Notes under the pieces: model-generated | What the model was told of the DNA's origin: nothing | Seen by the model: the letters and a program-made list of their open reading frames with translations, nothing else | Databases searched by the model: none | Assembly (NCBI GenBank): GCA_963975985.1 | Contig: CAXBIY010000001.1 | Span: forward strand, 179,020-243,019 | DNA: 64,000 nt | Source: an uncultured Gammaproteobacteria bacterium | Lineage (GTDB): Bacteria > Pseudomonadota > Gammaproteobacteria > JABDGN01 | Direction: 5' to 3' | Made by a program: the position numbers and the translations under genes | Part shown: positions 1-64,000 of the stretch, piece after piece | How the letters are laid out: every line of letters begins with the position of its first letter | How positions within the stretch are numbered: the first letter of the stretch is position 1

Positions 1-9370: not shown

Positions 9371-9515
9371 GTTAGCTTGTTAAAGTTTGATTGGTCGAGT
9401 TGTCTAGCGTAAGATTGCCCTGCAACCCGCTGGCTTACAGCATGTAAGTCGCTGCAAAATCACGAACCAAAAAGGTTCGTCATAGAATAAAGGTAAGTGT
9501 TTTCACGATAGGTTT

Positions 9516-9971
9516 ATGATGTTAAATGTTGTACAAAATATTACTGCACACTACAGACAAGCTATCCTGATATTGCTGGCAAGCCTACTGTTTTCCGTGG
9601 GTGCTTATGCCGATACCAAGACACAAATTGAACAAAATATCGCCCCTTTAGCAAAATCACACCTTTCGGGAAAAAAAATTCAAGCGCGTGTGGTTAAAAA
9701 GCTGAGCCTCAAAGAGCAATTAGCGTTGGGTAAAAAGATCTATGTTCGCCGTTGTTCGTTTTGTCATGCCAGCGGTTCAGCCGGGGCACCAAAGGTCAAA
9801 GACACCGCCGATTGGCAGCTACGTGATAAAAAAGGCATGAAGCTGTTACTCGAACACGTTACCAAAGGTTACAACATGATGCCACCAAAAGGCACCTGTA
9901 TGAGTTGCGACCAACAAGAATTGCAGTCTGCAATTCTATATATGATGCAGTTGAGTGGTGTGAAACATTAG
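9516..9971 (+). CDS. Mono-haem c-type cytochrome (class I) with signal peptide
   Basis: CSFCH haem-binding motif, N-terminal signal peptide, distal MMPPKG methionine region. Confidence 0.75.
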   Translation: MMLNVVQNITAHYRQAILILLASLLFSVGAYADTKTQIEQNIAPLAKSHLSGKKIQARVVKKLSLKEQLALGKKIYVRRCSFCHASGSAGAPKVKDTADWQLRDKKGMKLLLEHVTKGYNMMPPKGTCMSCDQQELQSAILYMMQLSGVKH

Positions 9972-9974
9972 TCC

Positions 9975-10128
9975 CTTCGCCCCGCGGCTTGAGCGCGGGA
10001 TCCAGAAGATGTTAGCTATTTTATTTTCCTGGATTCCGTGGTCAAGCCACGGAATGACGTGTTCATTCAGTATTTGTTATGTCGTTCTAACATGTACCGT
10101 CATCCCGCGGCTTGACCGCGGGATCCAG
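9975..10128. repeat. Cluster of three ~30-bp REP-like hairpin units in alternating orientation (BIME-like)
   Basis: Units at 9975-10005, 10029-10059 (inverted variant CTGGATTCCGTGGTCAAGCCACGGAATGACG) and 10099-10128 (GTCATCCCGCGGCTTGACCGCGGGATCCAG). Confidence 0.85.
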
Positions 10129-10135
10129 AGTATCG

Positions 10136-10429
10136 TTAGCCTAGAATACTTTCATATAAATCATTCCAGCTTGGATTGGTTTTTTCAATGAGGGTAACTT
10201 TCCATTGTCGCTTCCACTCTTTTAATCGCTTCTCGCGATGGATTGCACTTTCAGCATTGTCGTGTGATTCATAATACACGAGGTTTTTTACGGCATACTG
10301 CTTGGTAAAACCATCGACTACCGATTGCTTATGTTGCCATATACGTTTTATTAAATTAGATGTCACTCCGATATATATAGTGCCATTTTTTTTACTTGCG
10401 AGGATGTATACAAAAAATCTTTTATCCAT
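10136..10429 (-). CDS. Small GIY-YIG nuclease-superfamily protein (UPF0213/YhbQ-like)
   Basis: FFVYILASKKNGTIYIGVTSNLIKRIWQHK GIY-YIG motif; start set at MDKR because the upstream 18 codons are translation of a REP unit. Confidence 0.75.
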   Translation of the reverse strand: MDKRFFVYILASKKNGTIYIGVTSNLIKRIWQHKQSVVDGFTKQYAVKNLVYYESHDNAESAIHREKRLKEWKRQWKVTLIEKTNPSWNDLYESILG

Positions 10430-10438
10430 ATTATTCTC

Positions 10439-10621
10439 CTGGATTCCGTGGTCAAGCCACGGAATGACGGGGTTGTTTGTCATCCCGCGGCATGACGAGG
10501 TTGATTCAGTATTGGTTAGGTCGTCCCAATATGTATCGTCATCCCGCGGCTTGACCGCGGGATCCAGAGCTGGTTAGCTATTCTGTTTACTTGGATTCTG
10601 TGGTCAAGCCACGGAATGACG
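10439..10621. repeat. Cluster of four REP-like units (two full, one truncated, one variant)
   Basis: Units at 10439-10469, 10479-10500 (truncated), 10538-10567 and 10592-10621. Confidence 0.85.
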
Positions 10622-10696
10622 GTGCTAGGTCGAAAAATGACGGTGCTCATTTAGTATATGTTTCATTACGCCGCGACAGTACATCGTTTGCCCAAG

Positions 10697-12211
10697 CTAA
10701 TCCCGATCCAATCGTCGGTAATTAATGGCTTCACTCAAATGTGTGAGTTCAATTTTATCTTTACCCGCTAAATCAGCAATCGTCCTCGCGACTTTTAAAA
10801 TACGGTGATACGCGCGAGCAGAAAAATTTAATTGCTCAATGGTATCGTGCAAAAAATCTTGTTCAGTTGAGCCTAACTGACAGACTGTATCTAACTGTTT
10901 GCCCATCAGTGCCGCGTTTACTTTTTTATTGCGCTGCAGCTGCACGTTATGTGCCGCGATAACGCGCTCGCGTACCGTTGTACTATCTTCTGGTGTTTCA
11001 TCATGCAGTGTGCGAAAAAAATCTTTCGGTAAAGGCGGCACTTCAACTTGCATATCAATGCGATCTAAAAACGGGCCTGATAACCGTGCGCGATAACGTT
11101 GCACTTGTTCTTGCGTGCAACGGCAGGCTTTTTTGGGGTCGCTCATATAACCACAGGGGCAAGGGTTCATCGCCGCTATCAATTGAAAGTTAGCGGGGAA
11201 ATCGACTTGTCGTGCGGCGCGTGAAATCGTAATGGTTTTTGATTCCAACGGTTCGCGTAAACTTTCTAACACTTGGCGCGTAAACTCGGGTAGTTCATCC
11301 AAAAACAACACGCCGTTATGTGCCAATGAAATTTCTCCCGGTCGTGGTGGTGAGCCGCCGCCGACTAAAGCCACGCTTGATGCCGTATGATGCGGCGATC
11401 GAAATGGCCGTTGTTGCCAATGCTTCAGATCAAACCCCCGTAAACTAATCGATTGCACCGCGGCAATTTCTAATGCTTCTTGCGTCGAAATCGTCGGCAT
11501 AATGCTGGGCATGCGTGAAGCGAGCATGGTTTTTCCCGTGCCGGGTGAGCCCATCAACAATAGGCTATGACCACCACTGGCTGCAATTTCTAGCGCACGT
11601 CGCGCTTGGTATTGGCCTTTCACTTCGGCTAAATCTTTATCGTGTATTTGTGAGCTGGGTAATGTGGTGTGATCAAATAAGCCTAAGCGTTGTTGGCCAT
11701 TCAAATGCGCACTGACTTCAAGAAGATGCTCGGCGGGAAAAATCTCCAAGCCTTCAATTAAACTCGCTTCCGCTGCATTGCCTTTCGGCACAATGAGTTT
11801 GCGCCCCGCATTTTTGGTTTCCATCGCAAACGGTAAAATACCTTTAATCGCCCGCAATTCACCGGATAATGCTAACTCACCGGCAAACTCATACTCGCGC
11901 ACGCTAGCCAATGGCACTTGTTCCATGGCACTTAAAATGCCCAGTGCAATGGGCAAATCAAACCGCCCACCTTCTTTCGGTGTATCTGCCGGTGCTAAAT
12001 TAACCGTAATACGTCGACGCGGAAATTCAAACTGCGAATTCATCATCGCACTGCGCACGCGCTCACGACTTTCTTTCACCGCTGTTTCCGGCAATCCGAC
12101 AATCGAAAACCCCGGCAGCCCGCCGGTCAAATGTGTTTCCACCGTCACATACGGTGATTGAATACCATTTTGCCCACGTGTGTGAACAATGGAAAGTGAT
12201 AAAGTCGACAT
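10697..12211 (-). CDS. yifB: YifB/ComM-family Mg-chelatase-like AAA+ ATPase
   Basis: Lon-protease-like N-terminal domain, LLMGSPGTGKTM Walker A, C-terminal ChlI-like region, 504 aa. Confidence 0.85.
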   Translation of the reverse strand: MSTLSLSIVHTRGQNGIQSPYVTVETHLTGGLPGFSIVGLPETAVKESRERVRSAMMNSQFEFPRRRITVNLAPADTPKEGGRFDLPIALGILSAMEQVPLASVREYEFAGELALSGELRAIKGILPFAMETKNAGRKLIVPKGNAAEASLIEGLEIFPAEHLLEVSAHLNGQQRLGLFDHTTLPSSQIHDKDLAEVKGQYQARRALEIAASGGHSLLLMGSPGTGKTMLASRMPSIMPTISTQEALEIAAVQSISLRGFDLKHWQQRPFRSPHHTASSVALVGGGSPPRPGEISLAHNGVLFLDELPEFTRQVLESLREPLESKTITISRAARQVDFPANFQLIAAMNPCPCGYMSDPKKACRCTQEQVQRYRARLSGPFLDRIDMQVEVPPLPKDFFRTLHDETPEDSTTVRERVIAAHNVQLQRNKKVNAALMGKQLDTVCQLGSTEQDFLHDTIEQLNFSARAYHRILKVARTIADLAGKDKIELTHLSEAINYRRLDRD

Positions 12212-12276
12212 GGTTTTCCCTCAATTAATTATAATATTTGAGGGGCGCTGGTTTTATTTGGGTTAAGAGTAGTTGA

Positions 12277-12510
12277 TTATGATTTATTGGCAAGTTGTTT
12301 TTCTAGCTGATCAAGCTTTTCACGGCTGCGCTTAAGCACCTTGGTTTGGGTATCAAACTCTTCACGCGTTACCAGATCAAGTTTGCTAAGCTGTGATTCT
12401 AAAACTGATTTAAAGTTTTTATGGATATCGTCACGCACACCCTTCATGCCAGGCGGCAGGCTATCGGCGAGTTTTTGGGCAATGTCGGAGAATATCTTGC
12501 TATCTATCAT
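12277..12510 (-). CDS. ubiK: UbiK/YqiC-family (BMFP) ubiquinone biosynthesis accessory factor
   Basis: MIDSKIFSDIAQKLADSLPPGMKGVRDDIHKN...LDLVTREEFDTQTKVL is nearly collinear with E. coli YqiC. Confidence 0.7.
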   Translation of the reverse strand: MIDSKIFSDIAQKLADSLPPGMKGVRDDIHKNFKSVLESQLSKLDLVTREEFDTQTKVLKRSREKLDQLEKQLANKS

Positions 12511-12580
12511 GAGGGGATTATACCCCCATTTCGTCCCAAGATGCTATGATGCTCTCAAGCATTATCAGGGAGTTTGCCGC

Positions 12581-13474
12581 ATGTTGAGTTTTTTACCCAA
12601 GCCGTTGATAGGTATTTTTGCTGTCTTTTGTTATATCGTGTTATTTGTCGGTTTATCGATTTATATTTTCGCCATTGCGCCGGTTAAATTCATTGTGCCC
12701 ATGCGCGGTTGGCAAAATCATTTTACAGCTTGGTATCGCTTAACGCCGCGTATTTGGACGAGTGTCAGCAATTTCATTATGCGCCTCACCACGAAAACCA
12801 AGTGGGACATTCAAGTGAGTGGTTCATTCGATAAATTAAAATCGTATATCGTGATGTCAAATCATATCAGTTGGATGGATATTGCTGTGGTGCAACGTGC
12901 GATTAATAAAGTCTCACCTCCGGCTGTTTATTTCATGAAACAACAACTTATTTGGATGCCTTTTGTCGGTTGGGCCTGTTGGTTGATGGGTTTTCCCTTT
13001 ATGCGTCGGCATAAGAAAAGTTATATTGCTAAGCACCCTGAAAAAGCCGGGCAAGATATGGCAACCACTAAAAAATCTTGCGAAAAATACCGTGATTTTC
13101 CGGTGACATTGGTCAACTTCACAGAGGGCACGCGCCGAACCAAAGCCAAACACGATGCTCAGCAATCGCCTTATAAACATTTATTAAAACCTAAGTCAGG
13201 TGGCTTGGCATTTGCCTTGCAAGTGATGGGCGATCAAGTCAAAAGTTTTGTTAACGTGACGATTGTGTATCCTAATGCCAAGCTTAATATGTGGGATATG
13301 CTATGCGGTCGTGCTAAAGCCATTATCGTATATGTTGATTGCTTGCCCGTGCCCGCCGATTTGCAGGGTGGTGACTACCGACAAGACAGAGATTACCGTT
13401 GTCGTTTTCAAGCCTGGCTGAATGGTGTTTGGGAAGCAAAAGATAACTTGATTGATAGTCTTTTAGCGAAATAA
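12581..13474 (+). CDS. PlsC-family acyltransferase (YihG-like lysophospholipid acyltransferase)
   Basis: H(X4)D motif NHISWMD and FTEGTRR motif; start set at ATG 12581 because the ORF-track start overlaps ubiK antisense. Confidence 0.65.
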   Translation: MLSFLPKPLIGIFAVFCYIVLFVGLSIYIFAIAPVKFIVPMRGWQNHFTAWYRLTPRIWTSVSNFIMRLTTKTKWDIQVSGSFDKLKSYIVMSNHISWMDIAVVQRAINKVSPPAVYFMKQQLIWMPFVGWACWLMGFPFMRRHKKSYIAKHPEKAGQDMATTKKSCEKYRDFPVTLVNFTEGTRRTKAKHDAQQSPYKHLLKPKSGGLAFALQVMGDQVKSFVNVTIVYPNAKLNMWDMLCGRAKAIIVYVDCLPVPADLQGGDYRQDRDYRCRFQAWLNGVWEAKDNLIDSLLAK

Positions 13475-13705
13475 AAATTAATTGCTTCCAGATGTAAATT
13501 GAGAGGTTAAGTATAGACGGCGATTGGATTTTTGAGCCAATTTTGCTAATAAACAGAGGGGAAACAATTCTAATTTTATTTGGTTAGAGGTCGATGGTAT
13601 TTTGCTCCAGCCACTTTGACCAAGAGATTTTTTTGAGATGGATAAACTGTTTGAGCATGTGTGGTCACAAGGAACAGTAAAATGGAGCTATTACTATACC
13701 CTAAT

Positions 13706-14308
13706 TCAAAACCACCCCGACTCACTAAATTGGCCCTGGCACTTAATTAATTGCTCGTGATACGTCATGGCCAAGGCCGACACGTGATGGGCGACTTTAA
13801 CCAGCCAAGGTTTATTCAAATATGTTTTTTCATGATAGCCTTCAATGCCTTCATGGTAAGCCAGATATAAATAAAACGTTTCATTACTAGGAATGCCGAG
13901 CTTCACATGGGCCTCATGCGCATACCAAGCGACAAAATCGGCAGAATCATCAAACTCACTACGTGAGGCGGCATAATTGCCTGACGCGCGGCGATAAACA
14001 TCCCAAGTCGCATCTTTCGCCTGTGCATAACCATAAGCACTAGATGAACGAAACCAAGGGATGATGCCAAAAATATGTGGGCGTGCGGGTTGAATGGTGG
14101 CATAAAAATTTGATTCTTGATGCATGATGGCCATCACCACATACATCGGAATGCCCCAACGCTCCTGTGATTTTTTCAACGAGCGATACCAACTCGGGTA
14201 CTCTTTGAAAATCGCGCACACATCATTTGCATGCTCCGGCCGCGTCGTCGTGCAAGCGGTTAAGAACAGGAATGAAAGCAAGCTGATGAGGATAATAAGG
14301 CTGCGCAT
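13706..14308 (-). CDS. Lipoprotein with lytic-transglycosylase-like (SLT family 1) motifs
   Basis: Lipobox LTAC after a signal peptide (start taken at MRSL); HQESNF and WDVYRR resemble MltE motifs. Confidence 0.45.
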   Translation of the reverse strand: MRSLIILISLLSFLFLTACTTTRPEHANDVCAIFKEYPSWYRSLKKSQERWGIPMYVVMAIMHQESNFYATIQPARPHIFGIIPWFRSSSAYGYAQAKDATWDVYRRASGNYAASRSEFDDSADFVAWYAHEAHVKLGIPSNETFYLYLAYHEGIEGYHEKTYLNKPWLVKVAHHVSALAMTYHEQLIKCQGQFSESGWF

Positions 14309-14324
14309 GGATGGATAATAGCAA

Positions 14325-15566
14325 TCACTCAATCGTTTGTCGATGACCGTCAGGCTTCCAAGCGGGGGCGATGACATTGGCGCCGATGTCTTGGTCGATC
14401 AGTCTTGCAGGTTTTATCGCGTCTTTGCCAAATAAGTCGTTAATATCATCGACGGTGATGTCGAGTTGTGAGCGTTGCTTCGCCTCATTATCATCAAAAA
14501 ACAAATCGCTTTGTAAATTTTCCGGTTGTGGGTCGAGCGCGGTGATTTGTACTTGGCAAATCGGTTCGCCTTGCCAAATGTCGGGTAAGTTTTTTTTGCA
14601 GAGTTTGAAAAGCAAACGATTACTGTTCGAGGGCTGAATTAAGTGTGCACGCACAGCGAACCAACCTAGGCGATAATTTTTTATGCCGATATAAAACGTT
14701 TGCGCTTGCATGTGATTTTTGCGTAAGCGTTTACACAGTTTTTCACTCATGTGCATGAAGTAGGTCAAAATGGTTTCGCGATCATCAGTGTTGGGTGGCA
14801 CGACTTTGCCATGGCCCATTGACTTGGGTGCATTGATGGTAGATTTAACGGAGTCAGGATCCATGCCTTGACACATGTACCACATGCGTCGTCCCCAATT
14901 GCCAAAGCGTTTGGCAATCACGCCGATAGGCACTTTTTCCATGTCGCCACAATTAACAATGCCATAGCGTAATAAAAATGTCGCGGTGCGTTTGCCAATG
15001 CCACAGAGCTCTTGCACGGGCACATTCGCTAAACGTTGTTTGGCTTGCCAAGGTAGAATAATAGTTAAGCCATCCGGCTTTTGTAATTTAGCGGCATATT
15101 TTGCTGTGGTTTTGTCACCACTTAATCCTACCGAGCACGGTAAGCCACAGGCCTCCCAAACGGTTTGTTTGGCTAGGCGGGCAATGGTTTCGGGTGTGCC
15201 AAGTAATTTTTGACAGCGGGTGACATCGAGAAACGCTTCGTCGACGGAAAATATTTCAATGTCAGGCGTTACATTCTGCAAGCTTTGCATAATGGTTCTT
15301 GAAATTAAAGCGTAACGAGATGGCTGCGCGGGCACAACTATCAATTCCTTGCAGAGCTTCCTTGCTTCGCGTAATCGCATCCCTGTGTGAATGCCAAATT
15401 CCCTGGCTTCATAAGAGCTGGTGATAATGCAAGTGCCTTGCTCGCCATTCGTTACGGCAACGGGTTTCCCTTGTAGTTCTGGTTTTTGTTGTTGTTCCAC
15501 CGACGCGAAAAAAGCATTCATGTCGAGGTGGATAATGGCGCGAGGCCAGTGTTTGTTATTATTCAT
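14325..15566 (-). CDS. dinB: DNA polymerase IV (Y-family)
   Basis: IIHLDMNAFFASVE catalytic start, little-finger region, 413 aa with C-terminal extension; RBS GGAGAAGG. Confidence 0.85.
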   Translation of the reverse strand: MNNNKHWPRAIIHLDMNAFFASVEQQQKPELQGKPVAVTNGEQGTCIITSSYEAREFGIHTGMRLREARKLCKELIVVPAQPSRYALISRTIMQSLQNVTPDIEIFSVDEAFLDVTRCQKLLGTPETIARLAKQTVWEACGLPCSVGLSGDKTTAKYAAKLQKPDGLTIILPWQAKQRLANVPVQELCGIGKRTATFLLRYGIVNCGDMEKVPIGVIAKRFGNWGRRMWYMCQGMDPDSVKSTINAPKSMGHGKVVPPNTDDRETILTYFMHMSEKLCKRLRKNHMQAQTFYIGIKNYRLGWFAVRAHLIQPSNSNRLLFKLCKKNLPDIWQGEPICQVQITALDPQPENLQSDLFFDDNEAKQRSQLDITVDDINDLFGKDAIKPARLIDQDIGANVIAPAWKPDGHRQTIE

Positions 15567-15580
15567 GTTTTTTCCTTCTC

Positions 15581-15750
15581 CCCTTGAGGGGCTTTGTTGA
15601 ATAAATCAACTTTTTCAGCTTCGTCATCCCGCGGCTTGACCGCGGGATCCAGTAACTCATTGATTTTTCTGGATCCCGCGGTCAAGCCGCGGGATGACGT
15701 GCTGTAAAGTTGTATAAAAGCTGATTTATTCAACAAAGCCCCTCAAGAGG
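15581..15750. repeat. Composite MITE-like element: outer inverted arms CCTTGAGGGGCTTTGTTGAATAAATCAA flanking two inverted REP units
   Basis: Arms 15581-15608 and 15722-15750 are reverse complements; REP units at 15623-15652 and 15669-15699; a related copy lies at 63850-63956. Confidence 0.8.
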
Positions 15751-15923
15751 GAAAGAGAATATAGGTCACTTCTTGTTATGGAATTCATATTCTCGTAAAT
15801 ACTGCCTAGGCCCAACACGCCCCACTTGAAAATCAAAATGGATGCGGTGTGATAACCACCGAAAGTTTAAGTCAAATGTAGTCTGCATGATGTCTCCTCC
15901 TTGTTTGTGCTTCATCTTCATTT

Positions 15924-16517
15924 CTATTCGAATCGAAATAATCCTTTATAAATCGCAATCACCTTAACGCGCTCTTCATCAAACACCATGGGTGAATAAG
16001 CTGCGTTTGCGGGGAACAAACTGACGGAACCATCTTCATTATGGTAGTAACGTTTTAGCGTAGCTTCTTCATTGTCGACCATCGCGACGACAATTTGGCC
16101 ATTGCTGGCATCTTCGGTTTTTTCGCAAATCACATAATCGCCATCAAAGATGCCTTCATTGATCATGGAGTTGCCTTTCACTTTTAATAAAAACCGACGG
16201 CGTCCCATGATTTGTGCACCGAGATCAAAAATGGCATCATCTTCCACTGCTTCGATTGGCAAGCCGGCAGCAATTTTGCCCATTAAAGGTAAGGCAAAAG
16301 CCGTGTCATTATCCGCCAAGCGAATGTTACGACGTTTGCCCGGAATGGTTTCTAATAAGCCTTCATCGACCAATGCACTCACATAGCGATGCACCACCCC
16401 GCGGGATTTAATGCCAATGCCTTCCGCAATTTCGGCCTCAGTGGGGGCAAGGTCATGCTTGCGCAGATATGATCGAATAAAGCGGTACACTTCATCTTGT
16501 TTGGGGGTTAGCGTCAT
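15924..16517 (-). CDS. lexA: LexA repressor (S24 peptidase)
   Basis: N-terminal winged HTH, cleavage-site AG and GNSM...K catalytic dyad; start chosen at MTLTPKQ. Confidence 0.85.
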   Translation of the reverse strand: MTLTPKQDEVYRFIRSYLRKHDLAPTEAEIAEGIGIKSRGVVHRYVSALVDEGLLETIPGKRRNIRLADNDTAFALPLMGKIAAGLPIEAVEDDAIFDLGAQIMGRRRFLLKVKGNSMINEGIFDGDYVICEKTEDASNGQIVVAMVDNEEATLKRYYHNEDGSVSLFPANAAYSPMVFDEERVKVIAIYKGLFRFE

Positions 16518-16680
16518 GTTTGAACTCCTTTTGCTCTCGTTTAGAAGCATTATAGGGGACAAAGAGAGGTCAAACAAGCGCTTTTGATTGTTATTTCATG
16601 CTATTTTAAAAAGCTAAAACAATTAGCATGTTGTTATATTTTGCCTATATTTTTGGGTGTTATTTACTCAAGGAGGAGTG

Positions 16681-16770
16681 ATGGAAAAACTTTCGAAGTC
16701 GACCAACCTTCAGGTCCTGATAATAACCCTTACCTTGGTGGTTAATTTAACGCAAGCGCTGATTGATTAG
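16681..16770 (+). CDS. 29-aa hydrophobic peptide (MEKLSKSTNLQVLIITLTLVVNLTQALID) with a strong Shine-Dalgarno sequence; candidate small membrane or toxic peptide
   Basis: AAGGAGG five nt upstream of the ATG; one predicted TM segment; divergent from lexA. Confidence 0.3.
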   Translation: MEKLSKSTNLQVLIITLTLVVNLTQALID

Positions 16771-16791
16771 AGATAGCTGTGGTTGATGTAG

Positions 16792-18027
16792 CTATTTAAG
16801 CTTAGATAAGCGATGAGCAGTTTGTAAAACCTCTGCTTGTGCAATAACGGCATCCGCCATATTGATGGGTAGTGGTATCGGTAGCGTTTTTAATGAAGCA
16901 TATAAGCTTTTAACTCTATCAAAATCGCCTTGCTTATGTAAGTCAAAGGCGATTGTTTCTGCTTTTTTAATTTGTTCATTGGTTGCTGGCAGTAACAAGT
17001 ATGTAAAGAGAATGTAACAAGCATCAACCCATGCTGATTCTCGTTCTTTTTTAGAAAAAATTCTTTTATAGGTTGAATAAATATTTTCAACATTCTGAAT
17101 GCAAATATCAGCAACGCTTTGCCAGCCCTTGTCCTTGATGAGCAGTAATTGCATGGGTGAGCAGACAAAGTAGGCGAAAATATAATGCTCGATGACACGT
17201 TGGTAACGCTTGGTTGATTTTTCAGTATTTAACAAACCGTAATGATGGTTTGCAATTAAAATTAACATACGCGCATCACCTGAATCTTCCATGTTATTCA
17301 AATAAGTGGTTTTCATTGCTGGCGTCGTACTAGGGTCAATAAACTGGGTATAGAAATAATCAGGATAGGAATATTTAATAGCTAGTGCGGCATCGTCGGT
17401 GGTTATGTCTAGTGCGTCTGGGAATGTTTTGTTTTTGAGTGATTTATAGTATTTCGCGAAACGATTATAGGAGAATTTAGCCCCTGGAAAATCTAACTGA
17501 CTTGCCATATGAATGCTTTCTAACGCTTCATTGATTGCGTTTTTTAATGTTCTTGTATCTCGACGGCTATTTTGATCAAATTGCAACAAAAACAAGCCTA
17601 AATAATAACAAGCAGCTTTGTGGCCTGTTTTAGCCACTGAGAATAATGTGTTGTGTAATTCAGCGGGTTTAAATAATTCCGCTACGTACATGGTTGTCAT
17701 CGCGTGAAGAAAGATTAGTTCATTACGTGTCGCTACCGTATGTTCGTGCGTGCTACTGTCCGTCGTTTGGAAATGTGTTGAGTGAACATTGGTTTTTTCC
17801 AAGCAGCTTTTTAGAAAGCCTTCGGGGTAGCGAAAATTTAGTGCGGCAATAAAAGCAAACAATTTTGTATAGTAAACTTTAGTCGCATCTATTCTTGGCA
17901 CGTGTGATGAAGTGGGTGAGGCCGGTCTTGCCCGTGCTTGTTGTCGTAAAGTTGAATAATCGGGTGAGGCAAAATGGGTGTTTTCCATAGTGCTGCTAGT
18001 TGCGCTACTTGCAGCGGGCATATGCAT
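16792..18027 (-). CDS. Sel1-like/TPR-like eukaryotic-like protein, C-terminal 411 codons of an interrupted paralog of 18277-19791
   Basis: KTGHKAACYYLGLFLL motif; collinear with residues ~100-504 of the neighbouring paralog. Confidence 0.55.
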   Translation of the reverse strand: MHMPAASSATSSTMENTHFASPDYSTLRQQARARPASPTSSHVPRIDATKVYYTKLFAFIAALNFRYPEGFLKSCLEKTNVHSTHFQTTDSSTHEHTVATRNELIFLHAMTTMYVAELFKPAELHNTLFSVAKTGHKAACYYLGLFLLQFDQNSRRDTRTLKNAINEALESIHMASQLDFPGAKFSYNRFAKYYKSLKNKTFPDALDITTDDAALAIKYSYPDYFYTQFIDPSTTPAMKTTYLNNMEDSGDARMLILIANHHYGLLNTEKSTKRYQRVIEHYIFAYFVCSPMQLLLIKDKGWQSVADICIQNVENIYSTYKRIFSKKERESAWVDACYILFTYLLLPATNEQIKKAETIAFDLHKQGDFDRVKSLYASLKTLPIPLPINMADAVIAQAEVLQTAHRLSKLK

Positions 18028-18045
18028 TGCCTTATCAGTCGAATT

Positions 18046-18252
18046 TCATTGTAAAGTTAAACGTTGACTGCGATGTCGTGCTACTTGCTTACCTGTGTAT
18101 GTGGTGTGAAATGCCCGCGCTAAAGGCGGAGAAAACGTTGGCATAGCTGGTCCTGGCGTTGCGCTAGTCGTCAGCTCTATTGAACGTAACATTAATAGTG
18201 AGTTGACGCGAGCCACATAATCATCAATATTTTGGAACCGTTCTATTTGCAT
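18046..18252 (-). CDS. N-terminal 68 codons of the same interrupted gene, separated from 16792-18027 by a single in-frame TGA
   Basis: Same reading frame as 16792-18027; ERFQNIDDYVARVNSLLMLR matches the paralog's KHFPSTDNYRACVFKILEIRH. Confidence 0.4.
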   Translation of the reverse strand: MQIERFQNIDDYVARVNSLLMLRSIELTTSATPGPAMPTFSPPLARAFHTTYTGKQVARHRSQRLTLQ

Positions 18253-18276
18253 AAATTGTTATGGTTAGTTGGCCTG

Positions 18277-19791
18277 CTAACAGCCTGATGAACCATCTCC
18301 TTTTAACGCATTAATGACTTGGTTAGCTTCTGCTGGCAGTGATAAGTTTAAACTATGTAGCACATTGTAATACATCGTAATAACATCTTTGTGTGGCTTC
18401 ATCTGTTTAAGATTTGGCTCCAGTCCACTGAGAATGAATTGTTTTATTGGTTTGATAAAATAGTCAAATGCTATAAAACGCATGCTAACCTCTTCATTTT
18501 TTTTATAAGGATTTTTGTCTACAAAAAGCTTCATATTATTGATACAAACATCCATAACCTTACGCCATTGATATTTACCAGCATTAATTATTGGGATAGT
18601 GAATTGTGCTGATATCATGAGATAGATATAGATAATGTAGTCAATAGCATTAATATATTCCTCTTTTGTTAAAGGCAGTATCTTGGGGGGGGATTTTAAT
18701 TTATTAGCCGTTATCTGTGCCATGAGTAGTAGTCCACGTATATCTTGGTTCGTCGAGCATAGTCTCGATAATGCATTAACTCTTGACTGGTCTATTTCAG
18801 GATAAACAAGTTTGGCTACAAAATAGTCAGGACTCTGACACGCTACTGCATTGGCAACGTCTTTATCGCTGAGCTTATGAGCGTTGAATGCCTCTATCGA
18901 TTGATATTGAGGATAAAATTTAAGAAAACGGATTAATGTAGCTTTAGCACCGGGTACATTTTTATCGATGGCTTGATTGAAATCATCAAATGCTTGTTGG
19001 GCATTAAGGTCTTTAAGTGCCCCACTCCTTCGCGTAAAGCGACTAAGTGAAGCTATACCGGGATTAGAATTCGCGGCATATTGGAGTTGTTCCAATGTTA
19101 ATAAACCTAAATAGTAAGAGGCTGCTGGGTGTCCTGCTTTGGCTATTGTTTCAAGTGAGCCTAGAGCTGTAGACATTGAATCAGCTGCTGCCATGCGCGC
19201 ACGGGTTAGCGCAAATAAAAATTCTTTTTCACGAGCAATAGCTTCAGTTTCTTGAATAAGTTGTCCATCAATAATGTGTGGTGTTGCCTCTGTGTCATCA
19301 ACACACGCGTTAAGGAATGCATCTGAATAATGTACTTGCAGTGCTGTAACAAATCCAAATAAATGTTGGTAGTATTCTATAGTTTCAGTATTAATCGTGA
19401 GAGGTGAGCTGCTTAATGCATCTGAACTAGCAGGAGCTTGACGGCGCAATAATGAGTTTCCGGGAATGCGACCACGTGCAACACGACCAGGAGCAGTAGC
19501 TTGTCGTTGAAGATTTTCAAGAGTCATTTGCCCCATTGCTTTAGCTAAATCAGTAGATGTAGCGGTGGTTTGCGGCGGGTCTATTTCTTCTAGTGGTGGC
19601 GGTGGTGTTAAGGGGCGAGAAGGTGGTTTAACTTCATAGCCGCTAAACGAAGGTGCCCGTGCTACCATTGAGCTTATAGAGCTTTGGCGTTTTACCGGTT
19701 GACTTGTTGGCTCGGCTTTATGGCGTATCTCAAGGATTTTGAATACGCAAGCTCTATAGTTGTCCGTACTCGGGAAGTGTTTTACTAGCAT
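18277..19791 (-). CDS. Sel1-like/TPR-like protein with proline-rich linker, intact paralog; effector-like, function unknown
   Basis: 504 aa; PPSRPLTPPPPLEEIDPP linker; AKAGHPAASYYLGLL Sel1-like motif. Confidence 0.55.
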   Translation of the reverse strand: MLVKHFPSTDNYRACVFKILEIRHKAEPTSQPVKRQSSISSMVARAPSFSGYEVKPPSRPLTPPPPLEEIDPPQTTATSTDLAKAMGQMTLENLQRQATAPGRVARGRIPGNSLLRRQAPASSDALSSSPLTINTETIEYYQHLFGFVTALQVHYSDAFLNACVDDTEATPHIIDGQLIQETEAIAREKEFLFALTRARMAAADSMSTALGSLETIAKAGHPAASYYLGLLTLEQLQYAANSNPGIASLSRFTRRSGALKDLNAQQAFDDFNQAIDKNVPGAKATLIRFLKFYPQYQSIEAFNAHKLSDKDVANAVACQSPDYFVAKLVYPEIDQSRVNALSRLCSTNQDIRGLLLMAQITANKLKSPPKILPLTKEEYINAIDYIIYIYLMISAQFTIPIINAGKYQWRKVMDVCINNMKLFVDKNPYKKNEEVSMRFIAFDYFIKPIKQFILSGLEPNLKQMKPHKDVITMYYNVLHSLNLSLPAEANQVINALKGDGSSGC

Positions 19792-19856
19792 GTGTACCCT
19801 TAATCTTATTAGTGGCTCACAGTTTAGCGTAAAAAAATCAATAAAACCTTAACAGT

Positions 19857-20417
19857 TTAAACGTTCACAAACCCTAGCGTATACGCGTTAATAAAGTGAA
19901 ATAAGAAGTAAAGAACGATCATGATAGGGATGGGTGCTAAGTCAAACATGCCGATGGGTGGGATGATTTTGCGTACGGGCTTTAGCATCCAATTAGTTAA
20001 GTGGTATAGCGTGTTTTGCAACGTACCGAAAGAACGTTCGGGGGTAGCTATCCAACTGATGACGGACTGAATGATGATAGACCAAAAGAAAATCATGATG
20101 ACGAGTTGTAATAATTCACCGACACACAAAATCATCGCGTCAGTGATGCTGAGTAATGTGTCTCCAGCCCACCAATAATAAAGATACAGTTTAATAAACT
20201 CGACGATGATTAATAATGCGATAGCAGCGAAGTCGATGTAACGATGCGACGGGATAATTTTTCGCAGCGGTAAAATAAAAGGGTTCGTCACTTTAATGAC
20301 AAATTGTGACAAGGGGCTGTGGTAGCTGGCTTTAAACGAGGGTAGCAAGATGCGCAAGAAAATGGTCACAAGATAGATAGTGAAAATGATTTGTAATAAG
20401 AATGGGCCAGTGTCCAT
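19857..20417 (-). CDS. yggT: YggT-family membrane protein
   Basis: Duplicated YGGT domains, 186 aa; synteny yggS-proC-yggT. Confidence 0.7.
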   Translation of the reverse strand: MDTGPFLLQIIFTIYLVTIFLRILLPSFKASYHSPLSQFVIKVTNPFILPLRKIIPSHRYIDFAAIALLIIVEFIKLYLYYWWAGDTLLSITDAMILCVGELLQLVIMIFFWSIIIQSVISWIATPERSFGTLQNTLYHLTNWMLKPVRKIIPPIGMFDLAPIPIMIVLYFLFHFINAYTLGFVNV

Positions 20418-20457
20418 GAGGGTGCTCCGTGTTGGTTGAGGCTAATATACCTTAAAA

Positions 20458-20500
20458 GTAGGGTGGATAAAAGGTTGAGCGGAGTTCATGCATATCCAAT
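20458..20500. repeat. Partial copy of the family-2 MITE terminus (GTAGGGTGGATAAAAGG...)
   Basis: Matches the left end of the element at 6399. Confidence 0.5.
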
Positions 20501-21310
20501 CTACTCAGTAGCCAGTGCTTCAGCACGTCTGACGGCCGCCTGTATGGCATTCGCAAAAATAGATTCTAAACCTTCAGCTTGCATCGTATTAATGGCCGCT
20601 TCTGTCGTGCCACCGGGTGAGGTGACTTTGCGGCGTAACTCAGCAGGGGAGTCATCGCTTTGCGTGGCCATTCGTGCTGCACCCAATGCGGTTTGGAGTG
20701 TTAGTTGTCTTGCTGTGTCACGGGGTAAACCTATTTTTTCACCGGCTTGTTGCATGGCTTCCATGACGAAAAAGAAATAGGCGGGGCCACTGCCTGAAAT
20801 AGCGGCGACTTTATCAATGTCAGCGTCACTGTCAACCCAAACAGTAATGCCGATTGCTGCCATCATGTCATTGGCTATTTGTTTTTGTTCAGCAGAAACA
20901 AAAGGATTGGCAAATAATCCGCTAGCGCCTGCGCCGATTTGAACGGGGGTATTAGGCATGCAACGGATGATGGGCACATTACCTCCGAGCCATTGTTGTA
21001 TGACAGCTTCTGTCGTGCCAGCGGCCACAGAGATGACTAAAGGTTTGTTGGATTGAATGACATCGTGCAATGTTTCACAAACAGTTTGCATCATGTTGGG
21101 TTTAACGGCGAGTACAATCACATCGGCGTGTTGTGCTGCTGCGATATTATCGGTGGTGATGTTGATGCCTAGTTTGGTTTGATGTACGTGTAATTTTTTT
21201 TCATCACGTCCTGTTGCAGTGATCTGTTTAGCATCGTAACCGGTATTAATTAAGCCTGAAAAAATAGCACTAGCCATGTTGCCCGAGCCGATGAAAGTGA
21301 TGTTGCTCAT
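20501..21310 (-). CDS. proC: Pyrroline-5-carboxylate reductase
   Basis: IGSGNMASAI Rossmann motif, 269 aa. Confidence 0.85.
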   Translation of the reverse strand: MSNITFIGSGNMASAIFSGLINTGYDAKQITATGRDEKKLHVHQTKLGINITTDNIAAAQHADVIVLAVKPNMMQTVCETLHDVIQSNKPLVISVAAGTTEAVIQQWLGGNVPIIRCMPNTPVQIGAGASGLFANPFVSAEQKQIANDMMAAIGITVWVDSDADIDKVAAISGSGPAYFFFVMEAMQQAGEKIGLPRDTARQLTLQTALGAARMATQSDDSPAELRRKVTSPGGTTEAAINTMQAEGLESIFANAIQAAVRRAEALATE

Positions 21311-21345
21311 TTGTGTGTTTTCCTATGTTTAAGTACTAGTCAGTA

Positions 21346-21466
21346 CTGGATCCCGCGGTCAAGCCGCGGGATGACGAGTATTTTACCAAGCCGCGGGATG
21401 ACGAGTATTTTACCAAGCCGCGGGATACTGTTTTTGTCATTCCGCGGCTTGACCGCGGAATCCAGG
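21346..21466. repeat. REP-like cluster inside the yggS-proC intergenic region, with an internal 27-bp tandem duplication (AGCCGCGGGATGACGAGTATTTTACCA x2)
   Basis: Units CTGGATCCCGCGGTCAAGCCGCGGGATGACG and GTCATTCCGCGGCTTGACCGCGGAATCCAGG. Confidence 0.85.
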
Positions 21467-21477
21467 ACCTCGAAGAT

Positions 21478-22164
21478 TTATGTGTCGCGTAAACCAAAAA
21501 TGTCAGTCCCTACGCGAACGATAGTCGAACCTTCTGCGATGGCCGTTTCTAAATCGTTCGACATTCCCATTGATAACGTGTCAAGTGCAAAACCTTGTTG
21601 CTTAAGTTGTGCAAAGGCTTCGCGCACTTTTGCAAAGCTTTCACGTTGGGCTGCAGTATCTTTGTTAGGCTTGGGGATCGCCATTAAGCCTCGCAATGTT
21701 AACCGTGAATATTGTTGTATTTGTTCGGCTAATTGCGGCAGCATTTCAACACTGACTCCGGCCTTGGTTTTTTCATCATCAACATTAAGTTGTAGGCATA
21801 TATTTAATGGTGGTAAATGCGATGCACGCTGTTCATGTAAGCGAGCCGCAATTTTTTCACGATCAATGCTGTGCACCCAATCGAAGTGATTGGCGATGTC
21901 TTTGGTTTTATTGCTTTGAACGACACCAATAAAATGCCAAGTCAGATCAGCGTTATTGAGGGTTTTTATTTTTTCCAGGGCATCTTGTACTTGGTTTTCG
22001 CCGAAACTGGCCTGGCCAGCAGCAATGGCTTCTTTAATGTCGTCGATGGGGCGTGTTTTACTGACCGCGAGCAAGCTAATGTCGCTGGGATCGCGCCCTG
22101 CTTGCTTTGCCGCAATGGCAATGCGTTGCTGAACGTGTGTAAGGTGCTTGGCTATTTCGAACAT
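21478..22164 (-). CDS. yggS: PLP-homeostasis protein YggS (COG0325)
   Basis: LLAVSKT PLP-lysine motif, 228 aa. Confidence 0.8.
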   Translation of the reverse strand: MFEIAKHLTHVQQRIAIAAKQAGRDPSDISLLAVSKTRPIDDIKEAIAAGQASFGENQVQDALEKIKTLNNADLTWHFIGVVQSNKTKDIANHFDWVHSIDREKIAARLHEQRASHLPPLNICLQLNVDDEKTKAGVSVEMLPQLAEQIQQYSRLTLRGLMAIPKPNKDTAAQRESFAKVREAFAQLKQQGFALDTLSMGMSNDLETAIAEGSTIVRVGTDIFGLRDT

Positions 22165-22258
22165 AAACGGTATTATAGCTCAGGATTGAGATTTAAGGAC
22201 TGGGCCGTTTTGATATTTGGCTCAAAGGTCATTAGGCATTTAATTAAAAGGATTTATC

Positions 22259-23326
22259 ATGAACATCACTGAACTACTCGCTTTTGCGTACAAAAACGGC
22301 GCTTCGGATTTACATTTGTCGGCTGGGTTGCCACCTCTCATTCGTGTCGATGGCGATTTGCGCCGAGTAAAGATGGAACCGTTGGATAAAAAGAAAGTGA
22401 TGGCACTCATTAGTGACATCATGACCGATCGCCAGCGTGCTGAGTTTGAAAAAAATATGGATGTCGATTTTTCATTTGAAGTGAAGAAACTGGCACGTTT
22501 CCGTGTCAACGTGTTTCAGCAAGACCGAGGCCCAGCCGCTGTGTTTCGTACCATTCCTTCGACTATTTTGTCACTAGAAGATTTAAAGCTCCCCCCCATT
22601 TTTGGTGATTTGTGTAAAGTGAATAAAGGTCTGATTCTTGTGACAGGCCCAACGGGTTCCGGTAAAAGTACGACATTGGCGGCCATGGTCAATCGCGTTA
22701 ACCAAACACGTTACGATCATATCTTAACCATTGAAGATCCCATTGAATTCGTACACCAGAGTAATAAATCACTGGTTAATCAGCGTGAAATTCATCGCGA
22801 TAGTTTGAGTTTTGCTAATGCCCTGCGCGCGGCATTGCGGGAAGATCCTGATGTGGTGTTGGTGGGGGAGTTGCGTGATCTCGAAACGATTCGTTTAGCA
22901 TTGTCCGCTGCTGAAACAGGACATATTGTGTTCGGCACGTTGCATACGGTATCGGCTGCCAAAACAGTGGATCGGATCGTTGATGTATTCCCCGGCGATG
23001 AACAGCCCATGATTCGTTCAATGTTGTCGGAATCATTGCAGGCGGTGATTTCACAAACTTTGATTAAAAAACAAGGCGGAGGCCGAGTGGCCGCGCAAGA
23101 GATTATGGTGTGTGATTCTGCCATTCGTAACTTGATTCGTGAAAACAAAATTCCGCAGATTTATTCATCCCTACAAACGGGTTCAGATAAGGGTATGCAA
23201 ACCTTGGACATGCACTTGGAACAGTTAGTCGCAGAAGGTGCCATCACGATGCAACAAGCTTACGAATATGCTAAAAATAAAGCGGATTTTGATGATGGCA
23301 CGATGGGTGTCCAAGACGGAGACTAG
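22259..23326 (+). CDS. pilT: Type IV pilus retraction ATPase PilT
   Basis: GPTGSGKSTT Walker A, AIRNLIRE motif, 355 aa. Confidence 0.85.
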   Translation: MNITELLAFAYKNGASDLHLSAGLPPLIRVDGDLRRVKMEPLDKKKVMALISDIMTDRQRAEFEKNMDVDFSFEVKKLARFRVNVFQQDRGPAAVFRTIPSTILSLEDLKLPPIFGDLCKVNKGLILVTGPTGSGKSTTLAAMVNRVNQTRYDHILTIEDPIEFVHQSNKSLVNQREIHRDSLSFANALRAALREDPDVVLVGELRDLETIRLALSAAETGHIVFGTLHTVSAAKTVDRIVDVFPGDEQPMIRSMLSESLQAVISQTLIKKQGGGRVAAQEIMVCDSAIRNLIRENKIPQIYSSLQTGSDKGMQTLDMHLEQLVAEGAITMQQAYEYAKNKADFDDGTMGVQDGD

Positions 23327-23440
23327 GCAAAAATATTCTCTGTCATCACATTGCACTTCTGTCGTTTAGTGTCTATACTCCTCACCAGAAAATCGATTTG
23401 AAAATCGCGGCCAACCCCGCGATTTTCGTGTATTGAACGG

Positions 23441-24618
<1,178 letters not shown>

Positions 24619-24672
24619 TCAGGGGATAGAGTGTAGGAAATGATGTCCTATGCTCCATACCCTAAAAACTAG

Positions 24673-24981
<309 letters not shown>

Positions 24982-25000
24982 AAACTAACGAGAATCTGTT

Positions 25001-25471
25001 ATGAGTATTAATGCGACATTAATCGGACAAATGATTACTTTCTTGGTGTTTGTTTTCATCACCATGAAATACATTTGGCCGTTATTCATGAAAGTGTTGA
25101 ATGAGCGTGCGAAAAAAATCGCTGATGGTTTGGCTGCTGCGCAGAAAGGTCATCGCGAGTTAGAAATTGCCGAGCATAAAATGCGTGATATTTTAGCGAA
25201 GGCAAAGCAAGATGCCGCTAAAATAGTGGAAGATGCGAATAAACGTGCCCATTCAATTGTTGACGAATCACAACAAAAAGCACGTAGTGAAGGCGAGCGT
25301 ATCTTAGCCAATGCACAAGCTGAAATTGAACAAGAAGTGAATGCCGCACGTGAAGCATTACGCAAAGAGGTGGCTAAGTTAGCTGTCGCTGGCGCCGAAA
25401 AAGTGTTGCAGCGTAATATTACCGATAACGATGCCGATAGAATGGTAGATGAGTTGATCGCTGAGTTATAA
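25001..25471 (+). CDS. atpF: F0 ATP synthase subunit b
   Basis: N-terminal TM followed by a long charged helix. Confidence 0.8.
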   Translation: MSINATLIGQMITFLVFVFITMKYIWPLFMKVLNERAKKIADGLAAAQKGHRELEIAEHKMRDILAKAKQDAAKIVEDANKRAHSIVDESQQKARSEGERILANAQAEIEQEVNAAREALRKEVAKLAVAGAEKVLQRNITDNDADRMVDELIAEL

Positions 25472-25500
25472 CTTTCTTAAAGGAAGTCTGAACCAGTAAA

Positions 25501-26055
25501 ATGAGAGAAATGATGTCATCAGAAGAAACCACAGTTGCCAGACCTTATGCCAAAGCGGCATTTGAATATGCGCATGAACAGCAGCAATTAGCTGCCTGGT
25601 TTGTTTTATTGCAAGCATTAGCTGCGATGGTGGGTGACAAGCAAGTGCAAGATTATTTAACAAACCCGCATGTGACACAACAGCAAGCTGCTGAGTTGTT
25701 AATTGAGATGACACAACAAGTGATGGTTGACGGTGGTGAGAATTATATTCGTTTGTTAGCCGATGAAGGCCGTTTGTTAGTGTTACCTGCCATTGCTATT
25801 TTATACGACAAGTACCAAGCACAGCTTGAGCAAAAAGTTGATGTCGAAGTGACCGCCGCAAAAGCATTGTCTGATGATCAACAAGCAAATTTAATTCAAG
25901 CGTTAGAAAAACGTTTGGATAAACACGTCACATTGAATTATACAATCGATCCAACATTGTTGGGTGGTGCCATTGTCCGAGCCGATGATTTAGTCATCGA
26001 TGGTTCGGCGCAAGGGCGATTAGAAAAATTAACGAAAAGTTTAACGGGCATTTAG
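25501..26055 (+). CDS. atpH: F1 ATP synthase subunit delta; true start may be the Met at 25510 or 25513
   Basis: [15 protein letters not shown]-terminal signature. Confidence 0.8.
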
Positions 26056-26066
26056 AGGAATTAAGT

Positions 26067-27620
26067 ATGGCAGTAGCACAATTATCCGCAGCAGAAATTA
26101 GTGAATTAATAAAAAATCGTATTGGTCAATTTGAATCTGTGTCAGAAGCACGCACAGAAGGCACTATCGTCAGTGTCAAAGATGGCATTGTGCGTATTCA
26201 CGGTTTAGATGATGTGATGTACGGTGAAATGATCGAATTCACCACCGGTGTTTACGGTATGGCATTAAATCTTGAGCAAGATTCAGTCGGCGCCGTTGTG
26301 CTGGGTGATGAAGAAGGCATTATTGAAGGCCAAGTGGCAAAATGTACGGGGCGTATTTTAGAAGTGCCAGTGGGTCCAGAATTGTTAGGCCGTGTGGTTG
26401 ATGCATTAGGTAACCCTATCGATGGCAAAGGCCCTATCGAAACCAAACTCACATCACCCGTTGAGAAAATTGCACCTGGTGTAATCGACCGTGAACCCGT
26501 TACGCAACCATTAGCAACCGGTTTGAAAGTGGTTGATGCGTTAGTGCCTGTGGGTCGTGGCCAGCGTGAGTTGATTATTGGTGATCGTCAAACGGGTAAA
26601 TCAGCTTTAGCCATCGACGCGATTATCAATCAAAAAGATACTGGCGTTAAATGTATTTATGTAGCGATTGGGCAAAAAGCCTCATCCGTTGCACGTGTTG
26701 TGACTAAGCTAGAAGAGCACGGTGCGATGGCGCACACGGTCGTGGTTGCCGCTAACGCGTCTGATTCAGCAGCATTACAATTTATGGCACCGTATTCAGG
26801 TTGTGCCATGGGCGAATATTTCCGTGACCGTGGTGAAGATGCTTTAATTATTTATGATGATTTAACGAAACAAGCTTGGGCTTATCGTCAGATTTCATTA
26901 TTGCTTCGCCGTCCACCGGGTCGTGAAGCGTATCCTGGTGATGTATTCTACATTCATTCACGTTTGTTAGAGCGTTCATCGCGTGTAACAGCAGAATATG
27001 TAGAGCGTTTGACTGAGGGTAAAGTGACGGGTAAAACTGGTTCGTTAACTGCATTGCCCATTATCGAAACCCAAGCAGGTGATGTGTCAGCATTTGTTCC
27101 AACTAACGTGATCTCTATTACCGATGGTCAAATTTATTTAGAAACTGATTTGTTTAACTCAGGTTTCCGCCCAGCAATGAATTCCGGTTTATCCGTTTCT
27201 CGTGTCGGTGGTGCTGCGCAAACCAAAGTCATTAAAAAGCTTGGTGGCAGCATGTTGCGTTTAGAGTTAGCGCAATACCGTGAGCTAGAAGCATTCGCTC
27301 AGTTCGCATCAGATTTAGATGACGCGACACGTAAACAATTAGAACGTGGTCAACGCGCTATGGAAATTTTGAAACAACCACAGTATGAACCGATGACAAC
27401 CGGTGAAATGGCTGTGAGTTTGTTTGCCGTCAGCAAAGGTTATGTTGATGATATCGAAGTTAACAAAGTATTAGACTTCGAGCATGCTTTACAACGTTAT
27501 ATGCACGATGAGCATGCTGACGTAATCAAATTAATGGATGACACCGGCAAGTATGATGAAGCAATTGCAAAACAGCTAGCTGATGCATTGGATAGTTTTA
27601 AAAAAACCGGAACATGGTAG
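26067..27620 (+). CDS. atpA: F1 ATP synthase subunit alpha
   Basis: GDRQTGKS Walker A, 517 aa. Confidence 0.95.
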
Positions 27621-27658
27621 GAGGAGTGCTATAGGTTGAATGCTTTGGGTTGCTACTG

Positions 27659-27697
27659 ATTTTACTAAGCCCTAAGTTTTAACACCTAAGCCCTAAT
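27659..27697. repeat. Heptamer-type repeat (CTAAGCCCTAAG...CCTAAGCCCTAA) upstream of atpG
   Basis: Inverse of the CTTAGGGCTTAGGGCTTAG block at 28570-28640 downstream of atpG. Confidence 0.6.
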
Positions 27698-28566
27698 TGA
27701 TGGCAAACGTTAAAGAAATTAAATCGAAAATTGGTGGTGTGAATAAAACGCGTAAAATTACGCGTGCCATGGAAATGGTTGCCGCCAGTAAAATGCGCAA
27801 AGCACAAGATCAAATGCATCGTGCTCGACCTTATGCGCATAAAATTCGTCAAGTCATTGGTCATATTGCCAACAGTAACCCCGAATACAAACATCCGTTC
27901 ATGCAAGAGCGTGAAGTGAAACGCGCAGGTTACATTATTGTATCGTCTGATCGTGGTTTATGTGGTGGTTTGAATATTCGTTTGTTTAAAGAAATGATGG
28001 TGCATATGAAAAATTTGCGCACGAACGATGTCGAAGTCGATTTGTGCCCCATCGGTACGAAAGCCGAAAACTTTTTTCATCGCTTTGGTGGTAACGTTGT
28101 TGCCCATACCGATCACTTGGGTGATACGCCAAGCATAACCGACTTAATTGGTGTCGTAAAAGTATTGCTCGATATGTATTCTAATGGTGCATTGGATGCA
28201 GTGTACGTGTGTTCAAATGAATTCGTGAATACCATGATTCAAACGCCACAAGTTGAGCAGTTGCTACCGATTATTCATGCGGACGATGAAAGTTCAGAAC
28301 ATCATCAATGGGATTATATTTATGAGCCTGATGACGCGCGAGCGATTCTAACCAGTTTGTTAACACGTTATGTCGAATCACAAGTGTATCAAGCAGTGGT
28401 GGAAAACTTAGCGTGTGAGCAAGCGGCGCGAATGGTAGCGATGAAAAACGCGACCGATAACGCCGGTAAAATGATAGATGAATTGCAATTGGCGTATAAC
28501 AAAGCACGTCAATCAGCGATTACACAAGAATTAGCAGAAATTGTTGCGGGTGCAGCAGCAGTATGA
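27697..28566 (+). CDS. atpG: F1 ATP synthase subunit gamma
   Basis: [18 protein letters not shown]-terminal signature. Confidence 0.9.
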
Positions 28567-28569
28567 ATG

Positions 28570-28640
28570 AGGGTTTAGGTTTTAGGGCTTAGGGCTTAGT
28601 AGGATTGAGGATTGTGGGCTGAGGGTTGAGAAATATCCTT
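28570..28640. repeat. Degenerate heptamer tandem repeats (TTAGGGC / TTGAGGA units)
   Basis: GGTTTAGGTTTTAGGGCTTAGGGCTTAGTAGGATTGAGGATTGTGGGCTGAGGGTTGAG. Confidence 0.6.
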
Positions 28641-28704
28641 CAAAAAACATGACTAAGCTACAAGCACTTAGCACTGAATGCCGAACCAAGAAACAAGGTG
28701 ATGA

Positions 28705-30096
<1,392 letters not shown>

Positions 30097-30117
30097 TTGG
30101 CGTTTAGAGCTTAGAGT

Positions 30118-30543
30118 TTGGAGTTTAGATTGGATACATTACAAGTTGACATCGTAAGTGCAGAAGAAGAAATTTTTTCAGGTGCTGTTGATCATGTCAC
30201 TGCCATGGGTGAAGTCGGTGAACTAGGTGTGCATCCTGGTCATACGCCATTGTTGACACATTTAAAACCCGGTGAAATACGTTTAGCACATAATGGCACA
30301 GAAGATATTTATTATGTGTCGGGTGGTGTATTAGAAGTGCAGCCCCATCTTGTTACCGTGTTGGCCGACACCATTACGCGTGCTAGTGACTTAGATGAAG
30401 TCGCAGCTGTTGAAGCCAAAAAACGCGCTGAAAAAGCGTTGAAAGATAAAAAATCTGATTTAGATTTTAATGCGGCCAGTGCTGAATTAGCGCAAGCGAT
30501 GGCACAATTACGCGCCATTAGCCGCTTAAAAGACCGCCTATAA
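30118..30543 (+). CDS. atpC: F1 ATP synthase subunit epsilon
   Basis: 141 aa; conserved N-terminal beta-sandwich sequence. Confidence 0.85.
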   Translation: MEFRLDTLQVDIVSAEEEIFSGAVDHVTAMGEVGELGVHPGHTPLLTHLKPGEIRLAHNGTEDIYYVSGGVLEVQPHLVTVLADTITRASDLDEVAAVEAKKRAEKALKDKKSDLDFNAASAELAQAMAQLRAISRLKDRL

Positions 30544-30552
30544 TATTCCCTT

Positions 30553-30610
30553 TCTCCCGTTTCGGGAGACAGGCCGAAGGCCGGATGAGGGGCGAGCAAG
30601 GCTCGCAATA
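30553..30610 (+). terminator. Hairpin TCTCCCGTTTCGGGAGA plus family-3 repeat (GGCCGAAGGCCGGATGAGGGG) at the end of the atp operon
   Basis: Stem-loop immediately after the atpC stop; the same motif recurs at 36984-37030, 56648-56692 and 63963-64000. Confidence 0.5.
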
Positions 30611-30654
30611 ATTGCCGCATCGCAGCCACCAAACCATTCTACCCGAGGTAACCC

Positions 30655-32019
30655 ATGTCATTAAACATCATCATCCTCGCTGCCGGTCGCGGCACTCGCA
30701 TGAAATCTCAACTGCCCAAAGTGTTACACCCTGTGGCAGGCAAGCCCATGTTACGTTGGATTGCTGAAACAGCAATCACATTAAATCCTAAAGCGATTTA
30801 CCCTGTTATCGGTTTTGGTGCAGCGCAAGTTCGTGCACAATTAAATGATTTATCGGTCGAATGTGTTGAGCAAACCGAGCAGCTCGGTACAGGCCATGCG
30901 GTACAGCAAGTCTTACCTTTGCTTGACGCTAATGACCAAGTGTTAGTCTTAGTCGGCGACAACCCACTTATCAGCGAAGCAACTTTAACCCGTTTAATCG
31001 ACGTGACACCTAAAGACGGCGTGGGTTTATTAACGGTTAGTTTAGATAACCCAACAGGCTTAGGTCGTATTATCCGTGATGCCAAGGGTCAAGCGGTAGA
31101 AATAGTTGAAGAAAAAGATGCTAGCACGGCACAACGTGCCATCACCGAAATTAACGCAGGCATTTATGTGTTTGCTGTTGCTGATTTACAACGTTGGTTA
31201 CCGAATCTCAAAAGCCACAACCAACAAGGCGAATTATACTTAACCGATGTCATTGCCATGGCAGTGGCAGAAGGCAAAACGATCAATACCACCCACCCAG
31301 ACCAAGAGCAAGAAATATGGAGCGTCAACGACCGTGTGCAATTGGCACGTTTAGAACGCTATAGGCAGGAACAAATGGCCAATGAAATTATGTTGCAAGG
31401 TGTTACTTTGCACGACCCCAAACGCTTTGATTTGCGAGGCGAACTTAATGTGGGTCAAGATGTCGTTATTGATGTGAATGTCATCATCGAAGGCAAAGTG
31501 AGCTTAGGCAATTATGTCAGCATCGGCCCTAATGTCATCTTGAAAAATGTGACGATTGGCGATAATACCATCATTAAATCGAACTGCGACATTGAAGATG
31601 CCATAATCGCCGAGCAATGTGAAGTCGGTCCTTTCGCTCGTCTTCGTCCAGGCACTCATTTAGCCAAAGGCGCAAAGGTTGGCAATTTTGTCGAAACCAA
31701 AAAAGCTAACATCGGCGCTGGTAGTAAAGTCAGCCACTTAACTTATCTAGGCGATGCTGAAATAGGCAAAGGCGTTAACATCGGTGCAGGCACTATTACC
31801 TGTAATTATGACGGCATGAATAAATTCACCACCACCATAAAAGATGGCGCCTTCATCGGCTCCAACTCATCCCTTGTCGCCCCCGTCACCATTGGCAAAG
31901 ATGCTACCATTGGCGCTGGCTCAACCATCAATAAAGATGCCCCAGACAGCGAGCTAACCTTAGCTCGCACCAAACAAACAACGATTAAAGGTTGGCAACG
32001 GCCTAAGAAAAAGGATTAA
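30655..32019 (+). CDS. glmU: Bifunctional GlcNAc-1-P uridyltransferase / GlcN-1-P acetyltransferase
   Basis: LAAGRGTRM motif, hexapeptide-repeat C-terminal half, 454 aa. Confidence 0.92.
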
Positions 32020-32021
32020 CC

Positions 32022-33839
32022 ATGTGTGGAATCGTCGGTGCAGTTGCACAGCGCAACGTTGAGAAAATTTTAGTAACAGGTTTACATCGTCTAGAGTATC
32101 GCGGTTATGATTCTGCGGGCGTGGCATTATTAAGTGACGAGGGTGACTTACAGCGTGCGCGCGCTAAAGGCAAAGTCAGTGATTTAGAAGCGCAAATAGA
32201 GAAAAGCCCCGTCCATGGTCACACGGGTATTGCCCATACGCGTTGGGCCACGCATGGTGAACCGAGTGAAGCTAATGCGCACCCCCATATGTCGGGTAGT
32301 TTTGCTATTGTGCATAATGGCATTATTGAGAATTACGAAAGTCTGCGTGAGCAATTAACCAAAGCCGGTTTTACCTTTAGTTCTGAAACAGATACAGAAG
32401 TTATCGTACATTTACTCGCGCATGAGTTTAAGCGCAGTAATGATTTTATGGCTGCCGTAAAAGCGACGATTGCACAGTTACGCGGTGCTTATGCGCTAGG
32501 TATTATCTATCAAGCTGAACCGGGTCGTTTAATTGCCGTGCGTCAAGGCAGTCCGTTAGTGATTGGCCTAGGTATCGATGAAAACTTTATCGCGTCAGAT
32601 CAACTAGCGTTATTACCAGTGACGCAACAGTTTATTTACCTTGACGAAGGTGACATTGCTGATATGCGGTTTGATCATATCGACATTGTTGATGCCGCTG
32701 GAAAAGCTGTCGAGCGAGCTATTCATGAATCAAATTTGCAACATGAAACGACAACTAAAGGCAAATACCGTCACTACATGTTGAAAGAGATTTACGAGCA
32801 ACCACGTTCAATCAGCGACACCTTAGAAGGCCGTCTTAGTGGCGATCATATTTTAGAAAATTTATTAGGCACAAAAGCGACTGATATCTTGAAGAAAGCC
32901 GAGCGTTTACAGTTCGTTGCCTGTGGTACGAGTTATCATGCCGCATTAGTCGGGCGTTATTGGTTGGAATCGATTGCCCGCATGCCTTGCCGCGTCGAGT
33001 TGGCCAGTGAAATTCGTTATCGTAATGCAGTGGTGCAACCTAACACTGTTTTTGTCAGCTTGTCGCAATCGGGTGAAACGGCGGATACGTTAGCAGCATT
33101 ACGTGATGGCAAAGATTATATTGGTAGCATGACGATTTGTAATGTGCCTGAAAGTTCATTAGTGCGCGAGTCGGATTTTGCTTTGATGACACATGCAGGC
33201 CCTGAAATTGGTGTGGCATCAACCAAAGCTTTCACCACGCAATTAACAGCACTGCTGTTATTAACCGGTTTATTAGCGAAACGGTTACCGAGTTTTGACG
33301 AAAAAGCATTCGTTGAACAATTGCGTCGCTTGCCTGATATGATCATTCAAGTGTTGAAGCTGGATGGCGAAATCAAAGCCTTATCCAAACGTTTTGCTGA
33401 TAAGCATCACACCTTATTCTTAGGACGTGGTGCGCAATCACCCATCGCGATGGAAGGTGCGTTAAAGTTAAAAGAAATATCGTATATTCATGCGGAAGCT
33501 TATGCGGCTGGTGAATTAAAGCATGGCCCATTAGCCTTGGTTGATGAACATATGCCAGTGGTTGCCGTTGCACCGAACGATCAATTGTTAGAAAAACTGA
33601 AATCTAACTTACAAGAAGTACGCGCACGCGGTGGTGAGTTGATAGTGTTTGCTGACGAAACCAGTCAAATGGAAGCCTCCGACGGTGTCACCATTATTAA
33701 CATGCCGCATGTTGATTCTATTATTGCGCCGATAGTGTATACCTTACCATTGCAGTTATTGGCTTACCACGTAGCCGTATTAAAAGGCACGGATGTCGAT
33801 CAACCACGTAACTTAGCGAAATCGGTGACAGTCGAATGA
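32022..33839 (+). CDS. glmS: Glutamine--fructose-6-phosphate aminotransferase
   Basis: MCGIVG N-terminal nucleophile; two SIS domains; 605 aa. Confidence 0.95.
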
Positions 33840-34369
33840 TAGTATTATGTATTGATTTAGATGGTACGTTAGTTCGTACCGATACCGCACGTGATGCAGC
33901 GATACAAATGTTTAAACGCAATCCGCTTTTAGTGTTCTTATTTCCGTTTTGGTTATTAGGTGGCTTGGCTGCAATGAAGCGTCAAATCGCTAAACGTGTC
34001 ACTATCGATCCCAGCCAATTGCCTTATAATAAAGCTTTGGTTGAATGGATTAAAGATGAAAAAGCCAAAGGCCGAAAAGTCGTATTAGTGACCGCGACGG
34101 ATCAAGCTTTCGCTCAAACCGTAGCCGATCACGTTGGCTTGTTTGATGAAGTGATGGCCAGCGATGGAAAAACCAATTTACGCGCTGCCAATAAACGCGA
34201 AGCGTTAACCAAACGTTTTGGTGTAAAGCAATATGATTACGCGGGTAACGACACGCCAGACTTAGCCGTATGGGAAGGTGTGAATAAAGCGATTGTGGTT
34301 AATCCCAGCAAGCCGAGTTTAATCGACCGTTGTCGACGCATTGCTGAAATCGATCGTATTTTCCCATGA
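33836..34369 (+). CDS. HAD-superfamily hydrolase
   Basis: IDLDGTLV motif I; 4-bp overlap with glmS; one hydrophobic segment. Confidence 0.6.
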
Positions 34370-35031
34370 CGTGGCAATTGCATTCCACCGAACAACGCTT
34401 AGAATTGACGCATCCCGAACATAACCCTTTTTATTTAGACTTCAGTGAAGGCAAACTCGCCCATCGCTTTCAACAAGGCATTGGTAAAAGTGAGCCATTA
34501 GCCAAAGCCATTGGTGTTAAAAAGAATAATATCCCAACGGTGTTGGATGTCACGGCAGGCATGGGGCGTGATGCGTTTGTCATCGCGTGTTGCGGTTGCC
34601 AAGTGACATTGTTAGAACGATCCTCTGTGTTAGTGTCATTGCTACAAGATGCAATGCAACGTGCACGTCAAGATGAAAATTTAACACCCATCATCGAACG
34701 GATGCAATTAATTGAAGCCGATAGCATTCAATATTTAAATCAACTCACTGAAAAACCAGACGTGATTTATTTAGACCCGATGTATCCCGATCGTAAAAAA
34801 TCCGCATTGGTGAAAAAAGAAATGCGTATCATTCGCGAATTAGTGGGTAATGATCAAGATGTTGAAAGCTTGTTTAATGCAGCATTAGAAAAAGCCGAAA
34901 AACGCGTAGTCGTTAAACGCCCTAAACTAGCGGGTTTTATTGGTGATAAAGAACCTACACACCAAATTACAGGCAAAACTACGCGGTTTGATGTGTATCT
35001 TATCCCTTCTCCCCGCGAGGGGTGTTGTTGA
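34366..35031 (+). CDS. rsmJ: 16S rRNA m2G1516 methyltransferase RsmJ
   Basis: DVTAGMGRDAFV, VIYLDPMYP, KSALVKKEMR and KRVVVKRP collinear with E. coli RsmJ; the last ~8 codons are encoded by a family-3 repeat. Confidence 0.8.
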   Translation: MTWQLHSTEQRLELTHPEHNPFYLDFSEGKLAHRFQQGIGKSEPLAKAIGVKKNNIPTVLDVTAGMGRDAFVIACCGCQVTLLERSSVLVSLLQDAMQRARQDENLTPIIERMQLIEADSIQYLNQLTEKPDVIYLDPMYPDRKKSALVKKEMRIIRELVGNDQDVESLFNAALEKAEKRVVVKRPKLAGFIGDKEPTHQITGKTTRFDVYLIPSPREGCC

Positions 35032-35153
35032 ATAATTCCCCTGTAGGGTGGATAAAAGTGTGAGCGACAGCGAATACATATCCACCAGGGCTCTATGGTT
35101 AACCACTGCTGGTGGATATATCCGCACTTCGTGCGAATTTTTATCCACCCTAC
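35005..35153. repeat. Composite: family-3 hairpin (CTTCTCCCCGCGAGGGG) followed by a full family-2 MITE (35043-35153)
   Basis: Same arrangement as at 44858-44992. Confidence 0.75.
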
Positions 35154-35192
35154 TTAATATTCAACAACACCCCTCACGGGCAGAAGAAGTCA

Positions 35193-35558
35193 TTACATAA
35201 CAGGCAAGCCTGCAGCAACCCAACCCTTAAACCCACCATCCATCGAGATCACATTCGTGTAACCCATAACTTGTAAATTCATCGCCGCTAATGCCGAGCG
35301 ATAACCGCCACCGCAATATAAAATCAAGGTGGTATCCGTCTCCGGCACCATACGTTCAATATCACGCTCAATCACGCCTTTGCCCAGATGTATAGCGTCC
35401 GGCAGATGCCCACTTGCCCACTCACTCTCTTCACGCGTATCGATGAGAATAATATCTTTATCATTATCAAGCAGTTGCTTAGCTTGTTCGATATCGACTT
35501 CTTTGATGTGTTCTTTAGCTTTATTCACTAGGGTTAAAAAACGACTGGCATGTTGCAT
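35193..35558 (-). CDS. Single-domain rhodanese (sulfurtransferase)
   Basis: Active-site loop YCGGGYRS; start chosen at MQHASRF. Confidence 0.7.
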   Translation of the reverse strand: MQHASRFLTLVNKAKEHIKEVDIEQAKQLLDNDKDIILIDTREESEWASGHLPDAIHLGKGVIERDIERMVPETDTTLILYCGGGYRSALAAMNLQVMGYTNVISMDGGFKGWVAAGLPVM

Positions 35559-35651
35559 GTTGATTTCCTTCAAATTAAATGGTGTTATCATTATAGCCTT
35601 GAATAAGTACAATGCCATCTCCACATAGCAATAAATAACCTTGAGAAGCCC

Positions 35652-36923
35652 ATGTCCGAAATGCTACAAGTGCCTTGCCTCACCACCGCTTTAACCGGCC
35701 CACTGCAAACCTTAGAAAAAGTTTTTTTAGACAACCAATGTGAAATTGAAACCTGGTTGCGTGAACAGTTCCGCAAAACACCCGCGCCAATTTATGGTTC
35801 AGTCGATTTACGTAATGCGGGTTTCAAACTCGCACCCGTCGACACGAATTTATTCCCTGCTGGCTTTAACAATTTAAACCCCGAGTTTTTACCTTTGTGT
35901 GTGCAAGCGGCGCAACAAATTGTCGATAGTCAATTGCCCGGCGCAAGTAAAATAGTCTTGGTGCCTGAAAATCATACGCGTAATCACTTTTATTTAGACA
36001 GTGTTGCAGTGTTACAACAAATTTTCACCATGGCCGGTTTTGATGTGCGCATAGGGTCAATGTTAGCCGACCTCACCGAGGCGCAAACCTTTGAATTACC
36101 ATCAGGCAAATCGATTGTGCTAGAACCCTTGCAGCGTGATGGTGATAGCGTGAAGTTGAATGATTTTGTGCCCGATTTAGTGCTTTTGAATAATGACCTA
36201 TCAGGTGACCAACCGGTTATCTTGCAAAACCTTAAGCAACCCATTATGCCGCCGCTTTCATTGGGCTGGTCAACGCGTTTGAAGTCCGAGCATTTTTCTT
36301 ATTACTTTAATGTGGCGGCAGAATTTTGTGAATTGTTTGATATTGATCCTTGGTTGTTAACACCCTTGCATCGTAATTGCGGCAAAATTAATTATATGGA
36401 ACGCGAAGGGGAAGATTGTCTTTATGCCAATTCAACAAAACTCTTCGCTGCCATGAAAGAAAAATACGTTCAATACGGCATTACTGAAAAACCCTTTATT
36501 ATTGTCAAAGCCGATGCTGGTAGTTACGGCATGGGTATCATGACAGCCACTAGTCCGGATGACTTAGTGAATCTAAATCGCAAACAGCGCACTAAAATGT
36601 CGACCACCAAAGGTGGCGAAGGTGTGAGCCGTGTGATTTTGCAAGAAGGCGTTTATACGTTTGAAACGTGGGGTGATGAACAGTCCGTCGCCGAGCCAGT
36701 TGTGTATATGATTGGCCAACATGTTGTCGGTGGTTTTTACCGTGTGCACGGTAAAAGAGGTGTCACTGAAAATTTAAACGCGCCGGGTGCGCATTTTGAA
36801 CCATTGGCTTTTATGAAACCGTGTAACGTGCCAGGTGAGCCTTGTGAAAATCGATTTTATGCCTATGGTGTGGTGGCAAGGTTGGCGTTAGTAGCAGCAG
36901 CTCGTGAATTGGCTGCTAGCTAG
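35652..36923 (+). CDS. gshA: Putative glutamate--cysteine ligase of the rare Acidithiobacillus ferrooxidans type
   Basis: 423 aa, no similarity to E. coli GshA; immediately upstream of gshB. Confidence 0.45.
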   Translation: MSEMLQVPCLTTALTGPLQTLEKVFLDNQCEIETWLREQFRKTPAPIYGSVDLRNAGFKLAPVDTNLFPAGFNNLNPEFLPLCVQAAQQIVDSQLPGASKIVLVPENHTRNHFYLDSVAVLQQIFTMAGFDVRIGSMLADLTEAQTFELPSGKSIVLEPLQRDGDSVKLNDFVPDLVLLNNDLSGDQPVILQNLKQPIMPPLSLGWSTRLKSEHFSYYFNVAAEFCELFDIDPWLLTPLHRNCGKINYMEREGEDCLYANSTKLFAAMKEKYVQYGITEKPFIIVKADAGSYGMGIMTATSPDDLVNLNRKQRTKMSTTKGGEGVSRVILQEGVYTFETWGDEQSVAEPVVYMIGQHVVGGFYRVHGKRGVTENLNAPGAHFEPLAFMKPCNVPGEPCENRFYAYGVVARLALVAAARELAAS

Positions 36924-36960
36924 CGGAATCCTCGCTATGCGCGAATAATGATTTAAATCA

Positions 36961-37030
36961 CCCCTCATCTGCCCAAGGGCATCTTCTCCCCGCGAGGGGA
37001 GAAGGTGGCCCGCAGGGTCGGATGAGGGGG
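36961..37030. repeat. Family-3 palindromic element (CCCCTCATC ... CTCCCCGCGAGGGGAG ... GGCCCGCAGGGTCGGATGAGGGG)
   Basis: Terminal 9-10-bp inverted repeat plus internal hairpin. Confidence 0.7.
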
Positions 37031-37081
37031 GATCAAATAGCGCTGGCGCAGCCATCAACAAATTAAAAGATAGGAAAAATT

Positions 37082-38017
37082 ATGAAACTCGGCATCATCA
37101 TGGACCCCATCGAAGCCATCGACCCCACTCACGACACCAGCTTCACCATGCTACTCGAGGCCCAACAACGCGATTGGCAAATCCACTACCTTCAGCAACA
37201 AGATTTATTCTGGCTCGACGGTAAAGCCTACGCCAATAGCACGCGAATCACTGTCGAGGATAGTGACAACTATTACACTCCCCACGAACAACAGACCATT
37301 GAGCTGAGTGACCTCGACATCATCTTAATGCGCAAAGATCCCCCCGTCGATATCCCTTACATCTATACCACTTATTTCCTAGACCACGCTAAAGCCAATG
37401 GCAGCTTAGTGGTGAATGATCCTGAAGCATTACGTAACACCAATGAAAAGTTCATCATCACGCATTTCCCGCAATGTTGCGCGCCCACCTTAATCGCAAC
37501 CGATAGCAAAACCATTCAATCCTTTTTTGCAGAGCATCAAGATATCATTGTGAAACCATTAGACGGCATGGCGGGTCGCGATGTTTTCCGCGTGCAAGAC
37601 GAAACCACCTTATTAGAAAAAATCGATTACCTAACCCAACAACAAACCTTGCCGTTAATGGCGCAATGTTATCTCCCCGAAATAGCGCAAGGCGATAAGC
37701 GCATCATTATGATCAACGGCGAGCCCATCATGCACGCCTTAGCGCGTTTTCCGGCTGAAGGCAGTGTGCGTGCCAACTTAGCCGCCGGCGGCCGCGGTGA
37801 AGTGATGCCATTAACCGAACGTGAACAATGGATTTGCCAACAAGTCGGCCCGTACTTAAAAGCTAATGGCATCCTCTTTGCTGGGTTAGATGTCATTGGT
37901 GATTATTTAACCGAAATCAATGTCACCAGCCCTACCTGTGTGCGAGAAATCGAAGCCGATGCTGATGAAAAAATAACTCAAACGTTTTTCGATACCCTAG
38001 TTAAAAAATTAAGCTAA
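37082..38017 (+). CDS. gshB: Glutathione synthetase
   Basis: MKLGIIMDPI, ILMRKDPP, KPLDGMAG, GDKRI and TEINVTSPTC collinear with E. coli GshB. Confidence 0.92.
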   Translation: MKLGIIMDPIEAIDPTHDTSFTMLLEAQQRDWQIHYLQQQDLFWLDGKAYANSTRITVEDSDNYYTPHEQQTIELSDLDIILMRKDPPVDIPYIYTTYFLDHAKANGSLVVNDPEALRNTNEKFIITHFPQCCAPTLIATDSKTIQSFFAEHQDIIVKPLDGMAGRDVFRVQDETTLLEKIDYLTQQQTLPLMAQCYLPEIAQGDKRIIMINGEPIMHALARFPAEGSVRANLAAGGRGEVMPLTEREQWICQQVGPYLKANGILFAGLDVIGDYLTEINVTSPTCVREIEADADEKITQTFFDTLVKKLS

Positions 38018-38145
38018 GCACAGCTTTTGTGCAATCTGCTCAATTTGTTTTACATGTGTAATTTTTCTGATAATCTAACCGCAGTTTATTGCATCGAGAG
38101 ATGATGCGATACAATCTTTAGGTATTAACTATTAAGGAGAGTGAG

Positions 38146-38763
38146 ATGAAAAAAACAATGATTGCAGCCGCTGTCGCAACAGCAATGATAATGGGTGGTA
38201 CAGCCATCGCTGCGCCGAAAGTGTCAAGCACTAGCGAATTGCATTGGTATGCAGGTCTTGGTGCCGGTTATTCTTACGTGCAAGATAAGCAATCTCATAC
38301 AATGGATGGCTCACATTATGAAGGCATTCCCGGTGGGCTCGCAGGTAATGTATTTGCCGGCTACAACTTTAACCAGTATATCGGCATGGAAGTCAGTTAT
38401 GATGATATAGCTAACACCTCAACCTATGTAGCCGATGGCGATGGCACATTAGCGGGTGGCACTAAATATAATGGCATCGGTTTTGGATTGGTGGGTAACA
38501 CACCTGCACTACACGGCATGCGCCTTTTCGTCAAACTGGGCGGTGAATATTTGCACGGTAGATCGTTCGACATGAATGCAACAACCAACAGTGTAGGCCT
38601 AGCCTACGGCGCGGGTATGAGTTATAACATTACTCAGCATCTCATCGCACGTGGAGAATGGAAGCAAGTGTTGCAGCAAAAAAATGTGTCAACCAACATA
38701 GATACAACAGTGACAGTTCCACAAATGAATCTATTTTTAGCTCAATTGGCTTATTCATTCTAA
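38146..38763 (+). CDS. Small outer-membrane beta-barrel protein (OmpA-N/Opa-like), paralog 1
   Basis: Signal peptide, alternating amphipathic strands, C-terminal LAYSF. Confidence 0.7.
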   Translation: MKKTMIAAAVATAMIMGGTAIAAPKVSSTSELHWYAGLGAGYSYVQDKQSHTMDGSHYEGIPGGLAGNVFAGYNFNQYIGMEVSYDDIANTSTYVADGDGTLAGGTKYNGIGFGLVGNTPALHGMRLFVKLGGEYLHGRSFDMNATTNSVGLAYGAGMSYNITQHLIARGEWKQVLQQKNVSTNIDTTVTVPQMNLFLAQLAYSF

Positions 38764-38795
38764 TTGATGTCCTGCTACGGTTTTACGTGCACAAC

Positions 38796-38883
38796 CCATG
38801 GGGGGGTGCACGTGAAATCGAAGCCGGTTCTGATGAAAAAATAATCAAAATAGTCTTTGATGCCCTAGTTAAAAAATCAACCT
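38796..38883 (+). repeat. Duplicated copy of the gshB 3' end (REIEAGSDEKIIKIVFDALVKK vs gshB REIEADADEKITQTFFDTLVKK), left by a segmental duplication
   Basis: Nucleotide collinearity with 37940-38017; followed by a duplicated intergenic leader and an OMP gene. Confidence 0.7.
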
Positions 38884-39014
38884 AAACATATATTGCTTAC
38901 AAATTAACCAGACTATTCCACATACGTTATTTTTATGATAATCTAATCTCGCTTCGTTGCACCCAGGAGACGGTGCGATGAAATATCGAAATATTAATCT
39001 TAAAGGAGAGAGAG

Positions 39015-39740
39015 ATGAAAAAGACAATTATTGCAGCAGCTGTAGCAACAGCAATGGTAATGGGTGGCACGGCAATCGCTGCGCCGAAGGCAATGGCATC
39101 TGGTTCGTCATTTACAAAAGGTAATGGCTGGTTTGTCGGTGTGGGTGCAGGTTATTCTAATGTGCAGTCAGGCGTGACAAAAGTAGCGGCTAGTGATATC
39201 GGTGGCGCTTTTAGTGCTAACCAAGTTCAAGGCGGCTTAGCAGGTTCAATATTTGGTGGTTACATGATCAACAAATATTTAGGTTTTGAAATGAGCTATG
39301 ATCGTTTTGCTAATACAACGCAAGCTTCAAGTGACACTATGATAACTTCTGATGGCCCTGTTACAACGCTTGAGGGTGTGTCAACTAGCATGCAAGGCAT
39401 TGGATTTGGTTTGGTCGGCTATACACCAGCATTTCACGGCCTAAGTGGCTTTGTTAAAGTTGGTGGCGAATATTTGCATTCTGATAACACGCTTGGTGGT
39501 GTTTCTGGTGATGCGACGGTGGGCGGCTATAGTGCCTTTACGACAGATTCTGTTGCTTTCACTTACGGTCTGGGTGTTAACTATGCGTTTACTGAGCATT
39601 TATCAGCCCAAGCTGAATGGAAACAAATTCTGCAACAAAGCGGTGTGAAAACAAGTTTCGAAAATTCTGAGGGTCAGGCATTGTCTGGTACTATCCCACA
39701 AATGAACTTGTTCACAGCTAATTTAGTTTACAAATTCTAA
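39015..39740 (+). CDS. Small outer-membrane beta-barrel protein, paralog 2
   Basis: N-terminal 25 aa nearly identical to paralog 1; C-terminal LVYKF. Confidence 0.7.
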   Translation: MKKTIIAAAVATAMVMGGTAIAAPKAMASGSSFTKGNGWFVGVGAGYSNVQSGVTKVAASDIGGAFSANQVQGGLAGSIFGGYMINKYLGFEMSYDRFANTTQASSDTMITSDGPVTTLEGVSTSMQGIGFGLVGYTPAFHGLSGFVKVGGEYLHSDNTLGGVSGDATVGGYSAFTTDSVAFTYGLGVNYAFTEHLSAQAEWKQILQQSGVKTSFENSEGQALSGTIPQMNLFTANLVYKF

Positions 39741-39759
39741 GTCAAGTTGTTCAAACAAA

Positions 39760-39790
39760 AAAGCGGGTTTTTAACCCGCTTTTTTTATAA
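39760..39790 (+). terminator. Rho-independent terminator AAAAAGCGGGTTTTTAACCCGCTTTTTTT
   Basis: Perfect stem GCGGGTT/AACCCGC followed by a T-run. Confidence 0.8.
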
Positions 39791-39856
39791 CTTGCAACTG
39801 AGCCCTAACCTTTATATCATTCCCCTATCCTATAACGCACGCACAGAGAGAACCTC

Positions 39857-40510
39857 ATGAAACGCATTCTTCCCTTGATTTTGGCTTGTTCAATCGCTAG
39901 CACAGCATTGGCGGCGGATGATAACTATAGCGCGCCGGCTAGCAATAATCCCGATCAGAGCCAAGCGCAAGACCAGTCGCAGATGCAAGCGCCTAATCAG
40001 CCAGATGAAAATGTGGCCTTGCAAAATCAGCTATCGAAAATTCATGCCGAAGCGAATTTGGGTTGGAGTGCCACGCATTTTCATGGTCTCAATAACAATG
40101 GGTTATTTGGCGGTGGTGTATCAGCGGGTTATGACTTGTTGCCTAACTTAGCGTTTGATGTCGGCTACCTAGGCCAAAAAGATGCGACCAATCGAGAAGG
40201 CGGCGTTATCAGTGAAAGCGCGATTAACATGTTATTGGTGGGTAGTACGCATTTAGTGGATCACTTCTCCGTGTTTTTCAAAATGGGTAGCAGCTATATG
40301 TTAGCCACCTTCAAACAGCCCGCCATCGATACGCAAAAAATGCACCAATGGGTCTTTTCCTACGGCATGGGCTTAACTTATGATTTCACCGGACATTTCT
40401 ATGGGAATTTCCAATGGTTCCACACCCAAGGTAAAGCCGGTAGCTTTGCCAATGGCCGCGGTATCCCCAAATCTGATTTCTATGGCTTGGGCCTTGGCGC
40501 AAGATTGTAA
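39857..40510 (+). CDS. Outer-membrane beta-barrel protein with Q/N-rich region, paralog 3
   Basis: Signal peptide; same beta-strand pattern; ends GLGARL. Confidence 0.55.
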   Translation: MKRILPLILACSIASTALAADDNYSAPASNNPDQSQAQDQSQMQAPNQPDENVALQNQLSKIHAEANLGWSATHFHGLNNNGLFGGGVSAGYDLLPNLAFDVGYLGQKDATNREGGVISESAINMLLVGSTHLVDHFSVFFKMGSSYMLATFKQPAIDTQKMHQWVFSYGMGLTYDFTGHFYGNFQWFHTQGKAGSFANGRGIPKSDFYGLGLGARL

Positions 40511-40516
40511 CCTAAA

Positions 40517-40575
40517 GTAGGGTGGATAAAAGTTCGCGCGAAGCGCGGATAGTTCCACCAGCAGTAGCGGGTGAT
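40517..40575. repeat. Partial family-2 MITE (GTAGGGTGGATAAAAGTTCGCGCGAAGCGCGGATAGTTCCACCAGCAGTAGCGGGTGATGG)
   Basis: Left half of the element seen at 44884. Confidence 0.6.
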
Positions 40576-40624
40576 GGTAAGTAGGTCATACTCAGCCATC
40601 AACCATTTTATTGAGAGACAACAC

Positions 40625-41290
40625 ATGTTAAAAAAGATCACCTTAATTTCGTGCTTAACGGTTTTAACCGCAACAGCCTTAGCTGATACCGCACCAACCT
40701 ATGCGGGCGACGATGGCATCAGCGGTTATTATGTTGGCCTCAGCGCCGGTTATGCGCTCAACCATTTCTCATCTGACAATAGCTTTTTTGGTAACAACAA
40801 TTTGTGGCAAGCTCACAACCAACACGACGGTGGTTTCACTGGCCGTTTGTCCGGTGGTTATAATTTCAATGAATACTTCGGCGTCGAAGTCGCTTATGAT
40901 TATTTGCCCAGTTCCAAAGCGACATTAAGCAATGGCCACGGCAGCTCAAGCGTAAGCAGTTATGATTTAGATGCCATGTTAGTCGGTCGCGTGCCTTTCG
41001 TGAATAATTTCGATTTTTTTGTGAAAGCCGGCATGGCGTATATCTCATCAGAAATTGATTCAACCGATTACGCAAAGTCCTATGCTCAAATTTACCGACC
41101 TGCGTTTGCTATCGGTTGGGATTACCGCATCAATACAAGCTTCATGGTGAATGTGCAATGGCTCCATACCTTAGGTGATGGCAATGCCTACAATGGCGGT
41201 GCGCAACAAGGCCAAGTCACCAATGGTGGATCGTTTACGAAAATACCGCCGTTTGATACATTTACGGGTGGCGTGGTTTATCGGTTTTAG
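40625..41290 (+). CDS. Small outer-membrane beta-barrel protein, paralog 4
   Basis: Start chosen at MLKKITLIS (signal peptide); C-terminal VVYRF. Confidence 0.65.
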   Translation: MLKKITLISCLTVLTATALADTAPTYAGDDGISGYYVGLSAGYALNHFSSDNSFFGNNNLWQAHNQHDGGFTGRLSGGYNFNEYFGVEVAYDYLPSSKATLSNGHGSSSVSSYDLDAMLVGRVPFVNNFDFFVKAGMAYISSEIDSTDYAKSYAQIYRPAFAIGWDYRINTSFMVNVQWLHTLGDGNAYNGGAQQGQVTNGGSFTKIPPFDTFTGGVVYRF

Positions 41291-41408
41291 TTAGAGTTTA
41301 GCGCATGGCACGTAGGTTAGCGTAATTGCTGTTGTCGCAGCGATGTTTTTTCAATAGTATTTTTCAGATTACTCACTATACTTTTCGGTAGTCATTCAGG
41401 ATAATAAT

Positions 41409-42044
41409 ATGAGCTATCAGTCGCTTGTACCTCAGTTAAAAAATTTCTATGTTGCGCCATCAGTTTCGTCACAACACATAAGCGCTGTGTATTTGATTGA
41501 CTACGCTGCTGGAAAACTTTTCTATGCCGCGTGGCAATTTGGGCGTCAGCGTCAGGTGATTTCCTCAATATCTTCTGCGACAACATTAGCGGGAATGGCG
41601 CATGATAGCTTGCCATCACTAGAGAGTGGTCGTTACCTTCAACTAGTGCAGGTAAATTATGCAGGTAGTGCGACAGACTTAGATCTAAGAACGTATGTCT
41701 ATAATGAGCTTATAAACGATATAAAAACAGACTTTTGCAACATAAATTTTTTTGTAGGGGGCCACAGAGGGGTTGCAAAGGCGATTTGGCAGTCGTGTCA
41801 GGCATTGGCGACGTACCCTATTAAGCAACAATTACCACAAGTGGTCATTGAACAAGCCGTTTCAAAAATGGACGAATGTTTTGGCGCAGTGTCATGTTGC
41901 TTTCCACCTTTGCGTAGTGTCCAGCATTTTTTTCATCAACAATATTATCGTTCCGGTGCTGAGTTACATCATGCAAATGATTATGCCACGGCAAGAGCAT
42001 TATTTATGCGTTATTTATTCGAGCAGTCACGGTGTTTTAGCTGA
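41409..42044 (+). CDS. Hypothetical protein, 211 aa, no recognisable domain
   Basis: Long ORF with reasonable codon usage; flanked by heptamer repeats. Confidence 0.4.
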   Translation: MSYQSLVPQLKNFYVAPSVSSQHISAVYLIDYAAGKLFYAAWQFGRQRQVISSISSATTLAGMAHDSLPSLESGRYLQLVQVNYAGSATDLDLRTYVYNELINDIKTDFCNINFFVGGHRGVAKAIWQSCQALATYPIKQQLPQVVIEQAVSKMDECFGAVSCCFPPLRSVQHFFHQQYYRSGAELHHANDYATARALFMRYLFEQSRCFS

Positions 42045-42062
42045 TAATAGTGACTTAAGCTA

Positions 42063-42083
42063 TTTGCCCTAAGCCCTAAGCCC
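42063..42083. repeat. Heptamer repeats CCCTAAGCCCTAAGCCCTCA
   Basis: Inverse of CTTAGGGGGTAGGGCTTAGG at 42860-42890 on the other side of fpr. Confidence 0.6.
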
Positions 42084-42821
42084 TCATTTAGCCGAAATAT
42101 ATTTCTCACGTCGCACACTGCGCGAGCCAAATCCCATGTCTTGCAGCATCGCAAAACTATCATCAATCATATTAGGATTACCGCAGAGGTAAAATACATC
42201 AGTGTCGGGATCCAGATTTAAACCTTCATAAGCTGACTGCACATAACCTTTAAATTGATGCGGTGCGATAAGATTTTCTTCGCGGCTCAAATAAGCACGA
42301 AATTCAAAACGATCATGTTGTTCGGCAAAGGCAATAAAGTCATCAGCATATAATAAATCAGCCGCGTATTGCACACCGAGTAACACGGTAAATTTAAGCT
42401 GACTATTCTGCTGCAAACGTTCCGCAATGCTAGGCAACATAGAGCGATAGGGCGACACACCCGTGCCGGTGGCGACTAAAATAATATGCGATACGTCTTC
42501 ATCTTTTAACACTAATCGGCCAAAGGGCCCAGAGCAAGGCATCACGTCGCCTGGTTGAGCATTAAAAAATTTGTCAGTCGCAAAGCCACCTTCAACCGGT
42601 GACACCGCAATTTCTAACTCATCGGTTTGCCCTGGAATATTCGCTAAACTGTAACTGCGTCGCACCAATTTACCCTCATCATTTTCAAACATAAACGTAA
42701 TGAACTGCCCGGGAATATACGCAAGCGTTTCGCCATCAGGGCGAGTAAAAGCTAGATGCATCACACTGGGGGTGATCATTTTAGTCCATTGGAGTTGTAC
42801 GTCGAAAGTGTTGATTGCCAT
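42084..42821 (-). CDS. fpr: Ferredoxin/flavodoxin--NADP+ reductase
   Basis: RRSYSLAN FAD motif, GTGVSPY NADP motif, 245 aa. Confidence 0.8.
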   Translation of the reverse strand: MAINTFDVQLQWTKMITPSVMHLAFTRPDGETLAYIPGQFITFMFENDEGKLVRRSYSLANIPGQTDELEIAVSPVEGGFATDKFFNAQPGDVMPCSGPFGRLVLKDEDVSHIILVATGTGVSPYRSMLPSIAERLQQNSQLKFTVLLGVQYAADLLYADDFIAFAEQHDRFEFRAYLSREENLIAPHQFKGYVQSAYEGLNLDPDTDVFYLCGNPNMIDDSFAMLQDMGFGSRSVRREKYISAK

Positions 42822-42859
42822 GTTGTGTACCTTGGGTTTTGTAGGTTGAAGTTTTTTTA

Positions 42860-42890
42860 TAAAAGGTCTTAGGGGGTAGGGCTTAGGTTT
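42860..42890. repeat. Heptamer repeats CTTAGGGGGTAGGGCTTAGGTTTTAG
   Basis: Inverted partner of the 42063-42083 block on the other side of fpr. Confidence 0.55.
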
Positions 42891-42984
42891 TAGATTATTT
42901 TGCCGCCGCGTAAGCGCGTCAGTTATTTAAAATATTTTTTAATAACTTGGCAGTCAGCATTCTACGTTCCAAACTGCCCTAAGC

Positions 42985-43614
42985 CTATATCCAAGCCGGG
43001 AACATTGATGCTAAGCCATTATGAATCATGGAAACAGCAATTGCTGCTAACACTAATCCCATTACGCGAGTCGCGATTTTAATGCCAGCTGGCCCGACCC
43101 ATTTACCAATGTTGGCGGCAAAAAATAATGCGCCAAACAATATGGCTGCGGGAATAGCCGCAAGAAGCGATAAAATAATTTTATCACTAAAAAGCGCATG
43201 TTTGCTCGTTACGACAATTAGCATACTAATCGCACCAGGGCCGGCAATTAATGGGATCGCCATCGGGATAATCGCAACCGATTCACGCAGTTTTGCTTGC
43301 TCATGTTCTTCATTGGAGTGCTGCGACTGCGGCATTTGGCCATGTAGCATGTTTAAACCAATCATAAAGACAATAATGCCGCCGGCCACTTGAAAGTCCG
43401 ACACTTTAATGCCGAATGCATGTAATAAAGGCTGTCCTATCCAAATCGAAATGGTGAAAATCACGACAATGGCAATACCTGTGGTAATAGCCGTTTTTCG
43501 CTGCTCTTTCAAATCCCGATCAGCTGTTAAGCCTAAAAAGATAGGAATCGCGCCCAATGGATTCATGATGGCCAATAAGGCGATGATAAAATTAAGATAT
43601 TCGTTCCAGTGCAT
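42985..43614 (-). CDS. marC: MarC-family (UPF0056) membrane protein
   Basis: Six TM helices, conserved NPLG motif, 209 aa. Confidence 0.75.
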   Translation of the reverse strand: MHWNEYLNFIIALLAIMNPLGAIPIFLGLTADRDLKEQRKTAITTGIAIVVIFTISIWIGQPLLHAFGIKVSDFQVAGGIIVFMIGLNMLHGQMPQSQHSNEEHEQAKLRESVAIIPMAIPLIAGPGAISMLIVVTSKHALFSDKIILSLLAAIPAAILFGALFFAANIGKWVGPAGIKIATRVMGLVLAAIAVSMIHNGLASMFPAWI

Positions 43615-43726
43615 GATATTAAACCTTAAATTGCGTATAATTGGTGTTTGCAGGGCTTAGGCAGAATGTGACAAGTTAGCTTGTATTTTGCCTAAGTCCT
43701 GACTATTTTAACGAGAAAAGTTAGCT

Positions 43727-44857
43727 ATGCCTATAGAAAAGTTATTTACTTCAGAATCGGTCTCAGAAGGCCATCCTGACAAAATCGCCGATCAGATTTC
43801 TGATGCGGTGCTGGATGCTATTTTAGCGAAAGATCCCAGTGCGCGTGTCGCCTGTGAGACCTTCGTTAAAACCGGCATGGTCTTAGTTGGCGGTGAAATC
43901 ACCACCAATGCGTGGGCCGATGTCGAAGATGTTGCCCGCCAAACCATCAAAGACATCGGTTATACGCACTCAGATTTAGGTTTTGACTACGAATCATGCT
44001 CCGTCGTCTCAGCGATTGGCAAACAATCAGCTGATATTGCCAGAGGCGTGGACGGTAAAGACCAAGGCGCCGGAGACCAAGGCTTAATGTTTGGTTACGC
44101 CTGTAATGAAACCGAAGTACTCATGCCCGCACCAATCACCTATGCGCACCGCTTAATGCAACGCCAAGCCTTATTACGCAAAAACGGTGCGTTGCCATGG
44201 TTGCGTCCCGATGCCAAAAGCCAAATCACCTTTCGTTATATCGATGGCAAGCCTGTTGGTATTGATACCGTGGTGTTATCGACACAACACAGTGAAGACA
44301 TTTCGCAAGCCGATTTAATCGAAGCCGTGCGTGAAGAAATTATTAAACCGGTGTTACCCGAACACTATATCGATGACAAAACCCGTTTCATGATCAATCC
44401 AACCGGACGTTTCGTCGTAGGCGGCCCATTAGGCGATTGTGGTTTAACCGGCCGTAAAATCATTGTCGATACGTACGGTGGCATGGCGCGCCACGGTGGT
44501 GGTTGTTTTTCCGGTAAAGATGCCACTAAAGTCGATCGTTCTGCGGCCTATGCCGCACGATACGTTGCAAAAAACATTGTTGCCGCAGGCCTTGCTGACA
44601 AATGTGAGCTACAGCTTTCCTACGCGATTGGCGTCGCTGAACCGACATCAATTAGCATTGAAACTTTTGGTACGGGTAAGTTATCAGAAGATGAAATCAT
44701 AAAAGTGGTACGTGAAAATTTTGACTTACGACCACGCGGCATTATCGATATGCTAGATTTAAATCGCCCGATTTATAAATCTACCGCTAGCTACGGCCAC
44801 TTCGGCCGTGAAGAAGAAAACTTCACCTGGGAAAAAATCATAAAACTAAAAATTTAA
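43727..44857 (+). CDS. metK: S-adenosylmethionine synthetase
   Basis: [21 protein letters not shown] and GGGAFSGKD-like motifs, 376 aa. Confidence 0.95.
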
Positions 44858-44992
44858 CCCCTTCTCCCTTGGTGGGTGAGATTGTAGGGTGGATAAAAAT
44901 TCGCGCGGAGCGCGGATATATCCACCAGCGGTGGTAAATGATAGAGCTCTGGTGGATATGTATTTGCTGTCGCTCACACTCATCCACCCTAC
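44858..44992. repeat. Composite: family-3 hairpin followed by a full family-2 MITE (44884-44992)
   Basis: CCCCTTCTCCCTTGGTGGGTGAG then GTAGGGTGGATAAAAATTCGCGCGGAGCGCGGATATATCCACC...CATCCACCCTAC. Confidence 0.75.
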
Positions 44993-45099
44993 AGGGGAAT
45001 GACTCAACAATGCCCCCGGCGGGGAGACAGCCAAAAGGGCGGATCAAAAACATCCGCGAAGCGACAAACTGAATAACCTAAACAAACGAGAAACCCAAC

Positions 45100-46392
45100 A
45101 TGACCACAACAGACTACAAAATCGCCGACATCACACTAGCCGACTTCGGTCGCAAAGAAATCGCCATCGCCGAATCCGAAATGCCCGGCTTAATGGCGCT
45201 TCGCGAACGTCACGCCACCGAGCAACCCTTAAAAAACGCAAGAATCGCCGGTTGCTTACATATGACCATCCAAACCGCCGTGTTAATTGAAACTTTAACC
45301 GCATTAGGTGCTGAAGTCCGTTGGTCATCATGTAATATATTCTCCACGCAAGATCATGCAGCCGCTGCCATTGCCGCTAGTGGTGTGCCCGTGTTCGCAT
45401 GGAAAGGCGAAACAGAAGAAGAATACCAATGGTGCATCGAACAAACGATTCATGGTGTGAATGGTTGGACGCCGAATATGATTTTAGATGACGGTGGTGA
45501 TTTAACCGTATTGATTCATGAAAAATATCCTGAACTCTTTAATGACATTCGCGGCATCACAGAAGAAACCACAACCGGCGTGCATCGCTTGTATCACATG
45601 GCCGATAAAAATGAATTATTAGCCCCAGCCATGAACGTGAATGATTCTGTTACCAAATCGAAGTTCGATAATTTATACGGTATTCGTGAATCTGTCATGG
45701 ATGGCTTGAAACGCGCAACCGATGTCATGGTCGCCGGTAAAACCGCAGTTATTTTAGGTTATGGTGATGTTGGTAAAGGTGCTGCGCAAGCATTCCGTGG
45801 TCTAGGCGCTAATATTTGCGTCACTGAAATCGATCCTATTTGTGCATTACAAGCGGCAATGGAAGGCTATCGTGTCATGACTATGGAAGAAGCCGCTAGC
45901 CAAGGCGATATTTTTGTCACCACAACCGGCAACAAAGATGTGATCACGCATGACCATATGGCCGCCATGAAAGACCAAGCTATTGTTTTGAATGTCGGAC
46001 ATTTTGATAATGAAATCGATGTCGCCTCACTGCGCCAATACGAGTGGGAAAATATCAAACCACAAGTCGATCACATTATATTCCCTGATGGTAAACGTAT
46101 TACCTTATTAGCCGAAGGACGTTTAGCCAACCTAGGCTGTGCGACCGGTCATCCTAGTTTTGTGATGTCCAACTCATTCACCAACCAAGTCATCGCACAA
46201 ATAGAATTATGGTTACACGCCGAAAATTATGAAAACCAAGTGTACATGCTACCGAAAAAATTGGATGAAGACGTTGCAAGATTACACCTAGATAAACTCG
46301 GTGTGAAATTAACTACGCTTAGCCAATCACAAGCGGACTACCTAAGCATTCCCAAAGAAGGGCCCTACAAACCCGATTATTATCGATATTGA
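45100..46392 (+). CDS. ahcY: Adenosylhomocysteinase
   Basis: NAD-binding GYGDVGKG motif, 430 aa. Confidence 0.95.
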
Positions 46393-46512
46393 GGATTAGG
46401 ATTGAGGATTGAGGATTTAGAGGGCGTTGAGTCGCTTCGCGATTTTTAATATTAAATTAATCATCACGTAGCGATTCTTTAGTCCCTCAATCCTCAATCC
46501 TCAATCCTCAAA
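46393..46512. repeat. Inverted arrays of the TTGAGGA heptamer (GAGGATTGAGGATTGAGGA ... TCCTCAATCCTCAATCCTC) around a ~55-bp core
   Basis: 19-bp perfect inverted repeat; could form a long hairpin between ahcY and rsmE. Confidence 0.8.
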
Positions 46513-46516
46513 TATT

Positions 46517-47245
46517 ATGCGACAATCCAGAATCTACCACCCACACCCCCTCACGCCCAACACCAGCATCGTCTTAACCGACAGTGCCGCAAACTATCTC
46601 GCCAACGTGCTACGTCTAAAACCCGGTGCCGAACTCATTCTTTTCAACGGCCAAGGCGGTGAGTACAGCGCCGAAGTTACCAGCGTTAACAAACGCAAAG
46701 TCGAAGTCACTCTCCATCAATACATTGAAAAAAACATCGAGTCGCCTTTAGCATTACATCTAGGCCAAGGTATCTCTCGCGGTGAGCGCATGGATATCGT
46801 CATCCAAAAAGCCACAGAACTTGGTGTCACCGAAATCACACCTCTCATTACCGAACGTTGTAACGTCAAACTCACCGAGGAGCGTTGGCAAAAACGCTGG
46901 CTACATTGGCAAGGCATCGCCATTAGCGCCTGTGAGCAATGCGGCCGTACCGTTCTGCCCGTTATTCACCAACCCATGCCATTATCCGATTGGTTAGCAC
47001 AAGCCGACCAGCCCCCCGGTATCGTGCTGGACCATAGGGCTCAAGCCACATTAAAAGACATCAAGCTCGAAAGTTCAGCCTTACGCCTGTTAATCGGCCC
47101 AGAAGGTGGTTTAACCGAAGCTGAAATAACAATCGCTACCCAACAGGCCTTCAACACGGTAAAATTAGGCCCACGCGTTCTGCGCACAGAAACCGCCGCC
47201 ATCACAGCACTCAGCCTGCTACAGTATGGCTGGGGTGATATTTAG
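46517..47245 (+). CDS. rsmE: 16S rRNA m3U1498 methyltransferase RsmE
   Basis: PUA-like N-terminal domain, SPOUT C-terminal motif LIGPEGG, 242 aa. Confidence 0.85.
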   Translation: MRQSRIYHPHPLTPNTSIVLTDSAANYLANVLRLKPGAELILFNGQGGEYSAEVTSVNKRKVEVTLHQYIEKNIESPLALHLGQGISRGERMDIVIQKATELGVTEITPLITERCNVKLTEERWQKRWLHWQGIAISACEQCGRTVLPVIHQPMPLSDWLAQADQPPGIVLDHRAQATLKDIKLESSALRLLIGPEGGLTEAEITIATQQAFNTVKLGPRVLRTETAAITALSLLQYGWGDI

Positions 47246-47253
47246 GGAAGAGT

Positions 47254-48543
47254 ATGTTGCAAAAATTGTATCAAGCATTAGCTATTCGAACGAGAAATTC
47301 TAGCAATCAAATTATACCGTTAGGTGTGATTGGGTTTTTTGGCTTTCCTGTTTATTATATCATTTGGCATTTTTGGTTTCCTCAGGCGTATGAAAGTTTA
47401 CCTTTGCGGTTATTCGGTAGCTTTATTTGTTTATTACTAGTTTTTAAAAATCAATGGCCCTCTTCTCTGAAAAAAGCATTACCGGTTTATTGGTACTTTG
47501 TATTGCTGTATAGCTTACCATTCTTCTTTACTTATCTTTTGTTGAAAAATCATTTCTCTGATGTGTGGATAATGTCAGAAATGGCGGCACTTTTCATGTT
47601 GATATTATTAGTCGATTGGTTGAGCTTAACGCTAATGACGACGATAGGTGCTGTTGTGGCCTTTGCTATTTTCTTTGTGCAACAAGACTCATTGGTTATA
47701 CCTAGAGATGGTGGCGCTTATTTGTTTGTGTTCTTATTCGTGGTGGTTGTCGGAGCTGCATTGACCCGGCAGAAAGAAAGTGCTGAGAAGCAGAAGCTAG
47801 AAGGCATGGCGGCGGTTACTAGTAATGTTGCTCATGAAGTCAGAACGCCATTGCTTGGTATTAAAAGTGGCACGGCAGGTTTGAAGAATTATATCCCATT
47901 GTTGTATGAAGGATATCTAGCTGCTAAAGATCATGGTTTACCTGTGCCGGTGATTCGAACTTCACATTTTAATGATATTTTACCTGCTATCGATCGCATT
48001 CAAAAAGAAGTGGACTATGCCAACACCATTATTGATGTGTTGCTGCTGAATATTAAACGCGAGCCTGAAAAATTAAAACATTTTAAAGTGTGTTCGATGC
48101 GTCATTGTATTGATGAGACAATGGGGCGTTATCCTTTCACCTCTACGGAAAGTGTTGAGTTGATTCACTGGGATAAGCATGATGACTTTGAGTTTTATGG
48201 CTCAGATGTGCTGCTTATTCATGTGTTATTTAATCTGATTAAAAACGCATTGTACTATATTGCGGAAGTTAACAAGGGATATATCGAATTATGGTATAGC
48301 GAGGAAACGCGGTATAATGTATTGCATTTCAAAGACACAAGTAAAGGGATATCAGTTCAAGACTTACCTTTATTATTCGAGCGTTTTTTCACAACCAGCA
48401 AGGTTGGTACCGGTATTGGGTTATCCTTCTGTCGGAAAGTGGTGGAAAGTTTTGGTGGCAAAATCACTTGTCAATCAGTGTTTGGTGAGTACACGGAATT
48501 TCTCATTCACTTGCCTAAAGTAGACGGCGACAAACGGAGTTAA
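47254..48543 (+). CDS. lqsS: Six-TM sensor histidine kinase of the CqsS/LqsS type (no receiver domain)
   Basis: Six N-terminal TM helices, H-box NVAHEVRTPL, G-box GTGIGLSFC; 429 aa; adjacent to lqsR and lqsA homologs. Confidence 0.65.
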   Translation: MLQKLYQALAIRTRNSSNQIIPLGVIGFFGFPVYYIIWHFWFPQAYESLPLRLFGSFICLLLVFKNQWPSSLKKALPVYWYFVLLYSLPFFFTYLLLKNHFSDVWIMSEMAALFMLILLVDWLSLTLMTTIGAVVAFAIFFVQQDSLVIPRDGGAYLFVFLFVVVVGAALTRQKESAEKQKLEGMAAVTSNVAHEVRTPLLGIKSGTAGLKNYIPLLYEGYLAAKDHGLPVPVIRTSHFNDILPAIDRIQKEVDYANTIIDVLLLNIKREPEKLKHFKVCSMRHCIDETMGRYPFTSTESVELIHWDKHDDFEFYGSDVLLIHVLFNLIKNALYYIAEVNKGYIELWYSEETRYNVLHFKDTSKGISVQDLPLLFERFFTTSKVGTGIGLSFCRKVVESFGGKITCQSVFGEYTEFLIHLPKVDGDKRS

Positions 48544-48544
48544 T

Positions 48545-49567
48545 ATGCAATTAAAGAACCTACCTATTTATTATTATCCCACACGTATATTTATGGTGGA
48601 TGATAACCGCGATTTCCTTATGAATTTTAGCCTGCAATTGGATCCCAGCTTAGCTTACTGCATGTTTTCTTCAGCACATGAAGCGTTGCGACAATTAAAA
48701 CAAATTAAGAATGATGATTTGATCACAAAGAAGATACTTTCTCATTACGAAGGTGCCAGTGATGATCCATTATCGCAACAATCATTCACGCTGAATTTGA
48801 ACGCTATTCAGAATGAAGTGTATAACAAAAATCGCTTTAATGAAGTTGGTGTTGTGTTGGTTGATTATGATATGCCTGGTATTAACGGTGTTGAATTTTG
48901 CCAACAAATAAAGAATATCCCGGTGAAGAAAATCATGTTGACGGGAAAAGCCGATGAGAAACTTGCGATTGATGCCTTTAATAAGGGGCTTATCGATGCT
49001 TTTGTTCAAAAGCAATCAAGTGATATTATTACATCAATTAACGATAATATTGCTGCGCTACAATATGATTATTTTCAGAATGTCTCGAAGTTAATCACTA
49101 AATTACTTGCGATGGATAATACAACATTTATTAACGATACGGCTTTTATTGAATTCTTTGTTTGCCTGTGTAAGGAAAAAAAGATAGTTGAATATTATTT
49201 GATTGACATAACGGGAAGTTTCTTAATGTTAGATGCGGATGCCAAGCCATCATTTTTGACAGTGAAATTATATGATGATCTGGAGTTACATTATGAGCTT
49301 GCTCAAAATGCTAAAGCGGAAGAAGCCGTATTAGACGATATTCGTAGTGGTAATAAAATTCCTTTTGCGCTACAAACCAAAGATTACTATGGTTACGATG
49401 CTAGTGATTGGAAGAAAAATCTTTATCATGCTGAAGAGCTAAAAGGTGAAAATACCTATTATTATGCTTATATTACAGCGGATATTGGATATAACAATGA
49501 AGCACAGCCAATAGCGAGTTATCATCAATACTTAGAGAAGCTAGATAACGCGAACAGCGCAGATTAA
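48545..49567 (+). CDS. lqsR: Atypical response regulator of the LqsR type (receiver around D107/D109 plus an uncharacterised ~200-aa output domain)
   Basis: RIFMVDDN and VVLVDYDMPGINGVEF receiver motifs; no DNA-binding domain; 340 aa. Confidence 0.6.
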   Translation: MQLKNLPIYYYPTRIFMVDDNRDFLMNFSLQLDPSLAYCMFSSAHEALRQLKQIKNDDLITKKILSHYEGASDDPLSQQSFTLNLNAIQNEVYNKNRFNEVGVVLVDYDMPGINGVEFCQQIKNIPVKKIMLTGKADEKLAIDAFNKGLIDAFVQKQSSDIITSINDNIAALQYDYFQNVSKLITKLLAMDNTTFINDTAFIEFFVCLCKEKKIVEYYLIDITGSFLMLDADAKPSFLTVKLYDDLELHYELAQNAKAEEAVLDDIRSGNKIPFALQTKDYYGYDASDWKKNLYHAEELKGENTYYYAYITADIGYNNEAQPIASYHQYLEKLDNANSAD

Positions 49568-49568
49568 T

Positions 49569-50918
49569 TTAAATCGCTTGTTTAAGAATAGTGTCAGTTG
49601 TTCTCTGAGCGTGTGATCGTTTCTTACGTGGAAATGGAATGATATTATCAAACACAGGTTGTTTGTGTAAACGTTTTGTTGAATTCCAATTATCCATGCC
49701 GACTTGCTCGCGAATCACATCACAAATGACGGACATTCGCTCAAGAGCCGGTTTTGTCATGGCAGCATTCATGCAGAATCTAACGAGCGACCGTTTAACT
49801 GCTGTCGCTGGCGCGCAAAATACTGAACCCATTACACCCCGTGATTGCAAAGCATCACGTAGGATAATCGTGTTTTGCTCACTGCCGGCCTCTAAAGAAA
49901 TAATTTGTGACTGACTGTCGGTTACGTTATAACCTAAATTTAATAATTTCCCGCGTAAAAAATCAGCATTGTCATGCAAACATTGTCGCCTTTCATCTGC
50001 ACTTTGAATAACATTCAACGCTGCTTGATACCCTGCAACTTCATAGGGCAAAACAGCAGTACTAAAGATAGCCGGTAACGATTCAAAGATGAGGTATTCA
50101 CGGTTGCGAGCAGAGCAAGTAATAATACCTCCTCGAGAAGCAAATGCTTTTGCTAAACTGGCTGTTATAAAATGAACTTTATCGGTTAAGTTTAATTCAG
50201 CAACCAAGCCGGAACCATTGGGTCCGTGCGTGCCTAATGAATGTGATTCATCAACAACAAGTACGCATTCGTATTTTTCAGCAATAGTAGCAATAATAGC
50301 AAGCGGACAGAGGCTGCCATTGGTACTGTAAATTGAGTCAACAACAATAACACCAGGGCCGTGTTGTTTAATTTGACGTATTAAATGTTCTGCATCATTA
50401 TGTCGGAATCTAACCGCATCAGCATTAGCTGATTTAATCCCTTCCCATAATGACATATGTGCGATGGCATCGATATAAACCGGTGTGTGTTCATCAGCAA
50501 TGGATTGAATCAATCCAACATTGGCGACATAGCCTGATTGGCAAATTAAGGCATCTTCCATATTGAGATGTTGCGCCATAGCGAGTTCAAACTGACGATG
50601 AGGATTATCTTCGCCCTTAAGGAAAATGGCTGACATTAACAAATCATTAGATTGCTCTTTTATGGCATTAATTTTCGCGTCACTAATAACAGAGTGGTTG
50701 GCAATGGATAGATAATCATTATGATCCAAATTAATAGGGTAGGGATGGCTAGCATGCGCATGTTGCCCACGCATAATGTGACCACCGTGCCAATTTTGCG
50801 TCACCCGTTCTGAATAAAAATGTTGGACACGCTCGCGTAAAAACTTCGGCTCTCTAGGACCTTTATATTGGCTGTAATCCTTACACTGTTCCCATGATGA
50901 GGGGGGTACACAAACCAT
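49569..50918 (-). CDS. lqsA: CqsA/LqsA-family PLP-dependent alpha-oxoamine synthase (alpha-hydroxyketone autoinducer synthase)
   Basis: YIDAIAHMSLWEG, HGPGVIVVDSIYST, VDESHSLGTHGPNGSGL and TASLAKAF (PLP lysine) collinear with V. cholerae CqsA; start uncertain (M1 vs M49). Confidence 0.85.
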   Translation of the reverse strand: MVCVPPSSWEQCKDYSQYKGPREPKFLRERVQHFYSERVTQNWHGGHIMRGQHAHASHPYPINLDHNDYLSIANHSVISDAKINAIKEQSNDLLMSAIFLKGEDNPHRQFELAMAQHLNMEDALICQSGYVANVGLIQSIADEHTPVYIDAIAHMSLWEGIKSANADAVRFRHNDAEHLIRQIKQHGPGVIVVDSIYSTNGSLCPLAIIATIAEKYECVLVVDESHSLGTHGPNGSGLVAELNLTDKVHFITASLAKAFASRGGIITCSARNREYLIFESLPAIFSTAVLPYEVAGYQAALNVIQSADERRQCLHDNADFLRGKLLNLGYNVTDSQSQIISLEAGSEQNTIILRDALQSRGVMGSVFCAPATAVKRSLVRFCMNAAMTKPALERMSVICDVIREQVGMDNWNSTKRLHKQPVFDNIIPFPRKKRSHAQRTTDTILKQAI

Positions 50919-51648
50919 TTTGTTGTATGTCCTTAGCCAGTTAATTTTATTGTGATTGTGTTGATGAAGTTGAATGTAGATATTAGCTTAGACCAAGAAT
51001 ACGGAAGCGCAAGCCTATTGAATGTTCGGTGGTTTGTTTGGTTATTTTGTGAGTAACCAAGGTTAAAAAAGAAGCATTAGAAATGCAGTTTATAGTTTGA
51101 TGCTTGTGATAACTGCGTTAAATTGAAATGTTTGTAGTGGACAAAGAAAAGGGACGAAAACTCGTCCCTCAAAGGGCTCAAAAAAACTAGACATAATGAA
51201 TGGTTGATAACGTTGACGGTCCTTGTCGGTGTCGTGTTCGTCCTTGAACAGTGTTTTCAGCATTCACATGGATGAGGGCGCATCATGTGTCTAATCTCAG
51301 TTCTCATAATAAACAATTTTGAGAGCGAAACAATAACCGTGAGAGATACGGTGATACAAAATTTGATCAACACGTTGCCCATAAGTTGCTCCAATTGTTT
51401 TAAATCAATCAGTTATAAATATAATGTGATGTCGCTTTAGGCTAAGTCCCGTTAACTATTTGATTTTATCGCTAGCGGCTTTGCGATATGGCTTACAAGC
51501 GAGAACTCAATAGGTTCTATTTATGGCCAATATTTGATTGAATTTCGCTCATCGCATCTGAAAAAGCCATGTCTTAAGCCGCTTGTAGCTTGCATAAGCC
51601 CGTCATAATCGTTAGTCTTAGATCAACTCAAAAAATTAATGAATTCAT

Positions 51649-53088
51649 ATGCCAACAACACAAGCACAGCCAAAAGGCTTATATGCCTTATTATTTGCCG
51701 AAGTGTGGGAGCGCTATAGCTTTTACACCATGCAAACCTTGCTTGTGCTGTACCTCATCACGCAGTTTAATTTTAATGATAACAATGCCTATGCGCTGTT
51801 TGGCGCTTTTTCTGCACTGGTTTATATCACGCCAGTCATTGGCGGTTTTCTAGCCGATCGCTTGCTGGGTTATCGACGTTGTATTTTTATTGGCAGTGGG
51901 TTTTATATTGTCGGTTATGCGGTGTTAGTGTTTTTGGGGCATCCACTTTTTTATATCGCTTTGGGTTGTATCGTCGCGGGTAATGGTTTTTTTAAAGCGA
52001 ATGTTTCTGCGTTGCTGGGTAAGCTGTATGAAGAGAATGATATTCGTCGCGAAAGCGGCTTCACTTTATTTTATATGGGCATCAATATTGGCTCATTCAT
52101 GGCAAGTATCATCAGTGCATTGTTGATGCAACGATTTGGCTGGTCTACCGCTTTTGGTGCTGCAGGTTTAGGGATGTTGCTTGGTATGGTCGTGTGTATG
52201 TACACTTTTCGTGTGTTGGGGCATCACGGCCGATCACCTAATAAAGCCTTACTATTAAAAAACTTCTTTGGTCTGCGTTACATACATTTAATTTATATCG
52301 GCACGATTGCTTGTGTTTTTATCGTAGCAGAACTCATTAAATATCCTGCGATTGCCGATCATTTATATTCAGTCTTTGGTGCGTTAGTCGTAGTGGGTTT
52401 ATTTTTATTAACGTTTCGTTACGAAGGTAAGCAACGAAAAAAATTAATCGTGTTGGTTACGTTAACCTTAATTTCTGTGATTTTTTGGGCGCTCTATGCG
52501 CAAATGTTTACATCGATTACATTGTTTACACAACGTATCGTACAACGTGAATTATGGGGCTGGACGATTCCCGCACCGATGTTTATTGGCCTAAACCCAT
52601 TCTTTATTATATTAATATCGCCCGGGTTAGCATGGCTTTGGAAATATTTGCAAATCAAACAATTGAATCCTTCTATGCCAATGAAATTTGCCGGTGGTAT
52701 TTTATTTATTTCCGTTTCATTTTTTGTCTTGAAGCTCAGCATCCTGTTCGCAGGTAATCATAAAGTGGATCCATTATGGTTGATACCCACTTATGCGTTA
52801 CAAGTGATCGGCGAGCTATCGTTATCAGCCATTGGTTTAGCGATGATTACATCGCTGGCGCCTGAAAAATTAGTGGGTGTTTTGATGGGTGCCTGGTTGC
52901 TCGCTATTGCCGCAGGTTTTGCTGTCGGCTCTGGCATTGCCAAACTTACGGCTATTCCTGCGCATGCCAGCAATTTACAAATCGCACACATCTACAGTCA
53001 TAATTTTTTATGGTTCGGTACCGTGGGTGTTGTGATTGGTTTGATTATCTTGCCTTTTGTCCCTGCTTTGAAAAAGCTGATGGCGTAA
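51649..53088 (+). CDS. Proton-dependent oligopeptide transporter (POT/PTR2 family)
   Basis: FAEVWERYSFYTMQTLLVLYL PTR2 signature; 12-14 TM helices; 479 aa. Confidence 0.85.
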   Translation: MPTTQAQPKGLYALLFAEVWERYSFYTMQTLLVLYLITQFNFNDNNAYALFGAFSALVYITPVIGGFLADRLLGYRRCIFIGSGFYIVGYAVLVFLGHPLFYIALGCIVAGNGFFKANVSALLGKLYEENDIRRESGFTLFYMGINIGSFMASIISALLMQRFGWSTAFGAAGLGMLLGMVVCMYTFRVLGHHGRSPNKALLLKNFFGLRYIHLIYIGTIACVFIVAELIKYPAIADHLYSVFGALVVVGLFLLTFRYEGKQRKKLIVLVTLTLISVIFWALYAQMFTSITLFTQRIVQRELWGWTIPAPMFIGLNPFFIILISPGLAWLWKYLQIKQLNPSMPMKFAGGILFISVSFFVLKLSILFAGNHKVDPLWLIPTYALQVIGELSLSAIGLAMITSLAPEKLVGVLMGAWLLAIAAGFAVGSGIAKLTAIPAHASNLQIAHIYSHNFLWFGTVGVVIGLIILPFVPALKKLMA

Positions 53089-53114
53089 TGGGTTGTATCG
53101 CTTCATCGGCTTAT

Positions 53115-64000: not shown

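Follow-up and report, generated by a model that had tools for sequence, protein, structure and literature searches.

A probable Ssn-family GIY-YIG gene and its hairpin repeats in an uncultured marine gammaproteobacterium

A short nuclease gene enclosed by inverted hairpin repeats raises two questions: whether the enzyme and the repeats belong together, and whether the enzyme spreads them. Such a gene lies in a 64,000-nucleotide stretch of DNA (hereafter the window) from an uncultured marine gammaproteobacterium (TARA scaffold) that has no close sequenced relative (best ComM match 72%), between a cytochrome c gene (9516-9971, plus strand) and a comM/yifB-type AAA ATPase gene (10697-12211, minus strand). 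An earlier note on this DNA had likened the arrangement to that of RAYT transposases between inverted REPs, and had proposed that a GIY-YIG nuclease in the equivalent position could be the enzyme that mobilises the repeat family.

The gene, here called ssn, is the sole real small gene in 9976-10620. It occupies 10136-10429 on the minus strand, with its ATG at 10429-10427 (start MDKRFFVYILASKKNGTIYIGVTSNL) and its stop codon at 10138-10136, and its 97 codons plus stop encode a single-domain GIY-YIG nuclease of 97 amino acids. The only Pfam domain is GIY-YIG (PF01541, E 3.9e-15, residues 5-77); there is no extra DNA-binding domain, and the AlphaFold model consists of one compact domain with the GIY-YIG fold (pLDDT 92). 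All of the family-invariant residues Y8, Y19, R29, H33, and E66 are kept, as is N85, which is also invariant in the family and lies C-terminal to the Pfam match; in an alignment of 35-38 homologues, Y8, Y19, and E66 are invariant or nearly so. The best structural matches of the model are 1zg2 and 6seh (UPF0213 BH0048/Slx1 fold). Comparison of sequence and structure with solved structures found none of an Ssn family member, and NCBIfam holds no model specific to the family.

The mechanically longest open reading frame is 115 amino acids long and begins at an ATG at 10483, 18 codons further upstream and inside a repeat unit. Because the homologues, which are 94-97 amino acids long, align from the internal methionine (ATG 10429), and a GGAG is located 7 nt upstream of it, the REP-encoded N-terminal extension is most likely not translated and an artefact of ORF calling. 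The suggestion that the N terminus is a translated REP unit thus holds for the 115-residue frame but not for the 97-residue protein. A sigma-70-like promoter composed of the hairpin loop TTGACC and a TAATAT was rejected as the promoter of ssn because the start codon overlaps with its -10 element, and because recurrence of the match simply reflects repetition of the unit.

A 30-nt unit (GTCATYCCGYGGCTTGANCNCGGRATCCAG) is matched 16 times in the window with up to three mismatches, compared to 0 in 100 shuffles, and seven of these matches fall within the 645-bp stretch 9976-10620, where none is expected by chance. Its layout is CGTCAT-stem-loop-stem-ATCCAG. Well-formed units fold as single-stranded DNA (ssDNA) hairpins with a 9-bp stem and a 5-nt loop (-9.6 to -11.9 kcal/mol, z -3.9 to -4.8), and the outermost units, at 9976 and 10591, are degenerate and fold weakly. 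No Rfam family was found for the hairpins, the sole Rfam match in the window being a tRNA-Arg. On the 5′ side of ssn, an L-type unit with a CCGTGG stem (GTCATTCCGTGGCTTGACCACGGAATCCAG, 10439-10468, minus strand; -9.6 kcal/mol, z -3.9) is 9 nt away from the start codon and shares the orientation of the gene, and its 3′ end together with GAG forms the Shine-Dalgarno sequence of ssn. An R-type unit with a CCGCGG stem (GTCATCCCGCGGCTTGACCGCGGGATCCAG, 10099-10128, plus strand; -11.9 kcal/mol, z -4.75) lies 7 nt past the stop codon, inverted relative to the first, and the two flanking units are 88% complementary over 32 nt. The earlier observation that inverted hairpins stand within 10 bp of both ends of the ORF is therefore confirmed, with the addition that the gene is on the minus strand, which had been left unstated.

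Read in gene orientation, the stretch consists of three tandem units, each composed of an L-type hairpin (CCGTGG), an insert, and an inverted R-type hairpin (CCGCGG). The three are parted by spacers (S2) of 38-40 nt, and the middle one bears ssn. Unit A (9976-10058) is an ORF-less doublet made up of an R-type unit (9976-10005), whose degenerate 5′ end abuts the cytochrome c gene stop, a 23-nt spacer (S1), and an L-type unit (10029-10058). Unit C (10538-10620), a second ORF-less doublet that is 87% identical to unit A, comprises an R-type unit (10538-10567), a copy of S1, and an L-type unit (10591-10620) with two mismatches and a weak hairpin. S2 lies between unit A and the gene-bearing unit (10059-10098), and repeat comparison places its second copy at 10500-10537; the duplicated segments, 10061-10130 and 10500-10569, are 90% identical. 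A truncated hairpin unit (GTCATCCCGCGGCATGAC, 94% to the reference) is located at 10479-10496 on the plus strand. Units A and C thus have a 23-nt spacer where the middle unit has the gene, and this outer spacer resembles the joined left and right junctions of the gene-bearing unit (GAGAATAATATG...TAGGCTAAC compared to GAAAATAAAATAGCTAAC). The similarity covers about 23 nt and suggests that units A and C may be ORF-less derivatives of the cassette or, alternatively, that the ORF may have entered a doublet.

SsnA of Neisseria meningitidis is a 94-amino-acid single-domain GIY-YIG protein (CDD cd10448) that binds the hairpin repeat NTS (CGTCATTCCCGCGMAVGCGGGAATCYRG) as ssDNA only and cleaves the forward strand alone, a few nucleotides upstream of the repeat (Chenal et al., Nat Commun 2025, PMC11893778). 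The same study reported that Ssn-related motifs (SRM) border the genes of Ssn homologues across bacteria, that four Ssn enzymes are confirmed in vitro (three from Neisseria and one from Wolbachia), and that SRM-rich genomes are enriched among symbionts (PMC11893778). The N. meningitidis system reduces transformation by NTS-bearing DNA, and restriction of incoming transforming ssDNA in Neisseria is the sole biological role demonstrated for Ssn (PMC11893778). Our protein is identical to the N. gonorrhoeae SsnA orthologue at 51 of 90 positions (57%) in a gapless BLASTP alignment (E 2e-38), and tblastn gave E 2e-27 at 93% coverage; these values lie within the homology limits of that paper (E < 1e-10 over >75% of the length of SsnA) and fall narrowly short, at 57%, of its stricter threshold of at least 60% identity (PMC11893778). 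By comparison, the match to BH0048 (1zg2) is marginal (phmmer E 0.033, 17.6 bits), and the UPF0213 label given to the protein in the earlier note is best dropped. In 94-residue numbering, Y6, Y17, and E64 of the gonococcal orthologue stand exactly at the residues mutated by Chenal et al. (PMC11893778) and correspond, at a constant offset of +2, to Y8, Y19, and E66 of the window protein. The gonococcal gene, which is surrounded by NTS units, was taken from the 2.17-Mb record NZ_CP119142.1, a "plasmid" in PLSDB that is chromosome-sized. In that record the orthologue (L087:1480-1776) has no in-frame ATG, and the ATG at 1495 leads into a stop after 10 codons; the gene may therefore be frameshifted in this strain.

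The repeats match the published motif as well. The SRM pattern HGTCWYN0-2YYVSBRHN0-5WNVSBRGN0-2RNCYNB, described for both the 5′ and 3′ gene flanks (PMC11893778), matched nine units in the window compared to 0.18 in simulations. The matches include 10098-10128, on the 3′ side of ssn, and 10537-10567, on the 5′ side; the unit beside the start codon, with its CCGTGG stem, fails the pattern at one stem position and fits the relaxed definition given below. The window unit is almost equal to the Neisseria NTS.

We then considered how often such genes and such hairpins occur together. A scan of one genome per species yielded 80 loci with homologues of 55-75% identity, spanning Gamma-, Beta-, Alpha-, and Deltaproteobacteria, Campylobacterota, Bdellovibrionota, Chloroflexota, and Patescibacteria. 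Using the published pattern, an SRM was present within 200 bp of the gene at 53 of the 80 loci, and on both sides at 33, with a density of 3.9/kb near the gene compared to 0.046/kb in the rest of the flanks (~85-fold). Most loci that failed this pattern carry obvious variants, for example with TCCGACG stems. A relaxed hairpin definition (GTC[AG][TC], a perfect stem of at least 6, and a C-rich tail) placed a hairpin within 200 bp at 69 of 79 loci (87%), on both sides at 38, at 5.1/kb near the gene compared to 0.075/kb elsewhere in the flanks (~68-fold). The co-occurrence across related genomes that the earlier note had suggested checking is thus borne out, and relatives almost always carry repeats, contrary to the condition under which that note would have given up its idea, a single-copy gene with repeat-free relatives. 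RAYTs and Neisseria ssnA are themselves normally single-copy.

The hairpins also vary together with the protein. The closest homologues (66-75% identity; L003, L005, L007, and L011) share the window variant CCGCGG-TCAAG-CCGCGG, and more distant ones are accompanied by CCGGCG, CCGACG, CCCGCG, or CTGGCG stems. Across 47 distinct 28-nt units, double-sided compensatory substitutions were found in seven of eight stem pairs while the flanks remained fixed; the stems are 99% paired, a figure that is partly built in because unit detection demanded perfect stems, which leaves the compensatory changes unaffected. In the same set, G2, T3, and C4 upstream of the stem and the C residues just after it are invariant or nearly so, and these are positions reported to be critical for cleavage and binding (PMC11893778). 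Several further features of individual loci were observed. Downstream of a Legionellaceae homologue (L004:4020-4160), the SRM variant CTGGATCCCGTGGTCAAGCCACGGGACGACGGGC forms a head-to-tail array of at least four copies, with a period of 34 nt. Three homologues of 103-104 amino acids (P0033, P0043, and P0061) do not end at the usual stop but continue into the downstream SRM, their C-terminal tail TGSRGQAAG being translated hairpin. Three loci (L042, L046, and L065) contain two ssn homologues each, 0.6-3 kb apart, so that some genomes hold more than one copy of the gene.

Across bacteria, this GIY-YIG family and the hairpin family are physically linked, and chance juxtaposition of ssn and the hairpins is excluded; members of the family bind and cut ssDNA at such hairpins (PMC11893778), and the pairing of enzyme and repeat first noticed at this locus accordingly stands. 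What is established here is the homology, the conservation of the catalytic residues, the match to the motif, and a linkage between gene and motif that is conserved and accompanied by covariation in the stems. We therefore consider it very probable that the gene is a member of the Ssn family, a predicted site-specific ssDNA endonuclease, and that the surrounding and scattered 30-nt hairpins are its cognate, NTS-like SRM. Cleavage of these hairpins as a site-specific ssDNA endonuclease is the best-supported function predicted for the protein; its ssDNA specificity, its cut position, and a restriction of SRM-bearing ssDNA are inferred from the literature on its homologues. The locus adds a member to the Ssn/SRM pairing described in 2025, and the pattern itself is not new.

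By analogy with the Neisseria and Wolbachia enzymes, the protein would recognise the hairpin only in ssDNA. Recognition would involve the stem as well as two fixed elements, the GTC on its 5′ side and the C that directly follows it, and the enzyme would hydrolyse only the forward strand, a few nucleotides 5′ of the motif. The ssDNA substrates might be, as a guess, incoming transforming or conjugative DNA, or intermediates of replication or repair. The SRM-gene-SRM cassette probably represents an ancestral package resembling an insertion sequence (IS) that, within bacterial families, is now mostly a stable gene at a single locus.

Beyond the ssn locus, SRM units are dispersed through the window. 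An SRM-like unit, a variant with symmetric ends, lies between convergent genes at 632-661 (plus strand), and another, with degenerate relatives on both sides, lies between convergent genes at 53174-53203 (minus strand). Pairs in -/+ orientation are found at 21346-21465 and 59877-60010; in the former, partial tandem duplications lie between the units, where the segment AAGCCGCGGGATGACGAGTATTTTACC is tandemly duplicated, a partial-unit duplication within the repeat cluster. Doublets in +/- orientation with 16-nt spacers occur at 15623-15698, between dinB and lexA and inside a larger palindromic element (-46.2 kcal/mol), and at 63880-63955, as part of the same composite element. The two composites (15575-15745 and 63851-63955) share an extra 27-nt left arm (TTGTTGAAYAAATCAAYTTTTWCAGCT), and at 15.6 kb the composite forms a palindrome of ~170 bp, exceeding the SRM doublet in size. 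The public TARA scaffold that bears the ssn locus (ERZ2783041 scaffold_102) ends at window position 15668, the inner edge of this doublet, evidently because the inverted repeat broke the assembly.

The principal alternatives differ in what, if anything, they take to move. Ordinary REP or terminator hairpins, possibly spread by a RAYT encoded elsewhere in the genome, might by accident have come to stand in clusters on both sides of a GIY-YIG gene, and the location of the units would suit this, as every one in the window is intergenic and several lie between convergent genes. We regard this explanation as extremely unlikely given the 68- to 85-fold enrichment of hairpins beside homologues in 79-80 unrelated genomes and a stem variant that follows protein relatedness. 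In addition, the genes adjoining the other SRM sites in the window yielded no HUH/RAYT domain, no Y1_Tnp, and no other transposase, and the occupation of both flanks of one gene, with eight sites among ~56 intergenic spaces, has an estimated p of ~0.02. A second possibility is that the ORF alone is mobile and invades pre-existing SRM doublets in the manner of a free-standing homing endonuclease gene. Units A and C do resemble an empty unit B, as the gene-bearing middle unit may be called, that lacks precisely the ORF, start and stop codons included, and both ORF ends show short GGMTAA microhomologies; yet the resemblance amounts to ~23 nt, and in many genomes, including Neisseria and Gallionellaceae, the gene stands between doublets and not within one. 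The characterised cut, moreover, falls outside the hairpin on ssDNA and not in the spacer (PMC11893778), and the one insertion that we could trace, described below, brought both SRMs together with the ORF. This homing scenario is consequently improbable, though less remote than accident.

The alternative that deserves most weight is that SRM-ssn-SRM is an active, autonomous IS-like element driven by its nuclease, with the ORF-less doublets as MITE- or REPIN-like non-autonomous derivatives. Support comes from a Rickettsiales MAG (L048, 4899-5345), in which an SRM-ssn-SRM cassette of 375 bp has entered cysS 35 bp from the start of the gene, and the cysS start recurs on its two sides as a 35-bp direct duplication, whereas a relative whose CysS is 97% identical (L088, 2400-2600) has an intact gltX/cysS ATGA overlap with neither ssn nor SRM. 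This filled/empty pair shows that the cassette can insert as a unit; that Ssn catalysed the insertion is a hypothesis. Also favouring mobility, units A and C keep the L/R asymmetry, with a spacer that looks like the joined junctions of the gene-bearing unit. The context of ssn differs between families without shared synteny, and no synteny with the cytochrome c gene or comM was found among relatives at the 80 loci. Ssn is more conserved (best homologues up to 80% identity) than the housekeeping protein ComM (72% at most), the GC content of the gene is 36% compared to 43.5% for the window, plasmid-borne copies exist, and the IS analogy was raised by Chenal et al. themselves (PMC11893778). Against this, a flanking duplication was seen at just one of 33 testable loci (L048), and a general target-site duplication around cassettes was rejected, the other 32 being at null level. 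Gallionellaceae and two Methylophilaceae groups each hold ssn at one conserved locus within the group, with both flanks kept, a pattern that resembles domesticated, vertically inherited RAYTs. The window itself contains one copy, the exact protein is on record in one genomic context, and the phage search found no phage-borne copies. The S2 spacer is duplicated along with the units, which fits local tandem duplication and not independent insertions. To our knowledge GIY-YIG enzymes act on DNA by hydrolysis, without the covalent intermediates of HUH transposases, and strand transfer is not part of their chemistry. Because the flanking units are inverted and cutting is taken from PMC11893778 to be confined to the forward strand, the predicted cuts would fall on opposite strands, just outside the cassette, in contrast to IS200/IS605 and RAYT, whose excision takes place on one strand. 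On balance we judge an active element of this kind unlikely, although it is the strongest of the three competitors.

Two further observations concern the sites themselves. After insertion in L048, the SRM end together with GAG provides the restored cysS with a Shine-Dalgarno sequence. Among relatives more distant from L048 (L089 and L090: 1345-2504), the junction between gltX and cysS is occupied by a brnT/brnA toxin-antitoxin pair plus another ORF, and this junction seems to collect small cassettes. For the window, different genes lie downstream in the nearest ComM relatives (67-72% identity), which were rejected as an empty site, being too distant.

The spreading of repeats by Ssn, as proposed for this locus at the outset, is thus a hypothesis, and one that Chenal et al. 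had already raised together with the RAYT analogy and the IS-like architecture (PMC11893778). The L048/L088 insertion and the ORF-less copies that flank ssn are two modest observations that hint at mobility. The most specific form of the idea, in which SRM-ssn-SRM is, or recently was, a self-mobilising minimal IS of ~370 bp that uses a hydrolytic GIY-YIG ssDNA nickase, and the dispersed doublets are its ORF-less derivatives, appears to us doubtful. If it were true, the mechanism would have left its trace in the target duplication, which at 35 bp is unusually long and possibly reflects filled-in staggered nicks on opposite strands, and the element would represent a new mechanistic class with a nickase in place of a transposase.

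Among known systems, the locus shares with Ssn/NTS (PMC11893778) a single-domain GIY-YIG protein of ~95 amino acids that has the same catalytic Tyr/Tyr/Glu and is 57% identical to the Neisseria orthologue, hairpins bordered by CGTCAT on the 5′ side and ATCCAG on the 3′ side, and repeats both beside the gene and dispersed intergenically. It differs in its host, an uncultured marine gammaproteobacterium, and in its stem-loop, CCGCGG-CTTGA-CCGCGG, with a 9-bp stem and a 5-nt loop in a unit of 30-31 nt, whereas the Neisseria unit is 28 nt long. Here the gene is enclosed by an inverted pair (+ gene -), with an ORF-less copy on either side of that pair, while in Neisseria the nearest units are arranged oppositely. 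The architectural analogy with RAYT/REP systems was apt, and is also drawn in the published work (PMC11893778): as in RAYT/REP-REPIN-BIME systems, a single-copy, mostly vertically inherited gene is bracketed by inverted hairpins that are also dispersed as singlets and inverted doublets, and both the inverted bracketing and the dispersed inverted doublets typical of RAYT/REPIN are present for ssn. The enzymes, however, are unrelated in fold, the GIY-YIG hydrolase here lacking the Y1_Tnp domain of RAYTs, which are HUH Y1 enzymes with a covalent tyrosine intermediate, and RAYT/IS200 enzymes act on both ends of one strand, whereas Ssn cuts are predicted on opposite strands.

The GIY-YIG fold is shared with UPF0213 (YhbQ-BH0048) and with the nuclease domain of Slx1, a structure-specific nuclease that works with Slx4, but identity to these proteins is 16-26% and they are not known to be associated with hairpin repeats. 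Homing endonucleases of the I-TevI type and Penelope-like elements, the latter of which make target duplications of variable length, likewise tie a GIY-YIG nuclease to the spread of an element. Their enzymes carry extra DNA-binding or reverse-transcriptase domains and cut double-stranded DNA, whereas Ssn has a single domain. The protein reaches 21 bits with TIGR01453, the model for group I intron endonucleases, whose cut-off is 56, and this places it outside the homing endonucleases.

Two nearby genes are of note. The comM/yifB helicase is linked to natural transformation in other bacteria, but its adjacency to ssn is probably coincidental because it is not conserved in any homologous locus. 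On the other side, 6896-9370 (plus strand) encodes an 824-amino-acid protein with a long run of ankyrin repeats, and long ankyrin-repeat proteins are typical of host-associated or intracellular bacteria. The presence of this protein together with SRMs fits the reported enrichment of SRM-rich genomes among symbionts.

The association of Ssn with SRM, published only in 2025, was here recovered independently from raw sequence, indicating that the pattern can be recognised by eye. The filled and empty sites, together with the ORF-less tandem copies, provide concrete substrates for testing how the repeats multiply and what part Ssn has in it. With this locus, the known Ssn/SRM pairs gain one whose stem-loop is distinct, from a marine bacterium that may be host-associated, and each new pair of this kind is a candidate ssDNA restriction enzyme of new specificity.

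Follow-up and report, generated by a model that had tools for sequence, protein, structure and literature searches.

Nonsense-interrupted genes and young pseudogenes have been described among the split genes of Rickettsia and in other host-associated or drifting genomes. An in-frame UGA can also belong to a system of programmed decoding, as in phage Qbeta A1, in selenoproteins that carry a SECIS element, and under genetic code 4, in which UGA is read as Trp. In E. coli, UGA is the leakiest of the stop codons, and an A or C at position +4 weakens termination. On the protein side, the closest known systems include the Sel1-like repeat (SLR) proteins (PF08238), such as Helicobacter Hcp and Legionella LpnE and EnhC, as well as TPR-like and other alpha-solenoid or helical-repeat proteins. 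The locus described here lies within a 64-kb stretch of DNA, the whole of which we refer to as the window, and comprises two tandem genes, A and B, of which the second is cut by a single in-frame TGA into two open reading frames (ORFs), B-N and B-C. Its features are as follows.

Gene A, 18277..19791, minus strand: intact 504-aa paralog with stop TAG, from the ORF list.
B-N, 18046..18252, minus strand: 68 codons ending in TGA; covers the N-terminal helix of paralog B and the beginning of its linker.
B-C, 16792..18027, minus strand: 411 codons with stop TAG; remaining linker and all-alpha domain of paralog B.
In-frame TGA, 18046..18048, minus strand: next base A (UGA-A), inside the disordered linker.
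AAGG (codons AAG GCA), 18030..18033, minus strand: 8 nt ahead of the ATG at 18021-18019; identified by reading the sequence.
N-terminal 23-residue motif of A, MLVKHFPSTDNYRACVFKILEIR, 19723..19791, minus strand: has its homologue at the beginning of B-N.
Single AKAGHPAASYYLGL motif of A, residues 217-230, 19102..19143, minus strand: from a motif search.
Single AKTGHKAACYYLGL motif of B, residues 207-220, 17593..17634, minus strand: from a motif search.

The three minus-strand ORFs of the original prediction match the ORF list exactly, and its proposal that B-N and B-C are one gene of 487 codons was borne out by translation. When 16792-18252 is translated in one frame, the sole internal stop is the TGA at 18046-18048; nothing else separates the two ORFs. 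Past this codon the frame stays open for 418 codons, beginning with six sense codons (NSTDKA) and then an ATG at 18027. Public gene calls start B-C at the second ATG, at 18021, which gives a product of 409 aa. B-N starts 24 nt past the stop of A. Gene A has an AAGGG 5 nt upstream of its ATG, and no Shine-Dalgarno-like sequence is visible upstream of B-N.

We found that A and read-through B share 26% identity over 444 aa (BLASTP, E=2e-29). Over residues 1-23, A and B-N align without gaps with a score of 36, compared with 15.8 +/- 3.3 for shuffled sequences, none of which reached 36 in 2000 trials. Because this N-terminal score is far above that of the shuffles, B-N is a homologue of the N-terminus of A, and the split gene is collinear with its intact paralog on both flanks of the TGA. 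Judged by these alignments, the paralogy of A and read-through B is far beyond chance. The expectation that the two would prove to be collinear tandem paralogs with a shared N-terminal motif is thus upheld, and the concern that they might show no similarity beyond an alignment by eye is answered by the BLASTP result. A tblastn search of the window found these two copies only; a 501-aa orphan at 57646-59151, considered as a third paralog, was ruled out by hhalign (probability 0.1).

In the protein encoded by A, an N-terminal helix (approximately residues 9-24) is followed by a disordered Pro/Ser/Thr-rich linker of about 110 aa and then by a C-terminal domain, all-alpha, that spans about 370 aa. 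Paralog B is built to the same plan, the linkers of the pair being about 100 aa long. Pro, Ser, Thr, Ala and Gln make up 54-58% of the linker residues in the pair, compared with 31-32% in the C-terminal domain, in keeping with the Pro-rich linker that had been predicted. The AxGHxAAxYYLGL motif that had been picked out as common to both is also present, as AK[AT]GH.AA.YYLGL, with one copy in each protein. In AlphaFold models, the stop maps to a stretch that joins the N-terminal helix to the helical domain, has a pLDDT of about 30 and lacks secondary structure. The two AF2 models that we used, one of the full protein and one of the C-terminal domain only, are of low confidence (pLDDT 46 and 53), and a fold search with these low-confidence models returned generic helical repeats, with TPR and Sel1 structures among many non-specific matches.

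We then looked for relatives of the pair. An exhaustive search of 1.84 billion representative proteins with a profile HMM of A and B-C returned only the two proteins themselves. Word-indexed protein searches likewise found no homologue beyond A and B, and no further one emerged from GTDB genomes scanned with the A/B profile, from JGI metagenomes scanned with B-C, or from a tblastn search of 81 gammaproteobacterial loci. The NCBIfam and PADLOC libraries held nothing usable for A or B, and exact-product look-ups of B-C, in its 409-aa and 411-aa forms, gave no match. One 15-bit PHROGs match and a PDB sequence match to serum albumin (E=0.13) were set aside as chance. By these searches, A and B are lineage-specific (orphan) genes of an uncultured marine gammaproteobacterium, and their family has just these two members, with no relative to be detected in about 15 billion public proteins. 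ORFans of this kind are common. Synteny breaks in a lineage-specific manner where the pair lies, beside lexA/dinB; here promoter and terminator scans gave chance-level results and neither a CTGT-N8-ACAG SOS box near the locus nor flanking repeats or mobile-element ends were found.

TGA terminates 12 of the 57 ORFs in the window, including dinB, atpG and glmS, and the conserved genes of the window are all open under table 11. The glmS gene ends with the canonical ...AKSVTVE followed by TGA. Because TGA ends this many ORFs, and ends glmS at its universal C-terminus, it is not a sense codon here, and genetic codes 4 and 25 are excluded. As TGA is an ordinary stop, ribosomes translating B would be expected to stop at codon 69, yielding a 68-aa fragment.

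Altogether, these data suggest that B is probably a young pseudogene, which would have arisen by a recent nonsense mutation in one of two old tandem duplicates and would not yet have gathered further lesions. One mark of a nonsense pseudogene is a stop that comes early by comparison with an intact homologue while the frame is otherwise collinear, and B shows this state relative to A. We propose that an orphan gene was duplicated in tandem long ago, as the 26% identity of the copies would suggest, that both copies then stayed open for a long time, and that far later a TGA, which is an ordinary stop in this organism, arose in the linker of B by a single point mutation. That the 487 codons contain just one stop, and the frame is never shifted, is consistent with a lesion of younger date than the duplication. 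Some translation of the B-C ORF might persist, with ribosomes re-initiating at the ATG 24 nt past the stop, and the leakiness of UGA may give a trace of full-length B protein, but nothing in our analysis indicates that either is programmed. The original prediction had offered three options: very recent nonsense pseudogenisation, sequencing error, and programmed readthrough. The first is the best supported of these, though the recency of the mutation and the non-functionality of B, like any expression of B-C, are things that we infer.

Alternatively, the TGA could be tolerated, or even selected, in a flexible linker, such that a 68-aa module and a 409-aa domain are both made and still work, the latter through re-initiation or coupling at the ATG at 18021 and the products acting separately or in complex. 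Such a functional fission has some appeal: the stop lies in a disordered linker that separates two structured modules, both halves are free of further lesions, which would suit a functional split gene equally well, and public gene callers call both ORFs. There are also ATGs 18 and 24 nt past the TGA, with the AAGG 8 nt before the second, where ribosomes could perhaps bind to re-initiate on B-C, and the spacing of ATG and AAGG resembles that of other genes in the window (e.g. A and the gene at 42084-42821). Against this, the ATGs belong to codons for K-A-M-x-M, residues that intact paralog A has as well, which argues that the ATGs were not acquired for re-initiation; and because the K-A-M encoded at the AAGG is likewise found in A, the AAGG is not clearly a new feature. 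It could easily be a product of chance, since AAG rather than AAA serves for 7 of the 31 Lys codons in B, and the AAGG and the ATG lie partly within a weak 4-bp hairpin. We therefore regard fission as unlikely, although it survives better than the alternatives that follow.

The function of the pair raises a separate question. The original prediction described A and B as Sel1-like and eukaryotic-like, and as typical of Legionellales effectors; under this hypothesis an intracellular, Legionellales-like bacterium would secrete them as eukaryote-like effectors of the Sel1/TPR type. Several observations are in line with it. A and B are lineage-specific tandem all-alpha proteins with a disordered linker, their GC3 is low (0.29-0.35, compared with mostly 0.37-0.54 in the window), and an 824-aa ankyrin-repeat protein is encoded 8 kb away. 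The closest ArgS relative comes from an assembly of more than 450,000 contigs, possibly that of a eukaryotic host. The sole Pfam match is a sub-threshold one to TPR_27, at the same motif in both paralogs (15-19 bits against a cut-off of 27), and it can be set beside the TPR and Sel1 structures of the fold search. The specific labels fared poorly, however. A Pfam-A hmmscan found no Sel1 match for A, B-C or B-N (E<=1) or for the excised motif regions (E<=10), the regular expression G-x3-[AS]-x3-[LIMF]-G matched once per protein, and self and cross BLASTP comparisons (word size 2) showed no off-diagonal match that would point to internal repeats. Because the HMM search returned only the two genes themselves, with no homologue in eukaryotes or elsewhere, they cannot be called eukaryotic-like. 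Neither a signal peptide-like N-terminus nor a convincing transmembrane segment was found in the A and B proteins, no Dot/Icm or other secretion-system genes occur in the window, and the fold matches are to generic helical repeats. Finally, the best named relatives of ArgS and PilT are from unclassified Gammaproteobacteria, Oceanospirillaceae, Marinobacterium, Pseudomonas, Lysobacter and similar groups, with no Legionellales names among them; the next-best match in the ArgS search was at 64%, and a genome scan with PilT gave matches of only 65-70%, across many orders. The effector hypothesis is thus quite doubtful.

In a more elaborate proposal, selection would have kept the TGA in a two-product gene of a previously unseen family, which would tune a host-interaction factor of a host-associated marine gammaproteobacterium. 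If this were true, the gene would yield a 68-aa peptide together with either a re-initiated C-terminal domain or, through low-level readthrough at UGA-A, a full-length form, and the host-associated bacterium using it would be one that also carries a large ankyrin-repeat protein. We consider this very unlikely.

Also very unlikely is a sequencing or assembly artefact, in which the true codon would be a sense codon (e.g. TGG, TCA or CGA) and B a single intact gene of 486 aa. The data are wholly metagenomic, one supporting contig has, by its name, only 2.6x coverage, and the assemblies may share reads (possibly overlapping Tara read sets). These points speak for an artefact, but the identical 68-aa B-N product is found on four public contigs from different assemblies, from which it follows that the TGA is on all four. 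Three, belonging to three assembly records, were read directly, and all have the TGA: TARA scaffold_572 (101 kb, 0 mismatches), ERZ3422065 NODE_29737 (3 SNPs, each within gene A) and Logan ERR2762134 (0 mismatches). The fourth is a 396-kb NCBI contig. One of these contigs carries three differences from the window elsewhere, and so does not merely repeat one shared consensus; in addition, a substitution is atypical as an Illumina systematic error, and the site has no homopolymer. The comparison of strains at the TGA that the original prediction called for thus returned the same TGA in every contig and no sense-codon allele, and its sequencing-error option appears improbable. The copies of the locus are all at least 99.9% identical, and no divergent strain or sister species with the A/B locus was present in the collections searched. 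The sole protein cluster matching B-C holds just one 409-aa and one 411-aa form, which indicates that the public record contains no intact allele of about 487 aa.

Least probable of all is programmed recoding of the UGA (by readthrough, selenocysteine insertion, or local or global reassignment to Trp or Gly) to give a regulated full-length product of 486 aa: the lone in-frame UGA with A next and the long open frame downstream are what one would expect of it, but, in addition to the use of UGA as a terminator in this DNA, the stop site is a poorly conserved disordered linker rather than a redox motif, RNA folds of 141 nt and 67 nt around and after the UGA do not surpass those of shuffled sequences (z = -0.88 and -0.24), so that the suggested check for downstream stem-loops came back empty, no Rfam family, those for SECIS included, matched the window at gathering score or 17850-18300 at E<=10, no selA, selB, selC or selD lies within the window, and a tRNA scan of the window found a single tRNA, tRNA-Arg(CCG).

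Returning to the young pseudogene that we favor, the main consequence is for annotation. B should be annotated as a nonsense-interrupted (pseudo)gene, not as two hypothetical proteins, and the label "Sel1 repeat" or "effector" should pass to neither A nor B. An orphan pair from a poorly sampled marine gammaproteobacterial lineage is a modest point of interest; beyond annotation the locus matters little, and it holds no pointer to a new mechanism.

How, then, does the locus compare with the systems described at the outset? A and B resemble Sel1-like repeat proteins in being all-alpha, and in their A-K-x-G-H-x-A-A-x-Y-Y-L-G-L motif the spacing G-x3-A-x3-L-G is one that SLR/TPR helix pairs typically show, but they differ from these proteins in having no significant Sel1 profile match, only one motif each, no tandem repeats of 36-44 aa and no signal peptide, and homology to SLR proteins or to solved structures was not detectable. 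With programmed UGA decoding, locus B shares an in-frame UGA followed by a long open frame; it differs in that no hairpin or SECIS element lies downstream, in that UGA terminates its conserved neighbours, and in that the site falls in a disordered linker. From other nonsense-split genes it differs in having no orthologous intact allele to show the ancestral state. The likeness to Rickettsia-type split genes is otherwise close: in locus B a lone stop turns one ancestral ORF into two, which are called separately and share a reading frame, with an intact paralog next door and no other lesions.

We found the three open reading frames (ORFs) at this locus where the original prediction had placed them:

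18277..19791, minus strand: gene A, 504 aa, with a TAG stop (ORF list for 15500-21500 and minus-strand sequence)
18046..18252, minus strand: B-N, the upstream part of the neighbouring paralog B, a 68-codon ORF ending in TGA (ORF list and sequence)
16792..18027, minus strand: B-C, the downstream part of B, a 411-codon ORF (ORF list and sequence)

In the sequence, A and B-N are 24 nt apart and B-C comes next. Single-frame translation of 16792-18252 gave 487 codons whose sole internal stop is the TGA at 18046-18048, so the split pair does lie in one frame interrupted by that codon alone; six sense codons (NSTDKA) separate it from the first ATG of B-C. By BLAST, A and read-through B (B translated across the TGA) aligned over 444 residues with 26% identity (E=2e-29), and tblastn with both proteins found no third copy across the whole window. 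Because this alignment is offset within the low-complexity N-terminal region, we tested the first 23 residues separately. The match of MLVKHFPSTDNYRACVFKILEIR to MQIERFQNIDDYVARVNSLLMLR scored 36, compared with 15.8 +/- 3.3 for shuffles, 0 of 2000 of which reached that score. The 68-aa ORF therefore encodes the genuine N-terminal end of a gene that runs collinear with A, and both the proposed collinear paralogy and the shared N-terminal motif are borne out.

At 26% identity, the A/B duplication is old. Because the two copies nevertheless have a common architecture and ~100 invariant positions, B appears to have been under selection long after duplicating, and since its 487 codons hold a single stop and no frameshift, the TGA lesion would be young relative to the duplication. 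The most economical reading, which we consider probable, is that B is a young pseudogene formed by a recent nonsense mutation, the option we favour among those originally proposed. Both copies would have been retained under selection after an old duplication, until a nonsense mutation hit the dispensable linker of the redundant paralog B and made it a young pseudogene.

The alternative that survives best, ahead of assembly artefact and then programmed recoding, is that B is a still-functional split gene. ATGs lie 18 and 24 nt beyond the stop, at 18027 and 18021, and AAGG (18033-18030) stands 8 nt ahead of the second, a spacing similar to that upstream of A and other genes in the window. Judged from these features, re-initiation yielding a 409-aa C-terminal protein of B is plausible. 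However, the K-A-M-x-M residues that supply the ATGs also occur in intact A, and AAG (rather than AAA), the source of AAGG, encodes 7 of the 31 lysines of B, so selection need not be invoked for either feature. We regard a functional split as unlikely, at perhaps one chance in several.

Sequencing or assembly error, also raised originally, we consider very improbable. The exact 68-aa product is on record in four contigs, whose underlying read sets may not be independent of each other: TARA_SAMEA4397489 scaffold_572, which showed no difference from the window across the 14.1 kb fetched; the NCBI contig (396,563 bp); ERZ3422065 NODE_29737 (2314 bp); and a Logan contig of run ERR2762134 (978 bp). 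Both short contigs span the TGA, with 0 mismatches to the window in one and 3 in the other. The latter, from ERZ3422065, are at window positions 18787, 18779 and 18754 (contig positions 1195, 1203 and 1228), all in gene A, and indicate that this contig does not simply duplicate one shared consensus. They fall within 34 bp in a separate, low-coverage assembly, at least two alter residues (Q->H, V->D), and they stem either from microdiversity or from an error of assembly. Only one protein cluster matched B-C, and it consists solely of 409-aa and 411-aa forms, with no intact B allele of ~487 aa on record among clusters matching B-C.

Programmed recoding of the UGA is the least probable explanation. 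RNA structure was no better than dinucleotide shuffles, either around the TGA (141 nt, z = -0.88) or from it downstream (67 nt, z = -0.24), where a stem-loop had been envisaged. Rfam gave no match at E<=10 in 17850-18300; across the whole window, at gathering score, it gave one tRNA and nothing else, and the window's sole tRNA is tRNA-Arg(CCG). The linker holding the stop is 54-58% Pro/Ser/Thr/Ala/Gln, aligns poorly between A and B, and is predicted to be unstructured (AlphaFold pLDDT about 30), so that selenocysteine or a functional readthrough residue is not expected there. TGA serves this organism as a normal stop codon, ending 12 of the 57 window ORFs, among them dinB, atpG and glmS, the last directly after its universal C-terminus ...AKSVTVE. 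Genetic codes 4 and 25 are excluded by these terminators.

A and B are located among housekeeping genes: the minus-strand order is dinB, lexA, B, A, yggT, proC, yggS, with pilT, the atp operon and glmU/glmS on the plus strand. The genes pilT-yggS-proC-yggT form a conserved block: of 80 gammaproteobacterial loci retrieved with PilT, 42 carried all four, and none of those loci had lexA or dinB within 10 kb, which places A and B at a synteny break specific to this lineage. With GC3 values of 0.29-0.35, the two genes are near the bottom of the window's range, and no repeats or mobile-element ends were found flanking them.

Elsewhere in the window, the palindrome TCCCGCGG-N5-CCGCGGGA has 13 copies in intergenic spacers (chance expectation 0.01), with 21-nt cores at 636, 9980, 10103, 10542, 15627, 15674, 21351, 21440, 53179, 59882, 59985, 63884 and 63931. 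Copies often pair in inverted orientation within larger MITE-like inverted repeats (e.g. 15575-15755 between dinB and lexA), give rise to spurious ORFs encoding 'SRGLTAGS' and 'IPRSSRGMT' peptides, and were absent from 81 other gammaproteobacterial loci fetched. Other features are:

3238-3642, minus strand: PIN-domain toxin-like gene
10136-10483, minus strand: small GIY-YIG nuclease gene, with palindromic repeats on both flanks
13706-14377 and 14325-15566, both minus strand: SLT_4 transglycosylase and dinB ORFs, overlapping by 53 nt in the ORF list, probably an effect of calling the downstream gene from its earliest in-frame start
38146-41290, plus strand: four tandem OmpA-like/OMP_b-brl outer-membrane beta-barrel paralogs (205, 241, 217 and 239 aa)
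41409-42044, plus strand, and 57646-59151, minus strand: two more ORFs without a Pfam family; the second (501 aa, GC3 0.33, which is low) has a Ser/Thr-rich stretch
60227-63812, minus strand: BatD/TPR/VWA (Bat aerotolerance-type) gene cluster at the window end

The 501-aa ORF was rejected as a relative of A: a nine-residue string, 'LNLSLPA[ED]', is all that they share, and the similarity falls short of significance (hhalign probability 0.1).

A and B had also been read as eukaryotic-like Legionellales effectors, a reading of function rather than of the stop that we consider speculative and doubtful. No Legionellales names appeared among ArgS or PilT relatives in similarity searches, and the window contains no secretion-system genes. 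For PilT, identity to proteins of many gammaproteobacterial orders does not exceed 70%; the next-best ArgS relative is 64% identical and the rest 58-62%, those named being "Gammaproteobacteria bacterium", Oceanospirillaceae or Marinobacterium. Host association is hinted at by an 824-aa ankyrin-repeat protein (6896-9370, plus strand; Ank_2 E=5e-43, residues about 410-615), which has large non-ankyrin N- and C-terminal parts and is the window's only clearly eukaryote-like gene. A further hint is that the 64%-identical ArgS lies on a 21-kb contig (JACCDV010453453.1) of GCA_013565675.1, possibly a eukaryotic host assembly, judging by its >450,000 contigs. There, compared with window 4608-23842, atpI directly adjoins argS, and the roughly 17 kb found between the two genes in the window is missing: pilT, yggS, proC, yggT, A, B, lexA, dinB, the SLT gene, an acyltransferase, comM, the GIY-YIG gene, cytochrome c, the ankyrin gene and tRNA-Arg.

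The family labels fared no better. Pfam gave no Sel1 match, for whole proteins at E<=1 or excised motif regions at E<=10; its only match, at the same place in both paralogs, was TPR_27 (15-19 bits, below the cut-off of 27). The G-x3-A-x3-LG motif occurs once per protein and internal repeats are lacking, which does not support a 'Sel1-like' family. NCBIfam, PADLOC and PHROGs offered nothing usable, and PDB sequences gave a chance match only. When 1.84 billion representatives, standing for about 15 billion proteins, were searched with a profile HMM of A and B-C, the only hits were A and B-C themselves, leaving 'eukaryotic-like' unsupported, and scans of GTDB genomes and JGI metagenomes found no relatives. 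This complete absence of homologues from our searches is the sole mildly notable point. AlphaFold confidence was low (mean pLDDT 46 for the whole protein and 53 when the C-terminal domain was modelled by itself); the two models share an N-terminal helix, about 110 residues of disordered linker and ~18 helices. A fair description, as modelled, is of orphan all-alpha proteins with a single TPR/Sel1-type helix-pair signature. The feature is real, was accurately observed and is ordinary: an orphan family of two genes, one of them split by a nonsense codon.

Follow-up and report, generated by a model that had tools for sequence, protein, structure and literature searches.

The ompA mRNA of Escherichia coli is stabilised by a stem-loop at its very 5' end, an established property reportedly described by Emory, Bouvet and Belasco in 1992 and by Arnold, Yu and Belasco in 1998 (both cited in PMC7509114). 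The locus analysed here lies in a 64-kb window (the whole stretch of DNA under analysis) and resembles this element, hp1, in several respects: a stem-loop is found a few nucleotides from the (here inferred) mRNA 5' end of a gene for an OmpA-type outer membrane protein (OMP), a strong Shine-Dalgarno sequence follows, and conservation concerns the structure and not the sequence (here with p ~0.01 from n = 2 sequences). It differs in that the leaders have no sequence similarity to ompA and are ~63 nt long compared to 133 nt in ompA, and in that the OMPs are barrel-only proteins of 205-241 aa that lack the periplasmic OmpA domain. Two further kinds of described system bear on the locus. In enterobacteria, OMP mRNAs are classic targets of small RNAs such as MicA, which acts on ompA (PMC7509114), and template switching in quasi-palindromes creates and repairs stems, which can yield paired changes without selection (Monttinen & Loytynoja 2022, PMC8794818).

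The genes and gene fragments at the locus are the following:

37082-38017, + strand: gshB (glutathione synthetase), intact; Pfam GSH-S_N E 5.7e-43, GSH-S_ATP E 2.6e-68
37938-38017, + strand: last 80 nt of gshB, parent of the relic (repeat D1)
38146-38763, + strand: OMP1, 205 aa, predicted 8-stranded OmpA-TM-like beta-barrel with signal peptide; PF13505 E 5.9e-15, PF01389 E 2.6e-12
38806-38885, + strand: non-coding relic of the 3' end of gshB (26 codons and the stop); 64 of 80 nt as in the parent
39015-39740, + strand: OMP2, 241 aa, predicted 8-stranded paralogue of OMP1; E 5e-54
39757-39785, + strand: intrinsic-terminator-like hairpin that ends the duplicated pair, its perfect 13-bp arms lying between runs of A and T
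39857-40510, + strand: OMP3, an older and more distant paralogue (20-25% identity) without the leader
40625 (probable start)-41290, + strand: OMP4, also an older and more distant paralogue (20-25% identity) without the leader

A tandem duplication of the gshB tail, leader and OMP gene had been proposed in the first-pass annotation of this DNA, and it is fully supported by our analysis. Two direct repeats were recovered, D1 (37938-38098 / 38806-38966, 71% identity) with a start-to-start distance of 868 nt and D2 (38098-38219 / 38967-39088, 82% identity) with one of 869 nt. The copies lie head-to-tail, the order tail-leader-OMP being present twice, and a blastn comparison of unit A with the window gave 76% identity across 280 nt (E 1.9e-51). 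The second OMP gene noted behind the diverged leader copy is indeed present and 49% identical to OMP1. This arrangement is not an assembly artefact, since it is reproduced by an independently assembled ENA contig (L006), the only other contig with the locus, which is 99.9% identical over window positions 35462-39424, a stretch that takes in the relic and the beginning of OMP2; the two differ by a 3-nt indel in the middle of gshB. A unit of ~868 bp was copied. It began at codon ~286 of gshB, spanned the gshB-OMP spacer and the OMP gene, and would have ended ~42 nt beyond the OMP stop; the outcome was an intact gshB, then OMP1, then a gshB tail that is truncated and non-coding, and finally OMP2. 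As in generic tandem duplications that leave a truncated flanking gene at the junction, the left breakpoint lies within a gene (gshB), the 5' copy keeps this gene intact, and the 3' copy opens with its decayed tail. Unlike a generic duplication scar, the relic is unusually well preserved compared to the neighbouring non-coding DNA, and its first 22 nt pair with an inverted copy of themselves. The duplication with its gshB relic and its paired-change hairpins is real but fairly ordinary, consisting of known kinds of feature. When the sequence that closes copy 1 (38764-38805) was aligned locally with the region of the OMP2 terminator, the match did not exceed that of shuffles (p = 0.155-0.30); the idea that these 42 nt are a remnant of that terminator split by an 8-nt insertion was rejected (p = 0.155, not significant).

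The gshB tail had previously been placed at 38796-38883. Its homology to gshB is significant, but it becomes detectable from 38806 onwards, and the earlier start was ~10 nt too far to the left. The relic translates as AREIEAGSDEKIIKIVFDALVKKST and the gshB tail as VREIEADADEKITQTFFDTLVKKLS, each followed by a stop, and in tblastn searches with GshB the junction fragment was found above chance, at E 1.9e-7 for the intergenic stretch and 3.4e-5 for the whole window. A tblastn hint of gshB homology as far left as 38748 did not rise above shuffles (p = 0.50) and was rejected. The same applies to the possibility that the relic is still coding within the ORF 38658-38885, its differences from the parent being spread 4/6/6 over the codon positions.

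On the basis of their domain scores, OMP1 (56.3 and 47.3 bits) and OMP2 (48.5 and 54.0 bits) are assigned to the OmpA-like transmembrane 8-stranded beta-barrels (PF01389 / PF13505 test, gathering cut-offs 28.7 and 21). They are not OmpA or AcfA proper, since the NCBIfam OmpA and AcfA matches are far below the cut-offs. The two are each other's sole close relatives: in searches of 5.8 billion proteins by word index and of 1.84 billion representatives exhaustively, the next best match had 34% identity and only 2 proteins reached E<=1e-30, while a metagenome search with the OMP alignment found nothing. A comparison of OMP copy number in related genomes had been envisaged; the gshB relatives recovered by a GshB search of genome contigs are 50-54% identical, and none of them has an OMP downstream of gshB, the genes found there being apbE-, tonB-, yqgE-, ruvX- and pyrR-like. 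The array is therefore lineage-specific, and since the locus occurs in no related genomes, the case cannot gain further strength computationally. The hairpin behind OMP2 was recognised as inverted repeat I20 and through weak terminator-type sRNA matches in Rfam.

Each OMP gene is preceded by a set of expression signals, of which the promoter-like element of OMP1 and the two Shine-Dalgarno sites were read from the sequence:

38049-38076, + strand: promoter-like element (inferred) of OMP1, TTTACA, 16-nt spacer, TG-n-TAATCT
38087-38111, + strand: leader hairpin A, 9 bp (UAUUGCAUC / GAUGCGAUA) with 7-nt loop GAGAGAU; MFE -9.8 kcal/mol, z -3.97
38134-38141, + strand: Shine-Dalgarno AAGGAGAG of OMP1
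38917-38944, + strand: promoter-like element (inferred) of OMP2, TCCACA, 16-nt spacer, TG-n-TAATCT; homologous to 38049-38076 at an offset of 868
38953-38982, + strand: leader hairpin B, 11 bp with 8-nt loop CAGGAGAC; MFE -14.8 kcal/mol, z -5.9
39003-39010, + strand: Shine-Dalgarno AAGGAGAG of OMP2

The two copies have diverged unevenly. The mature part of the OMPs has a pS of 0.73 compared to 0.38 for the signal peptide, by which measure the duplication is old and the synonymous sites of the mature OMPs are saturated. Between copies A and B, identity is 80% in the relic, 45% from the stop to the -35, 79% in the promoter-like element (compared to 45-60% in its flanks), 72% in the stems, 55% from the hairpin to the Shine-Dalgarno, 93% in the block from the Shine-Dalgarno to the ATG and 88% in the signal peptide. 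TGATAATCTAA is identical in both promoter-like elements, which a consensus promoter scan did not list. The relic, with its 80% identity compared to 45-55% in the adjacent spacers (Fisher p = 0.0009), looks to have been kept beyond neutral expectation. Neither the uneven divergence nor the conservation of the relic had been remarked upon in the first-pass annotation, and the same holds for the junction hairpin described below. This mosaic is consistent with discrete selected elements, and most likely reflects an old tandem duplication after which the promoter-like element, the 5'-proximal hairpin, the Shine-Dalgarno and the signal peptide were conserved. Each OMP copy would have kept its own expression module, comprising an extended -10 promoter-like element, a stem-loop 2-4 nt past the inferred start, a strong Shine-Dalgarno and a near-unchanged signal peptide, while the mature barrels diverged to synonymous saturation.

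If the ~280 nt at the 5' end of the unit (relic, leader and signal peptide) had later undergone gene conversion between the copies, the similarity of this part, and to some extent the uneven divergence, would be accounted for without selection, the relic then being younger than the OMP bodies. This is somewhat unlikely, even though the JC distance of the relic is only ~0.23 against the pS of 0.73 in the mature OMPs and the pS of the signal peptide is also low. A single conversion tract would not make the similarity alternate every 10-30 nt (80, 45, 79, 60, 72, 55, 93, 88%), nor does the contrast between the relic and its adjacent spacer fit such a tract.

A 5-bp stem kept by paired substitutions, GCATC/GATGC in one leader and GCACC/GGTGC in the other, had been reported earlier; these stems were located at 38091-38095/38103-38107 and 38959-38963/38972-38976. 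The stem and its paired changes are real, but the 5 bp are the core of the longer 9-bp (A) and 11-bp (B) stems, 9 of the 11 pairs of hairpin B (38955-38963 / 38972-38980) being homologous to hairpin A. When both leaders were folded, the stems formed in each MFE structure, whichever sub-window was used. Through 5 substitutions, all transitions, the 9 homologous pairs have stayed intact: from A to B, two pairs changed from U-A to C-G and one from A-U to G·U, and none was broken. Stem positions 1 and 8 (38087/38111 and 38094/38104 in copy A) hold the compensated pairs, and position 4 between them has a U·G wobble that is the same in both copies. As a control, the 3' partner was shifted by 1-3 nt, which left at most 6 of 9 pairs; the pair counts and this control were scripted, since MAFFT had put the loop indel inside the stem. 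Given five substitutions, the chance of keeping all pairs is P 0.003-0.026 for these n = 2 sequences, and the region-wide chance probability is 0.008-0.016 (overall ~0.01, a post hoc figure). The covariation is stronger than first noted, with two compensated pairs and one G·U and no broken pair, but it comes from two sequences and amounts to at most two events without replication. For this reason, and because homologous leaders beyond copies A and B were absent from the genome, protein and metagenome collections searched, it is likely, rather than demonstrated, that the 5' UTR contains an RNA structure under selection. A search of metagenome DNA with a pattern that combined promoter and hairpin returned two chance matches, both inside coding DNA, and the leaders of OMP relatives with 26-34% identity (L007, L008 and L009/L010) contain no comparable hairpin. 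The sense strand folds better than the antisense strand (-9.8 vs -7.7 kcal/mol for hairpin A; -14.8 vs -9.7 kcal/mol for hairpin B, where the antisense strand forms just the 5-bp core), owing to the G·U pairs.

We favour, at about even confidence, the reading that both OMP copies have kept, since the old tandem duplication, an expression module with an ompA-like 5' mRNA-stabilising stem-loop. By analogy, the leader hairpin probably acts like the 5'-terminal stem-loop of E. coli ompA. It would act as RNA, from the sense strand, and would most likely shield the OMP mRNA from 5'-end-dependent decay (RppH/RNase E). The number of unpaired nucleotides between the inferred start (about 38083 in A and 38951 in B) and the stem, 4 in A and 2 in B, fits the geometry of such a stabiliser. 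What the sequence shows is the duplication with its relic and the hairpins with their compensated pairs; promoter, transcription start and stabiliser role are inferred, and the placement of the hairpin in the 5' UTR depends on the first of these. Since gshB is not followed by a terminator, its transcript could extend into OMP1, and the leader hairpin would then be internal. Should the hairpin be such a stabiliser, protection of abundant OMP mRNAs in the manner of ompA would reach an uncultured marine gammaproteobacterial lineage and barrel-only OMPs, and the paralogue pair would represent a natural compensatory-mutation experiment. Current understanding would remain unchanged; the locus serves as a tidy case study and is no discovery.

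It is unlikely that the leader hairpin is functionless, with paired changes that arose by chance or by intrastrand template switching in a quasi-palindrome. There are only two sequences, the nominal probability of ~0.01 was computed post hoc, and the same locus has a second, template-switch-like inverted repeat at 38771-38827. However, the G·U pair produced by the third change is not a templated complement, and the stem is conserved amid flanks of 55-60% identity. Moreover, with compensated pairs at positions 1 and 8 around the unchanged wobble at position 4, a single switch tract must have skipped the wobble, or two events were needed. Another regulatory role, in which a protein or small RNA binds the hairpin or the hairpin switches translation, with the loops (GAGAGAU and CAGGAGAC) being recognised, seems improbable as well. 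Both loops are purine-rich and Shine-Dalgarno-like with GAGA in common, and MicA on ompA provides a precedent for OMP mRNAs targeted by small RNAs (PMC7509114). Against this, the loops differ in sequence and length between the copies, and no Rfam family matches the leaders (38018-38145 and 38886-39014, + strand) even at E<=10, only terminator-like matches at 39716-39871 being returned. A fold that sequesters the Shine-Dalgarno by pairing with an upstream UCUUU (leader A, 38115-38121 / 38132-38138) was also considered and rejected, as it is not conserved in leader B. That the inverted repeat works as DNA, as an operator immediately behind the promoter to which a dimeric transcription factor binds, is very improbable despite its position at ~+4 to +29 from the inferred start, which is common for repressors, and the Fur-box-like core read in the conserved TGATAATC, because T·G oppositions pair only as sense-strand RNA, the antisense/DNA-type symmetry is poorer, and the half-sites of one factor should be conserved rather than co-vary. 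A Fur box in TGATAATC was rejected, about 9-10/19 positions of the 19-bp Fur consensus being matched by eye.

The second inverted repeat (I6) lies at the junction of the two units:

38771-38827, + strand: junction hairpin with 13-nt loop; MFE -36.6 kcal/mol, z -6.15

This hairpin is not an intrinsic (Rho-independent) terminator, having a strong stem and no U run: GGUUCUGAUGAAAA follows it in place of a U-tract, and the terminator scan did not list it. It is possible, though rather doubtful, that the gshB fragment was exapted, the junction hairpin replacing the lost terminator or stabiliser of OMP1 and the rest of the relic being kept as upstream regulatory sequence. The duplication would have parted OMP1 from its original terminator, now behind OMP2; a template switch just after the OMP1 stop would then have inverted the first 22 nt of the relic to give a 20-bp hairpin, and the remainder of the relic would have been kept at 80% identity as regulatory sequence that the coding end of gshB had contained from before. 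The relic and the junction hairpin would in that case show duplication debris recruited into RNA structure, a clean case of a new RNA structure and a cis-regulatory element derived from a pseudogene fragment, alongside a 5' hairpin whose compensatory changes between the paralogues went step by step from U-A through U·G to C-G. As in described template-switch hairpins (PMC8794818), the junction arm is a reverse-complement copy of adjacent sequence; unlike in those cases, there is no ancestral sequence here, and selection for pairing would give the same pattern. The 22 nt of the 5' arm (38771-38792) repeat the start of the relic (38806-38827) in inverted form, matching its reverse complement at 18 of 22 positions compared to 14 of 22 for the parent, with only 8 such loci in the 64 kb, and they include the three derived substitutions of the relic.

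The first-pass annotation correctly proposed that the gshB tail, the leader (the gshB-OMP spacer) and an OMP gene had been duplicated in tandem. A repeat search found direct repeats at 37938-38098 and 38806-38966 (71% identity, 868 nt apart) and at 38098-38219 and 38967-39088 (82% identity, 869 nt apart). When unit A (gshB 3' end, leader and OMP1) was compared to the window by blastn, 280 nt aligned at 76% identity (E 1.9e-51), with an extra block of 85 nt within the OMP bodies. OMP1 and OMP2 share 49% identity (E 5e-54). The features concerned are as follows.

35652-36923, + strand, gshA (PF08886)
37082-38017, + strand, gshB, downstream of gshA
38146-38763, + strand, OMP1, small outer-membrane beta-barrel gene (PF13505/PF01389)
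39015-39740, + strand, OMP2, small outer-membrane beta-barrel gene (PF13505/PF01389)
39757-39785, predicted canonical intrinsic terminator, 3' of OMP2
39857-40510, + strand, OMP3, small outer-membrane beta-barrel gene (PF13505/PF01389)
40625 (probable ATG) to 41290, + strand, OMP4, small outer-membrane beta-barrel gene (PF13505/PF01389)

The predicted second copy of the gshB tail was also borne out. This relic (38806-38885) is identical to 37938-38017 at 64 of 80 nt, with the stop codon in register, and tblastn with GshB recovers it above chance (E 1.9e-7 with the spacer as target, 3.4e-5 with the whole window). Its start had been placed at 38796, about 10 nt too early, as homology 5' of 38806 is no better than that of shuffles. 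The 16 differences from the parent are spread 4/6/6 over codon positions 1/2/3, which rules out that the relic evolves as coding sequence. An assembly artefact is likewise ruled out, because an independent ENA contig (L006) is 99.9% identical over 35462-39424, the sole difference being a 3-nt indel in mid-gshB; the 396-kb source contig is present in Tara, ENA and NCBI data. Tandem paralogue arrays with a relic at the junction are of a known kind.

All four OMP genes exceed the gathering scores for PF13505/PF01389, and their scores for NCBIfam OmpA and AcfA are far under the cut-offs. The mechanical ORF of OMP4 (40571-41290) opens at GTG 40571, but the true start is probably 40625, since the signal peptide (MLKKITLISCL...) begins at that ATG. 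Among species-representative genomes, the nearest gshB relatives belong to uncultured Gammaproteobacteria (50-54% identity). The closest of these (L001, L003, L005) have apbE-, tonB-, yqgE-, ruvX- or pyrR-like genes and no OMP 3' of gshB, which makes the OMP array specific to this lineage. Here the four OMP genes come next after gshB, then an uncharacterised ORF of 211 aa and, at a greater distance, metK-ahcY-rsmE; compared to the nearest available genomes, this lineage has a rearranged local gene order. Beyond OMP1 and OMP2 themselves, which alone reached E≤1e-30, a word-index search of 5.8 billion proteins and an exhaustive HMMER search of 1.84 billion representatives gave nothing above 34% identity. 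The closest outside relatives lie between icd and mnmA or 3' of rpsT, and their leaders contain no comparable hairpin. Metagenome scans by protein and by promoter-hairpin DNA pattern gave no real match, and neither leader matched Rfam at E≤10. The best outside match to an OMP1/OMP2 profile (P0011, 871 aa, E 1.7e-24) has four tandem OMP-barrel-like modules and may represent an array of OMP genes in another organism that was fused or miscalled.

The divergence between the copies shows that the duplication is old. Nei-Gojobori counts on the OMP1/OMP2 codon alignment gave pS 0.73 (saturated) and dN 0.45 for the mature part, and pS 0.38 and dN 0.04 for the 25-codon signal peptide. Identities between copies A and B along the unit are listed below.

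Relic, 80%
Stop to -35, 45%
-35 to -10, 79%
-10 to hairpin, 60%
Hairpin stem arms, 67% and 78%
Hairpin to SD, 55%
SD to ATG, 93%
Signal peptide, 88%

Conserved and near-random blocks alternate on a scale of 10-30 nt, a pattern more readily explained by purifying selection on discrete elements than by a single gene-conversion tract between the copies, although conversion may have contributed. The relic differs at 16 of 80 positions vs 17 of 31 in the adjacent spacer (38886-38916, 45% identical; Fisher p = 0.0009). This excess conservation could reflect constraint (for example on an upstream regulatory element or a hairpin arm) or local gene conversion.

Each leader contains a hairpin; whichever sub-window was folded, it formed part of both the MFE and the centroid structure. 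In hairpin A, 38087-38095 pairs with 38103-38111 (9 bp, loop GAGAGAU, -9.8 kcal/mol, z -3.97); in hairpin B, 38953-38963 pairs with 38972-38982 (11 bp, loop CAGGAGAC), its 10-bp form having -14.8 kcal/mol and z -5.9. The 5-bp stems with paired substitutions noted earlier are thus present in every MFE fold, but are only the cores of these 9-bp and 11-bp stems. The nine homologous pairs carry five substitutions, all transitions, and none is broken: pairs 1 and 8 change from U-A in A to C-G in B, pair 2 changes from A-U to G·U, and pair 4 is U·G in both. Given five substitutions in 18 stem positions, the probability that all nine pairs survive is 0.003-0.026, depending on transition bias (background transition fraction 37/63). 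When the whole leader was evolved neutrally in simulation, 0.8-1.6% of runs retained any of its hairpins with at least 2 compensated pairs. With the 3' partners slid by 1-3 nt, no more than 6 of the 9 pairs remained in either copy. Antisense folds are weaker (-7.7 kcal/mol for A, -9.7 for B, the latter retaining only the 5-bp core), the wobble pairs making the hairpin strand-specific. Taken together, the folds, compensated pairs, slid-partner control and strand asymmetry of these two sequences indicate RNA-level constraint on the sense strand.

Upstream, the two copies share an unchanged stretch of 11 nt, TGATAATCTAA, which reads as a putative extended -10 (TG-n-TAATCT), 16 nt 3' of TTTACA in A and TCCACA in B. 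A simple consensus promoter scan does not list this site, and we therefore infer the promoter from conservation. Transcription would start about 7 nt downstream of the -10, at A38083 and G38951, leaving 4 and 2 unpaired nt before the stems of A and B. The 5'-terminal stem-loop of E. coli ompA is well established as a shield of its mRNA against RNase E cleavage that depends on the 5' end (Emory, Bouvet & Belasco 1992; Arnold, Yu & Belasco 1998; both listed in PMC7509114). Given the putative start, its geometry resembles that of hairpins A and B, and this analogy favours a role as 5' stabiliser of the OMP mRNA, with the strong conserved SD (AAGGAGAG) as a possible second protective element. Such 5'-proximal stabilising hairpins on OMP mRNAs are of a known kind. 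Rival explanations are a quasi-palindrome that has no function and persists through template switching (PMC8794818), and another regulatory RNA role, in which the purine loops with their likeness to an SD would act. A DNA operator, which the inverted repeat could also suggest, is disfavoured by the wobble pairs and covariation. A functional RNA in the 5' UTR, as suggested earlier from the covariation, is plausible (at about the 1% level), on the strength of two sequences and a promoter that is itself inferred.

A further hairpin, at the junction between OMP1 and OMP2 (38771-38827, -36.6 kcal/mol, z -6.15), begins 15 nt past the OMP1 stop. The relic contributes its first 22 nt as the 3' arm; the 5' arm matches the reverse complement of the relic at 18/22 positions vs 14/22 for parental gshB, and thus matches the three derived substitutions of the relic. 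Across the 64-kb window just eight loci hold an inverted repeat of such quality and spacing, and those of the others that match best fall on palindromes of the repeat families. The absence of a U-tract 3' of the hairpin rules out a canonical intrinsic terminator. The hairpin may have arisen by template switching, or its pairing may have been selected because it stabilises OMP1 at the 3' end or insulates it; either or both would fit.

Other repeats were observed in the window. Intergenic elements of about 100-115 nt (6399-6511, 35043-35153, 44884-44992; solo copies at 20458 and 40517) have inverted GTAGGGTGGATAAA sequences at their two ends (8 matches, 0.33 expected) and look like MITEs or REP elements; a half-element with a strong fold (-38.1 kcal/mol) lies in the OMP3-OMP4 spacer. 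A second family consists of G+C-rich palindromes with GTCATCCCGCGG (16 matches, 0.16 expected) at 632-660, 10099-10549, 15623-15698, 21364-21447, 53192, 59895-59992 and 63880-63955, some with near-perfect arms of 32-34 nt. A nested palindrome lies in the gshA-gshB spacer (36957-37033; arms of 18 nt outside and 15 nt inside). It may terminate gshA or be a further repeat element, and its inner part has a partial second copy near 35006. Finally, 1933-1998 is an AT-rich near-perfect palindrome with 32-nt arms (97% complementary) and a 2-nt spacer.

Follow-up and report, generated by a model that had tools for sequence, protein, structure and literature searches.

A predicted Legionella-type (Lqs) quorum-sensing gene set behind metK-ahcY-rsmE in an uncultured marine gammaproteobacterium

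Described alpha-hydroxyketone systems and the new locus

Three kinds of described system are closest to the locus examined here: the lqs cluster of Legionella pneumophila (lqsA-lqsR-hdeD-lqsS; signal LAI-1), the compact lqsS-lqsR-lqsA clusters without hdeD that occur in Nitrococcus mobilis, Paraburkholderia, Paludibacterium, Sulfuricellaceae and other environmental proteobacteria, and the CqsA/CqsS pair of Vibrio cholerae (signal CAI-1). In the environmental clusters lqsS and lqsR overlap or abut and a convergent lqsA lies a few to tens of nucleotides downstream. CqsS is a hybrid kinase that carries its own receiver and feeds LuxU and LuxO, and to our knowledge no LqsR exists in Vibrio.

The stretch of DNA analysed (64 kb, referred to as the window) comes from an uncultured marine gammaproteobacterium and contains a Legionella-type (Lqs) gene set for alpha-hydroxyketone quorum sensing that, judged from its genes, is complete and intact. 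The six ORFs listed in the original prediction were found with the same coordinates and strands (Table 1). We consider it highly probable (about 85 %) that the locus is a standard three-gene Lqs-type system and that the proximity of metK-ahcY-rsmE is an inherited chromosomal position, not a functional fusion; metK and ahcY are neighbours that lie outside the signalling module.

Table 1. Features of the locus, with coordinates in the window
Feature	Coordinates	Strand	Basis
metK, methionine adenosyltransferase	43727..44857	+	TIGR01034 628 bits (cutoff 309); three Pfam S-AdoMet_synt domains
ahcY, adenosylhomocysteinase	45100..46392	+	TIGR00936 647 bits (cutoff 498)
Long hairpin with heptamer-repeat arms, ahcY-rsmE spacer	46389..46511	.	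Folding energy
rsmE, 16S rRNA m3U1498 methyltransferase	46517..47245	+	NF008692 316 bits (cutoff 196)
lqsS, six-TM sensor histidine kinase, 429 aa	47254..48543	+	HisKA, HATPase_c, LqsS homology
lqsR, response regulator, 340 aa	48545..49567	+	PDB 6sy9 match
lqsA, predicted PLP-dependent alpha-hydroxyketone autoinducer synthase, 449 aa	49569..50918	-	NF005526, CqsA structures
Non-coding spacer 5' of lqsA, 730 bp	50919..51648	.	Only short ORFs inside

All three window proteins have full-length homologues in the L. pneumophila cluster, which shares the orientation seen here (lqsS and lqsR codirectional, lqsA convergent with them), the lack of a receiver in the kinase, and both phospho-acceptor residues (His and Asp). 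The two clusters differ in that L. pneumophila has hdeD between lqsS and lqsR, in the distance between these genes (1 nt from the lqsS stop to the lqsR start in the window, ~870 nt in L. pneumophila), and in chromosomal site, which is 3' of rsmE in the window and between the cytochrome c5 gene and hemC in Legionella (PMC8023197). The compact arrangement of the environmental clusters is the same as that of the window, and the window synthase is nearer to non-Legionella enzymes, including those of these clusters (53–57 % identity), than to Legionella LqsA (42–46 %), though the host lineage and genomic neighbours differ and the C-terminus of the window synthase carries a lineage-specific tail of ~30 aa, of a kind also seen at another locus, L007. 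Relative to Vibrio cholerae, the synthase aligns over most of CqsA with all PLP-site motifs present, and the window kinase belongs, like CqsS, to the six-TM type family. However, the window kinase has no receiver and a separate LqsR is encoded; hence, the system is assigned to the Lqs and not the Cqs type.

The cluster is a further example of an already known system. With it, one more environmental lineage, which is marine, gammaproteobacterial and apparently deep-branching, joins the already long list of bacteria with a complete Lqs system, and the synthase can already be named correctly by standard annotation pipelines.

Synthase, kinase and regulator

Homology of the three proteins to known components and conservation of their catalytic residues were observed directly. 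Against NF005526, the NCBIfam equivalog for alpha-hydroxyketone autoinducer synthases, the synthase scored 559 bits (cutoff 428), with the sister models all under their cutoffs (bioF 253 bits, cutoff 426; Kbl 203 bits, cutoff 460; SPT likewise). In a PDB search the CqsA structures 3hqt and 2wk8 were matched with 353 bits (E 2e-104), and every BioF, Kbl and SPT structure trailed these by >200 bits, the best BioF/Kbl entry reaching 140 bits (E 8e-40). L. pneumophila LqsA is 45 % identical, and there are >4,000 clusters of homologues, many annotated at source as CAI-1 or alpha-hydroxyketone synthases. The four PLP-core motifs claimed earlier are present at residues 148, 186, 222 and 252; VDESHSLGTHGPNG and VVDSIYST recur in CqsA in identical or nearly identical form, and the PLP lysine, K257 within TASLAKAF, aligns with the lysine of TASLAKTF in CqsA. 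The N-terminal extension relative to CqsA is shorter than the ~20–60 aa proposed, since residues 21–400 align with CqsA residues 4–378 of 389, so that the window enzyme is longer by 17 residues N-terminally and by ~38 C-terminally.

A Kyte–Doolittle scan, which is a simple hydropathy method and not a dedicated topology predictor, placed six hydrophobic segments in the kinase (residues ~19–38, 45–64, 78–97, 104–122, 126–145 and 153–172), and a domain search gave no Response_reg match in the protein, which ends at residue 429. The earlier description of the kinase, six TM segments and no receiver, was thus borne out. The H-box histidine is H194, within SNVAHEVRTPL. When compared to L. pneumophila LqsS (that of subsp. 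fraseri, which is frameshift-split in that assembly), the membrane part shares 37 % identity over 171 ungapped residues (E 2e-24) and the kinase core 47 % (E 2e-73).

The regulator matches the crystal structure of L. pneumophila LqsR (6sy9) almost end to end (residues 2–335 on chain residues 22–355; E 4e-87), with identity to L. pneumophila LqsR of roughly 44–50 %, whereas other receivers in the structure search match only residues ~74–190 with E 2.5e-7 or weaker; it consists of a receiver and an LqsR-specific C-terminal domain. D107, in VVLVDYDMPG, corresponds in the alignment to residue 128 of the 6sy9 chain, which we take to be native Asp108, assuming a 20-residue tag offset. D19, D20, D107 and K156 do not vary among 24 homologues, in keeping with the phospho-Asp that had been placed near D107–D109.

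Because synthase, regulator and kinase each pass a direct homology test, the identification as Lqs holds, and with it the earlier proposal of an Lqs/Cqs-type alpha-hydroxyketone module. A BioF/Kbl-type alpha-oxoamine synthase lying beside an unrelated two-component pair, the outcome that the original prediction had itself named as fatal to it, would be compatible with the general fold, for which Pfam returns just Aminotran_1_2, and with the source label of one synthase homologue, glycine C-acetyltransferase. However, it did not emerge from the profile and structure searches, and the model scores, the structure matches and the LqsS and LqsR homologies make it almost certainly wrong.

In Legionella, phosphotransfer between His200 and Asp108, inhibition of the kinases LqsS and LqsT by LAI-1, and dimerisation of LqsR have been reported (PMC5289986). 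Extrapolating product, ligand response and output from Legionella and Vibrio, LqsA, a predicted PLP-dependent acyl-CoA transferase of the CqsA/LqsA family, would synthesise a diffusible signal, either an alpha-hydroxyketone or the amino precursor of that compound. LqsS would autophosphorylate on His194 and pass the phosphate to Asp107 of LqsR and, by analogy with L. pneumophila, binding of the signal to LqsS would inhibit the kinase reaction, while phospho-LqsR would dimerise and set the output. In the inferred transcript structure, lqsS and lqsR would be translationally coupled and probably carried on the rsmE transcript, and lqsA would be transcribed toward them from its own promoter, presumably located in the 730-bp spacer upstream of it. 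On its minus strand, that spacer includes a strong hairpin that resembles a terminator (51170–51149; 9-pair stem, T-rich tail).

Gene order and the lqsR/lqsA junction

The order of the genes had been described as non-canonical. This did not survive a survey of 80 LqsR loci from other species, in which gene order and its generality could be observed directly: lqsS is upstream of lqsR on the same strand in 63/63 loci, and lqsA is convergent just downstream of lqsR in 40 of the 42 synthase-carrying loci, L. pneumophila included. Hence, the window has the order that is standard among Lqs systems, lqsS-lqsR with lqsA convergent. No hdeD homologue was found anywhere in the 64-kb window, as had been claimed, and only 12 of the surveyed loci, all from Legionella, have hdeD adjoining lqsR. 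Apart from a few Legionella species, lqs clusters as a rule lack hdeD, and the gene does not define such a cluster. Comparative work has likewise found the order and orientation of the lqs genes conserved and hdeD to be an intruder (PMC8023197).

The lqsR stop codon (TAA, 49565–49567) and that of lqsA (the reverse complement, 49569–49571) are separated by one base, confirming the distance noted earlier, and a terminator scan found no terminator-like site at the junction, again as noted, though this was a simple consensus search that would miss other kinds of termination. Very short or negative gaps are common: in 14 of the 40 convergent lqsR/lqsA pairs, and also in L007, the stop-to-stop gap is ≤20 nt, overlaps included. 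The abutting genes could be a regulatory device in which transcription of lqsS-lqsR and of lqsA damp each other via antisense RNA or polymerase collision, and the recurrence of such gaps, the junction without a terminator-like site and the retention of the convergent orientation itself in 40/42 loci are consistent with this. However, the gaps have a median of 43 nt and reach 374 nt, therefore tight abutment is dispensable for the system, and the blindness of the consensus scan to other kinds of termination also counts against it; a regulatory role of this kind appears rather unlikely.

Position behind metK-ahcY-rsmE

Though it was proposed that the module is fused to the SAM-cycle genes, only part of this claim stands: metK-ahcY-rsmE do lie directly upstream, but a functional fusion is unsupported and the adjacency is limited to one lineage. 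Among the 80 loci, only five have metK, ahcY or rsmE ≤10 kb from lqsR; four metagenome relatives do so as well. The loci with methyl-cycle neighbours largely correspond to a single LqsR clade, most members of which have rsmE-lqsR without lqsS or lqsA, and synteny in this clade extends to unrelated genes on the flanks (outer-membrane barrels, an FNR-like reductase, an ABC transporter). Within Legionella, too, lqsS and lqsA have been reported to be lost piecemeal while lqsR is kept.

Were the adjacency functional, lqsS-lqsR or lqsR would be co-transcribed with the activated-methyl-cycle genes, and receptor level or signal synthesis would track SAM availability, since SAM can serve as a substrate of CqsA-type enzymes; SAM plus decanoyl-CoA is one substrate pair reported for CqsA (PMC3376566). 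The rsmE stop precedes the lqsS start by only 8 nt (TAG GGAAGAGT ATG), with the lqsS ribosome-binding site overlying the rsmE stop, and rsmE is followed on the same strand and at a short distance by lqsR or lqsS-lqsR not only in the window but also in nine further distinct loci (L003, L004, L007, L009, L015, L083, L084, L086 and L087). In relatives, metF is also in the block. All of this would fit such a link. However, among the 43 synthase-carrying loci from other species L007 alone has metK/ahcY ≤10 kb away, and no recurrence of a metK/ahcY-synthase linkage in independent lineages was found in the 80 LqsR loci, only L007 having both. Of the synthase relatives examined, the two closest (61 % and 58 % identity) are not encoded beside metK/ahcY, the linkage within this lineage is retained mainly by genomes that do not have the SAM-using synthase, and the unrelated flanking genes are equally syntenic. 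The metK-ahcY and ahcY-rsmE spacers (242 bp and 124 bp, respectively) contain a palindromic repeat element and a hairpin with a minimum free energy of -62.3 kcal/mol (z = -10.9 compared to shuffles); therefore, a single transcript from metK is disfavoured.

An adjacency that is confined to one lineage, and kept where the SAM-using synthase has been lost, gives no support to a functional fusion, which we regard as very improbable, and inheritance of a chromosomal position is the best reading of the proximity to the methyl-cycle genes. The 8-nt rsmE-lqsS junction and the retention of rsmE-lqsR throughout a deep lineage, in which ArgS identity between members is only 62–64 %, leave some scope for a regulatory tie to these genes. 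In that case, lqsR would have stably joined an activated-methyl-cycle operon, metK-ahcY-(metF)-rsmE-lqsR, which would couple transcription of the LqsR pathway to SAM metabolism, and the window would represent the full form with the SAM-consuming synthase still attached; we give this little credence. The lineage-wide placement of lqsR behind methyl-cycle genes is the only point likely to concern specialists, and it is most simply explained as inherited synteny.

The hairpin in the ahcY-rsmE spacer is likely to be a transcript boundary or a repeat element. A match to Rfam MIR8643 at this site scored far under the gathering score. A sequence related to the hairpin is present at position 28600 of the window.

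Identity of the synthase, regulator and kinase

The lqs genes in the window form an ordinary Lqs quorum-sensing cluster in the standard layout and add one member to a known type. The original prediction recognised the Lqs type correctly but described the layout as non-canonical, a description that does not stand (see below). An ORF scan reproduced its map of six genes exactly, and no second copy of lqsS, lqsR or lqsA was found in the window. The housekeeping assignments of metK, ahcY and rsmE, made from NCBIfam models, can be considered secure (see table).

Features of the window
Feature	Position	Strand	Length	Remarks
Ankyrin-repeat protein	6896-9370	+	824 aa	many repeats
ORFs with no Pfam match	16792-18027, 18277-19791, 57646-59151	-		large
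metK	43727-44857	+	376 aa	NCBIfam score above curated cutoff
ahcY	45100-46392	+	430 aa	NCBIfam score above curated cutoff
rsmE	46517-47245	+	242 aa	NCBIfam score above curated cutoff
lqsS	47254-48543	+	429 aa	histidine kinase; ORF scan
lqsR	48545-49567	+	340 aa	response regulator; ORF scan
lqsA	49569-50918	-	449 aa	aminotransferase-fold protein; ORF scan
Palindromic intergenic repeat, full copies	6399-6511, 35043-35153, 44884-44992		~110 bp
Palindromic intergenic repeat, half sites	20458, 40517, 54883
Hairpin in ahcY/rsmE spacer	46389-46511		~125 nt	related sequence at 28600-28617
Strong terminator-like hairpin	51149-51170	-		9-pair stem, T-rich tail; upstream of lqsA, inside the 730-bp spacer 50919-51648

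Grouping of the synthase with BioF/Kbl, which the original prediction had raised as the competing assignment, fails because the protein scored 559 bits against the NCBIfam equivalog NF005526 (cutoff 428), matched V. cholerae CqsA (3hqt, 2wk8) at 353 bits (E 2e-104) in a search of solved structures, and shares 45 % identity with L. pneumophila LqsA. The best BioF/Kbl-type structure reached 140 bits, and scores against the NCBIfam models for bioF, Kbl, serine palmitoyltransferase and ALA-synthase were well under every cutoff. The four synthase motifs reported earlier were found at residues 148, 186, 222 and 252. An N-terminal extension of 20-60 aa relative to CqsA had also been proposed; the alignment gives 17 aa, and the larger of the two extra segments is at the C-terminus, which continues for ~38 residues beyond CqsA. 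Alignments with several LqsA homologues begin at query residue 7, so part of the N-terminal stretch is common to them, and the C-terminal tail is conserved only in L007, one of the 80 LqsR loci surveyed below.

Residues 2-335 of the window LqsR align with the crystal structure of L. pneumophila LqsR (6sy9; E 4e-87), whereas ordinary receivers matched only the receiver part, with E 2.5e-7 or weaker. D107, within VVLVDYDMPG, corresponds in the alignment to the residue that accepts phosphate in L. pneumophila LqsR (presumably native Asp108), and D19, D20, D107 and K156 do not vary among 24 aligned homologues. LqsS has six hydrophobic segments within the first 172 residues, followed by HisKA and HATPase_c domains with the H-box histidine at position 194, and no receiver domain was found in it. 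Its membrane part shares 37 % identity with that of L. pneumophila LqsS over 171 residues without gaps, and the kinase core 47 %. It is the separate LqsR together with a kinase lacking a receiver that places the module, as judged from sequence, in the Lqs rather than the Vibrio Cqs type, a distinction drawn from these two features.

The sequence data establish homology, the catalytic residues and the linkage of the genes, and the product, the effect of the ligand and the output are predicted from homology with systems studied before. LqsA would condense an acyl-CoA and an amino-acid-type substrate on PLP (K257), giving an alpha-hydroxyketone signal; SAM and decanoyl-CoA are reported substrates of CqsA (PMC3376566). 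LqsS would autophosphorylate at H194, and the phosphate would be exchanged with D107 of LqsR.

Gene order in 80 LqsR loci

Homologues of the window proteins were located in 80 loci encoding LqsR relatives, taking one genome per species and including Legionella species, Nitrococcus, Paludibacterium, Paraburkholderia and many MAGs. Wherever lqsS was present, it preceded lqsR on the same strand (63 of 63 loci), and a synthase gene within 10 kb was convergent and directly downstream of lqsR in 40 of 42. The L. pneumophila locus itself reads lqsS (plus), hdeD (minus), lqsR (plus), lqsA (minus), and the order conventionally given as lqsA-lqsR-hdeD-lqsS is the identical layout read from the opposite end. 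Hence, both the survey and direct reading of the L. pneumophila locus contradict the claim of a non-canonical order. Conservation of lqs gene order and orientation was also reported for 58 Legionella genomes, together with independent gene losses that leave lqsR with or without lqsS (PMC8023197).

Two further supposed peculiarities are likewise ordinary. A single base does separate the lqsR stop codon (TAA, 49565-49567) from the reverse-strand lqsA stop codon (49569-49571), as had been noted, but gaps of 20 nt or less, overlaps included, occur in 14 of 40 loci (median stop-to-stop distance 43 nt); lqsS and lqsR are spaced by 30 nt or less in 25 of 63. The absence of hdeD is the rule, as this gene adjoins lqsR in only 12 loci, every one of them Legionella, and it has been found missing from most clusters in the Legionella survey and never seen in clusters outside that genus (PMC8023197).

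The assembly of L. pneumophila subsp. fraseri ATCC 33156 (L010, 7819-9127) has lqsS in two pieces, ORFs of 206 and 239 aa that overlap, because of a frameshift or of an error in sequencing.

SAM-cycle neighbours and spacer elements

Of the 80 loci, only five (L003, L004, L007, L009 and L015) have at least one of metK, ahcY and rsmE at 10 kb or less from lqsR. Four metagenome contigs carrying the closest LqsR relatives (47-54 % identical) likewise have these genes nearby, and in a neighbour-joining tree the LqsR proteins of the linked loci and the window fall largely in one clade. The constant feature of this group is rsmE then lqsR, most of its loci being without both lqsS and lqsA, and the full layout metK-ahcY-rsmE-lqsS-lqsR recurs only in L007, where the convergent synthase gene lies 2 nt past the lqsR stop codon. 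Synteny in these contigs extends to unrelated genes on the flanks, which encode two outer-membrane beta-barrel proteins, an FNR-like reductase and an ABC transporter carrying an AAA_assoc_C domain. No link to metK or ahcY exists for the two closest synthase homologues that were examined, which share 61 % and 58 % identity. Though the adjacency from which a fusion of the lqs module to the SAM-cycle block had been predicted does exist, a functional tie of the lqs cluster to SAM metabolism is possible but unlikely and no observation here requires it, and the simplest reading is that the cluster was inserted behind rsmE in an ancestor of the lineage, with differential loss of lqsS and lqsA thereafter.

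A single transcript running from metK to lqsR is unlikely because the intervening spacers hold a palindromic repeat and a stable hairpin. The metK/ahcY spacer (242 bp) is filled by one full copy of a MITE- or REP-like repeat whose termini, GTAGGGTGGAT...ATCCACCCTAC, have nine matches in the window where 0.4 are expected by chance. In the ahcY/rsmE spacer (124 bp), the hairpin has arms made of tandem heptamers, (GATTGAG)n on one side and (CTCAATC)n on the other, and a folding energy of -62.3 kcal/mol (z = -10.9). Further along, the rsmE-lqsS gap is 8 nt with the ribosome-binding site over the rsmE stop codon, the lqsS-lqsR gap is 1 nt, and both junctions look coupled.

No riboswitch or other known RNA was found by Rfam at the gathering threshold in the metK-ahcY, ahcY-rsmE or lqsA-upstream spacers. 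The sole match by E-value, of the plant microRNA precursor model MIR8643 to the long ahcY-rsmE hairpin, was rejected as spurious. The terminator-like hairpin upstream of lqsA suggests a small unannotated minus-strand transcript from about 51640 to 51150, a region with short ORFs only and no Rfam match.

Source lineage and variant loci

The window sequence matches Tara Oceans metagenome scaffolds exactly. The source lineage appears to be deep, as no match to its arginyl-tRNA synthetase (ArgS) exceeds 64 % identity. The matches with names, Marinobacterium and Oceanospirillaceae, share 59 %, and the ArgS matches do not establish membership of the Legionellales. A host-associated lifestyle is hinted at by the 824-aa ankyrin protein, whose repeats are a eukaryote-like trait and typical of bacteria that live with a host, and by three large ORFs in which Pfam found no match.

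MAG SZAS-82 has three LqsR homologues, each on its own contig (L015, L037 and L041). Just one of the three genes follows rsmE, and none of them has a detected LqsS or LqsA homologue next to it. Metagenome contig KRAE22-1 scaffold_1443 (L084) carries metK-ahcY-metF-rsmE-lqsR and, at the site of the window's MarC-family gene, a second module (2312-5464, minus strand) encoding an LqsR-like regulator (31 % identical), a full-length LqsS-like kinase (39 % identical) and a 234-aa Haem_oxygenas_2-family protein with no NCBIfam match. No LqsA-type synthase was found near this module, a possible Lqs-like variant in which a different enzyme makes the signal. The gene for the closest synthase homologue (61 % identical), in L088 (10001-16536), adjoins a PAAR-like toxin gene and faces three histidine-kinase genes (445, 654 and 442 aa) in convergent orientation, and LqsR is absent; this is the same synthase type with a different receptor complement.
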